Shown one piece after another: positions 1 through 64,000 of a stretch of 64,000 bases of DNA. The notes below the pieces were generated by a model. It saw only the letters and a list, made by a program, of their open reading frames with translations, did no database searches and was not told the DNA's origin. This DNA is from Clostridiales bacterium (GTDB taxonomy: Bacteria; Bacillota; Dehalobacteriia; UBA7702). Position 1 is the stretch's first letter. Each line of letters opens with the position of its first letter. Made by a program: the position numbers and the translations under genes. The stretch lies in NCBI GenBank assembly GCA_036644995.1, contig JAVXOZ010000009.1, positions 3,121 to 67,120 on the forward strand, given 5' to 3'.

Positions 1-8401: not shown

Positions 8402-8562
8402 CAGATTGTCAAAAAACATAGTTTTTTGGCAAGATGTCAGGCTGTTAAGAAAGCCTTAGATTCCACAAAACTACCTGAACAGCGGCTGTGCAGTGTACTT
8501 AGATGTACATAAGCAGTGGGAGGGAAGGGATTTTACCCAATATCAGACTTTACCAACAGCCT
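8402..8562 (+). repeat. copy 3 of ~162-bp foldback repeat; flanked by 20-bp palindromic direct duplication 'aagcgattt(cac/tat)aaatcgca' (8382-8401 and 8563-8582)
   Basis: identity to other copies; most diverged copy (internal helix disrupted: ttccacaaaa/ttttacccaa). Confidence 0.8.
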
Positions 8563-8693
8563 AAGCGATTTTATAAATCGCACCTTATCTATTTTAAACG
8601 TTGAAAATAACTGTTAATTAAAAGCTACATATCCCTAAATTATTACTCAATGATATTTTACTTTCGGGATACCGCAACCATTGAGAAAAAGCC

Positions 8694-8730
8694 AAAAAAA
8701 AACCCTCACTTTTTACGGTGAGGGTTTTAA
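8694..8730. terminator. bidirectional rho-independent terminator (A9 ccctcac..gtgaggg T4)
   Basis: 7-bp GC-rich stem flanked by A-run and T-run; lies 3' of the minus-strand AICARFT gene. Confidence 0.6.
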
Positions 8731-8899
8731 ACTAATTTATTCTATACAACATACCAAAATCATAATTTCACTGTGCACATACAAGGCGGAGATTTGGTGT
8801 TCCTACCTATTTTGGGTTCTTTTCAAACCGTATATTTAAGATATCTAAAATACCAAGCCTCGTCTGAGGCACACACCGCAAAGGGTTTTAAGTTTAATT

Positions 8900-10072
8900 T
8901 TAGTGATGGAAAAGACGCATTTTTGTAAATGCCATTACCATATTATATTTATCCGCAGTTGCAATTACATCGTCATCACGCACGGAACCACCGGCTTCGG
9001 CAATATATTGCACACCGCTTCTTTTTGCTCTTTCAATGTTATCACCAAAGGGGAAGAAGGCATCTGAGCCTAAGGAAACGCCGGTTAAAGTTTCTATCCA
9101 TGCACGTTTTTCTTCTCTGGTAAAAGCTTCGGGTTTTTTTGTGAAAATATTTTCCCATGCGCCATCTGCCAAAACATCCATGTAATCTTCGGAAACATAA
9201 ACATCAATAGCATTATCTCTTTCGGGACGCTTTAAATCATCTCTGAAAGGTAAATTCAATACCTTTTCATTTTGGCGAAGATACCATGTATCTGCCTTAT
9301 TACCTGCTAAGCGTGTGCAATGAACACGTGATTGTTGCCCTGCACCAATACCGATAGCTTGACCATCTTTGGCATAGCACACAGAATTAGACTGGGTATA
9401 TTTTAAAGTTATCAAGGAAAGAATTAAATCTCTCTTGGCATCTTCGGGCAATTCTTTATTGGATGTAACAATATTTTCTAAAAGTTCTTCATCGATTTTA
9501 AAATTATTTCTGCCTTGTTGGAAAGTGATGCCGAAAATGTCTTTGTATTCAACTTCCGCAGGAACATAATTTTCGTCCATTTGTACTATATTATAGCTAC
9601 CTTTTCTTTTAGTTTTTAATATTTCCAAGGCTTTTGCCGAATATGAGGGGGCAATAACCCCATCGGAAACTTCTCTGGCTAAGAATTCCGCAGTCTGCTC
9701 ATCGCATTCATCGGAAAGTGCCACAAAATCGCCGTAAGAGGACATTCTATCCGCACCACGGGCACGAATATAGGCGGTAGCCATGGGGGTTAATTCCACA
9801 CCTTCCACAAAATATACTTTTTGTAAAACATCGGTGAGGGGCACTGCCACTGCTGCTCCCGCAGGGCTAACGTGTTTAAAGGATGTGGCAGCAGGAAGAC
9901 CTGTTGCCTTTTTTAATTCACGCACCAGTTGCCAGCTATTAAAAGCATCTAAAAGGTTGATAAAACCGGGTTTACCGTTTAATACCGTAATAGGTAATTC
10001 GCCGTCTTTCATAAAGACTTTTGCGGGCTTTTGATTAGGGTTACAACCGTACTTTAATTCCATTTCTTTCAT
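8900..10072 (-). CDS. AICAR transformylase-domain protein (PurH C-terminal domain homolog; no MGS/IMP-cyclohydrolase domain)
   Basis: 390 aa; 'YGCNPNQ' equivalent of the PurH 'YGENPHQ' motif; overall AICARFT-like; preceded by ZTP riboswitch candidate. Confidence 0.6.
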   Translation of the reverse strand: MKEMELKYGCNPNQKPAKVFMKDGELPITVLNGKPGFINLLDAFNSWQLVRELKKATGLPAATSFKHVSPAGAAVAVPLTDVLQKVYFVEGVELTPMATAYIRARGADRMSSYGDFVALSDECDEQTAEFLAREVSDGVIAPSYSAKALEILKTKRKGSYNIVQMDENYVPAEVEYKDIFGITFQQGRNNFKIDEELLENIVTSNKELPEDAKRDLILSLITLKYTQSNSVCYAKDGQAIGIGAGQQSRVHCTRLAGNKADTWYLRQNEKVLNLPFRDDLKRPERDNAIDVYVSEDYMDVLADGAWENIFTKKPEAFTREEKRAWIETLTGVSLGSDAFFPFGDNIERAKRSGVQYIAEAGGSVRDDDVIATADKYNMVMAFTKMRLFHH

Positions 10073-10095
10073 TGTAAAGTATTCTCCTTTTCATT

Positions 10096-10195
10096 AAAAA
10101 GAGCCTACCAAAGAAGGCTCCTGCCCAGACGGTCGGCTTTTTGTGCTATACTCCCTGTGGTCAATTCCACTTCCGCCAGTTGTATAACTGCTTTA
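10096..10195 (-). promoter_or_regulatory. ZTP (pfl-motif) riboswitch candidate with terminator expression platform
   Basis: minus strand: 'ACTGGCGgaagtGGAATTGACCACAGGGAG...(linker)...CCGACCGTCTGGGCA' matches conserved ACUGGCG, P2 hairpin+GGGAG and 3' CCGxCCGxCUGGGCA; followed by 'gagccttctttggtaggctc+T5'; the P1 5' strand is not well matched. Confidence 0.55.
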
Positions 10196-10329
10196 AATTT
10201 AACATATTTTGATACTTTTTGCAAGTATATCAGTGATTATTATTATGTTAAAATACCGCCAACATTCAATAAAAACAAAATTTAACAGAGGAAAATCCCA
10301 TTATATTTACTAAGATTTTCCTCTGTTTA

Positions 10330-12488
10330 TTATTTATTTTTCATAGCTTCTTGGAGGGCTTGAGCCAAGGGACTGAGTTCCTGGGTTTTTTCCTGCTGAT
10401 TTTGAGTTTTCAAAAAGTTTTGCACTTCTCTTTTATTGCCGCCGCTACCTTCTTTTTTCTTTTTATGGAAGCTCTCCGCTTTTTCACGGAATCCGCAGGG
10501 GCAAATGTACATACGTTTTTCACCCTCCCCAAACATTTCCATTTTTTTATGACAATTTGGGCACCGAGCATTGGTGGTCATGGAAATATTTTTTCGATAA
10601 CCGCAGCTACGGTCTTGACAAACCAGCATTTTACCTTTTTTACCGTGTACCTCCAGCATCATCTTGCCGCATTCCGGGCAAGGAGTGCGAGTGAGATTAT
10701 CCGGCACATATTTGGCATCGCTATTGGCTACCATTTTCACCAAATTAGCGGCATAATTTCTAATTTCACCGATAAAAGCTTTGCTTTGAGTTTTGCCTTG
10801 GGCGATGGTGTCCAGCTCTTTTTCCCATTTTGCCGTTAAAAGCGGTTCTTTTAAATCCTTGGGTACTAAGTCGATAAGCTGCATCGCCTTCATCGTGGGC
10901 ACAATAACGTTATCTCTTTTTTCCATGTAAAATGAGCGGTAAAGTTTATCAATAATATCCCCACGAGTGGCAGGGGTGCCTAATCCTGCACCTATATACT
11001 CTTTCATTTTTTTATCTTCGATAAATTTAGCAGGGTTTTCCATAGCCGTGAGCAAGGTTGCCTCGGTGTACCGAGAAGGTGCTTTGGTTTTTTGGGCTTT
11101 TAGCTGGGTGTTTTTACAGGTGAAAACATCACCTTTTTTCATAGATGGCAAAGCTTGGTTTTCTTCCCCATCTTCATCTTCAAAATCGTAAACTTTTTTC
11201 CAACCTTTAGCCACCATTTCTTTGCCTTGGGCACTAAAAGATTCATCACCGCAAATAAATTCACCTTTTACATTGCGATATTCCATAGGTGGATAAAAAG
11301 CCGCTATAAACCTTTTTAAAACCAAAAAGTAAATTTTCTTTTCCTCATTTGTCATATTTAAAAGATTGGGCCGCTCCTCTGTGGGGATAATGGCATGATG
11401 GTCAGAAACCTTGGCATCGTTAATGCACACCTTTGCTATGGTTTGCTTATTTTTTATAACTTCACGGACAGGAGCTGCAAAATCTCCAAAATTAACAGCT
11501 TGCAATCTTTGCCCCAAGGTTGGCACAATATCACGGGTTAAATATGCGGAATCCGTACGTGGATAGGTTAAAACCTTATGTATTTCATAAAGTTTTTGCA
11601 TATAATTAAGGGTTTCCTTGGGTGAAAAATGGTACATTTTACTGGCATCACGCTGCAATTCCGTTAAATCGTAAAGCAATGGCGGCGGTACGGATTTTTT
11701 TGTAACCTTCATGTCAATCAACTTAAATTGAGCATTGGTGATTTTTTTCTGTATTTTAATGGCTTCTGCTTCATCATAAATAGCAGAATTCCCTTTGGCA
11801 TCTTTGCGGGTTACAAAAAAGTTGCCTAAATCTCCACGCACAACATAATAATCCTTGGGTTTAAAATTTCTAATTTCTTTTTCCCGCTCCACCATCAAAG
11901 CCAAGGTAGGTGTTTGAACCCTGCCTGCGGAAAGTTGAGCATTAAATTTACAGGTTAAAGCACGGGTTACATTTAAGCCCACCAACCAATCTGCCTCTGC
12001 CCTACTTCTGGCAGATTCATAAAGATGCACATATTCTTTGCCGTCTTTTAAGTGAGCAAAGCCATCTTTAATTGCCTTATCTGTTTGGGAAGATATCCAC
12101 AATCTTTGTATTGGTTTTTTAACCCCTACTTTATCAATTATCCAGCGGGCAACCAATTCCCCTTCACGTCCTGCATCTGTGGCGATAATAATTGAGCCTA
12201 CTTCTTTGGAACGCAAAAGTGTTTTAACCACATTATACTGTTTGGCTGTTTCCGGAATTACTTTTAAATCCATTTTTCCCGGGAGCATAGGCAAAGTTTC
12301 CATGCTCCATTTTTTATATTGGTCACCATAATGCTCCGGCTCTGCCAAAGTTACCAAATGACCCAATGCCCAAGTTACAATATATTTATCACCGATTATG
12401 CAACCGTTTTCTTTTTTCTTTGAACCCAAAACCCGTGCCAGTTCTCTGGCAACCGATGGTTTTTCTGCTAAAACCAATATTTTCGTCA
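10330..12488 (-). CDS. topB: DNA topoisomerase III with C-terminal zinc ribbons
   Basis: TOPRIM 'ILVLAEKPS', 'VTWALGHL'; multiple C4 zinc-ribbon repeats at C-terminus; RBS GGAGG 6 nt before ATG at 12488 (the ORF-track start 12501 lies inside the RBS). Confidence 0.85.
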
Positions 12489-12548
12489 TAAATACCTCCA
12501 CAACTAACTGACTATCATTATAGCATTAAAAAGCCAAATATAAAAGAA

Positions 12549-12585
12549 AAAATGCGTGTAAAAAACACACGCATTTAAAACCAAA
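12549..12585 (-). terminator. rho-independent terminator downstream of the GerMN-domain gene
   Basis: minus strand 'aaatgcgtgtg tttttt acacgcattt' + T-rich tail. Confidence 0.6.
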
Positions 12586-12609
12586 AGATAGTATATGAAA
12601 TTTTATGAT

Positions 12610-13329
12610 TTACATATCATTTACGGAAAGTGGTTGGGAAATATCCCAATGACCCGTTAAACTTTGGGCAGTGGCACCGTTTATTTTTATTTGTACGGCT
12701 TTTACCGAATCGAACTGCCCTAATGTACCCACAATACTTTCCAAAACATAGCGTTCTTCTGCACTATTTAACTTTGCTTTTTGTATCTCAGGGCTAAAAT
12801 CCACCGTGCAAAGACCATCCTTGGTTATATTTATGCCCAATACTTCGGCATCCGCAGGAATATAAGACTTTAATGAAGCCTCGGTAGGCCCTGTTAACAA
12901 TTCATCCATGGTGGTTTTGGCAACTCCAATTTGATTGATAACGCTGCGTTTTTCCACCGCCATCTCACCTTTACCTTCATCCACATAAAACAGCGAAACT
13001 TCTTTATAGGTGATAGGTGCTGCAGTTGGTTCAGTTTGGTCTTTAGAAGCCTCTTTATCGCCGGGTACCGGTGGTGCTTTGGCTATATTCTCTTTGCCTA
13101 TACCTTTTGCAACCACATCCCCAATGGCATCTTTATCTTTGGTTGTGATACCTTCCTGTTCGTTTAGTTTTGGTAGATTCTCTTTTTGGGCTAAAGCTGC
13201 GGTATCGGCATTTACCGCCTCCTGGGCTTTTTCTCTTACCGAGGCAAAAAAGCCCCCAACTTCCGTTTGAAAAACAAAAGCTAATAGCACAACAAAGAGC
13301 AACCCCGTTATGACTCCTTTTTTCTTCAT
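12610..13329 (-). CDS. GerMN-domain sporulation/germination lipoprotein-like protein
   Basis: 239 aa; signal/TM N-terminus, low-complexity linker, C-terminal GerMN-like domain. Confidence 0.65.
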   Translation of the reverse strand: MKKKGVITGLLFVVLLAFVFQTEVGGFFASVREKAQEAVNADTAALAQKENLPKLNEQEGITTKDKDAIGDVVAKGIGKENIAKAPPVPGDKEASKDQTEPTAAPITYKEVSLFYVDEGKGEMAVEKRSVINQIGVAKTTMDELLTGPTEASLKSYIPADAEVLGINITKDGLCTVDFSPEIQKAKLNSAEERYVLESIVGTLGQFDSVKAVQIKINGATAQSLTGHWDISQPLSVNDM

Positions 13330-13802
13330 TTTAATCCCCCTAAGGCAGTGTTATTTTACTCTATCTTATGGAGATTAGAAGGCGAATAGAACAACCCGTC
13401 CTCAATTTGACAAATTAAGCTGAATTATTTAAAAATGTGTTTCACCAAAATATAAATATCCAACCATACCGATAAAATGGCAATTTATGGCTCTACACTA
13501 AATGTTGTGGTGTAGAATGTAAACTTTACAAAAGCCTCAAAAAAATAGAGCCTATTCAAAAAATCCTGTAAAATAGAATTGGCTTAACACCAACTTCAAA
13601 GGAGAACGAATATGCTCTATACTAATTTACCCCGAATTTATCAGGACTCCAAAAGGTAATCATTACAAAAACAGAAAAAACCTTAGTCACCAAAACCATT
13701 TTGGAAAAATACCTGTAAAAGTGCATCAATGCTCTGTTTTTGGATACCACAACCATTAACAAAGAGCCAATTTGCCAAAACCTAAGTATAATATATTTCC
13801 AC

Positions 13803-13846
13803 ATAAAAAGAAACCTACTTTCCTTTTATATGGAAAATAGGTTTAA
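13803..13846 (-). terminator. rho-independent terminator after tRNA-Leu
   Basis: minus strand 'aaacctattttcc atataaaa ggaaagtaggttt' + 'cttttt'. Confidence 0.65.
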
Positions 13847-13849
13847 TTT

Positions 13850-13932
13850 TGGTGCGGTAGGTGAGACTTGAACTCACACGCTCGCGCACACGCCCCTCAA
13901 ACGTGCCTGTCTGCCGATTCCAGCACTACCGC
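13850..13932 (-). tRNA. trnL: tRNA-Leu (anticodon GAG), type II with long variable arm, CCA encoded
   Basis: minus strand GCGGTAGTGCTGGAATCGGCAGACAGGCACGTTTGAGGGGCGTGTGCGCGAGCGTGTGAGTTCAAGTCTCACCTACCGCACCA; 7-bp acceptor, 3-bp D-stem, anticodon loop 'uUGAGgg' (U33-GAG-G37), variable-arm hairpin, T-arm GTGAG/TTCAAGT/CTCAC; resembles E. coli tRNA-Leu(GAG) D- and anticodon-arm sequences. Confidence 0.85.
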
Positions 13933-14012
13933 ATATTAATGCTGCATGTATTTAACACCAGCATTAGTTATTATAACAAAAGATAAAGAATAAATCAAGT
14001 AGAATTTTATAA

Positions 14013-14609
14013 TTATTTATATATTTTTTGATAGTTTTTCAAATTATCGCTTACTGCCTGTACATAATGGGCAGTTTCCCCAAAGGGAATACTATGGGCA
14101 TCGGCTAAAGTTCCGTCCCAAACCCCATCTTTAACCCAGCTGAGCACATTTCCGTAGCCCCCGTTGTAAGCAGCAATAACTTTTGTGGTATCATTTTTAA
14201 AAATAGAATTTAAGTAAGAAATATACCAAATTGAAATTTTTAGATTATAGGAAGGCTTATCTAATTTATCCTCTTTATACTCTATGCCAATTTTACCCGC
14301 ACACCACTGAGCTGTTTCCGGCATTAGCTGCATTAGCCCTAATGCCCCTTTTTGGGAAACCGCAGTTGGCTCAAAGTTGCTCTCCTGCTTCATAATGGCA
14401 TAAACCAAATTAGAATCCACAGTGTATTCATTACAATAAGTAGCAACGGTATAAGAGTGGGGTCTGGGATAAGCCCTTTCGCTGGTATTGAATACACACA
14501 CCGCCACCAAAACAAAAATGGATAACAAAATAAATAAAATAAAGAAGGTTCCAACTTTACTTTTTTTCTGTTTTTTAGAATATCTGTTATTTTTACGACT
14601 CTTTGTCAT
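14013..14609 (-). CDS. lytic transglycosylase (SLT domain) with N-terminal membrane anchor
   Basis: 198 aa; basic N-terminus + TM; 'MKQESNFEP...GALGLMQLMPETA' catalytic Glu motif of family-1 lytic transglycosylases. Confidence 0.75.
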   Translation of the reverse strand: MTKSRKNNRYSKKQKKSKVGTFFILFILLSIFVLVAVCVFNTSERAYPRPHSYTVATYCNEYTVDSNLVYAIMKQESNFEPTAVSQKGALGLMQLMPETAQWCAGKIGIEYKEDKLDKPSYNLKISIWYISYLNSIFKNDTTKVIAAYNGGYGNVLSWVKDGVWDGTLADAHSIPFGETAHYVQAVSDNLKNYQKIYK

Positions 14610-16026
14610 CTAAAAATTTTTTCCTTTTTTCAAAAGCTTCTTTAATTTGATTTTTCATTTCCATTTCCGTACGTGAATTATCGATGATTAACTGTGCAAA
14701 TTTGGCTTTTTTTTCATAAGTCATTTGATTTACCATAATTTTAGTTGCCAATTCCTCATCAATGCCATCTCTTTTTAGCAATCTTTGCTTTTGATTTTCA
14801 TCCCCTGCATAAAGCAACCAAACTTCATCACACAATGCTGTATATTTAGCTTCGATAAGTAAAGGTGCTACCAAAATAATAAGTGCATCTTGGGATTTTT
14901 TAATGCGGCTGCTGATAATACGCCGTATTGCAGGGTGGGTTATGGCATTTAACTCCTTTACTTTTTCTTTATGGTTAAATACATTGTTACGCAACAGTAT
15001 CCTGTTTAAAGTGCCATCTTCATTGATAAATTCAGTACCAAAAGTATTTGCAATTTTATTTATTACCGTACTATTGGGTGCCATTATTTCTCTGGCTATT
15101 AAATCCGCATCTAATATTTCAGCACCGAGTATATGTAAATAGTCCGATGCTACGGTTTTACCGCTGGCAATACCCCCGGTTAAACCTATAACAATTTTTT
15201 TTCTTTTTAGTGGCTGACATTGAGGACAATAAGAGGTGCTTCTGCCGCCACATTTTGTTTTTTCTATTATGCTGCCACAATTAACACAGGGCAAACCCCC
15301 ACGCTGAAATATTTTCAAATAATTTTGAAATGTACCTTTTTCACCGTAGCCATCTCTATAATCACTAAAAGTTGTACCTCTTTTTTCAATGGCAACAGTT
15401 AACACTTCTTTTGTGGCTTTAACCAGCATTTTAATATCTTGGGTAGATAAATCAAGTCCTTCTTTTAAAGGATTCACCCCTGCAGTAAAGCAAATTTCAT
15501 CGGCATAGATATTGCCAATACCCGCAACCACACTTTGATCCAGTAAAATACTTTTAATCGGTGCGTGTTTTTTTTGGGTATATGCTAATAAATGTGCCTC
15601 GTTATATTCCGATGTTAAAGGCTCAGGACCTAATTTTTCAATTCCTGAGCCCATGTTTTGTAAATTATCCCCAATCCAAAAACCACCAAAACGACGAACA
15701 TCTCTATAATAAATGCCATTTTTTGCAAAATGGATTACCACATGGCAATGATTTATCTGGGGCAATGTTTTTTCAAAATAAACAAGTTGACCTGTCATAC
15801 GCAGATGGGCAACGATATATTTATCATTATCCAAAATAAATATCAAGTATTTACCTCGGCGTTCCATGGTTTTAACCACTCTACCCTCTAAAAAATCACA
15901 AAATTCCTCAGCAGTGCAATTTTTCAAAACACCGCTGTGGTTTACCTCTACTTTAATAATTTTTTCAGAACCAATTTGAGAAAGAATGCTGTTTTTAACC
16001 GTTTCAACTTCGGGTAATTCAGGCAT
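14593..16026 (-). CDS. mutM-coaE: fused formamidopyrimidine-DNA glycosylase (Fpg/MutM) - dephospho-CoA kinase (CoaE) protein
   Basis: 477 aa single ORF; N-terminus 'MPELPEVETV' (catalytic Pro2/Glu3), H2TH, C4 zinc finger 'CVNCG...CPQC'; C-terminal 'IGLTGGIASGKT' P-loop of CoaE; no stop or frameshift between the domains. Confidence 0.8.
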   Translation of the reverse strand: MPELPEVETVKNSILSQIGSEKIIKVEVNHSGVLKNCTAEEFCDFLEGRVVKTMERRGKYLIFILDNDKYIVAHLRMTGQLVYFEKTLPQINHCHVVIHFAKNGIYYRDVRRFGGFWIGDNLQNMGSGIEKLGPEPLTSEYNEAHLLAYTQKKHAPIKSILLDQSVVAGIGNIYADEICFTAGVNPLKEGLDLSTQDIKMLVKATKEVLTVAIEKRGTTFSDYRDGYGEKGTFQNYLKIFQRGGLPCVNCGSIIEKTKCGGRSTSYCPQCQPLKRKKIVIGLTGGIASGKTVASDYLHILGAEILDADLIAREIMAPNSTVINKIANTFGTEFINEDGTLNRILLRNNVFNHKEKVKELNAITHPAIRRIISSRIKKSQDALIILVAPLLIEAKYTALCDEVWLLYAGDENQKQRLLKRDGIDEELATKIMVNQMTYEKKAKFAQLIIDNSRTEMEMKNQIKEAFEKRKKFLDDKES

Positions 16027-16028
16027 AT

Positions 16029-18686
16029 TTATTTCACCTCATATTTCTCCAGAGAATACCAATCTTCCCCTGTTTTCACATCTACCAATAAAGGAACTTT
16101 TAACTGAACGGCATTTTCCATAACTTCTTTTAGTAATTCAGCGGTTTTTGCCAACTCATTTTTTGGGCAATCCAGAATTAGCTCATCGTGAACCTGTAAA
16201 ATCATTTTGCTCCGCAACCCGGCTTGATTCAGCCTTTTAAACAGCTCTACCATGGCATATTTGATAATATCCGCAGCAGTACCTTGAATAGGGGTATTCA
16301 TTGCTGTACGCTCCGCAAAAGAACGCATTTGGAAATTTTTATGGTTGATATCCGGCAAATAGCGGCGGCGACCCATTAAAGTGGTTACGTAGCCATTTTT
16401 TTTAGCTTCTTCAACTACATTATGAAGATAATCTTGAACTCCGGGATATCTTTGAAAATATTTATCTATATATTCTTTAGCTTCAATTCTGCCAATGCCT
16501 AAATCTCTACCCAAACCATAGCCACTAATGCCGTAAATAATACCAAAATTTACAGCTTTAGCCTTGCGGCGCATGGCTTTATCCACTTTATCCAAAGGAA
16601 CATCAAAAATTTCTCCGGCGGTACGGGCATGGATATCTTCATTATTTACAAATGATGAAATTAAACCTTCATCACCTGCATAGTGTGATAAAATACGCAG
16701 TTCTATTTGAGAATAATCCGCAGCTAAAAGCACACTGTTTTTATCTTTGGCAGTAAATGCTTTGCGTATTTTTCTGCCTTCCTCTAAACGCACGGGAATA
16801 TTTTGCAAATTTGGTTCCGTAGAAGATAAACGACCCGTAGCTGTAACTGTTTGGCGGAATACAGTGTGTATGGCATTATCTTTGGGCGAAATTAATTTTT
16901 CCAACGCATCGCTATATGTAGATTTTAGTTTGGCAAGTTGACGATACAGTAGAATTTCCTGAATAATTGGGTGTTTATCGTATAGATTTTCCAAGACCTC
17001 GTTATTGGTGGAGTATCCTGTTTTAGTTTTTTTGATTGCAGGCAAGCCCAATTTACCAAAAAGAACCTCACCAATCTGCTTGGGAGAATTAATATTAAAT
17101 TCCATATCCGCATATTTATATATACTGGCAGTAATTTCCGCCAATTTGGTTTCTAATTCTTCAGACATTACCTGAAGATTATGGCTATCCACATGGATAC
17201 CCACAGATTCCATATCTGCCAAAACCAAAATCAAAGGACGTTCAACATTTTCGTACAAATAACGCATTTCATATTTATCTATTTCGCTGTATAATTTTTC
17301 ATAAAGTTTAAAGCCCAAAACAGCGGCGGTTTGATTGCGCTTACCTGATTCCAACGAAAAAATATCTTCATTAAGGTAATGGGAAATTAAATATTCCATG
17401 GAATAATCAGAAATGGTTGCATCTAAAAGATACGCCATTATCTCTAAATCATCTCCGAAACACTTAATTTCAATTCCCCTGTTTTCTGCACTATGAATTA
17501 AGGCTTTATAGTTATGGGATATTATTTTTGCCCGTGTATCTTTAAAAAAGCTGTTTAAAAGTAATCTATGGTTTTCTATTTCCAAATTAAACACTGCCAC
17601 ATCTTGGGATTTTGTAGCAATAATTACCTGCTCATCTCCGGCTAATACCACTATTTCCCCGGTTAAACAGGATTTAAGCATTTCTTCATAATTTAAAACT
17701 TCATTATATTCAACATTGGTTTCCCTGTTGGTTTCTTCAAAAAGACTAAGGCTTTCTTGGTTATCTTCGGCAAAAAGACTATCCATATCAGATTCTTCCT
17801 TGTGAGTTTTTGCTACTTTGGCAGCTTGGGTTTCCACACCTCGCAGCAAACTCCTAAACTCTAAATCCTTATATAATTTTGCCAAAGCCACCCAGTTTTT
17901 TTCTTGGGGAATCATTTCTTCCATGGTTATTTCCAAGGGAATATCATCAACAATGGTTGCTAATTCCTTGGATAAAAATGCGTTTTCTTTATCTTTTTCT
18001 AATTTTTCTTTTAACTTATTTTTGGGCAATTCTTCAATATGTTCGTACAATTCAGTTAAACTATCAAATTGGTGCAAAAGTTTTAAGGCAGTTTTTTCTC
18101 CCACTCCTGCCACACCCGGAAGATTATCCGAGGCATCACCCATAAGCCCCTTTAAATCTATAAGCCTTTTTGGGGTTATTTGGTATTTTTCTTCAAATGC
18201 CGCAACATCGGTTACCACTAAATCTGCCAAGGTTTTTTTGCCGCTAATTACTTTAACGTGTTCGTTCAACATTTGCAGTAAATCTTTATCTCCGGAAAAA
18301 ATTATTACATCATCACCCTTATCCTGACCTCGCTTTGCCAAAGTACCAATGATGTCATCTGCTTCAAATTCATCCATTTCCAAAGTTTTATAACCATTTT
18401 GAGCCAAAACCTCACGAATAAGAGGAAATTGTTCCACCAATTCTGCATCTATTGGTTTTCTTTGTGCTTTATACTCCGGAAATTTTTGATGGCGAAAAGT
18501 ATTTTTACCCTTATCAAAACAAATTGCAATATGGGTTGGTTTTTCTTGATCTATAATTTTTTGCAGCATCATCATAAAACCATAGGCAGCGTTGGTATAT
18601 CTGCCATCAGAGGTTTTTAAAAGCGGTAAACCATGATATGCTCTATGCAACACATTATTTCCATCTACTAAAAGAATTTTATTCAT
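16029..18686 (-). CDS. polA: DNA polymerase I (5'-3' exonuclease + 3'-5' exo-like + polymerase domains)
   Basis: 885 aa from ATG 18686 (RBS gaggtg); 'LLVDGNNVLHRAY' FEN domain, pol motifs 'DYSQIELR', 'RRKAKAVNFGIIYG', 'QVHDEL'. Confidence 0.9.
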   Translation of the reverse strand: MNKILLVDGNNVLHRAYHGLPLLKTSDGRYTNAAYGFMMMLQKIIDQEKPTHIAICFDKGKNTFRHQKFPEYKAQRKPIDAELVEQFPLIREVLAQNGYKTLEMDEFEADDIIGTLAKRGQDKGDDVIIFSGDKDLLQMLNEHVKVISGKKTLADLVVTDVAAFEEKYQITPKRLIDLKGLMGDASDNLPGVAGVGEKTALKLLHQFDSLTELYEHIEELPKNKLKEKLEKDKENAFLSKELATIVDDIPLEITMEEMIPQEKNWVALAKLYKDLEFRSLLRGVETQAAKVAKTHKEESDMDSLFAEDNQESLSLFEETNRETNVEYNEVLNYEEMLKSCLTGEIVVLAGDEQVIIATKSQDVAVFNLEIENHRLLLNSFFKDTRAKIISHNYKALIHSAENRGIEIKCFGDDLEIMAYLLDATISDYSMEYLISHYLNEDIFSLESGKRNQTAAVLGFKLYEKLYSEIDKYEMRYLYENVERPLILVLADMESVGIHVDSHNLQVMSEELETKLAEITASIYKYADMEFNINSPKQIGEVLFGKLGLPAIKKTKTGYSTNNEVLENLYDKHPIIQEILLYRQLAKLKSTYSDALEKLISPKDNAIHTVFRQTVTATGRLSSTEPNLQNIPVRLEEGRKIRKAFTAKDKNSVLLAADYSQIELRILSHYAGDEGLISSFVNNEDIHARTAGEIFDVPLDKVDKAMRRKAKAVNFGIIYGISGYGLGRDLGIGRIEAKEYIDKYFQRYPGVQDYLHNVVEEAKKNGYVTTLMGRRRYLPDINHKNFQMRSFAERTAMNTPIQGTAADIIKYAMVELFKRLNQAGLRSKMILQVHDELILDCPKNELAKTAELLKEVMENAVQLKVPLLVDVKTGEDWYSLEKYEVK

Positions 18687-18980
18687 AATACACCTCATTA
18701 GAAAAATTCGCTAAAAACCCTAAATTACCTTTTTAAAAAGAGCATTATCCTTATTTTTTACAGGATAAAATATAAATATCTTCCTATTTACTATATCTTT
18801 AAGTGTTTACCCAATTTTAAATTTTAAACTATATAAAAATAAATTATAAATATTTGCGAAAAAGTATTTAATTTTCAACAATTTAGTGTTATTATAATAG
18901 TAGTAATATTATAAGTTAAAATATCTCCCCCTTTTATTGTGATGTGGTTTCTTTTTCTACACATGAAAGGGTGAAATATT

Positions 18981-19910
18981 ATGAAAACAAAAATCGATGT
19001 TATATCGGGATTTTTAGGTGCCGGTAAAACTACCCTAATCAAAAAAATAATACAAGGTATGCCCAGTAAAGAAGATATTGCCATAGTGGAAAACGAATTT
19101 GGCGATATTGGAATAGATGGGGATATCTTAAAGTCGTGCAATATTAACGTTCGTGAAATAAGCGGCGGCTGTATTTGTTGCAGTTTACACGGAAATTTTA
19201 TAGCCGCAGTTACAGAATTAGTTAATGAATATGCGCCCCAACGCATTATCATTGAGCCAACAGGAATTGGCAAATTATCAGATGTACTCGATGCCTTAAA
19301 ATCCGCAGGGAAAAAAGTTGATATCGAGTTTAATATAATTGCAGCAGTAGTAGACCCTTTAAAATTTCAAATACTAAACAATATGTTTGGAGCGTTCTTT
19401 CACAATCAAATAGCCACAGCGCAAACCATTTTTTTAAGCAAAGCACAATTTGCAGATGAGAACACTATTATGGACGTTACTAAAAAAATAAGGGCTATAA
19501 ACCCAGTTGCAACCATTGTAACAGCACCTTGGCAGGATTTGCCCGATACAGATATATTAAAAATAGCAGAGGATGACCGTATAGATAAAATCTTGGATTT
19601 AACAAACTATACTTACAAATATAGCAAAAATGATCCCATTTCTCAAATATCTTCATTGTGCTTTTGCCCCAAAAAGCCTCACACTAAAAAAGAATTTAGA
19701 GCTTTATTAGAAAAAATAGCAACTAATAAAGAATTGGGATTGCTTTTACGTAGCAAAGGATTTTTTAGTACCCCGGAGAATAAATTCATTCAGTTTGACT
19801 ATACTCCAGGTGCCATAAAATTCACAACATCCCATACCGATGCAGAAGATAAAATTATTATCATCGGTAAAAATCTAAATAAACCGGCAATAGATAAATA
19901 TTTTTGCTGA
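18981..19910 (+). CDS. CobW/HypB/UreG-family (COG0523) GTPase metallochaperone
   Basis: 309 aa; Walker A 'GFLGAGKTT', 'CICC' metal-binding motif, CobW C-terminal domain; first gene of the methylamine module. Confidence 0.8.
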   Translation: MKTKIDVISGFLGAGKTTLIKKIIQGMPSKEDIAIVENEFGDIGIDGDILKSCNINVREISGGCICCSLHGNFIAAVTELVNEYAPQRIIIEPTGIGKLSDVLDALKSAGKKVDIEFNIIAAVVDPLKFQILNNMFGAFFHNQIATAQTIFLSKAQFADENTIMDVTKKIRAINPVATIVTAPWQDLPDTDILKIAEDDRIDKILDLTNYTYKYSKNDPISQISSLCFCPKKPHTKKEFRALLEKIATNKELGLLLRSKGFFSTPENKFIQFDYTPGAIKFTTSHTDAEDKIIIIGKNLNKPAIDKYFC

Positions 19911-19941
19911 ATAAAATATAAAAAGAAAAGAGTGAGGAAAT

Positions 19942-21786
19942 ATGGAATATAATATTAAATTTGAATCACACGATATAAGTGAAAACATAGAAGGCGGCAA
20001 AACTATATTAGAAGCAGCAGCTTTAGCATCTATTCCCATTGAAGGAAATTGCGGCGGAGCGGGAAATTGCAAAAAATGTCAAGTGGCAATTTTAGATAAT
20101 AAAGTTTTTGCGGCAAACGCCATCCCTGCCCTATCAAAAAACAAGCCACAAATGGTTCTTGCCTGCAAATATAAGATACACAGTGACCTTACCATAAACG
20201 TTCCCATTCAAAATGATGCTTTTAAACGTAAAACCACAATGAATTTTCAAAATAAAGATATAAAACCAAATTCCTCTATTGGTAAATCCTACATTGAATT
20301 GGATAAACCTTCTATTAATAACCAAATACCGGATTACGAACGCATAGTTACGGCACTGAACCTTAAGCCCGGAAATCCCAGTAAGGAATTATTGCAAATA
20401 TTGCCAAGGGTGTTACGGGATTCAAAATTTTCCATAACCGCAGTAACCAGAGATAATGAATTAATTTGGGTAGAACCCGGAGATACCACCGCAGAAAATT
20501 ACGGTTTGGTATATGATATTGGCACTACAACTGTGGTATGCCACTTGATTAATTTAACAAACGGTGCCATAGAAAAATCCACAGCAGATACCAATCCCCA
20601 AAATATTTTTGGTGCAGATGTAATTTCACGGGTTAACCACGTGATGACCAATTCCAAAAATAATAAAGGTTTAAACCAACTTTATACAAAAATAAATACC
20701 GTTATCAATGCACTTGCCGTAGAATTAATCAGAAAAAAGAGTATAGATAAAAATAGAATATATGATGTTACCGTTGTTGGCAATACAACAATGAGCCAAC
20801 TATTCATGGGTGTAGACCCCACTTATTTAGCAACATCCCCATTTATTCCCACTTACGTTCAAGGGGTGAATTTAAAAGCTTCAGAACTAAACCTGGATAT
20901 TAACCCCACAGCAAATGTTTTTTTACTTCCTAATATAGCAGGATATGTAGGCTCTGACACTGTGGGAGTAATTTTGGCAACTCATTTACATAAACAACCT
21001 GAATACAGCCTTGCCATTGATGTTGGCACCAATGGCGAACTGGCACTCAGCGGCAATGGTAAAATTCTTACTTGTTCCACCGCAGCAGGTCCCGCTTTTG
21101 AGGGTGCCCAAATAAAATGCGGCATGAGAGCAGCAGAAGGTGCCATAGAAGCCGTTTATATTGATAATGAAACAGGAACTTGTACATATGAAACCATTGG
21201 CAACACAAAACCCAAAGGTATATGCGGTTCCGGGGTATTAGATGTAGTGGCACAACTTTATAAAAGCGGTATTCTTGATAAATTTGGTGCTTTTAGATTC
21301 GGCAGAAATAACGATGGACACATCAACGATAAACTAAAAGAACGCATAAGCAAAGGTGACCACGGCTACGAATTTGTTTTGGCAACCGCTAAAGAAGCAT
21401 ATAAAGGAATACCCATTGTTATATGCCAAAAAGACATAAGGGAATTGCAAATGGGTAAAGGCGCAATTTATGCCGGCATTAAAATTTTAATGAAAGAAAT
21501 GAACATAACCGTTGAAAATCTACAAAAAATTATGATTGCCGGTGCTTTTGGCAATTATATAAAAGTTGAAAGTGCACTTGCCATAGGTTTACTGCCAAAT
21601 ATAACTAAAGATAAAATATCCTCTGTGGGAAATGCGGCTTCTGAAGGCGCAAGGCTGGCTCTAATATCTAAAGATGAAAGGGAACTCGGCTGTGAGCTGG
21701 CAAAACGCTGTAAGCATATTGAATTATCTTCATACGAAGAATTCCAAAATGAATACATGAATGCTTTAAATTTTCCTGAAATATAA
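19942..21786 (+). CDS. ramA: reductive activator of corrinoid proteins, RamA/RACo-type ([2Fe-2S] ferredoxin N-domain + ASKHA ATPase DUF4445)
   Basis: 614 aa; N-terminal 'CGGAGNCKKCQV' plant-type ferredoxin cluster; C-terminal actin-fold ATPase region; sits upstream of mtmCB. Confidence 0.75.
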   Translation: MEYNIKFESHDISENIEGGKTILEAAALASIPIEGNCGGAGNCKKCQVAILDNKVFAANAIPALSKNKPQMVLACKYKIHSDLTINVPIQNDAFKRKTTMNFQNKDIKPNSSIGKSYIELDKPSINNQIPDYERIVTALNLKPGNPSKELLQILPRVLRDSKFSITAVTRDNELIWVEPGDTTAENYGLVYDIGTTTVVCHLINLTNGAIEKSTADTNPQNIFGADVISRVNHVMTNSKNNKGLNQLYTKINTVINALAVELIRKKSIDKNRIYDVTVVGNTTMSQLFMGVDPTYLATSPFIPTYVQGVNLKASELNLDINPTANVFLLPNIAGYVGSDTVGVILATHLHKQPEYSLAIDVGTNGELALSGNGKILTCSTAAGPAFEGAQIKCGMRAAEGAIEAVYIDNETGTCTYETIGNTKPKGICGSGVLDVVAQLYKSGILDKFGAFRFGRNNDGHINDKLKERISKGDHGYEFVLATAKEAYKGIPIVICQKDIRELQMGKGAIYAGIKILMKEMNITVENLQKIMIAGAFGNYIKVESALAIGLLPNITKDKISSVGNAASEGARLALISKDERELGCELAKRCKHIELSSYEEFQNEYMNALNFPEI

Positions 21787-21904
21787 TACTTAAACCCAAG
21801 GTTAAAGAGGTATTTTCAGTTTAATACCCAATCTAAACCTTAAAGCCACAACAAAAATTTACTATTTGCAAATAATACTAATATAATAATATATCAGCAC
21901 AATA

Positions 21905-21938
21905 CACACCATTCGACAAAATGGTGTGTATTTTTTTG
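21905..21938 (+). terminator. rho-independent terminator after ramA (acacaccatt..aatggtgtgt + T8)
   Basis: 10-bp stem, T-run. Confidence 0.7.
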
Positions 21939-22132
21939 CATTAAATCGCAATTATCTAAAGATAGTACCATACTAACAAAACATAATACAATAAGCGGTG
22001 TTAAAATTTTGTTATTATGAATATAGAAAAAGAAACATTTACATCACTTTTTATTTTATTCCGAAAGGAGGATCAGTTGGTTACTATTCAAGACGATATT
22101 AAAACTTATAAAAATATAAAGGGGGTAATACA

Positions 22133-22777
22133 ATGTCCGATACAATTTTAAAGAAACTTAAAGAAGCCGTTGTAAATTTAGACCAGGAGGCCGCATTAGC
22201 CGCCGCCAAAGAAGCCTTAGACGCTAAAATGGATCCCGTTAACTCCATAGAAAATGGTTTAACAGCAGGAATGAACGAAATCGTAGATCGCTTTGATGAG
22301 GGCGAAATGTTCATGCCGCAAATCCTTATTGCCGCTCAAGCATTCATGGGTGCTTGCGAAATTTTACAAAGTGGTATTTCCGTAGAAGAAGCTGCCAAAA
22401 TGAGTAACGGCAGAGTAATGTTCTTCACAGTAGCCGGTGACATTCATGATATCGGCAAAAATATTGTTAAAACAATGTTTATGGCTAACAACTTTGAAGT
22501 TTGCGACTTAGGCCGTGACGTTGCAGCCGATGTAGTAGTTGATAAAGCTATCGAATGGAAAGCCGACATCATTGCCGGTTCCGCATTGATGACAACCACC
22601 ATGCCCGGTCAAAGAGATATCGTTGCTACTTTGGTAGAACGTGGTATCCGTGATGACTTTAAAGTAATGTTTGGTGGAGCTCCTGTTAATCAACAATGGT
22701 GTGATGAAATTGGTGCTGACGCTTATGGCGACAACGCTGCTGACTCCATCGAAATTGCTAAAAAATTAGTAAAATAA
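22133..22777 (+). CDS. mtmC: monomethylamine corrinoid protein (B12-binding, DxHxxG), MtmC-like
   Basis: 214 aa; helical cap domain then Rossmann B12-binding domain with 'GDIHDIG' (His-on cobalt ligand motif); directly upstream of mtmB. Confidence 0.85.
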   Translation: MSDTILKKLKEAVVNLDQEAALAAAKEALDAKMDPVNSIENGLTAGMNEIVDRFDEGEMFMPQILIAAQAFMGACEILQSGISVEEAAKMSNGRVMFFTVAGDIHDIGKNIVKTMFMANNFEVCDLGRDVAADVVVDKAIEWKADIIAGSALMTTTMPGQRDIVATLVERGIRDDFKVMFGGAPVNQQWCDEIGADAYGDNAADSIEIAKKLVK

Positions 22778-22802
22778 AAAATATTTGAAGGGCGGTAATA
22801 CT

Positions 22803-24188
22803 ATGACTTACAAAGAACGTGTTGGTGTTTTTGAAGCTTACCATCGTGCAATAACCGGTCCCCGTGTTAGCGAAAGCGAATGGGATAGCGTTATTATTCC
22901 CGGTACACTTACAAAACTCAAAGAAAAATATAATATCAAAATGGACAAAGGCACTGTTGTTCCTACCGATGATACTTTAATTAATAATATATTTAAAGCC
23001 GGTTTGGAAATGTTAACCACTGTTGGTGTTTATTGCATAGATACCGGCAGAGTTATTAAATATACAGAAGATGAAATCTTAACAGCCATCAAAAATACTC
23101 CCAAAGAATTTTATCTTGGTGAAGGCACTGATGCTGTTTTAATGAAAGACAGAAAACATGACTCCGAACGTTTCCCCATTATCCAAGGTGGACCTACCGG
23201 TGCTCCTGTTTCTGAAGAACAATTCTTAAATATGCATGAAGCATATGCCAAAGAACCTTTGGTAGACACCATTGTTAATGGCGTTCTCCAAACATGGCAT
23301 GGTCATGACCCCATTCCTAACACTCCTTATGAAATCGCAGCGGTTCGTTCCGAAGTTCAAATGCTTCGCTTGGCACAAACCAGAGCCGGTCATCCCGGCA
23401 TGGCATTGTAGGGCAGTGAAACTTCACTCTCTGCAGCAGGCGTTATCTGTTCTGACTTCCAAGGCGGAATGCGGCCAACAGACAGCCATGAAGTATCTCA
23501 ATTAAACGAATTGAAAATTGACTTAGCAGCTTTAACTTTCTGCTCTTACTATGTATTAAGTGGTCAAACTATTATGTGCGAACATATGCCCATATATGGC
23601 GGTTACACCGGTGGTCTTGAGGAAACGACTATCAGTGACGTTGCCAGCACGCTTAATGCTTTCGTAATGGCTCAAGGTAATTATGTATTAGACGGTCCCG
23701 TTCATATGCGTTGGGGAATCACCACTGCCAGAGAGGCTTTGGCAGTTGCTGGTCACTGTGCAAGAGCAATCAATGCTAATACAGAACTTATGTTAGCTAA
23801 CCAATATTACACCATGGCAGGTCCCTGTACTGTTATGTGCCTGTTAGAAACAGCTGCACAAGCAATGACAGATACCGCCAGCGGTCGTGAATTACTCTCC
23901 GGTGTTGCCGCCGCTAAAGGTGTTACCACCAACTTTAATACTCCTATGGAAGCCAGATTTATGGGTCAAGTTGCTCGTGCAACTGCCGGTAAAGATCTTT
24001 CAGTAGTTAATCCTATAATTGACTCATTATTGAAAATGTACGAAAAAGATTATAAAACTGCTCCTGTTGGCAAATCATTCGAAGAATGCTATGACCTTAC
24101 TACATTGCAACCTACTGATGAATATATCAGCGTATATGATGAAGCAGCAGAAGTATTAGCAAAGCTTGGTTTAGAATTAGGTAAATAA
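22803..24188 (+). CDS. mtmB: monomethylamine methyltransferase MtmB with in-frame UAG (23409-23411) decoded as pyrrolysine; single gene, not two ORFs
   Basis: ORFs 22785..23411 and 23469..24188 are in the same frame separated by exactly one TAG; the context 'GHPGMAL-UAG-GSETSLSAAG...GGMRPTDSHEVSQLNELKIDL' closely matches Methanosarcina MtmB around Pyl202 ('GRPGMGV-O-GPETSLSAQG...TDSHEVSQLNELKIDL'); UAG is codon 203 from ATG 22803; total about 461 aa, MtmB-sized. Confidence 0.85.
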
Positions 24189-24232
24189 TAATCCTTATAT
24201 AAAACCTTTGCTGGAAAGAGGGTGACGCGGAT

Positions 24233-25255
24233 ATGAATAAAAGAGAAAGATTTATGAATGCGATTCAAGGTCAAGAAACAGATAGGGTGTCCGTTTTTTG
24301 TGCCAATCAAACCGCAACATACGAACAAATGGAGGAATTGGGTGCCTCTTTTCCCGAAGCTAATTACGAAGCAGCCACTATGGCTAAATTAGCAGCGGGT
24401 GCACATAGCATTTTGGGATTTGACGCAGTTCGTGTTCCATTTTGCCAAACCATCGAATCCGAAGCTTTGGGCTGTAAGCTCCAAGATGGCGGTAAAGAAG
24501 GTATGCCAAGTATTGGCACTCATCCATACAGCGTTGATGATGAAATTCCATCCCTTGACGATTTAGTTTCCAAAGGGAGGATTCCTGTTGTTGCCGAAGC
24601 AGTTAAACTGCTTAAGGAATCTGTTGGCGATGAAGTCGCTGTTCTTGGTGGGATTGTTGGCCCATTTAGTATCGCCACAAACTTACTGGGTCTTATGAAT
24701 ATCATGATGGCCGTTGTTATGGAACCCAAAAAATTAGAACCTTGGTTAGAGCTTGCGGGAGATGCAGCCACCATTTATGGTGATGCATTAATCGAAGCAG
24801 GAGCCGATGGCATAGTTATTGAAGATATGATGGCATCCATGGATATGATTAGCCCTCAAATCTATCACGACCTTGCCGGTCCCTATATGAAGCGTTTGGT
24901 TGATCGCTTAGGCGATATTCCCACTATTCTTCATATATGCGGAAAAGTAAACAAATTAGTTGTTGATATGATTGATACCGGCGTTTCTGCCTTTAGTGTA
25001 GATACGAATATTGATATTGCAGATATTCAAGACAAAATCGCAAAAAGCGGCAAAACCGTTATGGTTGTAGGCGGAATTGATGCAGTAAACACATTATTCT
25101 ATGGCACCGAAATTGGTCCTACCACAGAAGAAGGAACAAAAGCAATTAAAGCCGGGTTTAATTTACTTGCACCCTCCTGCTCCATTCCTCCTGCTACACC
25201 AGTTACAAAACTGCGTGCAATGGTAGAAGTTGCGGTTTCGTTAGCCGGTAAATAA
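24233..25255 (+). CDS. methylcorrinoid:acceptor methyltransferase (MT2), uroporphyrinogen-decarboxylase (URO-D) family, MtbA/MtaA-like
   Basis: 340 aa; URO-D fold; 'ILHICGKV' with His-x-Cys zinc ligands typical of MtaA/MtbA. Confidence 0.75.
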   Translation: MNKRERFMNAIQGQETDRVSVFCANQTATYEQMEELGASFPEANYEAATMAKLAAGAHSILGFDAVRVPFCQTIESEALGCKLQDGGKEGMPSIGTHPYSVDDEIPSLDDLVSKGRIPVVAEAVKLLKESVGDEVAVLGGIVGPFSIATNLLGLMNIMMAVVMEPKKLEPWLELAGDAATIYGDALIEAGADGIVIEDMMASMDMISPQIYHDLAGPYMKRLVDRLGDIPTILHICGKVNKLVVDMIDTGVSAFSVDTNIDIADIQDKIAKSGKTVMVVGGIDAVNTLFYGTEIGPTTEEGTKAIKAGFNLLAPSCSIPPATPVTKLRAMVEVAVSLAGK

Positions 25256-25356
25256 ATTATTTACTAAAAGAAGGGAATGTCGCAAAATATTCAAGCGATA
25301 TTCCTTTCTTTTCTTTTTTTTAATATGAGTTTTTTTAATATGAGTGGGGTGTTAAC

Positions 25357-26550
25357 ATGATCAATTCCGGTGATATTGCTTTTCTAATTATCTGCACATT
25401 AATTGTTATACTAATGACACCTGGAGTTGCAATTTTATATGGTGGTTTAGTAGATAAAAAACACACTAACACCATGATAATGCAAAATTTTATTGCTATT
25501 ACTATTATAACCTTGGTTTGGGCTATTTGCGGCTTTACTATAGCCTACGGCAATAATATTGCCGGTGGATTTATAGGTGGCTTTGATTATTTATTTTTGC
25601 AGGGGGTTTCTGCCGAACCTCATGCAATATTAGCTCCAACCGTACCTTTTACTCTATTTTTTGTATTACAAGCAGCTTTCGCCATCATTACCCCGGCTTT
25701 AATTTGCGGGGCTTTGGTGGGTAGAGCCAGACTTTTACCATACGTGATTTTTATCGCTTTATGGAGTCTTTTAATTTACAGCCCTGTGGTTCACTGGGTT
25801 TGGGGCGGTGGATTTTTAAGCCAATGGGGCTACATAGATTTCGCCGGTGGCGTACCTGTGCATATGATTGCAGGATTTTCTGCCTTAGCTGCGGTAATTG
25901 CCTTGGGTAACAGAAAAATTCCTAAAGATGGACCCAGCAACATGATGCACCTGGCAATAAGCATGGGCATTTTATGTGCGGGCTGGTTTGCCTTTAACAC
26001 TTGCAGTGCATTAGCAGCCAATGCTACTGCGGCTGTGGCTGCCACCAATACCTTATTAGCGGCTGCTGCAGGTAGTTTTATGTGGTTGATTTTGGGCTAT
26101 ATAAAGAACAAAAAGGCCGACTTATTAGATATATTTTTCGGAATATTAGCCGGTCTTGTGGTTAGTTCTCCCATATCGGGATTTGTTTCACCTTGGGTAG
26201 CTATGATTAGTGGTTTCATCGCCGGATTGTTCTGCTATTATGCTGTGCAATTCCGCACCTATAAAAATTGGGATGATACTTTAGATGTATGGGCTATTCA
26301 CGGTTGTGGTGGTTTGCTTGGGGTTTTAATTGTGGGTCTTTGTGCGAACCCCGCAATAGCACCAACAGCAGGTCTTTTATACGGCAATTCCCAACAACTG
26401 CTAATACAGGCAAGTGGCATATTAATTGGCGGACTATATAGCTTTATACTCACCTTTGTGTTAATAAAAGTTATTAATAAAGTTTGTCCTTTTAACTTTA
26501 AAAAAGACCATCCTGAATTTGAAGCAACCAAACAGGATATAAGTCTTTAA
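25357..26550 (+). CDS. amt: Amt/MEP-family ammonium/methylammonium permease
   Basis: 397 aa, about 11 TM helices; Amt signature 'DFAGG..VH' and conserved His in TM regions; last gene of the mtm module. Confidence 0.8.
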   Translation: MINSGDIAFLIICTLIVILMTPGVAILYGGLVDKKHTNTMIMQNFIAITIITLVWAICGFTIAYGNNIAGGFIGGFDYLFLQGVSAEPHAILAPTVPFTLFFVLQAAFAIITPALICGALVGRARLLPYVIFIALWSLLIYSPVVHWVWGGGFLSQWGYIDFAGGVPVHMIAGFSALAAVIALGNRKIPKDGPSNMMHLAISMGILCAGWFAFNTCSALAANATAAVAATNTLLAAAAGSFMWLILGYIKNKKADLLDIFFGILAGLVVSSPISGFVSPWVAMISGFIAGLFCYYAVQFRTYKNWDDTLDVWAIHGCGGLLGVLIVGLCANPAIAPTAGLLYGNSQQLLIQASGILIGGLYSFILTFVLIKVINKVCPFNFKKDHPEFEATKQDISL

Positions 26551-26578
26551 GAAAAACAATGAAATAATCCATATAAAT

Positions 26579-26623
26579 AAAAGCACATATTCAATTATAC
26601 AAACTTGAATATGTGCTTTTATA
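26579..26623 (+). terminator. rho-independent terminator after amt (aaagcacatattcaa..ttgaatatgtgcttt + T)
   Basis: 15-bp stem. Confidence 0.7.
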
Positions 26624-26887
26624 ATTGAATTTTAAAACTTTTATAATCTGTTTTCCACAATAACACTGATTTATAATTTCGGTTTTTTTAAGACTCTATT
26701 TTGCACCACAACATTTAGCAACATTTAGTATATCCACTTAATATTGTTGGGCTTTTGTCGGTGCATATAGTTTCCCAACAGCTTATTTTAATATTAAAAT
26801 ATTTTATGCCACTCCCCTTTTCATTACAATACTTTTTCTAAAATAAAACAGAGCAGCTACTCTTTTTTAAATGAAAGTATATAATTT

Positions 26888-26958
26888 AACTTAGATAATT
26901 TCACATAACTTAATTGAGATAATTTCACATAATTTAATTGAAATATTTTCACATATAT
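26888..26958. repeat. three tandem copies of a ~24-bp unit 'ttaattgaRataWtttcacataay'
   Basis: direct tandem repeats in convergent intergenic region between amt and the AraC-family gene. Confidence 0.6.
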
Positions 26959-27081
26959 TTTTTACAAAGTCTTTTTTAATTTATACTATTTAATGTAGAA
27001 AGTATTATAATGCACTAAATAAAAGTGATTACACTCCACGGACTTGGGGAGCGTAATCACTTTTTATCTTCATTTAATTTT

Positions 27082-28350
27082 TTACTCTTTCCATTTGCTG
27101 GGGGAAACCCCTTCGCAACGTTTAAACATTTTGATGAAATAACTTTGGTCATTAAACCCTACACTGCTGGCTATTTGAGCCAAGGGCATATCATCACGTA
27201 AATACTGTTTACTTGCTTCTATTCTCACCTTATTTAGGTGATCCGAATAGGTTTGTCCTGTTTGTTTTTTGATTAAATTACTTAAATAAGTGGGGTTTAA
27301 TGCTACCTCACTTGCCAACTTTTGCAAAGAAATATCCATATAATTTTTGTTAATATATTCAAGTGCCTGAAAAATTATATCATTAACCCGATATTTGCTA
27401 CCATTCCAAAATGCCTGTTGAAAACGGGGCACGGTATTATAAAGAGCCTGATTTAGCTGTTCATTATTTGTTGCAGTTAAAATATCACAAATAGTAACAC
27501 ATTGTTTTCCAAATATAGTTTCCAAGTTTAAATCTCTTTTTTTGGCAATTTGCAATAATGTGTAAAAAAATCTGGCTGCCCTATATTTGCTTTCTTCAAA
27601 AACATTATGCTTATGTATTCTGTCTATAAATTTATACAAAATCATCTCTAAGGCTTTTTGACTCTGGATCAAATTGCCACCGGGCTTTAAAAGTTCTATT
27701 TCTCTTTCTAAAATGAAATAGTCTTGGTTAAAATCCGGATAAATATTTGTGCGGATTTGCTTTTTAAGTTCGTTAATTAAAGTACCTATTTGGTTTTGCT
27801 TTTCATTATAATTAACCGATGTAGATTCTAAACCAGGCACATTTTGAATGGATTTTTGCAAAACATTACTTAACGCCCTAATATGAGAGGTATCTTTCAA
27901 TGGTACATCATTTAATAATTGGTCAATTTCGCTATAATGAGTATTCAAAAGTTCATTTCTGTCTAAAAAATTATTCACTATATACTTATTTGGTTCGTGT
28001 ATTAAAATTGGTCCCGTAGAAGCAAAATAAACATTGTCATCATCTAAAAATACAGGTACGGTGATATTCAGCAAGCCATAAGGGCATAAATAATAATGAG
28101 CGTCTGTGGTTACCAAGGTTTGTTTACAATTACAAACATAATCATGGACACAAACCCCTGTTTTGTCATACTGCTTAATGTAATTACAAATGTCAGCACA
28201 TTCGTAGCAACTGCGGTTGCCTACCTTTTTACCTATTCCATCAAACAAGTAACAATTTACGCTGGTTGCCATTTCATAATCACTGATAGCAGATTTGATT
28301 TCTTTTAAGGCATGATAGTATTCCAACATATTTGAGTCCTCCCCGCTCAA
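27082..28350 (-). CDS. AraC/XylS-family transcriptional regulator with Cys-rich N-terminal sensor domain
   Basis: 422 aa; C-terminal dual HTH 'LASEVALNPTYLSNLIKKQTG...QIASSVGFNDQSYFIKMFKR'; N-terminal domain with CxxC...C-x-C cluster. Confidence 0.75.
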   Translation of the reverse strand: MSGEDSNMLEYYHALKEIKSAISDYEMATSVNCYLFDGIGKKVGNRSCYECADICNYIKQYDKTGVCVHDYVCNCKQTLVTTDAHYYLCPYGLLNITVPVFLDDDNVYFASTGPILIHEPNKYIVNNFLDRNELLNTHYSEIDQLLNDVPLKDTSHIRALSNVLQKSIQNVPGLESTSVNYNEKQNQIGTLINELKKQIRTNIYPDFNQDYFILEREIELLKPGGNLIQSQKALEMILYKFIDRIHKHNVFEESKYRAARFFYTLLQIAKKRDLNLETIFGKQCVTICDILTATNNEQLNQALYNTVPRFQQAFWNGSKYRVNDIIFQALEYINKNYMDISLQKLASEVALNPTYLSNLIKKQTGQTYSDHLNKVRIEASKQYLRDDMPLAQIASSVGFNDQSYFIKMFKRCEGVSPSKWKE

Positions 28351-28472
28351 TATACAAAACTTTGCATATTGATTAAAAAAAATATTACTATAAAAAATTA
28401 TTTATTTATGATATATATATCTCTATCTCTATATTATATACCATTTTATCTCTTTACCAAGTAATAATGCTT

Positions 28473-28531
28473 CCGTAAAAAACAACATTTTTTGACAATT
28501 ATTTTGTATACATAGCCATGTTGTTTTACGG
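28473..28531. promoter_or_regulatory. 14-16-bp inverted repeat (ccgtaaaaaacaacat ... atgttgttttacgg) enclosing a TTGACA hexamer, upstream of cobD operon
   Basis: long inverted repeat separated by about 29 bp in the cobD/araC divergent intergenic region; candidate operator. Confidence 0.35.
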
Positions 28532-28896
28532 TTACACTGCCCAACACTATGTTTGATATTTTAATTATATATTAATATTTTTACATTGTCAACAAATAAC
28601 TACCCCATTAAAGCTTATTATTTTTATAAACTTAAAAACAAATCAAAAAACATAATATTTAACAGAAAAACATTCAAATTTACACTAAATTTTTAAAAAT
28701 TATAGAAAAAAACTGTTTTTTTTGTTTCTAATTATACGGTTATTTAACTATATTTATGTTCCTAAATACTCCACCAAAAATTACTGTAATTTGCAAAAAT
28801 ATTTTATCATAATAACGCCATTAAAACCTTGATTATACTTGCATTTTCTTGTAATTTGTTATATCATTAAAGTAAGAAAAAAAAAGGAGCATCACC

Positions 28897-29937
28897 ATGC
28901 ACAAACACGGAGGCGACGTTTATACTTATGAAAATATGGTAGATTTTTCTGCCAACATCAACCCACTGGGTATTCCCCAAAGCATTGTTTTGGCAGCCAC
29001 CAAAGGGGCTACCTTATCTGCCCAATATCCCGATGTGGAATGTAGGGAATTAAAAAAATCATTGGCTATTGCCGAAGATATAAAAAGCGAAAATATTGCT
29101 TGCGGCAACGGTGCCGCAGATTTGATTTTTTCTTTGGTTTTAGCAACCAAACCCAAAAAAGCAATTATGCTGGCTCCTACTTTTTACGAATATGAGCAGG
29201 CACTGCGTGCCATTGATTGCGAGATTATATACCACGAATTAACAGAAACCAATAATTTTGAATTAAAAAATGATTATTTAAACATTTTAGATGAATCAGT
29301 TGATATAATTTTTATATGCAATCCCAACAATCCCACAGGGTTGTTGGTGGATAAAGATTTTTTAGCAAAAGTATTGGAAAAATGTGAAAAAAATAACATT
29401 CTTTTTGTTTTAGATGAATGTTTTAACGATTTCCTTGATTACCCCACAGAATATTCCATGAAAGATTTTATACCAAAAAGCAAAAATCTTTTTATTTTAA
29501 AAGCATTTACTAAGCTTTACGCCATGGCGGGTTTAAGATTGGGCTACGGTTTTTCTTCCAATCAGGAATTAATGGCAAAAATAAAAGAAGTTACTCAACC
29601 TTGGAATGTTTCCACCCCTGCCCAACACTGCGGCATTGCAGCTTTAAAAGAAACTGAATATGTTGCCAAAGCCAGAAAAATAGTAAAAGAAGAACGGAAC
29701 TATCTACAAAAAAGTTTGGAATCTTTGGGCTTAACATTATACAATTCCATGGCGAATTACATCTTTTTTAAAGGTCCCGAAAATCTTGGGGATAAAACCA
29801 AAGAACACGGCTTTATGATTAGAGATTGCAGCAACTACCACGGTTTAACCAATGGCTTTTATCGCATTGCGGTGAGAGATCATAACGAAAATACAGGGCT
29901 TATTGCTGTTTTGGAAAAAATTTTAAAGGAGTGTTAA
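28897..29937 (+). CDS. cobD: L-threonine-O-3-phosphate decarboxylase (PLP-dependent class I/II aminotransferase fold)
   Basis: 346 aa; HisC/CobD-like; PLP-lysine region 'LKAFTKLYAMAGLRLGY'; gene context (followed by cobO). Confidence 0.75.
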   Translation: MHKHGGDVYTYENMVDFSANINPLGIPQSIVLAATKGATLSAQYPDVECRELKKSLAIAEDIKSENIACGNGAADLIFSLVLATKPKKAIMLAPTFYEYEQALRAIDCEIIYHELTETNNFELKNDYLNILDESVDIIFICNPNNPTGLLVDKDFLAKVLEKCEKNNILFVLDECFNDFLDYPTEYSMKDFIPKSKNLFILKAFTKLYAMAGLRLGYGFSSNQELMAKIKEVTQPWNVSTPAQHCGIAALKETEYVAKARKIVKEERNYLQKSLESLGLTLYNSMANYIFFKGPENLGDKTKEHGFMIRDCSNYHGLTNGFYRIAVRDHNENTGLIAVLEKILKEC

Positions 29938-29939
29938 CC

Positions 29940-30464
29940 ATGAAGGGATTAATACACATTTATACAGGCGACGGCAAAGGTAAATCCACCGCTGCCATTG
30001 GTTTAACCCTGCGTTGTGCAGGCTCTAACCATGATGTAATCTATACTCAATTTTTAAAAAACGGTAAATCATCAGAAATAAACATACTAAAAACCATCCC
30101 CAATATTAAACTGTTTTTTGCAGAAAAAAACTTTGGTTTTTTATTTAATGCCACAGATGAAGTAAAAGCAGAAGCAAAAATTGTTTATTCAAAATTATTA
30201 AAAACAGTGGTTGAAGCAGCCATAGAAACTAAACCCCAACTTTTGGTGCTTGATGAAATAATAGCCACTTATAATCACGATTTAATAGATAAAAATTATT
30301 TACTTGATTTTCTAAAAAATAAACCTGAAAATTTAGAAATTGTAATGACAGGGCGAGAACCCAGTCAAGAGCTAATAGAACTTGGGGATTACGTATCCAA
30401 TATCCAAAAGATTAAGCACCCATTTGATAAAGGAATCCCAGCCAGAATCGGCATAGAAAAATAA
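29940..30464 (+). CDS. cobO: cob(I)yrinic acid a,c-diamide / cob(I)alamin adenosyltransferase (CobA/CobO/BtuR type)
   Basis: 'GDGKGKSTAA' P-loop characteristic of CobA-type adenosyltransferases; RBS aaggag 8 nt before ATG 29940. Confidence 0.8.
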   Translation: MKGLIHIYTGDGKGKSTAAIGLTLRCAGSNHDVIYTQFLKNGKSSEINILKTIPNIKLFFAEKNFGFLFNATDEVKAEAKIVYSKLLKTVVEAAIETKPQLLVLDEIIATYNHDLIDKNYLLDFLKNKPENLEIVMTGREPSQELIELGDYVSNIQKIKHPFDKGIPARIGIEK

Positions 30465-30564
30465 CCCCACCTCTTAATCGATGGATTTTTACCTGAATTT
30501 GCATAGCACAATAAACCCACTTCACCCAAGGTCTTTTTGCCCAAATTTCTTTAAAAGAATAAGC

Positions 30565-30604
30565 AAATGCCCATAGCACAATAAAGTGCTATGGGCATTT
30601 TTAT
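30565..30604. terminator. bidirectional terminator between cobO (+) and cbiK (-): aatgcccatagcac aataaa gtgctatgggcatt + T5
   Basis: 14-bp perfect stem. Confidence 0.75.
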
Positions 30605-30699
30605 ATTACGCTCTGTAATATTTTATGGTTAAATAAAACAACAGGGTTTATTGCCTTGGAATATGTTCTTATGTTCTAAAGAATTATATATTTCTCTAT

Positions 30700-31485
30700 T
30701 TATTTGATATTTACAGCATTTAAAGCGTGGTTCACGAAAATTTTTCTGATTTTTGGATATTCGCCCAAACCTTTTAATTGGCATTCAACTCCAAAGCCTT
30801 CTTTTTTTAACAGATTTTGCCAAGCATCATCATCTTCACCTGCCATATCATTGGTGGCATGATCCCCGGCAACTATCATAAAAGGTGCCAAAGTAATTTT
30901 TTTAGGCGAAAAGGCTTTCACCATTTTCAACATGGTAGGAAAATCCGGATATGCCTCCACAGTGCCCATAAACACATTGGTATAGCCTAAATCTTTAAAC
31001 ATATAGTCAAGTGCCGCATACACCGTATTGGTGGCGTGGGCAGTGCCGTGCCCCATAAAAACCAAGGCTTCATCTTTGGGTAAATCCCCATATTCCGCCA
31101 TGATAGCCTTTATGGTATCGAAAAAATCTTCGGTGTACATCAATAGCGGATTGCCAAAAGCAATGGAATCAAAATCCGCTGCAAAAGCCATAACATCTTC
31201 TTTCATAATATCATTTTCAATACCACTTAAAATATGAGTTGGCTGTACCACTAAATTTTTAACACCCTGAGCTTTCATGGTTTCCATAGCTTCAGTTACG
31301 GTATTTATTTTAATATTATCACGTTTCATAACTTTTTTTATGATAATTTTACTGGTCCAAGCTCTGTAAAGTGAATATTCAGGAAAAGCCGCCTGTAAAT
31401 CTTGCTCTAATTTATCAATGGTTTTTTCTCTGGTTTCATGATAGCTGGTACCAAAGCTAACTACTAAAAGTCCTTTACTTGCCAT
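30700..31485 (-). CDS. cbiK: sirohydrochlorin cobaltochelatase (anaerobic pathway)
   Basis: 261 aa; CbiK-like two-domain chelatase with conserved His ligands; in cbiMNQO-cbiK operon. Confidence 0.8.
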   Translation of the reverse strand: MASKGLLVVSFGTSYHETREKTIDKLEQDLQAAFPEYSLYRAWTSKIIIKKVMKRDNIKINTVTEAMETMKAQGVKNLVVQPTHILSGIENDIMKEDVMAFAADFDSIAFGNPLLMYTEDFFDTIKAIMAEYGDLPKDEALVFMGHGTAHATNTVYAALDYMFKDLGYTNVFMGTVEAYPDFPTMLKMVKAFSPKKITLAPFMIVAGDHATNDMAGEDDDAWQNLLKKEGFGVECQLKGLGEYPKIRKIFVNHALNAVNIK

Positions 31486-31486
31486 T

Positions 31487-32332
31487 TTATTGCTCCTTTG
31501 TGTTGTGAATATATTTTTCTAAAGTATCCAAATTCCGAGGTATGGGTAAACCTGCACTTAAAATTCCATTATTGGTGAGATTTTCAAATAACCGTAAAGC
31601 CGCAGGTTTTGCTAAATTAGTTTTTAGCAAGGCAGCCTCATCAGAAAACACATCTTCGGGACTTCCCTTAAGCAACACGCTTCCTTCGTGAAAAAGCACC
31701 ACTTCATCTGCCCATTCAAAGGCATGGTCCACATCGTGGGTGGCTATAACAATGGTAATGCCACGGCTGGCTAATTTATCAATCAAAGAATTAACAATAG
31801 CGGTATGTTTAGGGTCTAAAGCAGCCGCAGGTTCATCCAGCACTATTATTTCCGGATGCATAACCAAAATATCCGCCACAGAAACCTGTTTTTTTTGCCC
31901 TCCACTTAAAAAATGTGTGGGTTTATCACGGAAATCACTTATTTCCAAATCAGCTATTGCCTGTTCTACCCTACTTTTAGCTTCTTCTGTGCTTAAACCT
32001 ATGTTTAAAGCTCCAAAGGAAATCTCCTGATATACGTTGGCAGAAAACAGTTGATTATCGGGATCTTGAAAGACTATACCAACTTTTGTGCGAATATCCA
32101 GCAGTCCCTTTCTGGAATAATCATAGGGCGTGCCATTAAGATAAAGCTTGCCGCCATTTGGTTTATTTATGCCATTTAAACAAAGGAAAAAAGTGGATTT
32201 TCCCGAGCCATTTGCCCCTAAAAATGCTACTTTTTTACCTTTGGTAATTTCCAAATCAATGCCTTTTAAGGCTTTTGTACCATCATCATATGTAAAACTG
32301 AGATTTTCTGCCTTAATTATAATATTGTCCAT
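31487..32332 (-). CDS. cbiO: cobalt ECF transporter ATPase component
   Basis: Walker A 'GANGSGKST', ABC signature 'LSGGQKKQV', Walker B 'VLDEPAA'. Confidence 0.85.
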   Translation of the reverse strand: MDNIIIKAENLSFTYDDGTKALKGIDLEITKGKKVAFLGANGSGKSTFFLCLNGINKPNGGKLYLNGTPYDYSRKGLLDIRTKVGIVFQDPDNQLFSANVYQEISFGALNIGLSTEEAKSRVEQAIADLEISDFRDKPTHFLSGGQKKQVSVADILVMHPEIIVLDEPAAALDPKHTAIVNSLIDKLASRGITIVIATHDVDHAFEWADEVVLFHEGSVLLKGSPEDVFSDEAALLKTNLAKPAALRLFENLTNNGILSAGLPIPRNLDTLEKYIHNTKEQ

Positions 32333-32389
32333 TATCCTACTCCTAAATTGTTAAGTTGAAATATGCGTAAAAAGAAAAATTTTTTCAAC

Positions 32390-33166
32390 TTACCCATAAA
32401 TATGGATTACCACAGAAACCATGACCAAAGCTATATCAAAAAGAACCATAAACCAAATTTCTTTTTTATCGGTTATATATTCTTCTTCCAAAACAGTTAT
32501 TTTACCTGTATAACACCGAGATTCCATGGCATCGAAAAGTCTTGAAGATTTTTGAAAAGAGCGAATCAGCAAAACCGCCATTAAACTCCCAATAGAACTG
32601 CACGAAGTTTTAAAATTTTTATTACCCAAACGACTTTTTTGAGCCACAGTAAGTGCAGAGGCAATATCCAATAAAACAAAAATAAAACGGTAAATCAACA
32701 GCATCAACTCTATTAGCATCTCAGGACAACGCAGTCTTTTCAACACCATAAGTATATCTGTTATGGGAGTGGAAAGAGAGAGAAAATACAAAGATGAAAC
32801 CGATGCCAGTGCAGTAATGATTAATTGCGCCGCAAATAGTAAAGAATCAACACTGGAGGTAATATACCAGCTAAAAAACGGTATAGCAAAGGCAGATAGT
32901 GGCACTGAAGATATATTGATAATAATTGCCACTGTGCTTAAAATAAGGAAAACCAAGGGAATGGACATTAGCTTCAGAAAATAGGTAAAGGAAGTCCCAT
33001 TGTAAAATACAATGAGACTTCCCATTACCAGTAAAGCAATGGTAGACACAGTAATTGAGCGTGAAATAACGCATATCAACAAAGTTAATACTGCAAATAG
33101 AAATTTAATTGTTGGATTTTTATGCCGTAATTCCGAGGAATAACTCAATTTGTCAATAATAATCAT
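32390..33166 (-). CDS. cbiQ: cobalt ECF transporter T (transmembrane) component
   Basis: polytopic membrane protein after cbiN; start taken at 'MIIIDKLSY' (ATG 33166), which leaves a 4-nt gap from cbiN instead of a 59-nt overlap. Confidence 0.75.
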   Translation of the reverse strand: MIIIDKLSYSSELRHKNPTIKFLFAVLTLLICVISRSITVSTIALLVMGSLIVFYNGTSFTYFLKLMSIPLVFLILSTVAIIINISSVPLSAFAIPFFSWYITSSVDSLLFAAQLIITALASVSSLYFLSLSTPITDILMVLKRLRCPEMLIELMLLIYRFIFVLLDIASALTVAQKSRLGNKNFKTSCSSIGSLMAVLLIRSFQKSSRLFDAMESRCYTGKITVLEEEYITDKKEIWFMVLFDIALVMVSVVIHIYG

Positions 33167-33170
33167 GTGT

Positions 33171-33530
33171 TTACTTTTCCTTCTTGCCGCTCTTTGTTTT
33201 AGCTTCCACATTGCCGATATTTGCGGCATTTAGCTTTTTATTTTTAGAGCGTTCCCTTAAAGTTCCGAAACCAAAACCGATGATGCCTGCTCCCAATGCA
33301 GCCTGTAAGCTGAAAAGTAAGGACTCTGTTTCACCACCGGGTGGTTCCATCATTGAGGATGCCCAAGGCTGATAATCAGGGTTGATTTCCGTTATTGCTT
33401 CTTCTGCCTGACCATCTGCACCGCCAAATTCCGAATCTTTGATTGTCATCAGGGGGATAATGGCAATGAGTACACAAGCCAATAGCATAACCAAAACAAT
33501 AAGTGTGTTTTTAGAAGTTTTACCTGCCAT
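33171..33530 (-). CDS. cbiN: cobalt transport protein CbiN
   Basis: 119 aa, two TM helices, between cbiM and cbiQ. Confidence 0.75.
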   Translation of the reverse strand: MAGKTSKNTLIVLVMLLACVLIAIIPLMTIKDSEFGGADGQAEEAITEINPDYQPWASSMMEPPGGETESLLFSLQAALGAGIIGFGFGTLRERSKNKKLNAANIGNVEAKTKSGKKEK

Positions 33531-34282
33531 TATTTTATTCCTCCTTTTAAATAGCCCAAATCTGTTAATTCATCTTTGGCAAAGGATTCTAAGCCAATGA
33601 TTACAACAACAGTTACCAGGCCTTCAATGATTGCAAGAGGAACTTGGGTTGCAGCAAAAATACCCATGAATTTTATCAGCGAGGCAGTAAACCCACCCAC
33701 CTCCGAGGGGTAAGCCAAAGCCAGTTGAAACGAGGTTATTACATAAGTAAATAAATCACCTAAACACGCAGCCAGAAAAACAGCAACACGCTTGGGACAT
33801 TTAATTTTTAATGAGAGTTGGTAAATAGCAAAAGCGATGAAAGGACCTGCTATTGCCATGGAAAAAGTGTTTGCGCCCAAGGTTGTTAATCCACCATGAG
33901 CCAAAAGAATAGCTTGAAAAAGTAATACGATAATACCAATAATACTCATAGCTGAGGGGCCAAATAAAATAGCACCCAACCCTGTACCCGTGGGATGTGA
34001 ACTACTACCTGTTACCGATGGTATTTTTAATGCTGACAGTACAAATGCGTAGGCACCTACCATAGCTAATAACAGAAGAACGCGTCTGTTTTCTTTGATT
34101 GTTTTTTTAATAGAGAAAAAACCGGCGATGAGAAAGGGAATGCACAATGCGCCCCATGCGATGCAATATTGTATTGGCAAATACCCCTCCATGATGTGCA
34201 TTGCGCTTACCCCCGGGGTAAGGCTGAATACCACGGCAAAGCCCGCAGCAATAGACACAATGCGTTGTTGTTTAGTTGTCAT
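33530..34282 (-). CDS. cbiM: cobalt ECF transporter S component CbiM
   Basis: 250 aa; N-terminal 'MHIMEGYLP' (conserved Met-His N-terminus of CbiM/NikM); about 7 TM. Confidence 0.85.
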
Positions 34283-34309
34283 GTTTGCCTCCTAATTATT
34301 ATACAAAAT

Positions 34310-34540
34310 AAAAACACCCTACTTGCACGACCAAGTAAGGTGTTTGATGATTCCATGGAAATCATTACACATTGCCATCGACCGTAACAAAAGTGTAGGT
34401 ACCCCATACTTGGCAGGTCTTCTGGCTCAAAGGGCTTACCCTTCTTACAGCGGCGCGACCGCGCAGGATTCTCACCTGACTTCCCTATTCTCCCGTCCAT
34501 TGACTGAACGAGCACCAAATATGTTCTGTTTGTGAATATG
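34310..34540 (-). promoter_or_regulatory. cobalamin riboswitch upstream of cbiMNQO-cbiK
   Basis: minus strand 'AGGGAAGTCAGGTGAGAATCCTGCGCGGTCGCGCCGCTGTAAGAAGGG' matches the cobalamin-riboswitch core (AGGGAA..GGUGnnAAUCC..GCGG..CGCC-B12 box-like GCCGCUG). Confidence 0.7.
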
Positions 34541-34724
34541 TTAGCACAGCGGTAAATCAATGTCAATATTATTTTTTTATTAAATCCAATATTTTGCCTT
34601 AAAATCCTTGGAAATTCCGCACTTTTACTGGATTTAAAAGATTATCAAAAATATAAAAAATAATACTTGAATTTTTTCAAATATTGTAATATACTATTAC
34701 TTAGTTCTTATACAATTTGAACAA

Positions 34725-34900
34725 GCGGTGCCTTTTGGCATAAAAGAAAAGCAGGCTAAAATCCTGCACTGTCCCAGCAACCGTATTACTGACGAAAAGA
34801 TGTAAACCACTGTTTCTAAGGAAATGGGAAGGTATCTGAGTAGAATGAAGTTAAGTCGGTAGACCTACCGTTTGTAATTTTTCTCCTGGGTAGAGTTTTT
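34725..34900 (+). promoter_or_regulatory. probable second cobalamin riboswitch, divergent, upstream of cobQ-cbi-hem operon
   Basis: 'GGTGCC...AAAAGCAGGCTAAAATCCTGCACTGTCCCAGCAACCG...ACCACTG' contains GGUGCC, AAAAUCC and B12-box-like elements but deviates from the consensus order. Confidence 0.4.
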
Positions 34901-34965
34901 TATTGTGCGTAATTTTAGCTATTTAAAACCGTTCCGAGGTTGGAGCGGTTTTTTTATTTATAAAT

Positions 34966-36465
34966 ATGGAGGTGTTGATAATGAAAGGAATTATGATTCA
35001 AGGCTGCACAAGCGATGCAGGGAAAAGCTATGTAACCACTGCCTTGTGCCGCATTTTTAAAGATATGGGCTACAAAACCTGTCCTTATAAAAGCCAAAAT
35101 ATGTCCAATAACTCCTATGTAACTTGGGATGGTTGCGAAATTGGCCGTGCCCAAGGCGTTCAGGCTGAAGCTGCAGGGGTAAGACCCGAAACATATATGA
35201 ACCCTATTTTACTGAAGCCACAAAAAGATTGCGGTTCTGAAGTTGTGTTATTCGGTAAAGTATATAAAACCCTTTCCGGCAAAGAATATCACGATTCATT
35301 TACGATGAATGAAGGGTTAAAAGCCGCCCGTGAAGGGTTAAAAATCATTGAAGAAAAGTTTGATGTCATCGTCATTGAGGGTGCAGGCAGCCCTGCGGAA
35401 GTTAATTTAAACGACAGAGAAATAGTAAATATGCGTATAGCCAACGAAGCAGATGTACCTGTTTTACTGGTGGTTGATATCAACCGTGGTGGTTCTTTTG
35501 CCTCGGTGGTTGGCACTTTGGAATTAGTGGGTAAAGACCGTAGCCGCATTAAAGGCATTATTTTCAACCAATTCCGTGGTGACCTTTCCCTTTTTGAAGA
35601 TGGGGTTAAATGGATAGAAGAATACACAGGCATTAAAGTAGTTGGGGTTTTACCATACTTTAAAGATATTCAAATTGAAGGTGAGGATTCTTTAAGCATA
35701 AAATTCCAGCATAATAGCGGTTCTAAAGATGCAGTGGAACTGGGAATAGTGCGTATGCCCTATATATCCAACCACACAGATATGGAAATTTTTCAATATG
35801 AAGATGATGTAAATATTAGCTTTATAGATGAATTTTCATCTTTGGATAAATACGATGCCATAATTATTCCCGGCACCAAAAGCACCATCGGGGATTTGGA
35901 ATATTTGGAACAGCGTGGTGTTGCCGCCAAATTAAAAGCCTTTAAAGGCACTATTTTTGGAATTTGCGGCGGTTATCAAATAATGGGGGAAACCTTAATA
36001 GATGAAAATGGTATAGATTTTAAACCCGGCTACAAAAAAGAAGGATTGGGAATTTTACCTTTAACCACCTATTTTCAAAAGCAAAAAGAGGTGGGTCAGG
36101 TAACTGCCAAAGGCATACACCCAGCCGTTAAAGATATTGAAGTTTTGGGCTACGAAATACATTTGGGCAGAACCGATAAAACCAACGATGATATTTTACC
36201 CCTTTGGGAAATAGACGGTCACTGGGATGGGGTTGCCACCAAAGACTTTAGATGTGCGGGTTCCTACCTACACAATATTTTCCACAACGATAATTTCCGC
36301 ACTATTTGGTTAAACCAAATCAGAGCCAAAAAATCTTTACCCCAGCGTGAAGCCGTAGATACCGTGGCTTTTAAAGAAGAACAATACAGAAAGCTGGGAG
36401 AATATGCCAAAGAATATTTGGATATGGACTATATTATGAGCTTAATGAAAGAAGGAAATGAATAA
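34966..36465 (+). CDS. cobQ: cobyric acid synthase (CobQ/CbiP), DTB-synthetase-like ATPase + GATase1 domain
   Basis: 499 aa; N-terminal 'QGCTSDAGKSY' P-loop; C-terminal glutamine amidotransferase with 'GICGGYQ'. Confidence 0.85.
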   Translation: MEVLIMKGIMIQGCTSDAGKSYVTTALCRIFKDMGYKTCPYKSQNMSNNSYVTWDGCEIGRAQGVQAEAAGVRPETYMNPILLKPQKDCGSEVVLFGKVYKTLSGKEYHDSFTMNEGLKAAREGLKIIEEKFDVIVIEGAGSPAEVNLNDREIVNMRIANEADVPVLLVVDINRGGSFASVVGTLELVGKDRSRIKGIIFNQFRGDLSLFEDGVKWIEEYTGIKVVGVLPYFKDIQIEGEDSLSIKFQHNSGSKDAVELGIVRMPYISNHTDMEIFQYEDDVNISFIDEFSSLDKYDAIIIPGTKSTIGDLEYLEQRGVAAKLKAFKGTIFGICGGYQIMGETLIDENGIDFKPGYKKEGLGILPLTTYFQKQKEVGQVTAKGIHPAVKDIEVLGYEIHLGRTDKTNDDILPLWEIDGHWDGVATKDFRCAGSYLHNIFHNDNFRTIWLNQIRAKKSLPQREAVDTVAFKEEQYRKLGEYAKEYLDMDYIMSLMKEGNE

Positions 36466-37409
36466 TGCCTATATTCATTAGTACATTTCTGGATTTTATC
36501 TTGGGAGATCCCAAAGGATTCCCCCACCCCATTATATTAGTGGGTAAGCTTATTGGTTTTTACGAAAAATTATTTTACCGTGGTAAAAATAAAAAGCTCA
36601 TGGGGTTTTTCTTTATGCTGACGGTTCTTGGCACAGTAGGTGGGGTTTTAGCCTTAATTTTATGGTTAGCATCTAAATGGATGCCTCTTTACTGGATTAT
36701 CAGCATCTACTTACTTTACACCTCTTTAGCTTGGCGTTCCTTAAAAAAGGAAACAGGCTATGTGTTTCAAGCTTTAAAAAGAGGAAATATTGTCAAAGCC
36801 AGAAAAATGCTATCTTATGTGGTTGGTCGTGATACCGACGAACTAAACGAGGAAGAAATTATTAAAGCCACCTTGGAAACCATTGGGGAAAATACCATAG
36901 ATGGGGTTTTGGCTCCACTGTTTTATATGATAATCGGCTATTTTATAGGTATTCCTGTGATATTTGTTTATCTTTATAAATCCATCAATACCTTAGATTC
37001 CATGGTGGGTTATAAAAACGATAAATACGAGGATTTCGGTTATTTTTCGGCAAAGCTTGATGATGTAGTAAACTGGATACCCGCCAGAATAGGCTCGTTT
37101 ATCATGCTTTTAGGTGGTTTAATCTTAGGCTACGACTTTAAAAACGGCTGCAAAATTTGGAAGCGTGACCGCTTTGCCCATAATAGTCCCAACAGTGCCC
37201 AATCCGAAAGCGTGGTTGCAGGATTACTGGGAGTGCAGCTGGGTGGTGCCCATTGCTATTTTGGCAAAGAAATTTTTAAACCCACCATCGGCGATGCTTT
37301 AAGAGAGCCAAACCAAGATGATTACACAAAATGCTGCCGCATTTTAGATGCCGGCGTTATTATAACTTTATTGATATACACAGGCTTTTATTTAATTAAA
37401 ATTCTGTAA
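36465..37409 (+). CDS. cbiB: adenosylcobinamide-phosphate synthase (CobD/CbiB), membrane protein
   Basis: 314 aa polytopic; CbiB family; start overlaps cobQ stop. Confidence 0.8.
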   Translation: MPIFISTFLDFILGDPKGFPHPIILVGKLIGFYEKLFYRGKNKKLMGFFFMLTVLGTVGGVLALILWLASKWMPLYWIISIYLLYTSLAWRSLKKETGYVFQALKRGNIVKARKMLSYVVGRDTDELNEEEIIKATLETIGENTIDGVLAPLFYMIIGYFIGIPVIFVYLYKSINTLDSMVGYKNDKYEDFGYFSAKLDDVVNWIPARIGSFIMLLGGLILGYDFKNGCKIWKRDRFAHNSPNSAQSESVVAGLLGVQLGGAHCYFGKEIFKPTIGDALREPNQDDYTKCCRILDAGVIITLLIYTGFYLIKIL

Positions 37410-37420
37410 ACGGAGGAAAT

Positions 37421-38050
37421 ATGGAACACAATATTATTAACGAACCCAAAGCCATTGAAACAAAAAGCTTTGAAATTATCACCGAAATTTTAGGCGATAG
37501 AGTATTCCCCCAAGAACAACAAGGGGTTTTAAAAAGAGTCATTCACACCAGTGCGGATTTTGACTATGCAGATAATTTAGTTTTTGGCAACGACCCCATC
37601 GCCAGTGCCATCAAGGCATTTAAACAAGGATGTACTGTGGTTACTGATACTAATATGGCGGTTTCCGGCATCAATCAAACCAATCTTTCCAAATTTAATT
37701 CTGCTAAAGTTTGCTATATCGCAGAGCCGGAAATTGCAAAATTGGCAAAAGAACACAACACCACCCGTGCTGTGCAATCCATGGAATACGCCATAACCAA
37801 ATCGGAAAATAAAATATTCGCCATTGGCAATGCTCCCACAGCTTTAATAGCCCTTTACGATATGATTAAAGCAGGCAAAATCAAACCTGCCTTGGTGGTT
37901 GGTGTGCCTGTGGGCTTTGTAAATGTGGTGGAATCCAAAGAAATGTTTATGGAATTGGATGTACCCTATATTATTGCCAAAGGCAGAAAAGGCGGTAGCA
38001 ATGTGGCAGCCGCCATTATCAATGCCATTTTATTAGAGGCTTTGAAATAA
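37421..38050 (+). CDS. cbiC: cobalt-precorrin-8 methylmutase
   Basis: 209 aa; CbiC/CobH family. Confidence 0.75.
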   Translation: MEHNIINEPKAIETKSFEIITEILGDRVFPQEQQGVLKRVIHTSADFDYADNLVFGNDPIASAIKAFKQGCTVVTDTNMAVSGINQTNLSKFNSAKVCYIAEPEIAKLAKEHNTTRAVQSMEYAITKSENKIFAIGNAPTALIALYDMIKAGKIKPALVVGVPVGFVNVVESKEMFMELDVPYIIAKGRKGGSNVAAAIINAILLEALK

Positions 38051-38053
38051 GCC

Positions 38054-39175
38054 ATGGCAGAATATATTCGTTTCGGCAATAAAAAATTAAGAAAAGGTTA
38101 CACCACAGGTACATCTGCGGCAGGTGCAGCTAAAGCCGGGGCTTTAATGCTTTTAGATAGTGAAGAATTATCTGAAATTACCGTAAATCTACCCCAAGGC
38201 AAAACCGCCACTTTGCCCTTGGCTGAAATTAAAATAGAAGGCGAAACAGCCACCTGTGCCATTACCAAAGATGGCGGTGACGATCCTGACATTACCACAG
38301 GCATAAATATTTATGCTCAAGTAATATTAAACAAAACCGGTATTATCACCATTGATGGCGGCAAAGGCGTGGGCAGAGTAACCCAAAAAGGCTTAAAAAT
38401 GCCCATTGGTGAAGCCGCCATAAACCCTGTGCCACGTAGCATGATAAAAGATAACCTTTTAGAAATTCTGCCCAAGGGTTACGGTGCAGAAGTTACGGTA
38501 TTTGTGCCACAAGGCGAAGAAATAGCAAAAAAAACCTTTAACCCCAAGCTGGGCATAGTGGGAGGAATTTCTATCTTGGGCAGCACAGGCATTGTTAACC
38601 CCATGTCTGAGGACGCTTTGATGGAAAGCATTGCTTTAGAGCTTAACATTATCCACGAAAAAGGTTTTGAAAATGTAATATTTGCCTTTGGTAATTACGG
38701 CATGGATTTTCTTCGTTCTTTAGAAATTGACGAAAGTCAAGTGGTGAAAATCAGCAACTACATCGGTTTTATGTTGGATAAAGCCATGGATATGGGCTTT
38801 AAAAAAATCCTGCTCTCAGGTCACATAGGCAAGCTGGTGAAGGTTGCTGGGGGTATATTTAATACCCATAGCAAAAAAGCAGATTGCCGTATGGAAATAT
38901 TAGCGGCATATGCAGGGCTTGAAGGGGCAAGCACTGAAATTATCCAAGAGATTTATCAAGGTAAAACAACCTCTGCAGCTTTGGATATTATAGAAGAACA
39001 AGGTCTTACCAATATATATAAACGCATTGTAGATAACACCACCAAACGCTGTGAAAGCTACACCTATAACGAAATTGAAATCGGCACCATTCTCTTTGGA
39101 GATGGTAACCGTATGCTATATATGGACGAAAAAGCCAAGGATTTTTTAAAGGAGTTGCATGAAAATGGAAAATAA
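38054..39175 (+). CDS. cbiD: cobalt-precorrin-5B (C1)-methyltransferase
   Basis: 373 aa; 'GYTTGTSAAGAAKAG' N-terminal signature of CbiD. Confidence 0.85.
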   Translation: MAEYIRFGNKKLRKGYTTGTSAAGAAKAGALMLLDSEELSEITVNLPQGKTATLPLAEIKIEGETATCAITKDGGDDPDITTGINIYAQVILNKTGIITIDGGKGVGRVTQKGLKMPIGEAAINPVPRSMIKDNLLEILPKGYGAEVTVFVPQGEEIAKKTFNPKLGIVGGISILGSTGIVNPMSEDALMESIALELNIIHEKGFENVIFAFGNYGMDFLRSLEIDESQVVKISNYIGFMLDKAMDMGFKKILLSGHIGKLVKVAGGIFNTHSKKADCRMEILAAYAGLEGASTEIIQEIYQGKTTSAALDIIEEQGLTNIYKRIVDNTTKRCESYTYNEIEIGTILFGDGNRMLYMDEKAKDFLKELHENGK

Positions 39176-40382
39176 AAAACCCTTTATCATCGGGATTGGA
39201 CCCGGTAATCAAGAATACTTATATCCCATGGCAGAAAAAGCCATTGCCAATGCTGATGTACTCATCGGTGGCAACCGCAATTTGGCTGAATTTGCCCATC
39301 TAAATAAAGAAACATTATCAATAGATAAAAGCTTAAAACCTATTGTGGATTATATAGATGCCAACCACCAAAAAAAATCCATTGCTGTTTTAGCCTCGGG
39401 AGATACGGGACTTTTCAGCATTCGGGCTTATCTACAAAAAAAATTACCCAATGTACCATTTACGGTGCTGCCTGGTATCAGCTCCTTGCAATATTTAATG
39501 GCACAAAAAAACTTATCTTGGAATGAAATGAAAATTATCACCCTCCACGGCAACGATGATATAAACCTGTGCAATACCGTGGCAAACAATAAAGTTACCG
39601 CTATTTTCACCGGTGGCAAAAACACTCCTTCTGCCATTGCTAAAAGACTGGAATTGCTATCTTACGCTAATTTAACCTTAACTGTGGGGGAAAATCTTTC
39701 CTATCCCAATGAAAGAATAATCAGCGGTACACCTAAAGAAATTGCAACTATGGAATTTGATGATTTAAGCTTAATTTTAGCAGAAAACAGTAATGTGGAA
39801 AATAAACCTTGGAATTATTTAACCTCGGGCTTACCCGATGAACTTTTCATCCGTGATGAAGTGCCCATGACCAAAAGCGAAATAAGAGCTTTAATTTTAG
39901 CAAAATTACGTTTAAAGGCCGATTCTCAAATTTTAGAAATCGGGGCAGGCACAGGCTCTTGCACCATTGAAATGGCTTTAACCGCCATAGATGGCAAGGT
40001 TTGGGCACTGGAAAAAAACCATACAGCTGTGGAGCTTTGCAAAAAAAACATTGCCAAATTTGCTTTGGATAATATAAGTCTAATTGAAGGAATAGCTCCC
40101 GATGATATCCCCGAGCTACCCCAAATAGACCATATATTTATCGGCGGCAGCGGCGGCAACATGAAAGATATTATCAACAAATATAGTGATAAACCACTAA
40201 GATTAGTGGTTTCTGCCATTACTTTAGAATCTGTAACCGAGGCACTTTCTGCCATGAAGGAATGCGGTTTTACAGATATTGAAATTATTCAGGCAGCGGT
40301 TTCTCGCAGTAAAAAAGCAGGAACCAAACATTTAATGATGGGGCTAAACCCCATAACCATTGTAAGTGGTGAAATAAAATGA
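39159..40382 (+). CDS. cbiET: cobalt-precorrin-6B/7 C5,C15-methyltransferase (decarboxylating), fused CbiE-CbiT
   Basis: 407 aa; N-terminal tetrapyrrole-methylase fold (CbiE) 'GIGPGN'; C-terminal SAM MTase 'LEIGAGTGS' (CbiT). Confidence 0.8.
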   Translation: MKMENKKPFIIGIGPGNQEYLYPMAEKAIANADVLIGGNRNLAEFAHLNKETLSIDKSLKPIVDYIDANHQKKSIAVLASGDTGLFSIRAYLQKKLPNVPFTVLPGISSLQYLMAQKNLSWNEMKIITLHGNDDINLCNTVANNKVTAIFTGGKNTPSAIAKRLELLSYANLTLTVGENLSYPNERIISGTPKEIATMEFDDLSLILAENSNVENKPWNYLTSGLPDELFIRDEVPMTKSEIRALILAKLRLKADSQILEIGAGTGSCTIEMALTAIDGKVWALEKNHTAVELCKKNIAKFALDNISLIEGIAPDDIPELPQIDHIFIGGSGGNMKDIINKYSDKPLRLVVSAITLESVTEALSAMKECGFTDIEIIQAAVSRSKKAGTKHLMMGLNPITIVSGEIK

Positions 40383-41404
40383 AAACAGCAATTATAGCTT
40401 TAACCAAAAACGGCACTCAAACCGCAATTAAACTCGGTAAATTAATGAAAAGTGATATCTATGTAAAATATCCCCACGAGGAAAAAGGTATTAATGTTTT
40501 CAGCCTCAGCCTTAAGGAATTGGTTAAAGACATTTTTGATGAATATGAAGCCTTTATTTTAATTATGGCAACAGGCATTGCCTTTCGCACCTTTGCACCT
40601 TATATAAAAACCAAGGATTGCGACCCTGCACTAATAGTAATGGACGAAAAAGCACAATTTGCCATTAGCTTATTAAGCGGTCATTTAGGCGGAGCAAATG
40701 AATTAACCCAAGAAATTGCGGAATTAATCGGGGCAATTCCCGTTATTACCACCGCCACCGACGTTAATAAAACCATAGCCTTTGATTTGGTAGCAAAGAA
40801 AAATAACTGCGCCATTGAAAATATAGGTGCTACAAAATTTATCAGCGGTGCTTTGGTAAACGGTGAAACAATATCTTTACACTGCCCCTACCCTATCCTT
40901 GGGCAACTGCCCAAAGAAGTTACAGATTACACTAAAGACCCCCAAGAAAATGTAGTAACAATATCCAATAAAATTGAGCAATTACCCCAAAATCACGTTT
41001 TATATTTAAGACCAAAAAACTTAGTTTTGGGCATAGGTTGCAGACGCAATACACCTTTTAGCACCATTGAAAAAGCCTTTACGGAATTTATGAGCCAAGA
41101 AAAATACAGTATTTTATCCATTAAAGCCATAGCCTCCATTGATTTAAAAAAAGGTGAAACAGGCATTTTGGCTTTGGCAGAAAAATATAAACTGCCATTT
41201 ATAACATTTACAGCAGAAGATTTAAACAAATATACCATTGAAAGCGATGGTTCACAATTTGTAAAAGAAACCACAGGTACTGCTTCGGTATCTCAAAGTG
41301 CTGCTTTAGCAATGTGCAAAAACGGCAAAACAGTAATTAAAAAAACCATCTGCCAAGGTATAACCTTGAGCTTAGCAGAAGAAATAACTGAAATACGGAT
41401 TTAA
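40379..41404 (+). CDS. cbiG: cobalt-precorrin-5A hydrolase
   Basis: 341 aa; CbiG family. Confidence 0.7.
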   Translation: MKTAIIALTKNGTQTAIKLGKLMKSDIYVKYPHEEKGINVFSLSLKELVKDIFDEYEAFILIMATGIAFRTFAPYIKTKDCDPALIVMDEKAQFAISLLSGHLGGANELTQEIAELIGAIPVITTATDVNKTIAFDLVAKKNNCAIENIGATKFISGALVNGETISLHCPYPILGQLPKEVTDYTKDPQENVVTISNKIEQLPQNHVLYLRPKNLVLGIGCRRNTPFSTIEKAFTEFMSQEKYSILSIKAIASIDLKKGETGILALAEKYKLPFITFTAEDLNKYTIESDGSQFVKETTGTASVSQSAALAMCKNGKTVIKKTICQGITLSLAEEITEIRI

Positions 41405-41416
41405 GGAGAAATTAAA

Positions 41417-42163
41417 ATGCAAAAGTTTTATGTTGTAGGCATAGGACCCGGGGATCCGGACCAAATGACAGTAAAAGCCAGAAAAGTTATGGAAGAAGTT
41501 GATATCATTGCCGGTTATGGCACATATATCAATTTGGTTAAACCCCTTTATCCTCAGAAAGAATACTTGCAAACAGGTATGACAGGGGAAGTAAAACGCT
41601 GCCAAATGGCTTTGGAAGAAGCCAAAAAAGGCAAAACCGTTGCCATGATTAGCAGCGGCGACCCCGGCATATACGGTATGGCAGGTTTGGTTTTAGAAAT
41701 AGCCCAAGGCATGAATTTAGAAATAGAAGTTGAAACCGTACCCGGCATTACTGCTGCGGCATCCGGAGCATCACTTTTAGGAGCACCCTTAATGCACGAT
41801 TTTGCGGTAATTAGCTTAAGCGACCGTTTAACAAAATGGGAACTTATTCAAACCCGTTTAAAATACGCAGCTGCTGCGGACTTTATCATTGTATTATACA
41901 ATCCCAGAAGTAAAGGCCGCCCCACGCTTTTGGCAGATGCCAGAGATATTTTCTTAAAACATAAAAAAGAAGATACCCCTGTGGGCATTGTGAAAAACAT
42001 CGGCAGAGAAGGTGAAGAAGTCATCCTTACCAATTTAAAAGATATGAATATTGAAGATGTAGATATGTTTTCCACGGTATTTATCGGCAACGAACAAACT
42101 TATATCAAAGATAATAAAATGATAACTCCCCGTGGTTATTTGGAGAAAAAGGTAAAAAAATAA
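41417..42163 (+). CDS. cbiH: cobalt-factor III / precorrin-3B C17-methyltransferase
   Basis: 248 aa; tetrapyrrole methylase 'GIGPGDPDQMT', 'GYGTYI'. Confidence 0.7.
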   Translation: MQKFYVVGIGPGDPDQMTVKARKVMEEVDIIAGYGTYINLVKPLYPQKEYLQTGMTGEVKRCQMALEEAKKGKTVAMISSGDPGIYGMAGLVLEIAQGMNLEIEVETVPGITAAASGASLLGAPLMHDFAVISLSDRLTKWELIQTRLKYAAAADFIIVLYNPRSKGRPTLLADARDIFLKHKKEDTPVGIVKNIGREGEEVILTNLKDMNIEDVDMFSTVFIGNEQTYIKDNKMITPRGYLEKKVKK

Positions 42164-42915
42164 TGACCAAAATTTTAGTGATTGCCGGCACCGCCGATGG
42201 TGTGGATTTTATTAAAGCCACTCCACCCAATTTTGAAATAACAGCTACCACTTTTTCAAAATTAGGTGAGGAATGTATAGCACCCCGTAAAAATCTCACC
42301 ATAGTAACAGGGGCACTGGCTAAAGAAGGCTTTATTAAATTAATCAATGAAAATCACTTAACCCATATTGTGGATATGAGCCACCCTTTTGCTGTGGAGG
42401 TGAGTAAAAATGCTTTTGAAGCAGCCCAAGCATTATCCTTACCTTATTTTCGCTATGAGCGAGAATCCATGGAAAAAATGGAAAACCGCATTGATTACCC
42501 GGATTTTCCCACAGCAGTAGAAAGCCTTGAGGATATTAAAGGCAACCTGTTATTAACCATAGGCAGCCGTAATTTACATTATTTTACCAAATTATCGGAT
42601 TTTTATCAGCGGTGCTATGTACGGGTTTTGGCAAGCAGCAAAATTATGTTGGAATTGGAAGAAATGAACATAGATCCAGGACATATTTTTGCCATGAAGG
42701 GTGTTGCCTCCAAGGATTTAAACATTGCTTTGGCAAAGGAAATCAACGCCCAAGCCATAATAACCAAAGACAGCGGCTTAAAAGGCGGCATGGCAGAAAA
42801 ATACCAAGCAGCCAAAGAGCTTAATATTCCACTGATAGTAATTAGCAAACCACAAAGTTTAGGCAAAAAATATACAAATTTTACAGATATAATTAATGAG
42901 ATTGGGAGGGATTAA
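42163..42915 (+). CDS. cbiJ: cobalt-precorrin-6A reductase
   Basis: 250 aa; CbiJ/CobK family. Confidence 0.7.
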   Translation: MTKILVIAGTADGVDFIKATPPNFEITATTFSKLGEECIAPRKNLTIVTGALAKEGFIKLINENHLTHIVDMSHPFAVEVSKNAFEAAQALSLPYFRYERESMEKMENRIDYPDFPTAVESLEDIKGNLLLTIGSRNLHYFTKLSDFYQRCYVRVLASSKIMLELEEMNIDPGHIFAMKGVASKDLNIALAKEINAQAIITKDSGLKGGMAEKYQAAKELNIPLIVISKPQSLGKKYTNFTDIINEIGRD

Positions 42916-42916
42916 C

Positions 42917-44299
42917 GTGGCTAAATCGGCTTTTGTTTTAAGCGGCACCCAAAGCGGCAGTGGCAAAACCACTATTTCCATGGCTTTAATGGCTGCTTTT
43001 CGGAAAAAAGGTTTAATTGTGCAACCCTTTAAAGTTGGTCCCGATTACATAGACCCCATGTATCACACCGCTGCCACAGGCAGAAAATCCAGAAACCTTG
43101 ATAGTTTTATGTTAGATGAAAACACCATTTCTTATCTCGCAGATAAAAATGCAAAAGATGCCGATGTGGCAATAATTGAAGGGGTAATGGGACTATACGA
43201 TGGCTTAGGCGGCTTTTCCAAAGAAGGCAGCACCGCCCATATCAGCGAGATATTAGATGTGCCCGTTATACTCCTAATCAACGGCAACGGTATGTCCCTA
43301 TCCGTGGCAGCCATGGTAAACGGCTATCGGGATTTTTCACCCACAACCAAAATTGCAGGTGTGATCCTCAACAACGTAAAAAATGATAGCGGCTATTTAC
43401 ATTTAAAAGAAATAATAGAAACCGTTAGCAAAGTACCTGTTTTTGGCTATTTACCAAAAAATGAAAAATTCGCCTTAAACGATAGGCATTTAGGTCTTTA
43501 TTGCAGTGAAGAAATTACCGATTTAGAAGAAAAACTGGCGGTACTGGCTACGGCAATAACCGAACATTGCGATTTAGATAAAATATTAGCAGCCACAACC
43601 TACAAACCAAGGAATATAAAAGCCCCAATTTTGCCACAACCCATAAAACAAAGGGTAAAAATAGGGGTGGCAAAGGACAGTGCTTTTAATTTCTATTATC
43701 AAGATAGCTTAGATTTGATGGTAGAATTGGGAGCAGATATTGTGAACTTCAGCCCCATCCGTGATGAAAAGCTACCCGAGGTTGACGGTGTATTTTTTGG
43801 TGGCGGTTACCCTGAGCTGCATTTGGAAGAATTATCACAAAACAAAGCTTTTATGAGTGATTTAAAATCAAAATTAGAAGATGGACTCCCCTGCTATGGA
43901 GAATGCGGTGGTTTTATATATTTAGGCAAATCCATGACCATGGAAGAAAAAACCTATGAATTAACTGGGTTTTATCCCTTTGATTTTGCCATGAGCGACC
44001 GCTTGCAACATTTTGGCTATATGGAAGCTGAAATAAACCCAGATTCTCCCCTTTCGGGTCAAGAAAAATTGAACATCAAGGGACACGAATTTCATTACAC
44101 CAAACGCATTGATGAAGTGGAATATCCCACAGAATACACAGTAAAAAAGAAACGCAGAACCAAAGAAGTTTTTTGGGAAGAAGGCTTTAAGAAAAATAAT
44201 TGCTTAGGCGGTTACCCACATTTTAATTTTTATGCTAACCCCAAAGCTGCGAAAAACTTTCTTTTATCTGCACTGGAACACCACAGAAAGGTACTGTAA
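42917..44299 (+). CDS. cbiA: cobyrinic acid a,c-diamide synthase
   Basis: GTG start 42917 after RBS gggaggg; 'SGTQSGSGKTT' P-loop; C-terminal GATase domain 'GECGGFIYLG'. Confidence 0.8.
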   Translation: MAKSAFVLSGTQSGSGKTTISMALMAAFRKKGLIVQPFKVGPDYIDPMYHTAATGRKSRNLDSFMLDENTISYLADKNAKDADVAIIEGVMGLYDGLGGFSKEGSTAHISEILDVPVILLINGNGMSLSVAAMVNGYRDFSPTTKIAGVILNNVKNDSGYLHLKEIIETVSKVPVFGYLPKNEKFALNDRHLGLYCSEEITDLEEKLAVLATAITEHCDLDKILAATTYKPRNIKAPILPQPIKQRVKIGVAKDSAFNFYYQDSLDLMVELGADIVNFSPIRDEKLPEVDGVFFGGGYPELHLEELSQNKAFMSDLKSKLEDGLPCYGECGGFIYLGKSMTMEEKTYELTGFYPFDFAMSDRLQHFGYMEAEINPDSPLSGQEKLNIKGHEFHYTKRIDEVEYPTEYTVKKKRRTKEVFWEEGFKKNNCLGGYPHFNFYANPKAAKNFLLSALEHHRKVL

Positions 44300-44301
44300 C
44301 T

Positions 44302-45558
44302 ATGAATATGAATATATCTGTTTTGGGAATAGACCATAAATACGGCGCCGATATACGAGAAAAAGTCGCCTTCAGCGAATCGCAAAAAATCGAATTTTCC
44401 ACCAAACTTATAGATTTAGGCGTTGAAGAAGTGGTTATTCTCTCTACCTGCAATCGCAGTGAAGTATATTATTTGGATCAATGGAAAAATGACGCCGTAC
44501 GCAACCAAGTTTTAGATGCCTATATTGAATATTTTGATATAGAAGAATACAGCCATTGCATTTACCGCTACCATGATAAAGAAGCCGTGGAACACATATT
44601 TAAAGTTACTGCGGGTTTAGAATCTGCGGTGGTGGGTGAAGATGAAATTCTCAGGCAAATGAAAGAATCCTATGAGTTTTCTTTGCAGTTTAAAAACACG
44701 GGAAAATATTTTAATCGCCTGTTTCAAGAAGCCATAAAAAGTGCAAAGGCAATCAAAAGCAAGCTTAAAATATCGGAAATACCCCTATCCACAGGGTATA
44801 TCGGTTTGAAATATTTACAGGAGCAAATGGGCACATTTGAAGATAAAACCTTACTTATCATCGGATTTGGGGAAATAGGCAAGCTATTTTACACATATGG
44901 TAAAGAATTGCCCTTTAAAAATATTATAATTTGCAACCGCACCTCTGAAACTGTAAGGAGTGCCATTGCCGATGATGAAAAAACCAAATACTTACCCTAT
45001 GGCACTTGCCACACCGTAATAAACGATGCAGATGCTGTTATAACCGCCACATCCTGCCCTCACTGCATCTTAAAGGCACAAGATATGGCTAAACGCACCA
45101 AACCCCTTTATATGCTGGATATGGCGATACCTCGCAATATAGATACTGAAATTAGTAATTTAGAAAATTACCACCTATTTAATATTGATGTTTTAAAAGA
45201 AATGTCCGCAAAAAATCAGGAAAGCCGCAAGGCTTTAACGGTTAAAGCAGAAAATATTATAGATACCGCTGTGAGTGACTATATACAATGGGTGCGAAAT
45301 TCCGCCCAAGACCCCATAATTGAATCTTTAAATCAATCTGTGGACGATATTTTAGATGACCATTTAGCCTATCTTTTTAAAAGGATAAAGGCAAACGACA
45401 GAGAACAAAAAATCATCAGCCGTACCATGCAATCTGCATTAAAAAAAGCAGTACGCAACCCCATTGTAGCTTTGAAAACCATTGAGGATAAAGAAAAAAG
45501 AGCTCACTATTCCCAAGTTTTGGGGGAGCTGTTTCAATTAAACGGAAAAGGAAAATAA
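44302..45558 (+). CDS. hemA: glutamyl-tRNA reductase
   Basis: 418 aa; 'ILSTCNRSEVY' catalytic Cys motif; NADPH-binding 'GFGEIG'. Confidence 0.85.
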   Translation: MNMNISVLGIDHKYGADIREKVAFSESQKIEFSTKLIDLGVEEVVILSTCNRSEVYYLDQWKNDAVRNQVLDAYIEYFDIEEYSHCIYRYHDKEAVEHIFKVTAGLESAVVGEDEILRQMKESYEFSLQFKNTGKYFNRLFQEAIKSAKAIKSKLKISEIPLSTGYIGLKYLQEQMGTFEDKTLLIIGFGEIGKLFYTYGKELPFKNIIICNRTSETVRSAIADDEKTKYLPYGTCHTVINDADAVITATSCPHCILKAQDMAKRTKPLYMLDMAIPRNIDTEISNLENYHLFNIDVLKEMSAKNQESRKALTVKAENIIDTAVSDYIQWVRNSAQDPIIESLNQSVDDILDDHLAYLFKRIKANDREQKIISRTMQSALKKAVRNPIVALKTIEDKEKRAHYSQVLGELFQLNGKGK

Positions 45559-45559
45559 A

Positions 45560-46159
45560 ATGTATTTGCCATTATTTATTGATTTAAACAATGAAAAAGC
45601 CTTAATAATAGGTGGTGGCTCCATTGCTTATCGCAAAGCTAAAACTTTAGCACAAAGCAATTTGGATATCACCCTAATTTGCCCCGAACGCATTGATGAT
45701 TGGGCAGATTTAAAGGTAAATTGGCTAAAAGAAAAATACGAAAACCAACCATTGGCTCAATACCGCTTGGTAATTGCCGCCACGGATAACGAAATACTCA
45801 ACCAAAAAATTGCAGAACGCTGCAAAAATCTTAAAATCCTCTGCAATTCCGCCTCCAATGCCGCCAAAGGCGATGTAATATTTCCCGGTGTGGTTCAGGA
45901 GGGTGGCTTTACATTAGCACTTTCCAGTCAAGGCAAAACACCTTTTCTTACCAAAAAAATCAAAAACGATATGAAAAAAATACTCTCGGGTTACGACCAA
46001 AAAACCATAGACCTTTTGGCAGAAACAAGAGAATATATAATAAATACATTTCCTGAAACTAAAGAAGTTTTATTGCAGAAACTTGCAGAAGCTTCCACTG
46101 AATTAATTAAGGAGAAAGGAAGTATCCATGAAATTACGGATTGGCTCCAGAGGGAGTAA
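45560..46159 (+). CDS. sirC: precorrin-2 dehydrogenase / sirohydrochlorin ferrochelatase N-domain protein (SirC/CysG-N like)
   Basis: 199 aa; 'LIIGGGSIAYRKAKTL' NAD-binding. Confidence 0.7.
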   Translation: MYLPLFIDLNNEKALIIGGGSIAYRKAKTLAQSNLDITLICPERIDDWADLKVNWLKEKYENQPLAQYRLVIAATDNEILNQKIAERCKNLKILCNSASNAAKGDVIFPGVVQEGGFTLALSSQGKTPFLTKKIKNDMKKILSGYDQKTIDLLAETREYIINTFPETKEVLLQKLAEASTELIKEKGSIHEITDWLQRE

Positions 46160-47021
46160 GCTGGCTTTAACCCAAACCAAAATGGTGGCTAAAGCATTGG
46201 AAACAGCAAACCCCGGATTAGAAACAGAAATTATAATAATTAAAACCAAAGGCGACATAATTTTAGATAAACCCTTAAACGAAATTGGTGATAAGGGACT
46301 TTTTGTAAAAGAAATCGAAGAAGCACTGTTGGATAAAACCATAGATTTAGCCGTACACAGCTTAAAGGATATGCCCGGGGAACAACCACAGGGGTTGGAT
46401 ATGACATTCACACCACAGCGTGAAGACCCCAGAGATATAATGATTACTTTTAACGGCGAAAAATCCTTAGCTGAAATGCCAAAAAACAGCAAAGTTGCCA
46501 CAGGCAGTTTAAGAAGAATAATGCAGTTAAAAGCCTTAAGACCAGATATCACAGCCATGGGTATTCGTGGTAATGTGGAAACCAGAATACAAAAAAGCAA
46601 AGATTTGGGCTACCAAGGCATTATCTTAGCAGCGGCAGGACTTAATAGATTAGGTTTAGAATACAACGGATTTCCATTAGAAGTTAAGGAGATGCTCCCT
46701 GCTCCTGCCCAAGGCATTTTAGGCTTGGAAAACCGCATTGATGATGAAGAAACAAAAAAACTTATAGCCCCACTTCATCATGAGGACAGTGCCAGACAAT
46801 CCAAAGGCGAACGTGCTTTTTTGCAATATATTGAAGGTGGCTGTCATGCTCCCATGGGAGCATATTGCGAAATAAAAGGTGAAAACTTTACCCTAACGGG
46901 ATTTTATAAAACCGAAAAACATTATTATGAAGAAATTATCAGTGGTGTAAAAGGTGAAGAATATCAAAAAGGTAAAGAAATCGCTTTAAAACTAAAGGAG
47001 AAAATTCAAAATGAACGGTAA
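46128..47021 (+). CDS. hemC: porphobilinogen deaminase (hydroxymethylbilane synthase)
   Basis: 297 aa; 'LRIGSRGSKLAL', dipyrromethane cofactor Cys 'GGCHAPMGAY'. Confidence 0.9.
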   Translation: MKLRIGSRGSKLALTQTKMVAKALETANPGLETEIIIIKTKGDIILDKPLNEIGDKGLFVKEIEEALLDKTIDLAVHSLKDMPGEQPQGLDMTFTPQREDPRDIMITFNGEKSLAEMPKNSKVATGSLRRIMQLKALRPDITAMGIRGNVETRIQKSKDLGYQGIILAAAGLNRLGLEYNGFPLEVKEMLPAPAQGILGLENRIDDEETKKLIAPLHHEDSARQSKGERAFLQYIEGGCHAPMGAYCEIKGENFTLTGFYKTEKHYYEEIISGVKGEEYQKGKEIALKLKEKIQNER

Positions 47022-48507
47022 AGTATATTTAATCGGTGCAGGCCCCGGAGATTACGGATTGATAACTTTAAAGGGTATGCAGCTTATCGAAACTGCGGAT
47101 GTACTGGTTTACGACAAACTTATTAATAAAAACCTCATCTATGCCTCCCCCTCTCATTGTGAAAAAATATATGTGGGGAAACAAGCAGCCAATCATGCTA
47201 TGCCCCAAGATCAAATTAACGAGGTACTCTACCAAAAGGCAAAAGAAGGCAAAACCGTGGTGCGTTTAAAAGGCGGCGACCCTTATGTATTTGGCAGAGG
47301 CGGCGAAGAAGGCATTTACTTGGTAGAGCGTAATATTCCCATAGAAGTAGTGCCGGGTATCACCTCAAGCATTGCAGGACCGTGCTATGCAGGTATTCCC
47401 GTTACTCACAGAGATTGGGCATCTTCCTTTCACGTATTTACAGGCAACTTTAAAGATGAAATCCGTGGTTTAAATTTTGCAAATTTAGCGGAATTAGAAG
47501 GCACACTGCTTTTCCTCATGGGATTTGGCAATTTAAACTATATAACCCAAGGCTTAATTAAAGCCGGAAAAAACAAAGATACCCCGGTTGCGGTAATCAG
47601 CAAAGCCACCACCCCCCAACAACATACAGTAACAGGCACTTTAGAAACCATTGAACAAATCTGCAAAGATGAAAAAATGGTTCCTCCTGCCATTACTCTC
47701 GTAGGGGATGTGGTAAAATGCAGAGAATATTTAAACTTTTTTGAAAGCAAAAAACAAAAGGGCACTTTAATTTTAAGGGATATTCGCCAAAGTGATGTAT
47801 TTGCCAAAAAGTTGATGCAAAGCGGTTTTGAACCCATTGTTTGCCCTGTTATCGAAATAGAAAAACGTGAGGCATCTACAGAGCTTCACTCTGCGTTAAA
47901 AGACATAGCTTCCTACACATGGTTGATTTTCACCTCACCCAATGGTGTTAAAGCGTTCTTTGAATTATTCCGTGATAACGGCAACGATTTTAGAGAATTG
48001 GGACACATTAAATTTGCTACCATTGGCAAAGCCACCGCCGAAGTTTTGGCAAAAACAGGCTTTAAGGCAGATTACACACCCAAAAAACAAATCAGCAACG
48101 CTTTAGCCGATGGCTTAACCGAGATTTTAAATGCCAATGATAAAGTGTTGATGCCTCGCAGTGCCATCGCCAATAACGACATAATGGATATCATTTCCAA
48201 AAAATGCAGCATTGATGATATTAAAATATATGATACTCATATCAAAACCGAAAATGAAGAACAATTAAGAACACTTTTAACCACAGGTGAGGTAAATTTC
48301 ATCCCCTTTACCAGTGCATCCACAGTTGATGGTTTTGTACAGGCTTTAAATAACGATTTAACCTGTTTAAAAGATGTTAAAACCGTAGCAATAGGGCCTA
48401 TCACCAAAAAACGGATGTTAGAACTGGGCATTACACCTGATTTAGAAGCCACTGACCATAGTTTAGAAGGAATTATCTCGGTTTTAGGAGGCAATAAAAA
48501 TGATTGA
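47011..48507 (+). CDS. cobA-hemD: uroporphyrinogen-III C-methyltransferase / uroporphyrinogen-III synthase fusion
   Basis: 498 aa; N-terminal SUMT 'LIGAGPGD', 'VRLKGGDPYVFGRGGEE'; C-terminal HemD fold. Confidence 0.85.
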   Translation: MNGKVYLIGAGPGDYGLITLKGMQLIETADVLVYDKLINKNLIYASPSHCEKIYVGKQAANHAMPQDQINEVLYQKAKEGKTVVRLKGGDPYVFGRGGEEGIYLVERNIPIEVVPGITSSIAGPCYAGIPVTHRDWASSFHVFTGNFKDEIRGLNFANLAELEGTLLFLMGFGNLNYITQGLIKAGKNKDTPVAVISKATTPQQHTVTGTLETIEQICKDEKMVPPAITLVGDVVKCREYLNFFESKKQKGTLILRDIRQSDVFAKKLMQSGFEPIVCPVIEIEKREASTELHSALKDIASYTWLIFTSPNGVKAFFELFRDNGNDFRELGHIKFATIGKATAEVLAKTGFKADYTPKKQISNALADGLTEILNANDKVLMPRSAIANNDIMDIISKKCSIDDIKIYDTHIKTENEEQLRTLLTTGEVNFIPFTSASTVDGFVQALNNDLTCLKDVKTVAIGPITKKRMLELGITPDLEATDHSLEGIISVLGGNKND

Positions 48508-49471
48508 CAGACCAAGACGTTTAAGAATAAATGAAGATATGCGTTCATTGGTTCGGGAAACACGTTTAAGTACCAAAGAACTAATATATCCCATTTTCAT
48601 CAAAGAAGGCAAAGGCATTAAAGAAGAAATCAATGCCATGCCGGGGCAATATCGCTATTCCGTGGATATGCTGGGTGCAGAAATGAAAGCCATTAAAGAT
48701 TCCGGGGTAAACCATGTTATACTCTTTGGGATTCCCCATGATGGCGATTGCGACGCTGTTGGCTCCGCTGCCCACGATAGCAATGGCATTGTCCAACGTG
48801 CCATCAAAGAAATTAAAGACAAAAGCGATATTTTTGTAACCACAGATGTTTGCCTGTGCGAATATACAGACCACGGTCACTGTGGGCTTTTAGATCCCAA
48901 CGGCTATGTAAATAACGATAAAACTTTGGATGTTTTAGCTAAAACCGCTTTAAGCCATGTGGAAGCAGGAGCAGATATGGTTGCCCCTTCAGACATGATG
49001 GACGGCAGAGTTGGCGCCATCCGAGAAATATTAGATGAAAACAATTTTGTTAATACACCCATAATGGCATATTCCGCCAAATACGCTTCGGCTTTTTACG
49101 GCCCTTTTCGTGATGCTGCCAATTCCGCACCGGGCAAAGGCAACAGAAAATCCTACCAAATGGATTTTCACAATGTCCGTGAAGCCGAACATGAAGCCCA
49201 ATTAGACCTACAAGAAGGTGCAGACATCATCATGGTAAAACCTGCTTTGGCTTATTTGGATGTTATCGCCAAAATTCGTCCCCAAATTAAAAAACCCATG
49301 GCTGCTTATTGCGTCAGCGGTGAATATACCATGCTGAAATTAGCTGTGGATAAAGGCCTTATGAGTGAGGAAGTTATCTACGAAAGCCATATCGCCATTA
49401 AAAGAGCAGGGGCAGATGTGATACTCACCTATTTTGCCAAAGACATCGGCAAGTTCTTACAGGAGGTTTAA
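48500..49471 (+). CDS. hemB: porphobilinogen synthase (delta-aminolevulinic acid dehydratase), Zn-type
   Basis: 323 aa; 'DVCLCEYTDHGHCG' cysteine-rich zinc site; active-site Lys context 'IMVKPA'. Confidence 0.9.
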   Translation: MIDRPRRLRINEDMRSLVRETRLSTKELIYPIFIKEGKGIKEEINAMPGQYRYSVDMLGAEMKAIKDSGVNHVILFGIPHDGDCDAVGSAAHDSNGIVQRAIKEIKDKSDIFVTTDVCLCEYTDHGHCGLLDPNGYVNNDKTLDVLAKTALSHVEAGADMVAPSDMMDGRVGAIREILDENNFVNTPIMAYSAKYASAFYGPFRDAANSAPGKGNRKSYQMDFHNVREAEHEAQLDLQEGADIIMVKPALAYLDVIAKIRPQIKKPMAAYCVSGEYTMLKLAVDKGLMSEEVIYESHIAIKRAGADVILTYFAKDIGKFLQEV

Positions 49472-49472
49472 A

Positions 49473-50765
49473 GTGTATAAAAATAACAATAAAAAAGAAA
49501 TCTTAGAATTAAGCAGAAAAATCATGCCCGGCGGTGTAAATAGTCCTGTACGTGCTTTTCAATCCGTAAATTGCGAACCTGTGATTGTGGAATCCGCCAA
49601 AGGTGCCTACATCAAAGATATCGACGGCACAGAATATATAGATTATGTTTGTTCCTACGGACCTTTGATTTTTGGACATTCGCCTGAATTTTTACTGGAT
49701 GAAATCAAGGCAGCAGTGGTTAATGGCACCACCTACGGCTTTACCACCCCACACGAAGTGGAGCTGGCTGAAATGGTGATAGATTCCTACCCTGCCTGTG
49801 AAATGGTACGTATGGTAAATTCAGGCACCGAGGCAACCATGAGTGCAATCCGTGTTGCCCGTGGCTACACAAAACGTGATAAAATCTTAAAATTTGAAGG
49901 CTGTTACCATGGACACAGTGATAGCTTGCTGGTAAAAAGCGGCAGTGGTTTATTAACCCAAGGTGTGCCCACCAGCCCGGGTTTGGTTCAAGCTTTAACG
50001 GATAAAACCTTGGTATGCCCCTACAACGATGAAGAAGCCTTAGAGCAAATTATCGCAGCCAATAAACATGAAATAGCCTGTGTAATCATTGAACCTGTGG
50101 CAGGGAATATGGGTGTTTTACCCCCCAAAGAAGGCTATTTAAAAAAAGTGCGTGAACTTTGCACCAAAGATGATATCATCTTGATTTTTGATGAAGTTAT
50201 CACCGGTTTTCGTTTGGATTACCATTCCGCAGCAGGTGTTTATGGCGTGGAACCCGACATGGTTTGTTTCGGCAAAATCATTGGTGGCGGCTTGCCCATC
50301 GGCGCTTACGGCGGCAAATTGGATATAATGAAAATGGTATCCCCCATCGGTCCTGTATATCAAGGTGGTACACTTTCCGGGAATCCCTTGGCTGTACGTG
50401 CAGGCATCGCCAATTTAACCAGATTAAAAAGCGATCCTAAAATTTATGAAACATTAAATAATGCTGCCACCTACCTCAATAAAGGCATGACGGCAATTTT
50501 TGAAAAATATAATATTCCCGCTGTTACATCCCAGAAAAACGGTATGTTTTGCGTATTCTTCACCGATAAAAAAGTTGAATGCTTTGAAGATGTAATGAGC
50601 TGCGACTTAAACCTCTATAAAAAATTCTTTGAAGGCATGATGCAAGAAGGAATCCTTTTAGCTCCTGCACAATTTGAAGGCTGGTTCCCCTCTACTGCCC
50701 ACACCAAAGATATTTTGGATAAAACCTTGGCAGCAGCAGATAAAGTTTTAAAAAATATTAATTAA
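49473..50765 (+). CDS. hemL: glutamate-1-semialdehyde 2,1-aminomutase
   Basis: GTG start 49473 six nt after AGGAGG; 'IMPGGVNSPVRAF'; PLP-lysine 'CFGKIIGGGLP'. Confidence 0.85.
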   Translation: MYKNNNKKEILELSRKIMPGGVNSPVRAFQSVNCEPVIVESAKGAYIKDIDGTEYIDYVCSYGPLIFGHSPEFLLDEIKAAVVNGTTYGFTTPHEVELAEMVIDSYPACEMVRMVNSGTEATMSAIRVARGYTKRDKILKFEGCYHGHSDSLLVKSGSGLLTQGVPTSPGLVQALTDKTLVCPYNDEEALEQIIAANKHEIACVIIEPVAGNMGVLPPKEGYLKKVRELCTKDDIILIFDEVITGFRLDYHSAAGVYGVEPDMVCFGKIIGGGLPIGAYGGKLDIMKMVSPIGPVYQGGTLSGNPLAVRAGIANLTRLKSDPKIYETLNNAATYLNKGMTAIFEKYNIPAVTSQKNGMFCVFFTDKKVECFEDVMSCDLNLYKKFFEGMMQEGILLAPAQFEGWFPSTAHTKDILDKTLAAADKVLKNIN

Positions 50766-50775
50766 GGAGTGTAAT

Positions 50776-51471
50776 ATGAAAGGTAAATTTTATGGCATTG
50801 GGGTGGGACCCGGAGATCCCGAACTTTTGACCATTAAGGGAAAGCGTATATTGGAAGAATGCGACCTTATCGCTACCCCAAAAACCAAAGGCGATAAAGA
50901 TAGTACCGCCCTTAATATAGTTTCTTCATATACAAATGGCAAAGAAGTCCTTGAGCTGGTGCTCCCCATGACCAAAGATGAAAAAGTTTTGCAGCAATCA
51001 TGGGCAGATGGCGCTAAAAAAATAATGGAGCTTTTGGATGAAGGCAAAAATATAGCCTTTATCACCTTGGGAGATCCCTCTTTATTCAGCACTTTTATGT
51101 ATGTATTTCGCCCCATTAAAGAAGCAGGCTATGAATGGGAAGTGGTTCCCGGCATCAATGCTCCCAGTGCCACCGCAGCTAAATTAGGCACAGGTCTTTC
51201 GGATTGGAAAGAAAGCTTAGTTATTATGGCAGCCACCGCAGACTTAGATGCTTTAGAAGAAACCATTAAAAATCACGATAACACGGTTTTAATGAAAGGC
51301 GCCAGCAAGTGGTCGGACATTGCCATGATATTGGATAAATTGGGCTTAACAGAAAAAACAGCCGCTGTGGAACGTTGCACTATGGAAGGTGAAAGAGTAT
51401 TCACCGATATCACCAATATGCCTGAGGATTTAAGCTATTTCCTCACCGCTATTATCAGAAAGGGATTATAA
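50776..51471 (+). CDS. cbiL: cobalt-factor II C20-methyltransferase
   Basis: 231 aa; tetrapyrrole methylase 'GIGVGPGDPELLT'. Confidence 0.7.
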   Translation: MKGKFYGIGVGPGDPELLTIKGKRILEECDLIATPKTKGDKDSTALNIVSSYTNGKEVLELVLPMTKDEKVLQQSWADGAKKIMELLDEGKNIAFITLGDPSLFSTFMYVFRPIKEAGYEWEVVPGINAPSATAAKLGTGLSDWKESLVIMAATADLDALEETIKNHDNTVLMKGASKWSDIAMILDKLGLTEKTAAVERCTMEGERVFTDITNMPEDLSYFLTAIIRKGL

Positions 51472-51475
51472 GAAT

Positions 51476-52237
51476 ATGAGTAATATAGTAAAAATCGTAG
51501 GTGCAGGCGCAGGAGATCCTGAGCTTATCACCGTTAAAGGCATGAACGCTTTAAAAGAAGCAGATATTGTGATTTATGCAGGTTCTTTGGTTAACCCAGC
51601 CCTTTTGGACTATTGCAAAAAAGACTGCACCATTTATGATAGTGCAGGCATGAATTTAGATGAAGTTATTGAAGTTATTAAAGCCGAATATCCCAAGGGC
51701 AAAAACATTGTGCGTTTACACACAGGCGACCCCTCAATTTACGGTGCTATCCGTGAACAAATGGACATTTTAGATACGGAAAATATTGAATACACCGTAA
51801 TTCCCGGTGTTAGCTCTTTTTGTGCCGCTGCTGCTGCCTTAAAAAAAGAATACGTTTTGCCTGAAGTTAGCCAAACAGTTATTCTCACCCGTATGGAAGG
51901 CCGCACCCCTGTACCGGAAAGAGAAGATATCAGAAACTTGGCAAAAGTAAACGCTACCATGATTATCTTTTTAAGTGTTCACATGATAGAAGATGTTGTG
52001 GAACGCCTTTTGGAAGGTTACGATAAAGAAACACCTTGTGCTGTGGTTTACAAAGCCTCATGGCCTGAAGAAAAGAAGGTTATTGGCACCTTGGAAAATA
52101 TTGCGGAAAAAGTACACGCTGCGGATATTGGCAGAACTGCTTTGATTACCGTTGGTCGTTTCTTGGGCGATGAATACGCTCTCTCCAAATTATACGACAA
52201 AGGCTTTTCCCACGGTTACCGTGAAGCCAAAGAATAA
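51476..52237 (+). CDS. cbiF: cobalt-precorrin-4 C11-methyltransferase
   Basis: 253 aa; 'VGAGAGDPELIT', 'IYAGSLV' typical of CbiF/CobM. Confidence 0.75.
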   Translation: MSNIVKIVGAGAGDPELITVKGMNALKEADIVIYAGSLVNPALLDYCKKDCTIYDSAGMNLDEVIEVIKAEYPKGKNIVRLHTGDPSIYGAIREQMDILDTENIEYTVIPGVSSFCAAAAALKKEYVLPEVSQTVILTRMEGRTPVPEREDIRNLAKVNATMIIFLSVHMIEDVVERLLEGYDKETPCAVVYKASWPEEKKVIGTLENIAEKVHAADIGRTALITVGRFLGDEYALSKLYDKGFSHGYREAKE

Positions 52238-52310
52238 TTAATATCTTAGGTTCTTTTTCAATGATTGTATTTTTCTAAAAATGAAATATATTTCAGTGAT
52301 AATCGAGATG

Positions 52311-52336
52311 TGGCAGTTGTATTTTACAACTGCCAT
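52311..52336 (+). repeat. 26-bp palindrome (tggcagttgtattttacaactgccat), first of three near-identical hairpins bracketing repeat copies 4 and 5
   Basis: perfect 11-bp stem; same sequence family recurs at 52499-52524 and 52687-52712. Confidence 0.8.
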
Positions 52337-52498
52337 CAGATTGTCAAAAAACATAGTTTTTTGGCAAGATGTCAGGCTGTTAAGAAAGACTTAGATTCGG
52401 TAAAACTCCCTGAACAGCGGCTGTGCAGTGTACTTAGATGTACATAAGCAGTCGATGAGAAGGGATTTTACCGAATATCAGACTTTATCCACAGCCTG
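52337..52498 (+). repeat. copy 4 of ~162-bp foldback repeat
   Basis: identity to other copies; internal helix ttcggtaaaa/ttttaccgaa perfect. Confidence 0.85.
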
Positions 52499-52524
52499 GG
52501 CAGTTGCATTTATGCAGCTGCCAT
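52499..52524 (+). repeat. second hairpin (ggcagttgcatttatgcagctgccat) between tandem copies 4 and 5
   Basis: near-palindrome, diverged copy of 52311-52336. Confidence 0.75.
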
Positions 52525-52685
52525 CAGATTGTCAAAAAACATAGTTTTTTGGCAAGATGTCAGGCTGTTAAGAAAGACTTAGATTCGGTAAAACTCCCTG
52601 AACAGCGGCTGTGCAGTGTACCTAAATGTACATAAGCAGTCGATGAGAAGGGATTTTGCCGAATATCAGACTTTATCAACAGCCT
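52525..52685 (+). repeat. copy 5 of ~162-bp foldback repeat (tandem with copy 4)
   Basis: about 97% identical to copy 4. Confidence 0.85.
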
Positions 52686-52686
52686 A

Positions 52687-52722
52687 GTGGCAGTTGTATT
52701 TTGCAACTGCCACATTTTTATG
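52687..52722 (+). terminator. third hairpin (gtggcagttgtattttgcaactgccac) followed by T-run: probable terminator of the cbi-hem operon
   Basis: 11-bp stem + 'atttttat'; about 450 nt downstream of cbiF stop because of the two inserted repeat copies. Confidence 0.55.
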
Positions 52723-53112
52723 GATTTAATTCTGAAATATATGGTAAATTGTAAAATCAAATTGAACGCATAAAAAAATTGCAGCAACCACTTAATAGGT
52801 GATTGCTGCAATTTTATGTAATTTTACCGTTAATAAAAACTCCTGTTATATGTAATTTTACCGCTAATAAGGCATTTGTTAATTGAAAAATTCAAAACAA
52901 ACTGCACAGAAACATATTGAAGTCATTGCATTAAACAAAAGCAATACCTTCAATATGTTTATAGATATAATAAAATTTTCCTACCCATATCACAAACTTA
53001 AAATAAGCTTGGGTAACTTATAATAACAGGTTAACCCACCTTAAACGTTTAGGGTAGGTATATAGACCCACTGCCAAAACTTACAAGGGTTATCCGTTTT
53101 CAACCTATTAAC

Positions 53113-53553
53113 TTATTTTTCTATTTCTACATCAATTACTTCTTTAACCGCATCCGCCGCAGCGGTTTCGGCATCTGCTTTGGTTTTCTTTTTTTGCTCA
53201 AACTTTGTGGCAACTTTACTGATGGTTTCCACAATAATATCAGCTATGCCTGTGGCACTGTTATCGCCATCCAAAGGAGTATATTTAACATCCATTTCGG
53301 AAACGGAGATAAAACCCAAGGGCTGCAAGGATATACCGCCGCCGGTACCGCCCCCAAAGGGCACTTTATCCGTATCAGCTTTTTGGTTATATTCCCCACC
53401 GCCACAGCCAAAACCGCAGCTCAATTTGGTTACAGGGATAATAGAAACACCATTGGGTAAATTAATAGGTTCCCCAATAACAGTATTGGCATCCACCATT
53501 TTTTTCAGATTTTCCAACACACTGGTCATTAAAGATTCTATGGGATGTGGCAT
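53113..53553 (-). CDS. ytfJ: sporulation protein YtfJ (GerW family)
   Basis: 146 aa; 'VIGEPINL...IIPVTKLSCGFGCGGGE' hallmark of YtfJ/GerW. Confidence 0.8.
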   Translation of the reverse strand: MPHPIESLMTSVLENLKKMVDANTVIGEPINLPNGVSIIPVTKLSCGFGCGGGEYNQKADTDKVPFGGGTGGGISLQPLGFISVSEMDVKYTPLDGDNSATGIADIIVETISKVATKFEQKKKTKADAETAAADAVKEVIDVEIEK

Positions 53554-53555
53554 AT

Positions 53556-54167
53556 TTATTTCCTCCTTTTAATTTCAATAACTTGTTTTATTACTTTCAA
53601 TAGTATACCACCAAAGGCATGTAAAATATCAAAAATACAAATTGTAGCTTTAAAATTAAGCAAAATAGCATCTTTTAAGGCTTCCCAATCGGGAAAAACC
53701 CTCACTCGCCAGCGGCTTTTTTGCATATCTCCTAAAACAATGGGCAAAAATGTATATATAGGTCCTGCAACATATCCCATCATTGCCGGGTCTGCCAAAG
53801 AATAAGTAAAATTTAAGCGTATACGCAAACCCTTTACGCCTTCATTGACAGGTTTAATAATTTCCAAGGCCTTTAAAACAGTATCACCGTTAAATTTTAT
53901 TTTTTTATTTTTTACTTCAATTTCTTCTGTTTCAGTTTTTCCCTTTTTTTGTTTTTTTGTCTTTTCTTTTTTTTCCTTGGTCTTTTTTTCTTTGGGATTG
54001 GCAGAATCCCACAGTGTAATTTTAAGCCACTTTAAACCGCATAAAGGGTGTAAAGTTACCACTCCCAGCCAATCATCTTCAGAATAAGACAAATCGCCCC
54101 TAAAAACCAAGGGGTAAAATAGTAGAAAGAGAATAATTGCTAAAACGATGAAAGGCCACCATATCAT
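53556..54167 (-). CDS. ytfI: YtfI-like membrane protein (DUF2953)
   Basis: 203 aa; N-terminal TM; K/E-rich segment; conserved ytfI-ytfJ gene pair. Confidence 0.6.
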   Translation of the reverse strand: MIWWPFIVLAIILFLLFYPLVFRGDLSYSEDDWLGVVTLHPLCGLKWLKITLWDSANPKEKKTKEKKEKTKKQKKGKTETEEIEVKNKKIKFNGDTVLKALEIIKPVNEGVKGLRIRLNFTYSLADPAMMGYVAGPIYTFLPIVLGDMQKSRWRVRVFPDWEALKDAILLNFKATICIFDILHAFGGILLKVIKQVIEIKRRK

Positions 54168-54169
54168 AG

Positions 54170-54898
54170 CTACACCTCATTTATGGTTTCTTCCTCATCT
54201 TTATTGAGATTTTCCTCCACCTCATCTAATTTATTGAGATTTTCCTCCACCTGCTCCCCGTCCACATGGGGAAACAAAGATATATCATCTTTTTTGTTGT
54301 CAATTTCTGTGCTTTTTTCGGCATTATATAAATCAACAGAATCTTTATCCCTGTCCAATTCTATCACGGGTAAATCCTCCAAAGATTTTAAACCCAAAAG
54401 TTCCAAAAATTTACTGTTGGTTCCATAAAGAATGGGTTTTCCCGGGGTTTCTTTTCTGCCAACTTCATCTACGAAGCCCTTTTCCAAAAGTCCCGATACA
54501 ATGCCATCGGCATTTACCCCACGAATTTCTTCAATTTCCCCACGGGTAATGGGCTGACAATAGGCAATAATAGCCAAGGTTTCCAAGGCTGCATTGCTTA
54601 ATCTTTGTAGTTTTGGCTTATACAACCGCTCCACATAGGGATAATATTGAGGTTTTGTCATAAATTGCCAACCTCCGGCAATCTCCGTTAAGAAAAAACC
54701 TTTGTTTTTATATTCATCTTCCAAAGCCCATAAAATTTCTAAAACAGCTTCTTCTTTTATTTCGGTATATTCTGCTAATTCTCCAACGGTTAGGGGTTCT
54801 CCTGCCACAAAAATCAAGGCTTCCACGGCTTTTTTTATTTCTTCGGAAAATAAGGGTTCCAACACACACACTCCCAACGCAGTTTTATCAAAATCCAA
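54170..54898 (-). CDS. scpB: segregation and condensation protein B
   Basis: tandem winged-helix ScpB domains 'ALIFVAGEPLTVGEL...' ; ends with TAG stop; C-terminal acidic tail contains a 27-bp tandem DNA repeat. Confidence 0.85.
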   Translation of the reverse strand: MDFDKTALGVCVLEPLFSEEIKKAVEALIFVAGEPLTVGELAEYTEIKEEAVLEILWALEDEYKNKGFFLTEIAGGWQFMTKPQYYPYVERLYKPKLQRLSNAALETLAIIAYCQPITRGEIEEIRGVNADGIVSGLLEKGFVDEVGRKETPGKPILYGTNSKFLELLGLKSLEDLPVIELDRDKDSVDLYNAEKSTEIDNKKDDISLFPHVDGEQVEENLNKLDEVEENLNKDEEETINEV

Positions 54899-54914
54899 TA
54901 AGCCTATTGGTTAA

Positions 54915-55721
54915 TTATAGTTCCATATCAGTTTTTGCATTATTAACCTCATCCTCGGTGCTCATAGCCTTAACTCGGGCATAGGGGAATAATAATATTT
55001 CACCACAATTCACTTTTTGCAGCACTCGCACACGTTTCCTGCGAATCATCTCCAAAAGAGCAAGAAAAACTATTATTACTCTTAATTTAGAATCGCTACC
55101 CTTATATAATTCAATAAAAGGATACCCCTGAGGGTGGGATAATATACGGCTTTCAATAAGACGCATTTGGTCATCAATGGTAATATTTTCACGAGAAACA
55201 GTGTGAAAAATCTCCTTATTCCTCATTTTTACAATTACATTATCCATAGCTTTATTTAGTCTATCCAAAGAAACGTTTTTAAATACCGCATCTTGGGGTA
55301 AAAAGGAAACATACATGGATTCATCATTGGGTCGGGTAATTTTTACCTCTTGATCCTCCATCATATGGCTGAAAGTTTCCGCCAATTCTTTATATTTTTT
55401 ATACTCCAAAATCTGTTTTACCAAATCGCCACGGGGATCATCTTCTTCACCATAATAACCTTCAGGAAATTCACCTGCATCGTCATTACGTTTTACAGGT
55501 AAAAGCATTTTGGTTTTAATGGCAACCAAAGTAGCCGCCAAAACCAAAAATTCGCTGGCAATATCCAAATCCAAAGCACTCATGGCATCTATATATTCAA
55601 TATATTGGTTAGTAATCTCCCCAATGGGAATATCGTAAATATCCACTTGATTTTCATCTAAAAGATGGCAAAGCAAATCAAAAGGACCTTCAAAAATATC
55701 TAATTGGATAATATAGGACAT
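54915..55721 (-). CDS. scpA: segregation and condensation protein A (kleisin)
   Basis: 268 aa; ScpA family; directly upstream of scpB. Confidence 0.85.
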   Translation of the reverse strand: MSYIIQLDIFEGPFDLLCHLLDENQVDIYDIPIGEITNQYIEYIDAMSALDLDIASEFLVLAATLVAIKTKMLLPVKRNDDAGEFPEGYYGEEDDPRGDLVKQILEYKKYKELAETFSHMMEDQEVKITRPNDESMYVSFLPQDAVFKNVSLDRLNKAMDNVIVKMRNKEIFHTVSRENITIDDQMRLIESRILSHPQGYPFIELYKGSDSKLRVIIVFLALLEMIRRKRVRVLQKVNCGEILLFPYARVKAMSTEDEVNNAKTDMEL

Positions 55722-56707
55722 CAGATTTTCATAGCCTCTTTAACTAAACCCAAAGTTTCAGCTGCTCTTAGAGTAGCTTTTTTTCTGCCTGTTTCTAAAA
55801 TTTCCATAAGGCGTTCAGGGTGTTCAGCTAAAGCTACACGTCTTTCACGCATAGGGGCCATAAAATCGTTTAATTTTTTAGCCAGTTGTTTTTTGCAGGC
55901 AACACAACCAATTTCACCTTTTTTACAACGGCATTCAATATCCTTAGCTTCTTCTTTATTATAAAAAGTATGATATGTATGCACAGTGCAAATATCCGGG
56001 TGTCCCAAATCATCTTTTTTAATTCTGGCAGGGTCTGTAACCATTTGCCCCACTCTTTGCAAAATCATTTTTTCATCAGCATCCAAGGGTATATCATTAC
56101 CATAGCTCTTGCTCATTTTGCGATTATCGGTACCGGGCAAAAGCTTAATTTTTGCCAATAAAGCTTTTGGCTCGGGAAAAATATCGCAACTATACATATG
56201 GTGAAATCTCCGCACCAATTCACGGCAAAATTCCAAGTGGGGTATTTGATCTTCCCCAACAGGCACAGCCGTGGAGCGATAAACCAAAATATCCGATGCC
56301 ATTAAAAGTGGGTAGCCTAAAAAACCATGGGTGCAAATATCTTTGCCTTCTTTGCCAAATTGCACCACTTGATCCTTGTAAGTAGGAATACGTTCCAACC
56401 AGCTTAAAGGTGTAATCATGGAAAGCAGCAAATCAAGTTCTGCGTGTTCTTTAACTTGACTTTGCACAAAAATCGCACTTTTTTCAGGGTCTATCCCTGC
56501 TGCCATGTAATCCAATGCCATATTGTTAATATTTTCTTTTATATTCACAGTATCACTAAAACCCGTGGTTAAAGTGTGCCAATCTGCAATCATATAATAA
56601 TTTTCATTTTCTTCTTGAAGCTTCGCCCAGTTTTCCAAAACACTTAAATGCCCCAAATGTAACTTACCCGTTGGGCGCATACCGCTCAAAATAACTTCTT
56701 TAGACAT
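55721..56707 (-). CDS. trpS: tryptophan--tRNA ligase
   Basis: 328 aa; class I HIGH 'TGKLHLGH' and 'KMSKS' motifs. Confidence 0.9.
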   Translation of the reverse strand: MSKEVILSGMRPTGKLHLGHLSVLENWAKLQEENENYYMIADWHTLTTGFSDTVNIKENINNMALDYMAAGIDPEKSAIFVQSQVKEHAELDLLLSMITPLSWLERIPTYKDQVVQFGKEGKDICTHGFLGYPLLMASDILVYRSTAVPVGEDQIPHLEFCRELVRRFHHMYSCDIFPEPKALLAKIKLLPGTDNRKMSKSYGNDIPLDADEKMILQRVGQMVTDPARIKKDDLGHPDICTVHTYHTFYNKEEAKDIECRCKKGEIGCVACKKQLAKKLNDFMAPMRERRVALAEHPERLMEILETGRKKATLRAAETLGLVKEAMKI

Positions 56708-56859
56708 TATAAATTGTTCTCCTTATAATAACTTACTATTTCCCGTGGGAAATATATTCATTAGAAAATACCTATTTTAAAAATTCATCACCTCATAGAA
56801 ACTAAAATCTATGATTCAAAATATCTATATATCTATTAACAGATATAGGAAAAATCCCA

Positions 56860-57525
56860 TTACATGGCAATGCCTGCCATGGAATATATCCAAGATGATA
56901 TGGCTGTTACCGGGGTGCTGATAATAAAGCTGATAACAGAACGTCCACCAAAAATGGGGAAGCACATTGCCATCATAATAATCATGCCGAATTGCTCAAT
57001 TTGATAATAGCGATAACGCAGCTCGTTGGATAAAAATGCCGCTAAAACCCGAGAACCATCCAAAGGGGGCACGGGTATTAAATTAAACACCATTAAAACA
57101 ATGTTTATTTGGATAAAATACATTAAAAAATAAGCAAAATAATAGGCAGCCCCTGCCAATGAAGGTGAAACCATCCCCATTAAAAACTCATTGGTAAAGA
57201 GCAGTAAAATCCCACCAATTAAAGCCATTACCAAATTAGATGCAGGACCGGCTATTGCCACTATTGCCATACCTTTTTCTCTATTTTTAAATGCCATGGG
57301 GTTCACCGGCACAGGTTTAGCCCAGCCAAAACCTACCAACAGTAAAAACAAAGCACCGATGGGGTCTAAATGCTTTAAAGGGTTTAGGCTTAAACGCCCT
57401 TGACTTTTGGCGGTGTTATCGCCCAATTTATACGCTACATAACCGTGAGACAGCTCATGCAAGGTTAAGGCAATCAAAATTGCGGGAATGGATAATAAAA
57501 TCCGAGATAAACTTAAATCAAACAT
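56860..57525 (-). CDS. M50-family (site-2 protease-like) membrane zinc metalloprotease
   Basis: 221 aa; 'HELSH' zinc motif in a TM helix; about 5 TM. Confidence 0.75.
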   Translation of the reverse strand: MFDLSLSRILLSIPAILIALTLHELSHGYVAYKLGDNTAKSQGRLSLNPLKHLDPIGALFLLLVGFGWAKPVPVNPMAFKNREKGMAIVAIAGPASNLVMALIGGILLLFTNEFLMGMVSPSLAGAAYYFAYFLMYFIQINIVLMVFNLIPVPPLDGSRVLAAFLSNELRYRYYQIEQFGMIIMMAMCFPIFGGRSVISFIISTPVTAISSWIYSMAGIAM

Positions 57526-57547
57526 CTACATCTCCTTAATATACAAC

Positions 57548-60172
57548 TTAATCGTTATATTTACCTTTTAATAAATTCGCTTCCACATAGCCTAATTCCT
57601 TTTCTTTTGTTGGGAGATTACCTGTGGTTTTAGCACGAATTAAGTCTTCCAAAATTTTAGGGGTCATATTTCGCTGAAATCCCTGAAGATTTTTCAGGTC
57701 TTTGCGTTCACAAAGAATACGGTATTGGAAAAATTTCATAAAAACAGTGCCCATTTCGGTTCTAAATTCTTCATTAGCTTTCAAAAATAAAACTATAACA
57801 ATTTCCGAACTTAAATCCGAAAGTAAATAATACCATTCCACATCGTCCATTTCTTTAAACTCATCGTATATATAACCTTTGGTGTGGTTTAAGGTATAGG
57901 CATTATCTTTATAGGAACGGCGGCCATCTATTTTATCAAAAAATTCATCCAATTCATCCTTGGTAAAATCAACTATCAAAAGTAAAAAATAAACCAAAGG
58001 AATATCCGGCTTATTCTTTAAAAATTTTAAAAATGGAACCTTATCTTCAAACCATTTGCTTAGTTCGCCCAAGGAATAATCAAATTTATGCCCGGGAAAA
58101 ATATATTGCCATAAACCATATTCATTGTATAGCTGCAAAATATCATAGGGATTTTCTTCTTTTAAAGAAATTACCACTTCCTGCCAAATACGACGATAGG
58201 AAAGCTTTTCAAAAACACCATCCTGCACCGCTTTGGCGGCAAACATTTTGGTTTCTTCCTCCAATGTAAATTCATAACGCACAGCAAAACGCAGTGCCCG
58301 CAATAATCTGGTGGGGTCTTCCACAAAGCTTAAATTGTGTAAAACACGCAACTGACGTTTTTCCAAATCTTCTCTGCCGTTATAATAATCTATTAAAATA
58401 CCAATGGTGCTAAAATTTAAGGAAATAGCCATGGCATTAACTGTGAAATCACGGCGGTATAAATCTTGACGCAAGGTGCTGGTTTCCACCTGTGGCATTG
58501 CCGCAGGGTATTCATAAAATTCCGTTCTTGCTGATGCTATATCCAGTTTTAAATAACCGTCTATCACCACATTGGCAGTGCCAAAACGCTCATAAGCCGT
58601 AAGCTGACCATTATACACTTCCGCCACTACCCGAGCAAATTCAATGCCATCACCCTCCACCACAATATCTAAATCAGAAGAAGATGTTTCTAACAGCATA
58701 TCCCTAACCAAGCCACCAACCAAGAAAACTCTGCATCCTTTTCTATCAGCCAAAGAGGCAATTTCCCCTAAAATGCGGTAAGTGTTCTCGGGCAAAGAGT
58801 TTTTTAATTTTTGCAAAACATTACTGTAATCCTGGGAAATAAGTGTAGGTTGGTAAGTGGTTCTGTGACGGGATATTATTTTTTCACCATATAGTAGCTG
58901 TAATAAATCTGTGCGGGATATTATTCCCACCAATTCCTCCCCACGCATCACCGGGAAACGCCCAACATTTTCCTTTAGCATCATAGTTCTGGCTTGTTCC
59001 ACAGGCATAGATTCATCCAATGTTACAATATGGTGGGACATATAACCTTTAACCGGTACTTTACCAAAACCGTGGTATTTGGCTTTTTCCACATCTCGCC
59101 GTGAAATAATGCCGATAACTTTATTATCATCCATCACAGGGTAGCCCGAATGCCCATAACGCATTAAGTATTCATCTACCTCATTAATGGTGGTAGATGA
59201 CTTTATGGTTTTAACCGGGGTGGTCATAATATCCCCCACGGTTAAAGGAGGAGCAATAACGGATTCTAAAGTTTTTTCCAAATAGGCAACAACTTCATCT
59301 AAAGAAATATTATCCGCATCTTTAAGCATGGCACTTGAGGCATGGTCGTGCCCTACACCGCCGTAAAATTTTAAAACTTCACGCACGTTTATTTCCTCGG
59401 CACTGCTTCTGGCAACAATATAAATACGGTTGCCCATACGCACCACGGAAAAAATAGCATCTACAATATGAAAATCTCTTATTTTTCCGGTTATCAGTGC
59501 TAATTCCCCCACAAATTCATCTGTTTGGGTAATCCCAAAAAGCACTTTTTTACCACGGATAGTTTTTATATAGCAATTCGCCATTAAATCATTAAGTAAT
59601 TCTTGTTGTTCCGGGGTATATGCCCTAACAATATAATTGGCAACAACGTTTAAATTAGCGCCCTGTTTTAAAAGCCAAGCCGCAGCTTCCACATCCCTAT
59701 AAGTGGTGCTGGAATAAGAAAGAGAGCCGGTATCTTCATAAATTCCCAAAGCAAAAACCGTTGCCTCCTGAGAATCTATTTTTATGTTATTTTCTCTAAT
59801 CAATTCCACTAATTGAGTAACATTAGCCCCTAATTTTTCATAATGCAGTTCTGCACCTTCTATTTCAGAATCAGAGGGCAAATGATGGTCGTAAATAATA
59901 ACTTTTAAATTTTCATTATCCAAAACCGCAGCAAATTCCTGCAAACGTTTTTTGCTGCGAGTATCCACCATTATTAGGGTATCCACATCTTTTTTATTTT
60001 TGTAATTTTGAATTTCTATGGCTTCTTTATGTAGATTTATAAAATCCAAAACATTATTATCGGCCTTGCCAACGGTAACAAGAGTGGCATCGGGATAGAT
60101 TTTTTTTGCTGCCACCATAGATGCCAAAGCATCAAAATCCAAATTGGGATGACCAATAATTATTTTCATCAA
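57548..60172 (-). CDS. multidomain DHH-DHHA1 phosphoesterase / tandem CBS / poly(A)-polymerase-type nucleotidyltransferase (CCA-adding-enzyme-like) protein
   Basis: 874 aa; N-terminal 'GHPNLDFDALAS' DHH; two CBS motifs; 'VFLVGGLVRDMLL...DLDIVVEGD' PolA head-domain nucleotidyltransferase motif. Confidence 0.7.
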   Translation of the reverse strand: MMKIIIGHPNLDFDALASMVAAKKIYPDATLVTVGKADNNVLDFINLHKEAIEIQNYKNKKDVDTLIMVDTRSKKRLQEFAAVLDNENLKVIIYDHHLPSDSEIEGAELHYEKLGANVTQLVELIRENNIKIDSQEATVFALGIYEDTGSLSYSSTTYRDVEAAAWLLKQGANLNVVANYIVRAYTPEQQELLNDLMANCYIKTIRGKKVLFGITQTDEFVGELALITGKIRDFHIVDAIFSVVRMGNRIYIVARSSAEEINVREVLKFYGGVGHDHASSAMLKDADNISLDEVVAYLEKTLESVIAPPLTVGDIMTTPVKTIKSSTTINEVDEYLMRYGHSGYPVMDDNKVIGIISRRDVEKAKYHGFGKVPVKGYMSHHIVTLDESMPVEQARTMMLKENVGRFPVMRGEELVGIISRTDLLQLLYGEKIISRHRTTYQPTLISQDYSNVLQKLKNSLPENTYRILGEIASLADRKGCRVFLVGGLVRDMLLETSSSDLDIVVEGDGIEFARVVAEVYNGQLTAYERFGTANVVIDGYLKLDIASARTEFYEYPAAMPQVETSTLRQDLYRRDFTVNAMAISLNFSTIGILIDYYNGREDLEKRQLRVLHNLSFVEDPTRLLRALRFAVRYEFTLEEETKMFAAKAVQDGVFEKLSYRRIWQEVVISLKEENPYDILQLYNEYGLWQYIFPGHKFDYSLGELSKWFEDKVPFLKFLKNKPDIPLVYFLLLIVDFTKDELDEFFDKIDGRRSYKDNAYTLNHTKGYIYDEFKEMDDVEWYYLLSDLSSEIVIVLFLKANEEFRTEMGTVFMKFFQYRILCERKDLKNLQGFQRNMTPKILEDLIRAKTTGNLPTKEKELGYVEANLLKGKYND

Positions 60173-60493
60173 AAACTCCTCGCTTTATATAATTAAGTTT
60201 ATCTTAAACAATTAATTAAGTTTATCTTAAACAATGCCAAATACTATACCATAATCACTTTGTAAAGTATTATTATATCAAAAATTAAGGATAAGTTAAA
60301 GGCAAATTTGCATAAATACATCAAAATAACCTAACTTTTCACAAAATAGGACACTTTTACATAAATTACATATAGCATTTTTTCTAAGTTTATATTATAA
60401 TTATGTAGTGATTATGTAATGTTACTAATTTACCCATAATAAAAATCAATCTTTTAGTATATAAAAGTCCATAATGAGGAGAATCCGAATTAT

Positions 60494-63400
60494 ATGAATA
60501 ATGTTGAAGATACTGTGGTTTTGGGGTTGGACATCGGTTCAACCACAGTGAAAACCACAGTCTTGGATCAAAAAAACAACTGCATATTCAAGTGTTATCA
60601 ACGACACTTTTCTGATATTCGTGCCACTGTACTCAGCATATTAAACAAAGCAAAAGATGCCTTGGGCGATAAGGAGCTTTCAGTTATTATCACCGGTTCA
60701 GGTGGTTTAAGCTTAAGCGAACATATGCAATTACCTTTTATCCAAGAGGTTATTGCTTGCACCAAGGCAGTAGAGGAATTTATTCCCCAAACCGATGTGG
60801 TTATAGAGCTGGGTGGAGAAGACGCTAAAATAACATATTTTGGCAATGTAATGGAACAACGCATGAATGGTGCCTGTGCAGGGGGTACCGGGGCATTTAT
60901 TGACCAAATGGCACTACTTTTACGCACTGATGCTTTAGGCTTAAACGATTTGGCAAAAAAATACAACGTAATCTATCCCATAGCTTCACGCTGTGGTGTT
61001 TTTGCCAAAAGTGATATTCAACCACTGATAAATCAAGGTGCCGCCAAAGAGGATATTGCGGCATCTATTTTTCAGGCTGTGGTAAATCAAACAATTACGG
61101 GTTTAGCCTGTGGTAAACCCATACGTGGCAAAATTGCTTTTTTAGGCGGGCCGCTCCATTTTTTACCACAGTTACGCCAAGCTTTTATAAACACTTTAAA
61201 TCTCACAGAAGAAACAGCAATTTTACCTGAAAATGCCCACTATTATGTGGCTATGGGTTGTGCACTATCCGCCAAAGAAAACGGCAATTTGAAGGCGGAA
61301 AAAATATCCGCAATAATCAGCCGTTTAGAATCTATTAAAGTAAGTGAAATAGCCGGTAAAAAAGGCTTGGAACCACTATTTGAAAATAAAAAAGATTTAG
61401 AAGATTTTCGCCAAAGGCACAGCAAAGCCACAGCACCCAAAAAACCTTTAGCCCAAGCCACAGGTAATATCTTTTTAGGTATAGATGCAGGATCCACCAC
61501 CTCAAAAGCGGTTTTAATAGATGAAAACAGAAATATTCTTTACACTTTTTACGCAGGTAACAAAGGCGAACCTGTGGATTTATGTATTGAAATATTAAAA
61601 GATATATACACCAAATTACCACCAACTGCCACCATTGCCAACACCGTTATAACAGGCTATGGTGAAGATTTGGTAAAAGCTGCCTTAAAAGCTGATATGG
61701 GCGAAGTTGAAACCATGAGCCACTATAAAGCAGCGGAAGAATTTTTGCCCGGGGTGGAATTCATTTTAGATATCGGCGGTCAGGATATGAAGGCCATTCG
61801 CATACGCAATGGGGTCATTGAGAGCATTATCCTCAATGAAGCCTGTTCCTCGGGGTGCGGTTCTTTTATTGAAACTTTTGCCGAAAGTTTGGATATGTCG
61901 GTAAATGACTTTGCCAATGCCGCAATAAAATCACAAAATCCCGTGGATTTGGGCAATCGCTGCACTGTATTTATGAATTCCAAAGTAAAACAAGCACAAA
62001 AAGAAGGGGCAACTGTGGAAGATATTTCCGCAGGCTTATCCTATTCTGTTATAAAAAATGCACTTTATAAAGTTATTAAAATACGCAGACCCGAAGAATT
62101 TGGAGAAAAAATATTAGCACAAGGCGGCACTTTTTACAATGAAGCTATTTTACGTGCTTTTGAAAAAGAAACCAAACGAAACATTGTACGCCCGGACATT
62201 TCCGGACTTATGGGGGCAATGGGTGCCGCTATAATAGCACAGGAACGTTGTGTTGAAGGACATAAAAGCACCATTATCCATGGGGATGAATTGGCAGCTT
62301 TTAGCTATAAAAAAGACTTCCGCCATTGTTCAAAATGCCCAAATCAATGTTTGCTTACAATTATGAACTTTGCAGATGGCAGAAGTTTTATCTCAGGCAA
62401 TCGCTGTGAACGTGGGGCAGGTATTGAAAAACAACATAGCGATTTACCCAATTTATACGATTACAAATACCAAAGACTATTTTCCTATAAATCTTTAAAA
62501 CCGGAAAATGCACCACGTGGGGTTATCGGCATACCAAGAGTGCTAAATATGTATGAAAATTACCCGTTTTGGCATACCTTTTTTACAGATTTGGGCTTTT
62601 CTGTGGTTTTATCTCCAAAAAGTAATAAAACCATATTTGAAATGGGAATGGAAAGCATTCCCTCGGAAGCTGTGTGCTACCCTGCCAAATTGGCACATGG
62701 CCACATAAGTGCTTTAATAAATAAAGGTATTAAAACCATTTTTTACCCTTCTGTTGTTTACGAAACCAAAGAATATAAAGAAAGCGATAACAACTTTAAC
62801 TGTCCTGTGGTCAGCGGTTATCCCGATGTTATCAAAAATAATGTTGAAGAATTAAGGGAGCAGGAAATATGCTATCTGCGGCCTTATGTAACCTTAAATA
62901 ACCAAGAAAAATTGGCAGAAAGTGTTTTTGATACCTTTCAAAAACACAGCAATTATCAGATATCCAAAACAGAGATAGAAAAAGCAGCCACCAAGGCTTT
63001 TGCTGAGCTTTCTGCTTTCCGCCAAGATATGCACACTAAAGGCGAAGAAGTTTTGGAATATATAAAACAGCACAAAATTCACGGCGTGGTTTTAGCCGGC
63101 AGACCCTACCATGTTGACCCGGGCATTAACCATAGTTTGCCCAATATTATAACCGCCCAAGGCATGGCTGTGCTAACCGAGGACAGCATAGACCATTTAT
63201 GCCCCATTCAGCGACCACTACGGGTTCGTGACCAATGGTCTTACCATTCCAGATTATATGCTGCGGCATCTTTTGTGGGCACCCGTAAGGATTTGGAATT
63301 AATACAGCTCACCTCTTTTGGCTGTGGTATAGATGCAGTTACCAGCGACCAAGTAGCAGAAATTTTAGAGCATAATAATAAAATATACACAACCATAAAA

Positions 63401-64000
63401 ATAGATGAAGGTGATAATTTAGGAGCGGCAAAAATCAGAATTCGCTCTTTAAAAGTTACCATTGAGGAACAAAAAGCTTGTGAAAAAGAAAGTGTAGAAC
63501 CCCAAGTTCCTATAAAAAATCCTCTATTTACCAAAGCAATGAAACCAAAGCACACCATTTTAGCACCACAAATGTCCCCTATCCATTTTCAATTTTTATC
63601 AAAAGCCATGGAAGCCAACGGCTACAAACTTGAGGTTTTACCAAATATAGATAAAGATGCCATGGAAGAAGGATTAAAATACGTTCACAATGACGCTTGC
63701 TATCCCTGTATAATCACTACGGGTCAAATGATACACGCTTTAAAAAGCGGCAAATATGATTTAAACAATATTTCATTGTTAATGACCCAAACAGGGGGAC
63801 AATGCCGTGCCACCAACTATGTTTCATTTATCCGCAAAGCCTTAAAAGATGTGGGAATGGAACACATACCGGTAATTGCCATTTCCGCCCAAAAATTAGA
63901 AAAGCATCCGGGAATCCAGTGGAATCTGAAATTATTAAAGCATTTGGTATTGGGCATCAATTATGGAGATGCCTTAATGAACGTACTTTACCGTGTACGC
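60494..64000 (+). CDS. large CoA-substrate-specific enzyme activase-type protein (two BadF/BadG/BcrA/BcrD=HgdC-like ASKHA ATPase domains fused to HgdB-like dehydratase-component domains); 3' end beyond window
   Basis: open frame from ATG 60494 to window end (>1168 aa); '[11 protein letters not shown]' and '[13 protein letters not shown]' actin-fold ATPase phosphate-1 motifs; Cys-rich 'CSKCPNQC'. Confidence 0.7.

Follow-up and report, generated by a model that had tools for sequence, protein, structure and literature searches.

Upstream of a gene for a stand-alone AICAR formyltransferase (AICARFT), purV, lies a leader in which a preliminary description had proposed a candidate ZTP (pfl) riboswitch. 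The locus raises the question of whether this RNA is genuine and, if so, how it might control the gene. We addressed both points within the 64-kb window, the whole stretch of DNA that was analysed, and among related loci.

The purV leader contains a ZMP/ZTP-type aptamer by covariance model and structure

The window was scanned against Rfam 15 at gathering thresholds. A match to RF01750 (ZMP/ZTP, pfl motif) was returned by cmscan of the whole window at 10193..10116 on the minus strand, scoring 54.2 bits against a gathering threshold of 39 (E = 5e-6) and covering positions 1-86 of the 86 in the model; it is the sole ZTP match in the 64 kb. The covariance model thus bears out the earlier call. 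The strings quoted with that call are present on the minus strand, ACUGGCGGAAGUGGAAUUGACCACAGGGAG at 10181..10152 and CCGACCGUCUGGGCA at 10136..10122, the latter being followed by a hairpin and UUUUU (10100..10096). From the 3′ end of the aptamer to the ATG of the AICAR formyltransferase gene, on the same strand, the distance is 43 nt. The elements of the aptamer are as follows.

10116..10193, minus strand: ZMP/ZTP aptamer (RF01750), full model, covarying in 27 leaders
10145..10188, minus strand: 5′ subdomain, with P1, J1/2 and P2 read from the sequence and the Rfam match
10188..10182 with 10151..10145, minus strand: P1, 7 bp, all standard pairs
Within the 5′ subdomain, minus strand: J1/2, ACUGGCGG
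10170..10167 with 10160..10157, minus strand: P2
10123..10137, minus strand: 3′ subdomain, GCCGACCGUCUGGGC
10137..10135 with 10125..10123, minus strand: P3
10177..10173 (GGCGG) with 10132..10128 (CCGUC), minus strand: pseudoknot, 5 bp, four Watson-Crick pairs and one G.U

Every defining feature of RF01750 that can be tested from sequence was found in the window aptamer. The 5′ subdomain at 10188..10145 has the order P1, J1/2 (ACUGGCGG), P2 (GUGG..CCAC) and GGGAG; it is joined by a linker of 8 nt to the 3′ subdomain, where GCCGACCGUCUGGGC at 10137..10123 provides the P3 hairpin with its conserved CCGNCUGGGC feature. In the Rfam alignment the non-standard positions are the three outermost pairs of P1 (in a 10-pair consensus) and the outermost pair of P3. 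Three of the five consensus pairs of P3 are standard in the window, and P3 is 100% paired in the relatives. The 5′ strand of P1 had been described as poorly matched, which holds for the three outermost of Rfam's 10 pairs only; the inner seven are all standard and covary in the relatives, and a weak P1 is thereby ruled out. The preliminary description had also made its call depend on a pairing competent to form the pseudoknot, and such a pairing was found, joining J1/2 to the loop of P3 and 100% paired across the 27 homologous leaders. Judged by its sequence, the purV leader contains a genuine ZMP/ZTP-type riboswitch aptamer. A ZTP sensor ahead of a ligand-consuming enzyme is well known, and both families (RF01750 and purV) are known from the literature, as is the association between pfl/ZTP RNAs and the step catalysed by AICAR formyltransferase; the finding is correct but ordinary.

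The aptamer is conserved and covaries ahead of purV orthologues

Related loci were gathered by a contig scan of one genome per species that gave at least 576 related stretches, and the 80 closest among those listed were kept. In 26 of these 80, RF01750 precedes the purV orthologue on its coding strand (50.8-70.6 bits, Rfam gathering threshold); the 26 come from Peptococcaceae, Lachnospiraceae, Anaerovoracaceae, Oscillospirales and Selenomonadaceae. ZTP control of a stand-alone AICAR formyltransferase is therefore common, being found in 26 of 80 related genomes from several Bacillota families. The aptamer is situated 40-140 nt ahead of purV in 21 of the 26 loci and about 270 nt ahead in two, and in three (L019, L021 and L025) it precedes a purO-purV operon.

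The 27 leaders, including that of the window, were aligned, and the structure that was scored includes the pseudoknot. Standard pairs occupy 96.1% of the cells, as compared with 33-45% when the partners are slid by 1-3 columns, and none of 500 shuffles equalled the observed pairing or covariation. Compensatory changes on both sides occur in eight pairs, seven of them in P1 and one in the pseudoknot, the latter a change from G-C to A-U in L006. The position that is G.U in the window pseudoknot is also G.U in L005 and is A-U in the other 25 of the 27 leaders.

Several observations on these loci stand apart from the alignment. The ZTP riboswitch that heads a purO-purV operon (L019:1647-2476, L021 and L025) belongs to Candidatus Merdivicinus. 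Two ZTP aptamers ahead of purV orthologues, at L060:1474-1552 and L076:2379-2455, have no U-run of at least four before the start codon, and their platform may be translational rather than a terminator. In a Bacillota metagenome-assembled genome (MAG), a match to the azaaromatic (yjdF) riboswitch (L010:4366-4468, 50.6 bits), cut by the end of the locus, lies downstream of the purV orthologue.

purV encodes a full-length stand-alone AICAR formyltransferase

The preliminary description had taken the 390-aa product for a homolog of the PurH C-terminal domain that lacks the IMP cyclohydrolase (MGS) half. This was confirmed by domain searches: the protein matches Pfam PF01808 only (profile positions 75-311), without an MGS/IMPCH domain, and the NCBIfam equivalog NF005492, named 'phosphoribosylaminoimidazolecarboxamide formyltransferase', over positions 1-390 of 390 with 727.3 bits against a cut-off of 415. 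It falls below the cut-offs of the bifunctional PurH models TIGR00355 and NF002049. In a comparison with PDB entries, residues 2-390 align end to end with residues 202-592 of human ATIC (E about 1e-144), and the start of the protein is the equivalent of ATIC residue 201. Lys66-His67 lies in the motif SFKHVSPAG and aligns with the same residues of human ATIC, K266 and H267, the catalytic Lys-His dyad of the AICARFT site. The resemblance to the C-terminal AICARFT half of eukaryotic ATIC (PDB 1p4r, 1g8m and 7mgq) thus extends from end to end and includes this motif, but the window protein is bacterial and is without the fused N-terminal IMP cyclohydrolase domain. Solved bacterial PurH structures are all far more distant from the window protein (E 1e-20 to 1e-29) than eukaryotic ATIC is; in sequence comparisons this pattern hints that the NF005492 clade and eukaryotic ATIC are evolutionarily related in an unusual way.

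The absence of the cyclohydrolase half had been considered unusual for bacteria. The arrangement is indeed that of a minority, with purH present in 85% of bacterial genomes and purV in 81 bacterial genomes, where it is mostly paired with purJ or purO (PMC6486802). It is not novel, however: NF005492 is a curated family, Cruz et al. 2019 gave the stand-alone gene the name purV (PMC6486802), and all 80 of the kept relatives are stand-alone, since an in-frame stop lies at most 84 codons upstream in each. Stand-alone AICARFT is a known arrangement that is widespread in gut Clostridia, Negativicutes and Bacteroides, and the full-length NF005492 match, the intact catalytic motif and the 80 stand-alone relatives rule out an oddity or a truncated pseudogene. 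An identical PurV protein is encoded in the MAGs GCA_036647135.1 and GCA_036660415.1.

The window protein resembles the NF005492/purV family (PMC6486802) in being a full-length 390-aa protein without an IMPCH domain and differs in its surroundings, since the relatives often lie beside a PurO-type IMP cyclohydrolase whereas the window purV stands alone, with no purO or purJ nearby. A PurO-type enzyme adjoins purV in about 42 of the 80 related loci. The purO gene is immediately upstream of purV in about 37 loci, only three of which (L019, L021 and L025) carry the riboswitch, and it is downstream of purV in L008 and L012. Within the 64-kb window, Pfam searches of 53 proteins, comprising all but three of the ORFs of at least 150 aa, revealed no PurO, PurJ, purH-N (MGS/IMPCH) or other pur gene, and tblastn with PurO from L019 found no PurO (best E = 4.2).

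The purV transcription unit appears to be monocistronic

The elements that flank the riboswitch in the order of transcription are listed below.

10330..12501, minus strand: upstream topoisomerase gene, identity from Pfam
10284..10327, minus strand: terminator hairpin of the topoisomerase gene, 17-bp stem and U-rich tail, -22.5 kcal/mol, z = -5.9
10224..10251, minus strand: candidate sigma-70-type promoter, TTAACA, 16-nt spacer with TG, TATACT; consensus match only
10096..10100, minus strand: U5 tract, one nt (C10101) past the long terminator hairpin described below
10084..10089, minus strand: Shine-Dalgarno sequence AAGGAG, 11 nt ahead of the ATG
10072, minus strand: purV ATG
8900..10072, minus strand: purV, stand-alone AICAR formyltransferase, 390 aa (Pfam, NCBIfam, PDB alignment)
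8699..8728, minus strand: intrinsic-terminator-like hairpin after purV, 11-bp stem followed by the T-run TTTTTGGCTT
8012..8087: tRNA-Trp, beyond purV

The hairpin at 10284..10327, as well folded as which none of 200 shuffles was found, insulates the purV unit from upstream transcription. The candidate promoter at 10251..10224 has 10 of 12 consensus matches and an extended -10 TG, and its agreement with the consensus places the transcription start probably near 10217. The unit appears to be monocistronic because the terminator-like hairpin at 8728..8699 and tRNA-Trp follow purV.

The expression platform resembles that of the Clostridium beijerinckii pfl switch

Folding of the leader produced two hairpins within 10138..10100, neither of which was listed by the terminator scan.

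10102..10138, minus strand: long terminator hairpin (OFF state), 37 nt, minimum-free-energy fold, -15.8 to -16.5 kcal/mol
10100..10121, minus strand: invader self-hairpin, 7 bp with an 8-nt loop, GGAGCCU (10121..10115) pairing with AGGCUCU (10106..10100)

The long hairpin has 12 pairs in three helices (AGCC/GGCU, ACCG/UGGU and GGGC/GCCU). Its substrate, AGCCGACCGUCUGGGC, comprises P3 and the pseudoknot strand; its loop is AGGA and its invader GCCU-UCUU-UGGU-A-GGCU. The hairpin uses up both strands of P3 as well as the pseudoknot strand and ends 1 nt before the U5 tract. Together with U5 it excludes P3 and the pseudoknot, whereas the short hairpin (-10.6 kcal/mol) is compatible with the folded aptamer. 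In the relatives the terminators have computed energies of -15 to -25 kcal/mol, and the median falls to -4.7 kcal/mol once the 15-nt 3′ subdomain is blocked.

Classically, pfl RNAs are found upstream of purH and ligand is expected to raise expression, an ON switch being implied by terminators that overlap the motif in its 3′ portion (PMC2864571). The C. beijerinckii (Cbe) pfl RNA has been shown to antiterminate in response to ZMP through ligand-gated strand displacement; cotranscriptional SHAPE and mutagenesis showed that the terminator nucleates by invasion of P3 and then propagates through the pseudoknot, and that ZMP binding turns P3 into a barrier against strand displacement, resulting in antitermination (bioRxiv 10.1101/521930; PMC10085676).

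The window leader belongs to the same aptamer family as Cbe pfl (Strobel et al. 2019; Bushhouse and Lucks 2023), and the 23 nt at the 3′ end of its aptamer, CACAAAAAGCCGACCGUCUGGGC, are identical to the Cbe pfl aptamer, which ends in CACAAAAAGCCGACCGTCTGGGC. After the Cbe aptamer follow A7, the invader GCCTGGATTGCGTCGGC and TTTTT (PMC10085676 supplement); the window platform likewise runs from a loop through an invader that can pair, apart from internal mismatches, with P3 and the pseudoknot strand, to U5. The two differ in several respects. The window loop is AGGA rather than A7, and its nucleotides extend the self-hairpin to 7 bp (-10.6 kcal/mol, against -3.7 kcal/mol in Cbe). The window invader is interrupted by larger elements that do not pair, namely a 3x4 internal loop and a G/A mismatch, and the window terminator is consequently weaker (-16.5 vs -22.6 kcal/mol). 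The window linker of 8 nt is without the Cbe linker hairpin, its pseudoknot contains a G.U, and the gene regulated is purV, not pfl. The window platform is thus a naturally occurring version of the best-studied ZTP switch in which the substrate strand is unchanged but the loop and invader are very different, and the published rules of strand-displacement tuning could be tried on it as a natural test case.

Because the 23 nt and the hairpin design are shared with Cbe pfl, a ZMP-gated ON switch is likely. By this analogy we interpret the purV leader as a C. beijerinckii pfl-type ZMP/ZTP riboswitch that acts as a transcriptional ON switch, with a probability of roughly 0.8. Given the predicted ligand binding, ON polarity, promoter and termination efficiency, the switch would operate as follows. 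The aptamer (10193..10116) would fold during synthesis, with P1/P2 and the P3 hairpin joined by the 5-bp pseudoknot. When 10-formyl-THF is short, ZMP (AICAR ribotide) and its triphosphate would accumulate and bind at the interface of the subdomains, locking P3 and the pseudoknot, in which case the invader (GCCU..UGGU.GGCU, 10118..10102) would be barred from the 3′ strand of P3 and from the pseudoknot strand. The long terminator (10138..10102 and U5) would then not form, RNA polymerase would read into purV, and the additional AICAR formyltransferase would consume ZMP. With no ligand, the invader would displace P3 and the pseudoknot, and the 12-pair hairpin beside the U-run would stop transcription. 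An inverted (OFF) logic, as in the synthetic 'flip' design of Bushhouse and Lucks, is not supported, since the long ligand-free hairpin lies 1 nt from the U-run and is terminator-competent.

An ON switch makes metabolic sense because the purV enzyme consumes ZMP using 10-formyl-THF (PMC2864571). The ZTP switches upstream of purH in Firmicutes (Weinberg et al. 2010) have the same sensor and the same target reaction, AICAR formylation with 10-formyl-THF, and differ from that of the window in that their target is bifunctional PurH rather than a stand-alone AICARFT. The link to folate stress we infer from published work on the ZTP family, and with it the purV gene of this uncultured, low-GC, pyrrolysine-using Clostridia-like bacterium would be assignable to the ZTP (folate-stress/purine) regulon. 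Such riboswitches (pfl motif) are reportedly located upstream of purH in Firmicutes also in work from 2015 by Kim and colleagues.

A ligand-independent short hairpin may limit or modify switching

When the 3′ subdomain is blocked, the short hairpin has a computed energy of -10.3 to -10.6 kcal/mol and is flush with UUUU of the U-run. The free state is only 5.9 kcal/mol more stable than the blocked one, the narrowest difference among the 28 leaders computed (the relatives' median is about 15). By the same calculation, wild-type Cbe pfl has -22.6 kcal/mol free and -3.7 kcal/mol blocked, and functional purH/pflA chimeras have about -22 free and -6.2 to -6.7 kcal/mol blocked; the analogous short hairpins of the relatives and of Cbe pfl are weaker than that of the window. 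Some of the self-hairpin is bound to arise, since a strand complementary to the P3 hairpin must itself be able to fold into one. Validated switches have weaker blocked-state hairpins (-3.7 to -6.7, against -10.6 in the window), which makes the dynamic range of the window switch uncertain; in this modeling, a terminator-like hairpin that forms regardless of ligand could restrict induction or even prevent it. Further points against an ON switch are the G.U in the pseudoknot (vs A-U in 25 of the 27 leaders), the three standard pairs of P3 and the U-run of only five.

L006, L020 and a set of metagenomic leaders (L117, L129/L172/L175 and L204) likewise have dual-hairpin platforms, and L005 has a weaker one. 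In L006, L020 and the metagenomic set, GGCUCU recurs unchanged as the 3′ arm, which suggests selection rather than decay. A metagenome scan with CCGTCTGGGCARGAGYC for like platforms gave 120 matches, of which six are ZTP leaders, too few for covariation of the short against the long hairpin. It is conceivable, though doubtful, that these platforms make up a recurrent ZTP sub-design in which the short hairpin is selected as a three-state strand-displacement variant: both the post-P3 sequence A/G-GAG-Y-C and the 5′ strand of P3 are complementary to the GGCUCU arm, which adjoins a short U-run, so the arm would have a pairing partner with or without ligand. Were the short hairpin selected for its own sake, it could serve to lock the invader away from the bound aptamer, to release the Shine-Dalgarno (SD) sequence or to set a deliberate ceiling on induction. 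From the modeled folds of the window leader, it may correspondingly cap induction, shield the bound aptamer from the invader or form part of translational control.

The same energies bear on the reading that the aptamer is real and binds ZMP but the platform is a weak or near-constitutive attenuator, with the self-hairpin (10121..10100) terminating regardless of ligand and purV expression set mostly by read-through. The blocked-state hairpin of -10.6 kcal/mol flush with the U-run, and a gap of 5.9 kcal/mol where the relatives have a median of about 15, would suit such an attenuator and lie outside the range of experimentally functional platforms. Nonetheless, the dual design recurs in independent lineages (L006, L020, L117, L129/L172/L175 and L204) with GGCUCU kept, the self-hairpin is in part unavoidable, and validated switches carry self-hairpins by their U-runs and yet switch. 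We therefore consider a near-constitutive attenuator unlikely.

Control could instead be dual or mainly translational. In ligand-free read-through transcripts, the 3′ arm and the U-run together, CUCUUUUU (10103..10096), would sequester the SD sequence AAAAGGAG (10091..10084), and in the bound state the short hairpin would tie up this anti-SD and free the ribosome-binding site (RBS). The unconstrained fold of the full leader does pair UCUUUUU with AAGGAGA, and the SD is free when the fold is constrained to contain the aptamer. L006 has this 8-bp complementarity too, four pairs of the short hairpin in the window are not needed for the long terminator hairpin, and the ZTP leaders of L060 and L076, lacking a U-run, indicate that non-terminator platforms exist in the purV family. 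Yet the anti-SD helix is weak, being rich in A-U and G.U pairs, a U-run followed by an A-rich SD yields such pairing almost automatically, and the pairing is absent in L020, L117 and L129. The long hairpin with U5, moreover, matches a proven terminator design. Dual or mainly translational control is accordingly quite improbable, and a transcriptional ON switch of the Cbe pfl type is the reading we retain.

A chance resemblance, or a decayed ZTP element without regulatory function, is scarcely credible as an account of the leader: the mismatched outer three consensus pairs of P1, the one wobble in the pseudoknot and a score of 54.2 bits, moderate next to the 70 bits of L019, are outweighed by a full-model match 15 bits over gathering that is single in 64 kb, by a correct position and orientation ahead of a classic target gene and by conservation of the leader with covariation in 26 other genomes, and a chance match is ruled out by Rfam score and conservation.

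Other features of the window

The window has a G+C content of about 37% and holds several other features. A gene for the monomethylamine methyltransferase MtmB (22785-24188, plus strand) is interrupted by an in-frame TAG at 23409-23411, with the Pfam MtmB profile matched at positions 2-195 and 197-450 by the halves on either side, and Rfam finds PYLIS_1 at 23409-23508 with 74.5 bits against a gathering threshold of 70. The gene is flanked by genes for CobW (18981-19910), a RACo-type corrinoid activator (19942-21786), a corrinoid protein (22133-22777), an MtbA/URO-D-like methyltransferase (24233-25255) and an ammonium transporter (25357-26550). By sequence homology this cluster indicates a pyrrolysine-dependent methylamine pathway in a Clostridia-like bacterium; neither pylT nor pylS was seen in the window.

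Two divergent cobalamin riboswitches lie back to back at 34395-34534 (minus strand) and 34709-34886 (plus strand), with 79.9 and 78.5 bits. One heads genes for cbiM/cbiQ/cbiO-type cobalt transport and cbiK (34282-30700), and the other heads an operon of about 17 kb for cobalamin and siroheme-branch biosynthesis (34966-52237).

Tandem near-identical genes at 6706-6993 and 7143-7427 (both plus strand) encode proteins of 95 and 94 aa with two treble-clef zinc-finger domains (PF13451 and PF23477). A tRNA-Leu (GAG) was located by ARAGORN at 13850-13932 (minus strand) and is absent from the Rfam gathering-threshold scan of the window. An ORF of 477 aa (14593-16026, minus strand) joins a complete Fpg/MutM DNA glycosylase (residues 1-272) to the dephospho-CoA kinase CoaE (278-452), the result of a gene fusion or else of the loss of a stop codon that separated two neighbours. 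Finally, a reading frame at 60458-64000 (plus strand) of more than 1181 codons runs past the end of the window and for that reason does not figure in the ORF lists, and its N-terminus looks like an ASKHA/BadF-type ATPase, to judge from the motif DIGSTTVK.

Follow-up and report, generated by a model that had tools for sequence, protein, structure and literature searches.

Within the 64-kb stretch of DNA that was analysed (hereafter the window), ORF calling places six plus-strand genes exactly at positions 18981–26550, as an earlier note on this DNA had proposed. They encode a COG0523 protein, a reductive activase, the corrinoid protein MtmC, the monomethylamine (MMA):corrinoid methyltransferase MtmB with an in-frame TAG codon, a second methyltransferase of the URO-D family (MT2) and an Amt-family channel (Table 1). 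The family assignments stand as they were first made, except that the activase is RACo-like and not of the RamA subtype. The overall function then suggested, namely that methylamine is imported, its methyl group captured by a corrinoid protein and handed on, and the corrinoid protein reactivated, agrees with our analysis, and the downstream cobalamin/heme and cobalt uptake island is real. This island comprises genes for a CobD-type aminotransferase, BtuR/CobA, CbiK, CbiO/Q/M, CbiP, CbiB, C, D, E/T, G and J and CbiA, along with HemA, C, D, B and L and several corrin methylases. A conserved PocR-AraC regulator gene, overlooked in the first reading, is convergent with amt; it has its own terminator at approximately 27022–27066 (z = −8.9) and a consensus promoter at 28592–28564.

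Table 1. Features of the locus; positions are counted from the first letter of the window.
Feature	Position	Strand	Basis or details
COG0523 (G3E P-loop) metallochaperone-like protein, 309 aa	18981–19910	+	Pfam cobW (125 bits) and CobW_C
RACo-type ATP-dependent reductive activase of corrinoid proteins, 614 aa	19942–21786	+	Pfam domains, PDB 3ZYY
Intrinsic-terminator-like hairpin	21901–21939	+	13-bp stem, 6-nt loop, then seven T; −18.1 kcal/mol, z = −5.08
Conserved upstream block with extended −10-like element, no good −35	21966–22018	+	Alignment of mtmC upstream regions
MtmC, cognate corrinoid protein, 214 aa	22133–22777	+	B12-binding_2 and B12-binding domains; TIGR02370
mtmB, monomethylamine:corrinoid methyltransferase, 461 codons	22803–24188	+	Pfam MtmB, 1TV2 alignment
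In-frame TAG, codon 203, predicted to be read as pyrrolysine	23409–23411	+	Opposite Pyl202 in the 1TV2 alignment
MtaA/CmuA-family (URO-D fold) methylcobamide methyltransferase MT2, 340 aa	24233–25255	+	NF004889, TIGR01463
Amt-family ammonium/methylammonium channel, 397 aa	25357–26550	+	PF00909, 2B2F match
Perfect 18-bp hairpin flanked by A- and T-runs	26577–26622	+	−21.1 kcal/mol, z = −7.4
PocR sensor domain and AraC-type HTH regulator, 422 aa	27082–28350	−	Pfam PocR, HTH_18, HTH_AraC
Anaerobic cobalamin biosynthesis, cobalt uptake (CbiMQO, CbiK) and HemA-L genes	28897–52237		Context
Cobalamin riboswitch	34395–34534	−	In the island
Cobalamin riboswitch	34709–34886	+	In the island

The gene arrangement is not due to chance, because all six genes occur again in two independent assemblies (L010, L011) of this organism and the core mtmC-mtmB-MT2(-amt) with the PocR regulator recurs in related genomes (L008, L013, L014 and L096). 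Pyl-mtmB occurs at 469 loci in species-representative genomes; bacterial copies are already known and widespread, and the present locus adds one more example. The cluster is real yet fairly ordinary, a B12 protein stripping the methyl group from monomethylamine. Among 79 bacterial mtmC-mtmB loci (Sporomusa, Desulfosporosinus, Peptococcaceae, gut Lachnospiraceae/Ruminococcus and others), all of which carry a TAG-containing mtmB and mtmC, the corrinoid-protein gene lies directly 5' of mtmB in 77, and the other gene families of the window recur within 10 kb of mtmB (RACo 43, URO-D 50, Amt 24, COG0523 16).

MtmC passes TIGR02370, the model of corrinoid proteins cognate to Pyl-type methyltransferases (230.4 against a cut-off of 215.3), and its DxHxxG cobalt-ligand motif reads DIHDIG (residues 103–108); assignment as MtgC, MtaC or MtbC was rejected, all three equivalogs scoring below their cut-offs. 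When the full-length MtmB is aligned with K placed at the TAG, residues 1–457 match residues 1–456 of M. barkeri MtmB1 (PDB 1TV2, E 5.6e-159), with the TAG opposite residue 202, which is pyrrolysine in that structure. Pfam MtmB (PF05369) matches both halves of the protein around the TAG (profile positions 2–195 and 197–450 of 450; 262 and 406 bits). Colinearity with MtmB1 from residue 1 places the start at the ATG at 22803, and the TTG at 22785 was rejected. The PYLIS model RF01982 matches at 23409–23508 (74.5, gathering threshold 70), while in 73 bacterial sequences its covariation of 0.074 was no higher than that of slid controls (0.082 and 0.099) and 73% of cells were paired, only 60% in the inner helix. 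Profile and tRNA searches found no pylT, pylS or pylBCD in the 64-kb window. Since MtmB needs tRNA-Pyl and PylSBCD, the module is not self-contained, as had been claimed; if the codon is read as predicted, the genome must carry the pyrrolysine machinery at another locus.

The activase carries all four domains Fer2, RACo_linker, Raco_middle and RACo_C_ter above the Pfam cut-off, combining an N-terminal [2Fe-2S] ferredoxin domain (Cys37, 43, 46 and 75) with an ASKHA ATPase domain, and matches PDB 3ZYY over its full length (E 2.8e-109). The C-terminal 2×[4Fe-4S] ferredoxin domain that marks archaeal RamA is absent from it, the N-terminal Fer2 being its sole iron-sulfur domain, and TIGR04270 gives 135 against a cut-off of 500. 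Judged by this architecture, the enzyme is of the bacterial RACo type, and the designation "RamA-type" has to be dropped. MT2 passes the MtaA/CmuA subfamily models NF004889 (316 against 244) and TIGR01463 (270.9 against 235.4) and matches the MtaA structure 4AY7 (E 6e-65); the more specific MtbA (NF041608, 262 against 600) and MtaA (NF040654, 303 against 400) equivalogs were rejected. Its zinc ligands His234, Cys236 and Cys316 coincide with the ligand motifs of MtaA and do not vary among 120 sequences (119 bacterial homologues and MtaA). The channel scores 311 bits against 23 with PF00909 and 340.4 with TIGR00836, marginally under the cut-off of 343.3; among PDB structures it matches A. fulgidus Amt-1 best (2B2F, E 4e-77), and the alignment shows that it keeps the two pore histidines.

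The COG0523 protein, whose best PDB match is YjiA, retains the Walker A motif GFLGAGKTT, the CxCC motif (GCICC) and the ExxG motif with the Walker B glutamate (EPTG). An intact NKxD guanine-recognition motif has been named as defining for COG0523/G3E GTPases (Haas 2009, PMC2770081); here SKAQ stands in its place, the stretch LSKAQ corresponding to LTKTD in YjiA. Of 122 aligned sequences, 99 have Gln at position 156, and the site reads S-R-T-Q in most close homologues. The protein falls below every NCBIfam equivalog cut-off, and CobW, the cobalt chaperone of aerobic B12 synthesis, was rejected as an assignment (TIGR02475, 104.7 against 332.1). The earlier note did not regard the COG0523 gene as a canonical member of mtm clusters; however, COG0523 has been described before as a neighbour of corrinoid methyltransferases (Haas 2009, PMC2770081), and such a gene lies near mtmB in 16 of the 79 loci.

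Its place at the head of a single operon is likewise doubtful. The hairpin at 21901–21939 probably ends the COG0523-activase transcript. Behind it, alignment of the mtmC upstream regions (L014, L008, L013, L096 and L006) delimits a block with an extended −10-like element (TG at 22010–22011, TATTAT at 22013–22018) that is kept in relatives lacking the two upstream genes and is likely to be an activator-dependent mtmC promoter. Because a terminator-like hairpin followed by a conserved promoter-like block lies between the activase gene and mtmC, COG0523-activase and mtmC-mtmB-MT2-amt more likely form two transcription units than one operon. The second of these would likely be terminated by the hairpin at 26577–26622, which begins 27 nt past the amt stop.

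Taken together, we consider the locus to be, with a probability of about 0.8, a bacterial pyrrolysine-dependent MMA demethylation module of three predicted transcription units, the MT2 acceptor being tetrahydrofolate or a thiol. In the model the catalytic unit mtmC-mtmB-MT2-amt would be accompanied by the accessory unit COG0523-RACo and by the third unit, whose PocR-AraC protein probably activates the mtmC promoter; homologues of this regulator adjoin mtmC-mtmB-MT2 in L008, L014, L012 and L096. Amt would conduct methylammonium inward and may also release the product ammonium. MtmB, with pyrrolysine at codon 203, would move the methyl group of MMA to Co(I) on MtmC, and the MtaA-like zinc enzyme MT2 would transfer it from methyl-Co(III)-MtmC to a cellular acceptor. 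Oxidised Co(II)-MtmC would be reduced to Co(I) by RACo with the use of ATP and its [2Fe-2S] cluster, COG0523 would most likely load zinc into MT2, and B12 would be supplied by the neighbouring cobalamin island.

Some of these steps may be read differently. Were the TAG a genuine stop, mtmB would have been split or have decayed in a host without pyrrolysine decoding, which would fit a window lacking pyl genes and tRNA-Pyl. This is highly improbable, as all 80 bacterial copies (79 loci) have the TAG at this codon, with the frame behind it continuing at 67–84% identity, and TAG hardly serves as a stop in the window, where it ends 1 of 48 genes and is backed by a TGA two codons on. A further possibility concerns the purpose of the module, which might mainly scavenge nitrogen, MMA being demethylated for ammonium with the methyl group as a by-product and not a source of energy or carbon. 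Amt-family channels are normally components of nitrogen assimilation, and one is encoded in this operon and accompanies mtmB in the 24 loci counted above. Nevertheless, the outlay on pyrrolysine, B12, an ATP-dependent activase and a dedicated MT2 fits catabolic methylotrophic systems, no GlnB/GlnK gene is adjacent to amt, and the regulator is of the PocR/AraC type and not a nitrogen regulator, so that we regard a nitrogen-scavenging role as distinctly unlikely.

The final recipient of the methyl group is the main question raised by the cluster. For the acceptor of MT2, physiological analogy suggests tetrahydrofolate and the chemistry of the active site a thiol. As a true thiol (or selenol) methylase, MT2 would pass the methyl group of MMA to a coenzyme-M-like or other small thiol and not directly to tetrahydrofolate, and the module would supply either methyl-sulfur metabolism or, by an unknown route through thiols, C1 metabolism. 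The invariant zinc ligands point in this direction, as the His-Cys-Cys site is the signature of S/Se-methyltransferases in the UroD superfamily, in which no folate methylase has been described (PMC10418091), and the bacterial MT2 for methylamines was stated to be uncharacterised (Kivenson 2021, PMC8318568). Folate-type (pterin-binding) MT2 genes were found neither within 10 kb of mtmB in any of the 79 loci nor in the window, and searches of the 64-kb window found no acceptor-side pathway. On the other hand, we know of no coenzyme M synthesis in bacteria of this kind, methyl-tetrahydrofolate is required by acetogens and sulfate reducers, and the ligand set may be merely inherited. The operon of D. 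kuznetsovii with the closest studied MT2 homologue was interpreted as feeding methyl-tetrahydrofolate (PMC5770442). Overall, methylation of a thiol appears rather unlikely. We are similarly doubtful that the COG0523 protein is a CobW-like or MeaB-like cobalt or corrinoid chaperone acting in B12 synthesis or in corrinoid loading of MtmC alongside the adjacent activase. Its gene lies 31 nt 5' of RACo, D. kuznetsovii (L095) and L018 likewise have cobW followed by RACo, and the cobalamin island is only 9 kb away; the island, however, uses CbiK, an anaerobic chelatase in whose pathway CobW is not required, and the low CobW equivalog score also argues against such a role. In Methanosarcina COG0523 adjoins ramM (Haas 2009, PMC2770081), but in 13 of the 16 other mtmB loci with a COG0523-like gene this gene lies within approximately 620 nt of a URO-D gene, 12 of the pairs being on the same strand. 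When the six closest homologues were looked up, three were in corrinoid methyltransferase clusters and three in FUR/ZnuA/ArsP_1/DUF1980 (Fur/Zur-type) metal loci. Because half of these six homologues belong to such metal loci, a zinc chaperone for the zinc-dependent MT2 is more likely than a B12 repair factor, although the degenerate NKxD site and the lack of corrinoid genes at any of 80 loci of the wider COG0523 clade speak against the zinc role.

The nearest archaeal counterpart is the monomethylamine:CoM system of M. barkeri (mtmCB operon, mtmP permease, MtbA, RamA). It has in common with the window a colinear MtmB with pyrrolysine at the same residue, a corrinoid-protein gene directly 5' of mtmB, a zinc MT2 of the MtaA/MtbA family and an ATP-dependent corrinoid activase. 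The host of the window is, however, bacterial, and the window also holds PolA, riboswitches and the AraC regulator. Its MT2 is encoded in the operon and scores below both the MtbA and MtaA equivalogs, its activase has the RACo architecture with a [2Fe-2S] cluster, and pyl genes are not adjacent to the module. The transporter is an Amt channel, whereas the archaeal mtmP is a permease of another type, and COG0523 and the PocR-AraC regulator are additions. RACo of Carboxydothermus hydrogenoformans (3ZYY) shares full length and four-domain architecture with the window activase, which is not its orthologue (AcsV equivalog 470 against 800); the partner of the former is CoFeSP, that of the latter a small Pyl-type corrinoid protein.

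In the methanol methyltransferase operon of Desulfofundulus (Desulfotomaculum) kuznetsovii (Desku_0050-60), an MtaA-family MT2 51% identical to ours is accompanied by corrinoid proteins, two cobW/COG0523 genes, RACo-type activases and a BtuR/CobA gene, and the encoded proteins rise on methanol plus cobalt (PMC5770442). The substrate methyltransferase there is MtaB, in contrast to Pyl-MtmB, and the cobW proteins keep the canonical NKxD and are only 26% identical to the COG0523 protein of the window. The latter resembles COG0523 subfamily 13 (Haas et al. 2009, PMC2770081) in adjoining corrinoid methyltransferase and activase genes, and shares Walker A, CxCC and CobW_C both with this subfamily and with Zur-regulated zinc chaperones, close homologues being found in FUR/ZnuA loci. 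It differs from both in its SKAQ site, the likeness being drawn from motifs and context without archaeal reference sequences. Other bacterial mtmB loci differ from the window in having pylT directly 3' of mtmB (35 of 79; ARAGORN) and RACo downstream. In the clade formed by the window, L013, L014, L008 and L096, an MtaA-like MT2 gene lies directly 3' of mtmB and a PocR regulator is present, the MT2 of the window being 71% identical to those of L013 and L014, and only the organism of the window carries COG0523-RACo upstream.

The six open reading frames of the methylamine module run head to tail on the plus strand (18981–26550), as the earlier note had stated, and the Pfam and NCBIfam assignments (collected in the table) together with the position of an in-frame TAG bear out its reading of them as a bacterial pyrrolysine (Pyl)-dependent monomethylamine methyltransferase cluster. 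The arrangement is lineage-specific, and machinery located elsewhere is required. Independent Logan assemblies of this organism carry all six genes again (L010 and L011; L-numbers denote comparison loci in other genomes or assemblies), and an NCBI MAG labelled Clostridiales bacterium (GCA_036652275.1, contig JAVVWF010000006.1) encodes a protein identical to MT2, the URO-D-fold methyltransferase; Logan runs SRR25820364-368 are further sources for the genome. The corrinoid protein scores below the cut-offs of the MtgC, MtaC and MtbC equivalogs (same-function NCBIfam models) alike, which rules it out as a betaine or methanol protein. The neighbouring island of cobalamin, cobalt-uptake and HemA–L genes, with two cobalamin riboswitches, was likewise confirmed.

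Features of the window; the last column counts those of 79 bacterial loci with a corresponding gene no more than 10 kb from mtmB
Feature	Position (strand)	Assignment or property	Occurrence
DUF3786 protein gene	3646–4254 (−)		
purH-like (AICARFT/IMPCHase) gene	8900–10072		
ZTP riboswitch	10116–10193 (−)	54 bits; upstream of purH-like gene	
Fused Fpg/MutM–CoaE ORF	14593–16026 (−)	477 aa; glycosylase, H2TH, zinc finger, plus dephospho-CoA kinase	
COG0523 gene	(+)	Pfam cobW + CobW_C	16/79 (COG0523-like)
COG0523 G4 motif	19434–19448	residues 152–156, SKAQ in place of NKxD	
RACo-type activase gene	(+)	Pfam Fer2, RACo linker, middle and C-terminal ASKHA domains	43/79
Hairpin, RACo–mtmC spacer	21901–21939	13-bp stem, then seven T; −18.1 kcal/mol, z = −5.1	
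Conserved block	21966–22018	downstream of hairpin; shared with the mtmC upstream regions of five related loci	
mtmC leader	22060–22132	second conserved GGAGG-like element	
mtmC	(+)	B12-binding_2 + B12-binding; TIGR02370 230.4, cut-off 215.3	77/79 (upstream of mtmB)
mtmB	from ATG at 22803 (+)	halves match Pfam profile positions 2–195 and 197–450 of 450	
In-frame TAG	23409–23411	pyrrolysine codon	
PYLIS_1 match	23409–23508	just 3' of TAG; 74.5 bits, threshold 70	
MT2 gene	24233–25255 (+)	MtaA/CmuA-family URO-D protein; NF004889 316, cut-off 244	50/79 (any URO-D); 11/79 (at least 45% identical)
amt	(+)	Amt channel	24/79
Hairpin after amt	26577–26622	perfect 18-bp stem; z = −7.4	
24-nt tandem repeat	26894–26941	two perfect copies + partial third	
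Regulator gene	27082–28350 (−)	PocR sensor, AraC HTH; convergent with amt	1/79 (PocR homologue)
Cobalamin/cobalt/HemA–L island	28897–52237		
scpB	54170–54898 (−)	only TAG stop; TGA two codons further on	
Open frame	60458–64000 (+)	at least 1181 codons, running off window end	

A single frame joins both halves of MtmB, and the TAG is its sole break. With a residue placed at this codon, residues 1–457 align to M. barkeri MtmB1 (PDB 1TV2) with E = 5.6e-159, the TAG falling at residue 202, the pyrrolysine of that protein; a TAG likewise stands at the pyrrolysine codon in 80 of 80 mtmB copies from the 79 bacterial loci. Stop codons of the 48 genes in the window are TAA (42), TGA (5) and TAG (1), and this near-absence of TAG stops is consistent with an organism able to read TAG, lending indirect support to Pyl decoding. 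The description of the module as self-contained had to be abandoned: the window holds no pylT (ARAGORN, which readily detects pylT at other bacterial mtmB loci, returned tRNA-Trp and tRNA-Leu only), no Pyl biosynthesis or synthetase gene among the 48 gene-sized ORFs scanned outside the module, and no gene for a pterin-binding methyltransferase. Among the 79 loci pylT is present in 46 and directly follows mtmB, no more than 400 nt downstream, in 35 (e.g., 10889–10960 in L015), whereas in the clade of the window MT2 sits after mtmB in place of pylT. The helices of the PYLIS_1 match showed covariation no higher than slid controls in 73 distinct bacterial mtmB sequences, and the inner helix was paired in only 60% of cells. 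A structured recoding signal was therefore rejected; the match stems from codon conservation.

The earlier term 'RamA-type reductive activase' was right as to function and wrong as to branch. The protein scores 135 on the archaeal RamA model (cut-off 500), matches C. hydrogenoformans RACo over its full length (PDB 3ZYY, E = 2.8e-109) and carries the [2Fe-2S] motif C-x5-C-x2-C-x28-C; the two proteins share a function but belong to different branches. The permease has A. fulgidus Amt-1 as its best PDB match (E = 4e-77), retains both pore histidines, scores 340.4 against 343.3 on TIGR00836 and has no GlnK gene adjacent to it. Since Amt proteins conduct methylammonium, import of the methylamine substrate is plausible, and so is export of ammonium.

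The conserved block in the 346-nt RACo–mtmC spacer terminates in an extended −10-like element, TGnTATTAT, and lacks a good −35, which fits a promoter dependent on an activator. From this block and the hairpins we read three predicted transcription units, COG0523–RACo, mtmC–mtmB–MT2–amt and the regulator, the last with a terminator to itself (z = −8.9) and a promoter that matches the consensus 12/12. COG0523 thus does not appear to head the mtm operon, as had been claimed, a predicted unit boundary separating COG0523–RACo from mtmC. Riboswitch and leader-RNA searches of 18600–29000 at permissive thresholds gave chance-level matches only. The second GGAGG-like element of the mtmC leader lies some 60 nt 5' of the actual ribosome-binding site, recurs in the aligned leaders of L006, L008, L013, L014 and L096, and could belong to a leader peptide or a regulatory structure. 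The 530-nt amt–regulator spacer contains the tandemly repeated 24-nt unit GATAATTTCACATAAYTTAATTGA, which was rejected as an operator, the rest of the window having no copy of it.

When one genome per species was scanned, 469 loci encoding MtmB relatives were obtained. The best 80 matches, in 79 of these loci, are bacterial throughout (67–84% identity), with hosts including Peptococcaceae MAGs, Sporomusa, Desulfosporosinus, Desulfobulbus, Coriobacteriia, gut Lachnospiraceae and Ruminococcus. The module's parts are standard for bacterial mtm loci; their exact combination is specific to the lineage of the window. The closest relatives, Peptococcaceae UBA7702 (L014), HRGM_4028 (L013), L008 and L096 (a genome with a protein named for Dehalobacterium formicoaceticum), have mtmC–mtmB(TAG)–MT2, usually followed by amt, in common with the window but lack COG0523–RACo at the site where the window has both genes. 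The regulator, absent from the earlier note's list, is also found in the closest relatives, in varying position and orientation.

Some other features of the window deserve mention. Fpg/MutM and CoaE, here a single ORF, are usually encoded by two adjacent genes downstream of polA. The DUF3786 family is often found beside corrinoid and Wood–Ljungdahl genes, and a ZTP riboswitch upstream of a purH-like gene is the usual arrangement. The start of the long frame at the window end resembles BadF/BcrA-type ATPase activators.

The methyl acceptor of MT2 is the central question raised by the locus. MT2 matches M. mazei MtaA (4AY7; E = 6e-65, 36% identity) and passes the MtaA/CmuA subfamily cut-offs, falling below both the MtaA and the MtbA equivalog cut-offs. 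The usual reading of MT2 as a folate methylase of the MeTr type found no support, since two queries from O-demethylase-like clusters detected no pterin-binding MT2, whether in the window or up to 10 kb from mtmB at any of the 79 loci. Among studied proteins, its nearest relative (51%) is the MtaA encoded in Desku_0050-60, the methanol operon of D. kuznetsovii; proteins from this operon increase on methanol plus cobalt, and its product is hypothesised to be methyl-THF (PMC5770442). Physiology points to folate as the acceptor, the active site to a thiol: across 119 bacterial homologues the zinc ligands His234, Cys236 and Cys316 do not vary, and Kountz and Balskus (PMC10418091) describe His-Cys-Cys as the mark of S/Se-methyltransferases in the UroD superfamily, in which no folate methylase is known. 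The acceptor could thus lie either way, and the bacterial MT2 for methylamines is uncharacterised according to Kivenson et al. (PMC8318568).

The association of COG0523 with corrinoid methyltransferases and ramM is already known (Haas et al. 2009, subfamily 13; PMC2770081) and such genes recur at mtmB loci. It is not CobW (TIGR02475, 104.7 against 332), and the adjacent cobalamin island uses CbiK. Its best homologues are just 40–45% identical; three of six looked up belong to clusters of corrinoid-protein, URO-D and pterin-binding genes that are similar to O-demethylase systems, and the other three to FUR–COG0523–cobW/ArsP_1–DUF1980 loci, one beside ZnuA/ABC-3. When the wider clade was scanned in metagenomes, none of 80 loci showed a neighbouring corrinoid, URO-D, RACo or MtmB gene, the usual partner being a second cobW-domain or DUF1980 gene, which rules out a B12-cluster-specific subfamily for the whole clade; only a sub-branch is recruited to corrinoid systems. 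Relatives in L097, L098, L103, L129, L102 and L177–L179 typically precede a second cobW-domain gene, with ArsP_1 permease and DUF1980 either fused to that gene or encoded after it and frequently a FUR-family gene in front, in what looks like a conserved metal-homeostasis cassette. The NKxD guanine-recognition motif, termed defining for G3E GTPases (PMC2770081), is altered in the window protein, with Walker A, CxCC and ExxG intact. About 100 of the 120 closest homologues have S-[RK]-[TA]-Q, mostly S-R-T-Q; as metal-homeostasis members share it, it was rejected as a marker of corrinoid-linked proteins, and it points to a possible change of nucleotide specificity across a large COG0523 clade of the Firmicutes.

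The most economical explanation is that COG0523 is a metal-homeostasis chaperone recruited for the zinc-dependent URO-D methyltransferase, the metal probably being zinc. Of the 16 mtmB loci that have a COG0523-like gene, 13 place it no more than about 620 nt from a URO-D gene, 12 of these 13 pairs being on the same strand; many of these genes belong to a different group with GSxFC replacing CxCC. In a second COG0523-like group (L018, L025, L028, L035, L044, L057, L076) the pattern is reversed, NKxD being intact and GS[VI]FC standing for CxCC; in several of these loci (e.g., L025, L028, L057) some 460 nt separate the gene from a URO-D gene of low identity, a spacing that suggests a small conserved gene in between. 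The alternative, a cobalt or corrinoid role exerted together with RACo, draws some support from the recurrent cobW–RACo adjacency (window, D. kuznetsovii, L018) and by the Methanosarcina example of Haas et al. (PMC2770081). Combining recruitment for zinc with the thiol-type active site, MT2 would be a zinc thiol methylase with a methyl-thioether intermediate, served by COG0523 as its dedicated zinc inserter, and a small thiol, coenzyme-M-like or otherwise, would receive the methylamine methyl group in a bacterium that is not a methanogen; we put this joint reading at roughly one chance in five.

The interest of the locus rests on this acceptor question and on the possible COG0523–zinc–MT2 relationship. 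A COG0523 protein with zinc-homeostasis members among its nearest relatives adjoins a zinc methyltransferase and its activase, which suggests MT2 as a concrete client for a poorly understood chaperone family. Pyl-dependent use of methylamines is an established trait of methanogens, and its recognition in bacteria dates back more than ten years; the locus is in the main a further instance of it, in an uncultured organism that, judging from the best MtmB and MT2 matches, is probably related to Dehalobacterium and Peptococcaceae. It is also a compact and well-bounded case, with the bacterial MT2 step encoded directly after mtmB and a thiol-type zinc site. Should the thiol reading be true, the second methyltransferase step of bacterial methylamine use would be filled with chemistry thought to be typical of methanogens.

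Follow-up and report, generated by a model that had tools for sequence, protein, structure and literature searches.

The locus examined here raises the question of whether a TAG codon inside a bacterial methyltransferase gene is read as pyrrolysine (Pyl) or as a stop. The window, meaning the whole 64,000-nucleotide stretch of DNA that was analyzed, contains two open reading frames (ORFs), 22785..23411 and 23469..24188, that share one frame on the forward strand and are parted by a single TAG at 23409-23411. A sequence-only reading had taken the two for one monomethylamine:corrinoid methyltransferase gene, mtmB, with a read-through product of about 461 amino acids, and this view holds on both counts. 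The TAG, which lies in the context GGC ATG GCA TTG TAG GGC AGT GAA, is the sole stop between position 22785 and the TAA at 24186-24188, and translation of 22803-24188 through it yields 461 residues with one internal stop and no frameshifts in 1,386 nt. Judged by its sequence and surroundings, 22803-24188 is a genuine single Pyl-type mtmB within a bacterial methylamine and cobamide gene island, and it very probably encodes a functional, Pyl-dependent monomethylamine methyltransferase of an uncultured spore-forming Firmicute.

The identity of the gene is evident from matches on both sides of the TAG. The Pfam MtmB model (PF05369) aligns before the TAG over profile positions 2-195 (E 1e-77) and after it over profile positions 197-450 (E 2.7e-121), so that the TAG takes exactly one position, 196. 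The read-through protein aligns with MtmB1 of Methanosarcina barkeri (PDB 1L2Q/1NTH/1TV2) end to end over residues 1-457 and across the TAG (E 2.5e-158), and residue 203, the one specified by the TAG, falls opposite chain residue 202, which is the pyrrolysine. The residues that flank the TAG in the product (…AGHPGMAL-O-GSETSLSAAGVICSDFQGGMR, in which O stands for the TAG) had been likened to the Pyl202 region, and the alignment bears this out. The bounds of the two ORFs stand only in part, as their shared frame is real but the starts assigned to them are not. The true start of mtmB is almost certainly ATG 22803 rather than the mechanically chosen TTG 22785, because translation from it begins MTYKERV…, which lines up with the first residue of M. 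barkeri MtmB1. The 19 codons from the TAG to ATG 23469 (GSETSLSAAGVICSDFQGG) are conserved MtmB sequence, and hence the 'second ORF' from 23469 is no independent gene and its start is an artefact of ORF listing. One residue near the active-site position distinguishes the window gene, namely a His five residues before Pyl (GHPGMAL), where all copies outside the species (57/57) carry Arg (GR.G[M/L]).

The distribution of the gene was examined by using the half that follows the TAG as a query against 185,579 species-representative genomes, a collection in which the host species is not present at 100% identity, and 56 loci were recovered. The closest are those of two Peptococcaceae bacterium metagenome-assembled genomes (MAGs), HRGM_Genome_4028 and UBA7702, with 83-85% amino-acid identity in both halves. 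The next loci belong to Sporomusa (four species), Pelosinus, Megamonas, Selenomonadaceae, Pectinatus, Ca. Formimonas warabiya, Christensenellaceae, Eggerthellaceae, Desulfobulbus, and many Thermoleophilia/Actinomycetes MAGs, and the remainder are from Methanomassiliicoccales. In a rough neighbor-joining tree, the bacterial MtmB proteins form a clade of their own, within which the window protein and its two closest relatives (loci L007 and L008, the latter from UBA7702) constitute a subclade.

Among these homologues, every mtmB copy whose alignment reaches the Pyl202 column has TAG there (62/62), and the copies counted come from some 35 loci in bacteria and 20 in archaea. Separate N- and C-terminal genes were sought in the orthologous loci and never seen, the same TAG occupying the same column throughout. 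Compared with the two closest relatives, both halves of mtmB display a pN of 0.11-0.13 and a pS of 0.75-0.84, the latter being saturated. Five independent MAGs of the same species (GCA_036643835.1, GCA_036652275.1, GCA_036652095.1, GCA_036655535.1, and GCA_036648935.1) harbor copies that differ from the window mtmB by 0-2 nt, and all of them keep the TAG. The two halves are under equal purifying selection and constitute one unit, not a pseudogene; the strict conservation of the TAG, together with the equally constrained flanks, identifies a coding position rather than a nonsense mutation.

Standard gene callers had been expected to mishandle such a gene, and they do. The annotation of the five NCBI MAGs leaves the interval from mtmC to the gene for the URO-D-fold methyltransferase (MT2) empty, so that mtmB has no protein record and the accessions of the mtmC and MT2 proteins are consecutive, e.g. 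MEG0874105 and MEG0874104. Relatives present in the databases are C-terminal fragments of 253-255 aa under the name 'monomethylamine:corrinoid methyltransferase', and in one 'full-length' MtmB (P0001) the TAG has been mis-translated as Gln. True sense-codon MtmB paralogues do occur, with Lys (AAG) in loci L069 and L070 and Cys (TGT) in L068. The 'full-length' entries P0002 (Cys) and P0005 (Lys) were considered as sense-codon orthologues and rejected, as they are paralogues from other lineages. The misannotation of Pyl genes in gut bacteria has been stressed by Kivenson and Giovannoni (PMC7593587). Since standard annotation silently drops mtmB, surveys of methylamine use in anaerobic and gut communities can be expected to under-count the bacterial users of monomethylamine.

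The genes around mtmB provide the partners that a methylamine methyltransferase requires: the corrinoid protein, the MT2 enzyme, and the reductive activase all adjoin it, and every operon partner is intact. The upstream unit, on the forward strand as is mtmB, begins with a CobW/G3E-family GTPase and putative metallochaperone (18981..19910; Pfam cobW E 3e-36, CobW_C), followed by a RACo-type corrinoid reductive activase (19942..21786), a bacterial RamA analogue with an N-terminal 2Fe-2S domain and an ASKHA ATPase domain. The activase matches the Pfam models RACo_C_ter (9e-87), Raco_middle, RACo_linker, and Fer2, and its NCBIfam scores, 470 bits for the AcsV-like model and 135 bits for RamA (TIGR04270), are both under cutoff. 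Directly before mtmB lies the gene for the MtmC-type cognate corrinoid protein (22133..22777, forward strand), which matches Pfam B12-binding and B12-binding_2, exceeds the cutoff of 215 bits for TIGR02370 (pyl_corrinoid) with 230 bits, and contains the DxHxxG motif as GDIHDIG in its translation.

Downstream of mtmB on the same strand, 24233..25255 encodes a URO-D-fold methylcobamide methyltransferase (MT2) of the MtaA/MtbA/CmuA family (Pfam URO-D 6e-69). It exceeds the cutoffs of NF004889 (316 bits, cutoff 244) and TIGR01463 (271 bits, cutoff 235) and falls short of those of the equivalog models MtaA_Meth (303 against 400) and MtbA (262 against 600). In the alignment with Methanosarcina mazei MtaA (PDB 4AY7; E 6e-65), its LHICG and PSCS segments lie opposite LHICG and PGCG. 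The window enzyme thus keeps the H-x-C…C positions, which in MtaA are the zinc ligands that activate a thiol acceptor. The next gene, 25357..26550 on the forward strand, encodes an Amt-family (methyl)ammonium channel (Pfam Ammonium_transp 1.2e-92; TIGR00836 340 bits), and amt adjoins the MT2 gene in UBA7702 too. It is followed by a convergent gene on the reverse strand (27082..28350) for a regulator with a PocR sensor and an AraC-type DNA-binding region (Pfam PocR, HTH_18, HTH_AraC), a homologue of which, 44% identical, is situated upstream of mtmC in UBA7702. Promoter and terminator scans gave counts near the shuffled expectation.

Genes for the cobamide cofactor adjoin this operon. A CobD-like aminotransferase and a CobO corrinoid adenosyltransferase are encoded at 28897..30464 on the forward strand (Pfam Aminotran_1_2, CobA_CobO_BtuR). 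On the reverse strand, 30700..34534 comprises cbiK and the cobalt transporter genes cbiMNQO behind a cobalamin riboswitch at 34395-34534 (RF00174, 79.9 bits); CbiK and CbiM are recognized by Pfam, and CbiQ and the ABC genes are called in the MAG contigs. A second cobalamin riboswitch at 34709-34886 (RF00174, 78.5 bits) opens an anaerobic cobamide biosynthesis cluster that extends to 52237 on the forward strand (34709..52237), the sampled ORFs of which match Pfam CobQ/CbiA, CbiD, and TP_methylase+HEM4.

The machinery for decoding UAG as Pyl is absent from the window, as the sequence-only reading had stated. ARAGORN detects no pylT in the 64 kb, where it reports tRNA-Trp and tRNA-Leu only; the negative result is meaningful because in 13 bacterial loci other than the window the same program detects a tRNA-Pyl(CUA), some 100 nt downstream of mtmB. 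Tblastn probes for PylSc, PylB, PylC, PylD, and PylSn from Sporomusa silvacetica and a Desulfotomaculaceae MAG have no match in the window or in the near-identical MAG contigs, and no pyl genes lie within 10 kb of mtmB in UBA7702, where the gene is located on a 1.18-Mb contig. At least 14 other bacterial loci have a complete pyl cassette (pylT, pylScBCDSn) next to mtmB. In PylSc database searches with Desulfotomaculaceae and Christensenellaceae queries, each with >4,500 homologues, none of the 120 matches listed could be assigned to the host MAG project. The lack of pyl genes near mtmB in the window, in the MAG contigs, and in UBA7702 indicates that in this clade the pyl cassette is not linked to the mtm module, and from the selection data we infer that pylT, pylS, and pylBCD are probably encoded elsewhere in the host genome. 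Stop-codon usage in the window, with the rare TAG and the backup stops that are expected of a Pyl decoder, provides weak support for Pyl decoding. The stops of the 57 other ORFs are TAA in 47, TGA in seven, and TAG in three, and a second in-frame stop follows within 1-2 codons in 3/3 of the TAG-ending ORFs as compared with 26% of the TAA/TGA genes. Among the other ORFs of the window, none has a long conserved extension past its TAG, and thus the code is not globally reassigned.

Several other explanations of the UAG have to be weighed against Pyl insertion. The absence of pyl genes from the window and the related MAG contigs, and of a pylT at the place where many other bacteria have it, about 100 nt downstream of mtmB, could mean that the pyl cassette was lost or never present, such that the UAG terminates translation and mtmB is the dead remnant of a horizontally acquired operon. 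Wider flanks that are unlike those of the closest relative are compatible with a mobile module, and the unique Arg-to-His change near the Pyl site could be added to this account. It is nonetheless quite improbable, as the purifying selection on both halves is equal and strong when measured against relatives with saturated synonymous sites, no frameshifts or extra stops have accumulated in 1,386 nt, five MAGs keep the TAG-bearing gene, and the operon partners are intact. In the UBA7702 locus, too, pyl genes are missing within 10 kb of mtmB, which makes separated clusters normal in the clade.

A further possibility is that residue 203 is a canonical one, the UAG being read by a Gln, Trp, or Lys suppressor tRNA or through a lineage-wide reassignment of TAG. 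The natural sense-codon variants with Lys or Cys at this column are in its favor, as is the rendering of TAG as Gln by some gene callers. This reading has very little probability, since TAG still terminates other genes of the window, e.g. scpB (54170-54898), long conserved extensions past an in-frame TAG occur in no other ORF, no suppressor tRNA is present in the window, and the TAG is strict at one column in 62 copies that include genomes with an adjacent pyl cassette. There is virtually no chance that the two ORFs represent a split enzyme made without Pyl, consisting of an N-terminal product of 202 aa and a C-terminal product of 239 aa from ATG 23469. Mechanical ORF calling does yield both ORFs, and many C-terminal 'fragments' stand as proteins in public databases. 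However, the conservation of the 19 codons from the TAG to ATG 23469 equals that of the remaining protein, the first downstream Met in relatives is placed elsewhere or is an internal conserved Met, and the split would omit the very residue that is catalytic in the solved structure.

Pyl insertion could also depend on an RNA element, as 23409..23508 on the forward strand matches the Rfam model PYLIS_1 (RF01982), a stem-loop just downstream of the UAG, with 74.5 bits over a gathering score of 70. The pairs of the model are, however, non-canonical in four of 15 positions in the window (1/8 in the outer and 3/7 in the inner helix). In an alignment of 36 bacterial homologues, pairing is seen in 68.6% of cells, which equals the column-shuffle mean, and the covariation score of 0.078 is below the shuffle mean of 0.083. 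The minimum free energy fold differs from the model and is no better than that of shuffled sequences (z = -1.04). PYLIS as a functional recoding element was therefore rejected, its helices being neither fully formed nor kept by compensatory change, and the match is explained by highly conserved coding sequence (…DSHEVSQLNELKIDL…), not by RNA structure. This agrees with a report that PYLIS is non-essential and shows little covariance (PMC2933860), and a dependence of recoding on the stem-loop is highly unlikely.

With Pyl insertion as the preferred reading, a pathway can be proposed. The UAG at 23409-23411 would be read by a Pyl-tRNA(CUA) that PylS charges with pyrrolysine made by PylBCD, and the product would be a TIM-barrel enzyme of 461 residues in which position 203 is Pyl. 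MtmB would use this residue to bind and activate monomethylamine and would methylate the corrinoid of the neighboring MtmC protein in its Co(I) state. Methyl-Co(III)-MtmC would then give up its methyl group to an acceptor through the zinc-containing MT2 of the MtaA/MtbA family. Corrinoid that becomes oxidized to Co(II) would be re-reduced by the RACo-type activase with the use of ATP. The Amt channel may serve for the uptake of methylammonium or the export of ammonium, control of the operon may fall to the PocR/AraC protein, and the neighboring riboswitch-controlled genes for cobalt uptake and cobamide synthesis would provide the cofactor.

The acceptor could be either a thiol cofactor, as in methanogens, or part of a route leading finally to tetrahydrofolate and the Wood-Ljungdahl pathway. 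Coenzyme M (CoM) is the methyl acceptor of zinc-type MtaA/MtbA enzymes in methanogens and is rare in bacteria. That in this gut-type Clostridiales lineage the methyl group passes to a thiol (CoM or an analogue) rather than to tetrahydrofolate, by way of a zinc-dependent MtbA-like MT2 and with an operon uncoupled from the pyl cassette, is on balance unlikely. If it were the case, a methanogen-style monomethylamine:thiol methyl-transfer chain would exist in a bacterium, and expression of the enzyme would be tied to a separately regulated expansion of the genetic code. A complete Wood-Ljungdahl pathway is reported in the order UBA7702 in a comparative study of Dehalobacteriia (PMC10327494), and it would be a plausible methyl sink if the host belongs to that order.

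Among the known systems, M. barkeri MtmB1 is the archetypal pyrrolysine enzyme. The window mtmB has the same length and the UAG at the Pyl202 column, and both systems possess a cognate corrinoid protein encoded next to the methyltransferase as well as an MT2 of the MtaA/MtbA type. In contrast with M. barkeri, the window host is bacterial, the activase is of the bacterial RACo type (2Fe-2S and ASKHA) rather than the archaeal RamA, conservation of the PYLIS structure is lacking, the fifth residue ahead of Pyl (residue 198) is His instead of Arg, and CoM is not to be assumed as the acceptor. Bacterial clusters with Pyl-type mtmB have been described since at least 2010 (PMC2933860, PMC3772150, PMC6778437). 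That of Desulfotomaculum acetoxidans consists of genes for MtmB, a corrinoid protein, MtbA, and a bacterial RamA (Rother and Krzycki 2010, PMC2933860), and the same paper notes that methylamine methyltransferase genes with an amber codon accompany the pyl operon in every bacterium that has one, and speculates on CoM as the acceptor. The D. acetoxidans mtmB-mtmC-mtbA-ramA cluster and the window thus have the same four components, in a spore-forming Firmicute, with an amber mtmB and an MtbA-type MT2 that resembles CoM methylases (PMC2933860). By the described gene set, they differ in lineage and in the Amt, PocR, CobW, and adjoining cobamide genes that the window adds.

The genome of Sporomusa ovata encodes pylTScBCDSn with Pyl-containing methylamine methyltransferases upstream (PMC3772150). 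The locus of S. ovata and S. silvacetica, mtmB-pylT-ramA-(URO-D)-pylScBCDSn, is similar to the window in the TAG column, in the position of mtmC upstream, and in the RACo-type activase, and the C-terminal half of MtmB is 72-73% identical. Identity between the Sporomusa URO-D gene and the window MT2 is only about 27%, and the pyl cassette follows mtmB directly in Sporomusa (PMC3772150), whereas it is absent from the 64 kb of the window. The window accordingly lacks the contiguity of the pyl-linked clusters of the Sporomusa/Desulfotomaculaceae type, in which mtmB is followed by pylT-pylScBCDSn. The closest relatives by mtmB, Peptococcaceae bacterium UBA7702 and HRGM_Genome_4028 (GTDB class Dehalobacteriia, order UBA7702), have pocR, mtmC, mtmB, MT2, and amt as the window does and have no pyl genes within 10 kb; they differ from it in their chromosomal flanks and in a regulator on the opposite side of the operon. 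Neither pyrrolysine nor methylamines are mentioned in the comparative paper on Dehalobacteriia (PMC10327494). For the Formimonas 'DCMF' genome, mtmB and mtbB are listed along with 28 pairs of genes that a Pyl or Sec codon divides (PMC6778437).

Pyl-type mtmB is already known from dozens of bacterial species, and the window gene is another member rather than a new phenomenon. It leaves the understanding of pyrrolysine decoding unchanged, and its value lies chiefly in annotation and in the methylamine metabolism of the gut. It adds one more uncultured Firmicute lineage that probably uses pyrrolysine, one near order UBA7702 of the Dehalobacteriia and near HRGM_Genome_4028, a MAG from the human gut, and it ties this lineage to a gene island for methylamine and cobamide metabolism that is self-contained. 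The assignment of the host to Bacteria from nearby markers (polA, mutM, GerMN, YtfJ, and trpS) is confirmed, and the Firmicutes-typical set in the window comprises polA, the mutM-coaE gene, topA, GerMN, YtfJ, scpAB, and trpS. Synteny was considered as a sign of organismal kinship to UBA7702 and rejected, as the part kept there is the pocR-mtmC-mtmB-MT2-amt module and the wider flanks differ; because only the operon module is common to both, the taxonomy of the host is left at the NCBI name 'Clostridiales bacterium'. To the left of the window, the near-identical MAG contigs reach about 3.5 kb further and contain purA and a gene for an SLH protein.

Predicted pyrrolysine (Pyl)-type mtmB, recognised by its in-frame TAG, is common well outside the Firmicutes, because many actinobacterial metagenome-assembled genomes (MAGs) carry a TAG-containing mtmB, often in two copies. 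These loci come from soil Thermoleophilia and Actinomycetes (L029, L031-L041, L056, L057, and L059) and from an Eggerthellaceae member (L027), and in at least L029 and L027 the full pyl cassette adjoins mtmB. Paired copies are also present in Sporomusa silvacetica (L009/L010) and Sporomusa sp. KB1 (L012/L013), in each of which two mtmB genes ∼16 kb apart flank a pylT-ramA-(URO-D)-pylScBCDSn cassette.

Sense codons are found at the Pyl column, the alignment position of residue 203 of the window MtmB, in two other types of MtmB. A Methanomassiliicoccales-type paralogue, recovered from two independent assemblies (L069, 791-2212, JGI 3300010049; L070, 214-1635, ENA ERZ27264051), has AAG (Lys) in place of TAG, within the sequence GRPGMPI-K-GPDTPL. 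The paralogue is adjoined by a genuine-looking pylC, with 51-56% identity to Methanomassiliicoccales PylC, and the opposite strand beside it carries a normal mtmB-mtmC-amt set in which mtmB contains the TAG. A Sporomusa-like MtmB, known from one contig only (L068, 554-1951, Logan SRR15661548), has TGT (Cys) at the column, a change from TAG that needs two substitutions; this protein is 76% identical to Sporomusa MtmB, and downstream of its gene come mtmC and then a gene of the URO-D type. Near the column, the window MtmB and all same-species copies harbor His198 (codon 23394-23396) in the GHPGMAL motif that precedes Pyl, a position occupied by Arg (GR.G[M/L]) in all 57 of the other bacterial and archaeal copies.

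Stop-codon usage in the window is compatible with a Pyl-decoding host, in a tiny sample of three TAG-ending ORFs. With mtmB left aside, TAG terminates 3 of the 57 window ORFs (4303-4731 and 6740-7054 on the forward strand, 54170-54898 on the reverse strand), two of which have no Pfam match. In all three, the TAG is backed up by another in-frame stop 1-2 codons further on, as compared with 26% of the ORFs ending in TAA or TGA.

The activase gene and mtmC are separated by a gap of 347 nt, which contains a promoter-like site, TTTACT-18-TATAAT, and immediately after it a hairpin of 13 bp with a T-run (21858-21932, forward strand). This putative element could either terminate transcription of the upstream unit or act as an attenuator in a leader; counts of promoter- and terminator-like sites around the gap are close to the shuffled expectation. 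Two cobalamin riboswitches lie back to back in divergent orientation, one controlling cbiMNQO-cbiK (34395-34534, reverse strand) and the other a cobamide biosynthesis cluster of ∼17 kb (34709-34886, forward strand), and the cobalt and cobamide gene sets under their control directly adjoin the corrinoid-dependent mtm operon. A ZMP/ZTP riboswitch (10116-10193, reverse strand) is located upstream of a purH-like AICARFT/IMPCHase gene (8900-10072), which is the expected arrangement. Elsewhere in the window, a single ORF of 477 aa (14593-16026, reverse strand) joins the domains of formamidopyrimidine-DNA glycosylase (MutM) to a dephospho-CoA kinase (CoaE) domain, a fusion that MAG annotations likewise give as one gene.

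Follow-up and report, generated by a model that had tools for sequence, protein, structure and literature searches.

The question raised by the DNA behind cbiF, in a window of 64,000 nucleotides from a Clostridiales bacterium (the whole stretch that was analysed), is how a hairpin at the end of an operon came to be present in three variants, with two copies of a 162-bp repeat lying between them.

Organisation of the region behind cbiF

The gene cbiF (51476-52237, + strand; an ORF named from its homologues and PF00590) encodes precorrin-4 C11-methyltransferase, is the final gene of the cbi/hem operon and ends with a TAA stop at 52237. All the features behind it are read on the + strand. The left arm of a terminator-bearing repeat module of ~110 bp (T-module), with the outer inverted repeat ATATATTTCAG, occupies 52254-52309 and is homologous to 7616-7671. 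Next are hairpin L (52310-52336, GTGGCAGTTGTATTTTACAACTGCCAT, -16.9 kcal/mol), which is the left duplicate of the target palindrome and has no T-run; copy c4 of the repeated element, here called E (52337-52498, CAGATTGTC...CACAGCCTG, 194.8 bits); hairpin M (52499-52524, GGCAGTTGCATTTATGCAGCTGCCAT, -17.5 kcal/mol), the middle palindrome and a divergent allele with compensatory changes; and copy c5 (52525-52686, CAGATTGTC...AACAGCCTA, 198.7 bits). The last hairpin, R (52687-52713, GTGGCAGTTGTATTTTGCAACTGCCAC, -19.5 kcal/mol), is followed by the T-run ATTTTTATGG, both being contained in 52687-52723, and the right arm of the T-module occupies 52714-52746 (outer inverted repeat CTGAAATATAT). Tandem Repeats Finder identified the region as a 188-bp period with 2.1 copies and a score of 734. 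A previous sequence-only reading had given the same order of hairpins, copies and T-run, correct to within 1 nt at every coordinate.

Among the three hairpins only R passed the intrinsic-terminator scoring, because the T-run is present after R alone. The start of R is 377 bp downstream of that of L and the T-run is shifted by ~376 bp, in agreement with the displacement of about 350 bp first proposed. Since L and M have no T-run, cbi transcription probably continues past both, over about 376 nt that form highly structured RNA, and terminates at R.

A paralogous T-module at 7616-7725 (+ strand) contains one uninterrupted hairpin (7672-7699) and a T-run. Without c4, M, c5 and one hairpin, the cbiF site is colinear with this module (78% over 111 bp, E-value 1e-19), which represents the empty site within the window, as a paralogue and not as an orthologue. 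This colinear single-hairpin copy, together with the bracketed copies found elsewhere in the window, supports the earlier proposal that the repeat was inserted into a terminator that already existed with one hairpin, and that the hairpin was duplicated. Relatives with CbiF at 92%, 92%, 89% and 88% identity have a single ordinary terminator and no E there; none is a true orthologous empty site, because the downstream genes differ. Relatives identified by DinB (<=70% identity) keep the synteny, their intergenic DNA being unalignable, and in one of these species it is a (GGATAATA)n microsatellite, not E, at which the contigs break. No occupied-versus-empty polymorphism was seen at any orthologous E site among the relatives compared.

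Copies, targets and fold of the element

E comprises 161-163 bp and was identified by a repeat finder in five copies at four loci of the window, all on the + strand and starting at 4426, 6261, 8402, 52337 and 52525. The copies are 91-97% identical (blastn E-values of 4e-63 to 4e-82 for the others against c5) and their ends are identical, 5'-CAGATTGTC...ACAGCCT(G/A)-3', the base at the 3' terminus varying between A and G. Homology between the loci ends exactly at these termini.

Each locus carries a duplication of its own. Copy c1 (4426-4588, within 4413-4601, +), also found in a conspecific MAG, is flanked by an exact 13-bp duplication of CATTATATTTTAT (4413-4425 and 4589-4601) in an AT-rich site without a stable hairpin (0 kcal/mol), the duplication being centred on no palindrome. 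Copy c2 (6261-6422, within 6239-6444, +) is located in a divergent promoter region between two copies of the 22-bp palindrome AAACAATAGYATGCTATTGTTT (6239-6260 and 6423-6444), and c3 (8402-8563, within 8383-8582, +), the most decayed copy, between two of the 19-bp palindrome AGCGATTTYAYAAATCGCA (8383-8401 and 8564-8582); the hairpins at both loci have no T-run. Including the 27-bp outer pair of c4/c5, the duplications of c1, c2, c3 and c4/c5 match at 13/13, 21/22, 17/19 and 25/27 positions (0-2 mismatches), begin exactly at the ends of E and have a variable length (13, 22, 19 and 27 bp) that is atypical for a MITE. With the other three loci bracketed exactly at the unit ends, like the cbiF locus, the arrangement far exceeds what chance would produce.

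The targets are palindromic at three of the four loci (-6.7 to -19.5 kcal/mol) and the stem-loop is retained on both sides at every hairpin-site copy. The duplicated sequences are unrelated between loci and therefore derive from the target and are not part of E. With the terminal A/G counted within E, the duplications of c2, of c3 and of the outer pair around c4/c5 are centred exactly on the dyad, as a two-fold symmetric attack predicts, in what is a small sample of four loci and five copies.

These boundaries bear on the extremely improbable alternative that E is immobile, a structured small-RNA or 3'-UTR module spread by segmental duplication, in which case the flanking hairpins would be the upstream terminator and the terminator of the module itself. 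Such a module would agree with a strong fold that is partly conserved across species, and with the good terminators formed by R and by the hairpin that follows a relative of E in another genome (E3, L030). Against it, the two hairpins at any one locus are almost the same but bear no relation to those of other loci, the homology stops at the termini of E, c2 is in a divergent promoter region, the hairpins of c2 and c3 are without T-run, and the changes among the five copies break pairs, none being compensatory.

E is built of two parts, a hairpin on the 5' side (nt 5-31) and a foldback of 127 bp, with arms starting CAGGCTGTT, that leaves out the first 35 nt. The fold is very stable (z = -9.8), being 1-15 kcal/mol better on the + strand than on the - strand, with 4-5 G-U pairs on the former and 1-5 on the latter. 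The outer ends form only a weak inverted repeat, with 7/11 positions matching between CAGATTGT and CAGGCTGT, and likewise 7/11 between CAGATTGTCAA and CAGGCTGTTGA. Inside E, at nt 36, a left-end-like sequence agrees with the right end in 14/16 positions, the first 9 perfectly, and with nt 1-16 in 11/16 (shuffle p about 0.05).

Typical copies have stops in the frames, and the six-frame translations share no words with any protein in a collection of 5.8 billion. No copy reached the gathering threshold of the Rfam 15 covariance models, the best sub-threshold matches being chance miRNA/snoRNA. Variation among the five copies is mostly pair-breaking, with zero compensatory changes; selection on RNA structure within this genome was rejected for this lack of covariation, the cross-species case standing apart. 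On the - strand an outward promoter-like sequence, TTGCCA-16-GACAAT, is located at the left end of E and matches at only 9/12 positions, its apparent aim at downstream genes being a trivial result of gene orientation.

The fold and the uneven duplications would also be expected if E were RNA-borne, its structured transcript being reverse-transcribed and integrated by target priming at nicks beside hairpins, which is very unlikely. Target-primed synthesis at nicks leads to target duplications of variable length, as in the range of 13 to 27 bp; the stability of the fold, the additional G-U pairs of the + strand, the A/G variation at the 3'-terminal base and the compensatory changes across species are also in its favour. 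On the other side, the Pfam scan of the ORFs identified no reverse transcriptase in the window, 5' truncations and 3' tails are absent, no convincing promoter was found on the + strand upstream of or inside E, and target-primed mechanisms are asymmetric whereas the duplications are centred on dyads. We know of no bacterial precedent for such an integration.

Relatives of the element, mode of insertion and origin of the doublet

Outside the window, conspecific short-read contigs end within E at c2, c3 and c4, as expected for a high-copy repeat. Divergent relatives of E adjoin hairpins in three related uncultured Clostridiales. In the first (E4, L044:10-25, - strand) the 5' end CAGATTGTCGAAAAAC is located directly against a hairpin with a 10-bp stem, at a contig end; in the second (E2, L020:20371-20502) the element follows a 13-bp GC-rich hairpin, also at a contig end, its exact 5' boundary being uncertain; the third is E3, with the terminator mentioned above. 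The copies of E4 and E2 are truncated by the contig ends, at L044:1 and L020:20502. The subterminal 5' hairpin is kept in E and E4, and the long hairpin is kept between E and E2 through about 10 compensatory changes in a model-fitted alignment. This conservation across species suggests a structure needed for mobility or co-opted. The T-run of L044 is on the opposite side of the element compared with cbiF, so that there is no fixed orientation to the terminator.

An exact scan with the 20-mer CAGATTGTCAAAAAACATAG gave three matches each in the genome and metagenome contig collections, all of them chance matches that cover 20-23 nt only, with no E-like continuation, and no E was found by a viral contig scan or by plasmid and phage BLAST. 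A full-length element with the termini of E was not found in the genome, metagenome, viral, plasmid or phage searches. Within the window, the Pfam scan identified no transposase, reverse transcriptase or integrase among the 20 ORFs, and no cas gene among the ORFs scanned.

E is probably a MITE-like, non-autonomous mobile element that inserts into hairpin or cruciform targets and duplicates them. It would be mobilised in trans by an enzyme not encoded within the window, which would read the palindrome, probably as an extruded hairpin or cruciform, and not the target sequence. Both ends of E would be joined to both strands where the stem-loops have their 5' feet, or <=1 nt away, in a symmetrical arrangement around the dyad, and gap repair would then leave one whole copy of the palindrome per side. 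The length of the duplication would be set by the structure (19, 22 and 27 bp), with 13 bp where a stable hairpin is absent. At cbiF the target would have been the hairpin that serves as terminator in a small, repeated module, which now has two copies of E and a third hairpin between them. Several features speak against the MITE-like reading: the strand-biased folding and the compensatory changes between E and E2 are not needed by a plain double-stranded DNA transposon, the outer repeat is weak, the c1 target has no hairpin and IS1272, an insertion sequence known to strike hairpins, deletes its targets.

In an unlikely alternative E moves single-stranded, through an HUH/IS200-IS605-like or undescribed enzyme that would insert it at the 3' foot of a hairpin on replication-fork ssDNA, as happens with group IIC introns and some IS, and the conserved fold would be the substrate of the enzyme. 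The 5' end of every copy abuts a hairpin 3' foot (at 0-1 nt for E and E4), the five copies are on one strand, the + strand folds better, and both the subterminal hairpin of E and E4 and the long hairpin of E2 have been preserved. However, known single-strand transposons and group IIC introns make no target duplication, and known systems require a conserved tetra-/pentanucleotide or an exon-binding match whereas the bases just before E vary (TTTAT, TGTTT, TCGCA and GCCAT). Moreover, dyad-symmetric duplications are not predicted by a one-strand mechanism, the two-sided p for 5/5 copies on one strand is only 0.06 and the orientation of L044 relative to its T-run is opposite.

Two successive insertions in situ had been proposed for the cbiF doublet, of which insertion and duplication of the hairpin are supported and the succession in situ is doubtful, in view of the divergence of M. 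L and R have 2 differences and M has 5 with each of them in about 27 positions, including a compensatory change from a T:A to a C:G pair and an extra base, and the loop of M (ATTTATGCAG) is the same as in the paralogue hairpin at 7672-7699. The copies on either side of M, c4 and c5, have 4/161 differences (5/162 with the terminal base), and the divergence of M compared with theirs gives a Fisher p of 0.004. Successive duplication predicts that M should be at least as near to L or R as L is to R; M differs more, so import fits better. From its sequence, M may have been imported from another locus, and the route may have been an E-hairpin-E dimer moved whole or recombination of a circular molecule, made of E and a hairpin, with an E already in place.

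A possible but rather doubtful origin, for the doublet only, is a single insertion giving L-E-R followed by local duplication of E plus hairpin and no second transposition, the two copies of the hairpin having allowed slippage or unequal crossing-over. In accord with it, c4 and c5 are the closest pair (5 differences, compared with 11-24 in other pairs), share at column 122 a base absent from the other copies and form an array with a period of exactly 188 bp. Recombination between L and R would nevertheless give a chimeric M, and M is unlike both at 5 of about 27 positions; columns 98, 101 and 136 also match c4 to c3, and c5 to c1 and c2.

Comparison with known systems and significance

Group IIC introns insert beside intrinsic-terminator hairpins and recognise structure and not sequence, although they are ribozymes of >600 nt, usually with a reverse-transcriptase ORF, and insert on one side without duplicating the hairpin. 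E was rejected as such an intron, having 162 nt, a CAGAUUG start, no GUGYG...AY boundaries and no Rfam match at E <= 10. PATE derived from IS200/IS605 insert 3' of a conserved tetra-/pentanucleotide, make no duplication and have similar subterminal hairpins at their ends; this identity was rejected because in E the upstream bases differ, duplications are present and the 5' hairpin is unlike the foldback foot. Integron attC cassettes and Xer/dif modules were also rejected, as their defining features are absent and the hairpins beside E change from locus to locus. The DDE transposase of IS1634-type elements reportedly gives long target duplications, variable in length as in E; these are autonomous elements of about 1.9 kb for which a link to palindromic targets is not known.

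In CRISPR spacer integration and casposons, a repeat, which is often palindromic, becomes duplicated through staggered attacks by Cas1 at its two borders; casposon duplications are fixed at 14-15 bp, and CRISPR repeats have a fixed sequence beside a leader, with unique spacers of 30-40 bp (PMC5137440). The repeat-insert-repeat arrangement resembles L-E-M-E-R, but the 'repeats' flanking E change from locus to locus, with one and the same 162-bp insert throughout. A CRISPR array was rejected, as both 'spacers' are copies of a single 162-bp unit found elsewhere between other palindromes and no cas gene was seen in the window. Bacterial MITEs and intergenic repeats (Correia, ERIC, RUP, bcr1) are non-coding, multi-copy intergenic elements of 100-200 bp that fold into a long, imperfect hairpin, lie between target duplications and are often co-transcribed with neighbour genes, the duplications of classical MITEs being fixed at 2-9 bp at short motifs (PMC3184786, PMC10969869). 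E, at 161-163 bp well below the limit of about 300 bp taken for a MITE, shares with them its small size, non-coding and dispersed nature, sharp identical boundaries and flanking duplications, and differs in duplications of 13-27 bp set by target structure and in its weak outer terminal repeat.

In its target behaviour, the closest known analogue of E is IS1272/TnSha1, closer than the group IIC introns and CRISPR of the sequence-only reading, which serve as analogies only. IS1272/TnSha1 insert, without sequence specificity, at hairpins of 21-85 bp formed by inverted repeats or terminators, often just downstream of genes, and the same hairpin is struck repeatedly by independent insertions (PMC5678879, PMC4923244). 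IS1272 (IS1182 family, staphylococci) is an autonomous IS of 1.9 kb that deletes or replaces the stem-loop with no target duplication, as TnSha1 also removes it, IS1272L carries a tandem duplication of its left end (PMC5678879, PMC4923244), and another IS1182 member makes 4-bp repeats (PMC3281130). In the model published for IS1272/TnSha1, attack at the cruciform 5' feet would duplicate the entire stem-loop (PMC5678879 Fig 13 pathway b; PMC4923244). E likewise hits hairpins without consensus at 3/4 loci, c1 being the exception, and its additional left-end-like sequence (nt 36) is comparable to the duplicated left end of IS1272L; in contrast, it is 162 bp, non-coding and duplicates the full palindrome.

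There is some chance, though a low one, that E was placed by an undescribed type of integrase, specific for structure and independent of sequence, that joins it to both feet of an extruded cruciform. Such an enzyme could, with similar reserve, be a duplicating mirror image of the stem-loop replacement by IS1272, convergent with the repeat duplication mediated by Cas1. The conserved single-strand fold of E might then be its substrate, E and its targets being recognised by shape alone, which is also somewhat improbable.

Hairpin-recognising transposition is, to our knowledge, documented for very few elements, and in those the hairpin is destroyed. If the MITE-like reading is true, E would show in nature the consequence of the attack on cruciform 5' feet that has been predicted, whatever the length or sequence of the palindrome. 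It would also be a simple bacterial route to multiply terminators and to form arrays of alternating hairpins and inserts, with a formal resemblance to those of CRISPR or integrons. In this uncultured Clostridiales lineage E breaks short-read assemblies, and at the 3' end of the cobalamin-biosynthesis operon it adds hundreds of nt of structured RNA, which may alter mRNA stability or termination.

Hairpins and repeats behind cbiF

The array behind cbiF begins 73 nt downstream of the end of the gene (52237) and comprises three hairpins alternating with two copies of E, a non-coding repeat of 161-163 bp. The left hairpin L (52310-52336, fold -16.9 kcal/mol) is followed by the 162-bp copy c4 (52337-52498), the middle hairpin M (52499-52524, -17.5 kcal/mol), a second 162-bp unit, c5 (52525-52686), and the right hairpin R (52687-52713, -19.5 kcal/mol), which is followed by ATTTTTATGG; all lie on the + strand. 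The array was described by Tandem Repeats Finder with a period of 188 bp, 2.1 copies and a score of 734, and the order and coordinates of its parts in the sequence-only reading were borne out by direct reading of the sequence. The T-run is found only after R, the sole intrinsic-terminator call of the three; the bases directly 3' of L and of M are CAGATTG, with no T-run. Transcription of the cbi genes probably continues through both E copies as far as R, in which case the cbi/hem mRNA would carry an extra, very stably folded stretch of about 376 nt at its 3' end.

The surroundings of the hairpin are one copy of the T-module, a repeat of about 110 bp in which an outer inverted repeat (ATATATTTCAG...CTGAAATAT) encloses a terminator hairpin. 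Its paralogue at 7616-7725 is uninterrupted, with a single hairpin (7672-7699) and a T-run. When c4, M, c5 and one hairpin were removed in silico, the reconstructed empty cbiF site was colinear with this paralogue (78% over 111 bp, E 1e-19). This colinearity is the strongest evidence for an ancestral single hairpin that was duplicated on the arrival of E; together with the duplications bracketing the repeats, it upholds the earlier claim of an insertion into the terminator hairpin. Relatives with 88-92% identical CbiF present one ordinary terminator, followed by genes unlike those of the window, and E is absent from them within 20 kb of cbiF; none of them provides an orthologous empty site.

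The T-module is a second small repeat family, identified in the window at 7616-7725 and at 52254-52336 plus 52714-52746. Its outer inverted repeat is 11-13 bp long and the nested foldback reaches -25 and -35 kcal/mol; the module may be mobile or duplicated in its own right, carrying its terminator with it. A treble-clef zinc-ribbon gene (PF13451/PF23477) is tandemly duplicated at 6651-6950 and 7088-7387 (89% over 300 bp), and both copies have a terminator of their own; relatives carry a single copy there. Immediately to the right of a bidirectional terminator (about 52775-52810) lie two 25-bp direct repeats, 92% identical (52812-52836 and 52846-52870, TTWTATGTAATTTTACCGYTAATAA), overlapping two - strand promoter-like matches aimed at the E array.

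Other short repeats are a perfect 23-bp tandem duplication (60190-60235) upstream of a gene whose end is at 60172, a 23-bp sequence present in exact copies spaced by 30 bp within a coding region (54200-54252), and a 24-bp unit present 3.3 times (26881-26960) just downstream of a PocR/AraC regulator gene (27082-28350, - strand). Two divergent cobalamin riboswitches (34395-34534, - strand, and 34709-34886, + strand) share one intergenic region and presumably control divergent transporter-like genes and the cbi operon. A ZTP (pfl) riboswitch (10116-10193, - strand) is located upstream of an AICARFT/IMPCHase (purH-like) gene (8900-10072), the classical arrangement. Rfam places a pyrrolysine insertion element, PYLIS_1, at 23409-23508 (74.5 bits), between two neighbouring ORFs (22785-23411 and 23469-24188); in this bacterial (Clostridiales) genome it suggests UAG readthrough within a gene for monomethylamine methyltransferase.

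Element E and its target duplications

Five copies of E were identified in the window, all on the + strand: c1 (4426-4588), c2 (6261-6422), c3 (8402-8563), c4 and c5. The first four are 91-97% identical to c5, and pairwise differences range from 5 to 24 positions. The 5' end is CAGATTGTCAAAAAAC in all five, the 3' end is ACAGCCT plus one A or G, and homology between loci ceases exactly at these ends. No Rfam family matches E, even at E <= 10, nor were matches found in plasmid and phage records or viral contigs, and the protein collection represents no coding potential of E.

E folds as two hairpins, a short one at the 5' end (nt 5-31) and a long imperfect one (nt 37-161), with a + strand energy of -69.9 kcal/mol (z = -9.8) and a weaker opposite strand (-56.1 kcal/mol). 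The long hairpin forms a foldback of 127 bp with arms that start with CAGGCTGTT and match at the first 9 of 9 positions and at 14 of 16 overall; the true 5' end, CAGATTGTC, bears a weak likeness to the arm start (11/16, shuffle p about 0.05). Compensatory changes are absent among the five window copies, where most variation breaks pairs, especially in c3. On the - strand, the E model gives 43-75 bits to a target hairpin followed by the reverse-complemented foldback, so the architecture of E (short hairpin, then foldback) mimics a foldback beside a captured target hairpin. As a speculation, this mimicry may hint at the origin of the 5' extension.

The copies are bracketed by target duplications: CATTATATTTTAT at c1 (13 bp, 13/13 identical), AAACAATAGYATGCTATTGTTT at c2 (22 bp, 21/22), AGCGATTTYAYAAATCGCA at c3 (19 bp, 17/19) and GTGGCAGTTGTATTTTRCAACTGCCAY as the outer pair of c4 and c5 (27 bp, 25/27). 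These sequences are unrelated between loci and are therefore a property of the targets, not of E. They are palindromic at three of the four loci (-6.7 to -19.5 kcal/mol), the c1 target having no stable fold. With the terminal A/G counted within E, direct reading places the duplications of c2, c3 and c4/c5 exactly on the dyad axis, extending to at most 1 nt from the stem feet.

Origin of the c4/c5 doublet

Either successive insertions into one hairpin or unequal crossing-over between L and R should leave M at least as similar to L or R as these are to each other. There are 2 differences between L and R, and 5 in about 27 positions between M and each of them, including a compensatory T:A to C:G change and an extra base; the M loop, ATTTATGCAG, is also found in the paralogue hairpin at 7672-7699. 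In contrast, only 4 of 161 positions distinguish c4 from c5, and 5 of 162 with the terminal base (Fisher p = 0.004). The hairpin duplication by insertion is supported, and the two successive steps in situ proposed with it are doubtful, M being too divergent. Crossing-over agrees with c4 and c5 being mutual closest relatives with one unique base in common, but is made doubtful by the divergence of M and by three sites where c4 agrees with c3, and c5 with c1 and c2.

We think, from very few sites, that L and R are the duplication of a single event and that M derives from a different copy of the hairpin module. M could have been imported in an E-hairpin-E dimer transferred as a composite. By a second route, a circle of E and one hairpin would be excised by recombination between the two hairpin copies of a site and would then recombine into a resident E. 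Alternatively, M may have undergone accelerated change, such as templated mutation within the palindrome.

Spread among relatives and proposed mode of insertion

The host, an uncultured "Clostridiales bacterium", is known through MAGs. In conspecific short-read assemblies all cbiF contigs end in or just before c4, most dinB contigs end in or near c1 and in c2, and a 43.8-kb contig has the size expected for the span from c3 to c4. Only c1, the most divergent copy, was assembled through, in one dinB contig (L029, 99.4% identical to the window). Such breaks are typical of a repeat present in many copies; none of these assemblies showed an occupied-versus-empty polymorphism. Ten assemblies of a related species (L031-L040) all break in a (GGATAATA)n microsatellite about 65 nt past the dinB stop, the position equivalent to c1.

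Three divergent relatives of E were identified in related uncultured Clostridiales. E2 (L020, 20371-20502, at a contig end; nhmmer E 2e-5, covariance model 22 bits, E 0.003) immediately follows a 13-bp GC-rich hairpin. E3 (L030, about 8047-8290, - strand) has a CAGCCTA end followed by a terminator hairpin. E4, at the start of contig L044, adjoins with its 5' end, CAGATTGTCGAAAAACTCCAGTTTT, a 10-bp-stem hairpin whose T-run is on the side opposite to the cbiF case. In L030 an exact 10-bp direct repeat (TAAACAAAGG, - strand; 8013-8022 and 8341-8350) flanks a 318-bp segment with E3 and its terminator hairpin, which may represent the conventional target duplication belonging to a larger relative, or a coincidence.

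Although its sequence differs, E2 retains the long hairpin: on the model-fitted alignment 15 pairs are identical, 2 carry a change on one side, 10 have both bases replaced yet still pair, and 3 no longer pair. This compensation is suggestive but not proof, because a fitted alignment is biased towards the structure. These cross-species changes, the stronger + strand fold and the 5' hairpin conserved in E and E4 fit poorly with a plain double-stranded DNA MITE, and leave single-strand DNA and RNA-based mechanisms as minority rivals.

The precise ends of E and its dyad-centred duplications, whose length follows that of the palindrome, in targets without common sequence, point to an enzyme attacking the folded target symmetrically. 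A cruciform would bring the two feet side by side whatever the stem length. Joining of the element at the 5' feet, followed by gap repair, would place a full stem-loop on either side of it, a result that the IS1272 model shows as pathway b (PMC5678879, Fig 13). IS1272 and TnSha1 likewise prefer terminators just downstream of genes, without target consensus and hitting the same hairpin repeatedly; however, their own attack falls on the other pair of feet or inside the stem and removes the hairpin (PMC5678879, PMC4923244), whereas E duplicates it. A Pfam scan of 20 window ORFs revealed no transposase, integrase or reverse transcriptase; the ORFs with matches are housekeeping genes, so the enzyme would have to be supplied in trans from outside the window. 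The description that fits E best is a new family of MITE-like elements whose target duplications are set by structure; transposition into hairpins is itself already known.
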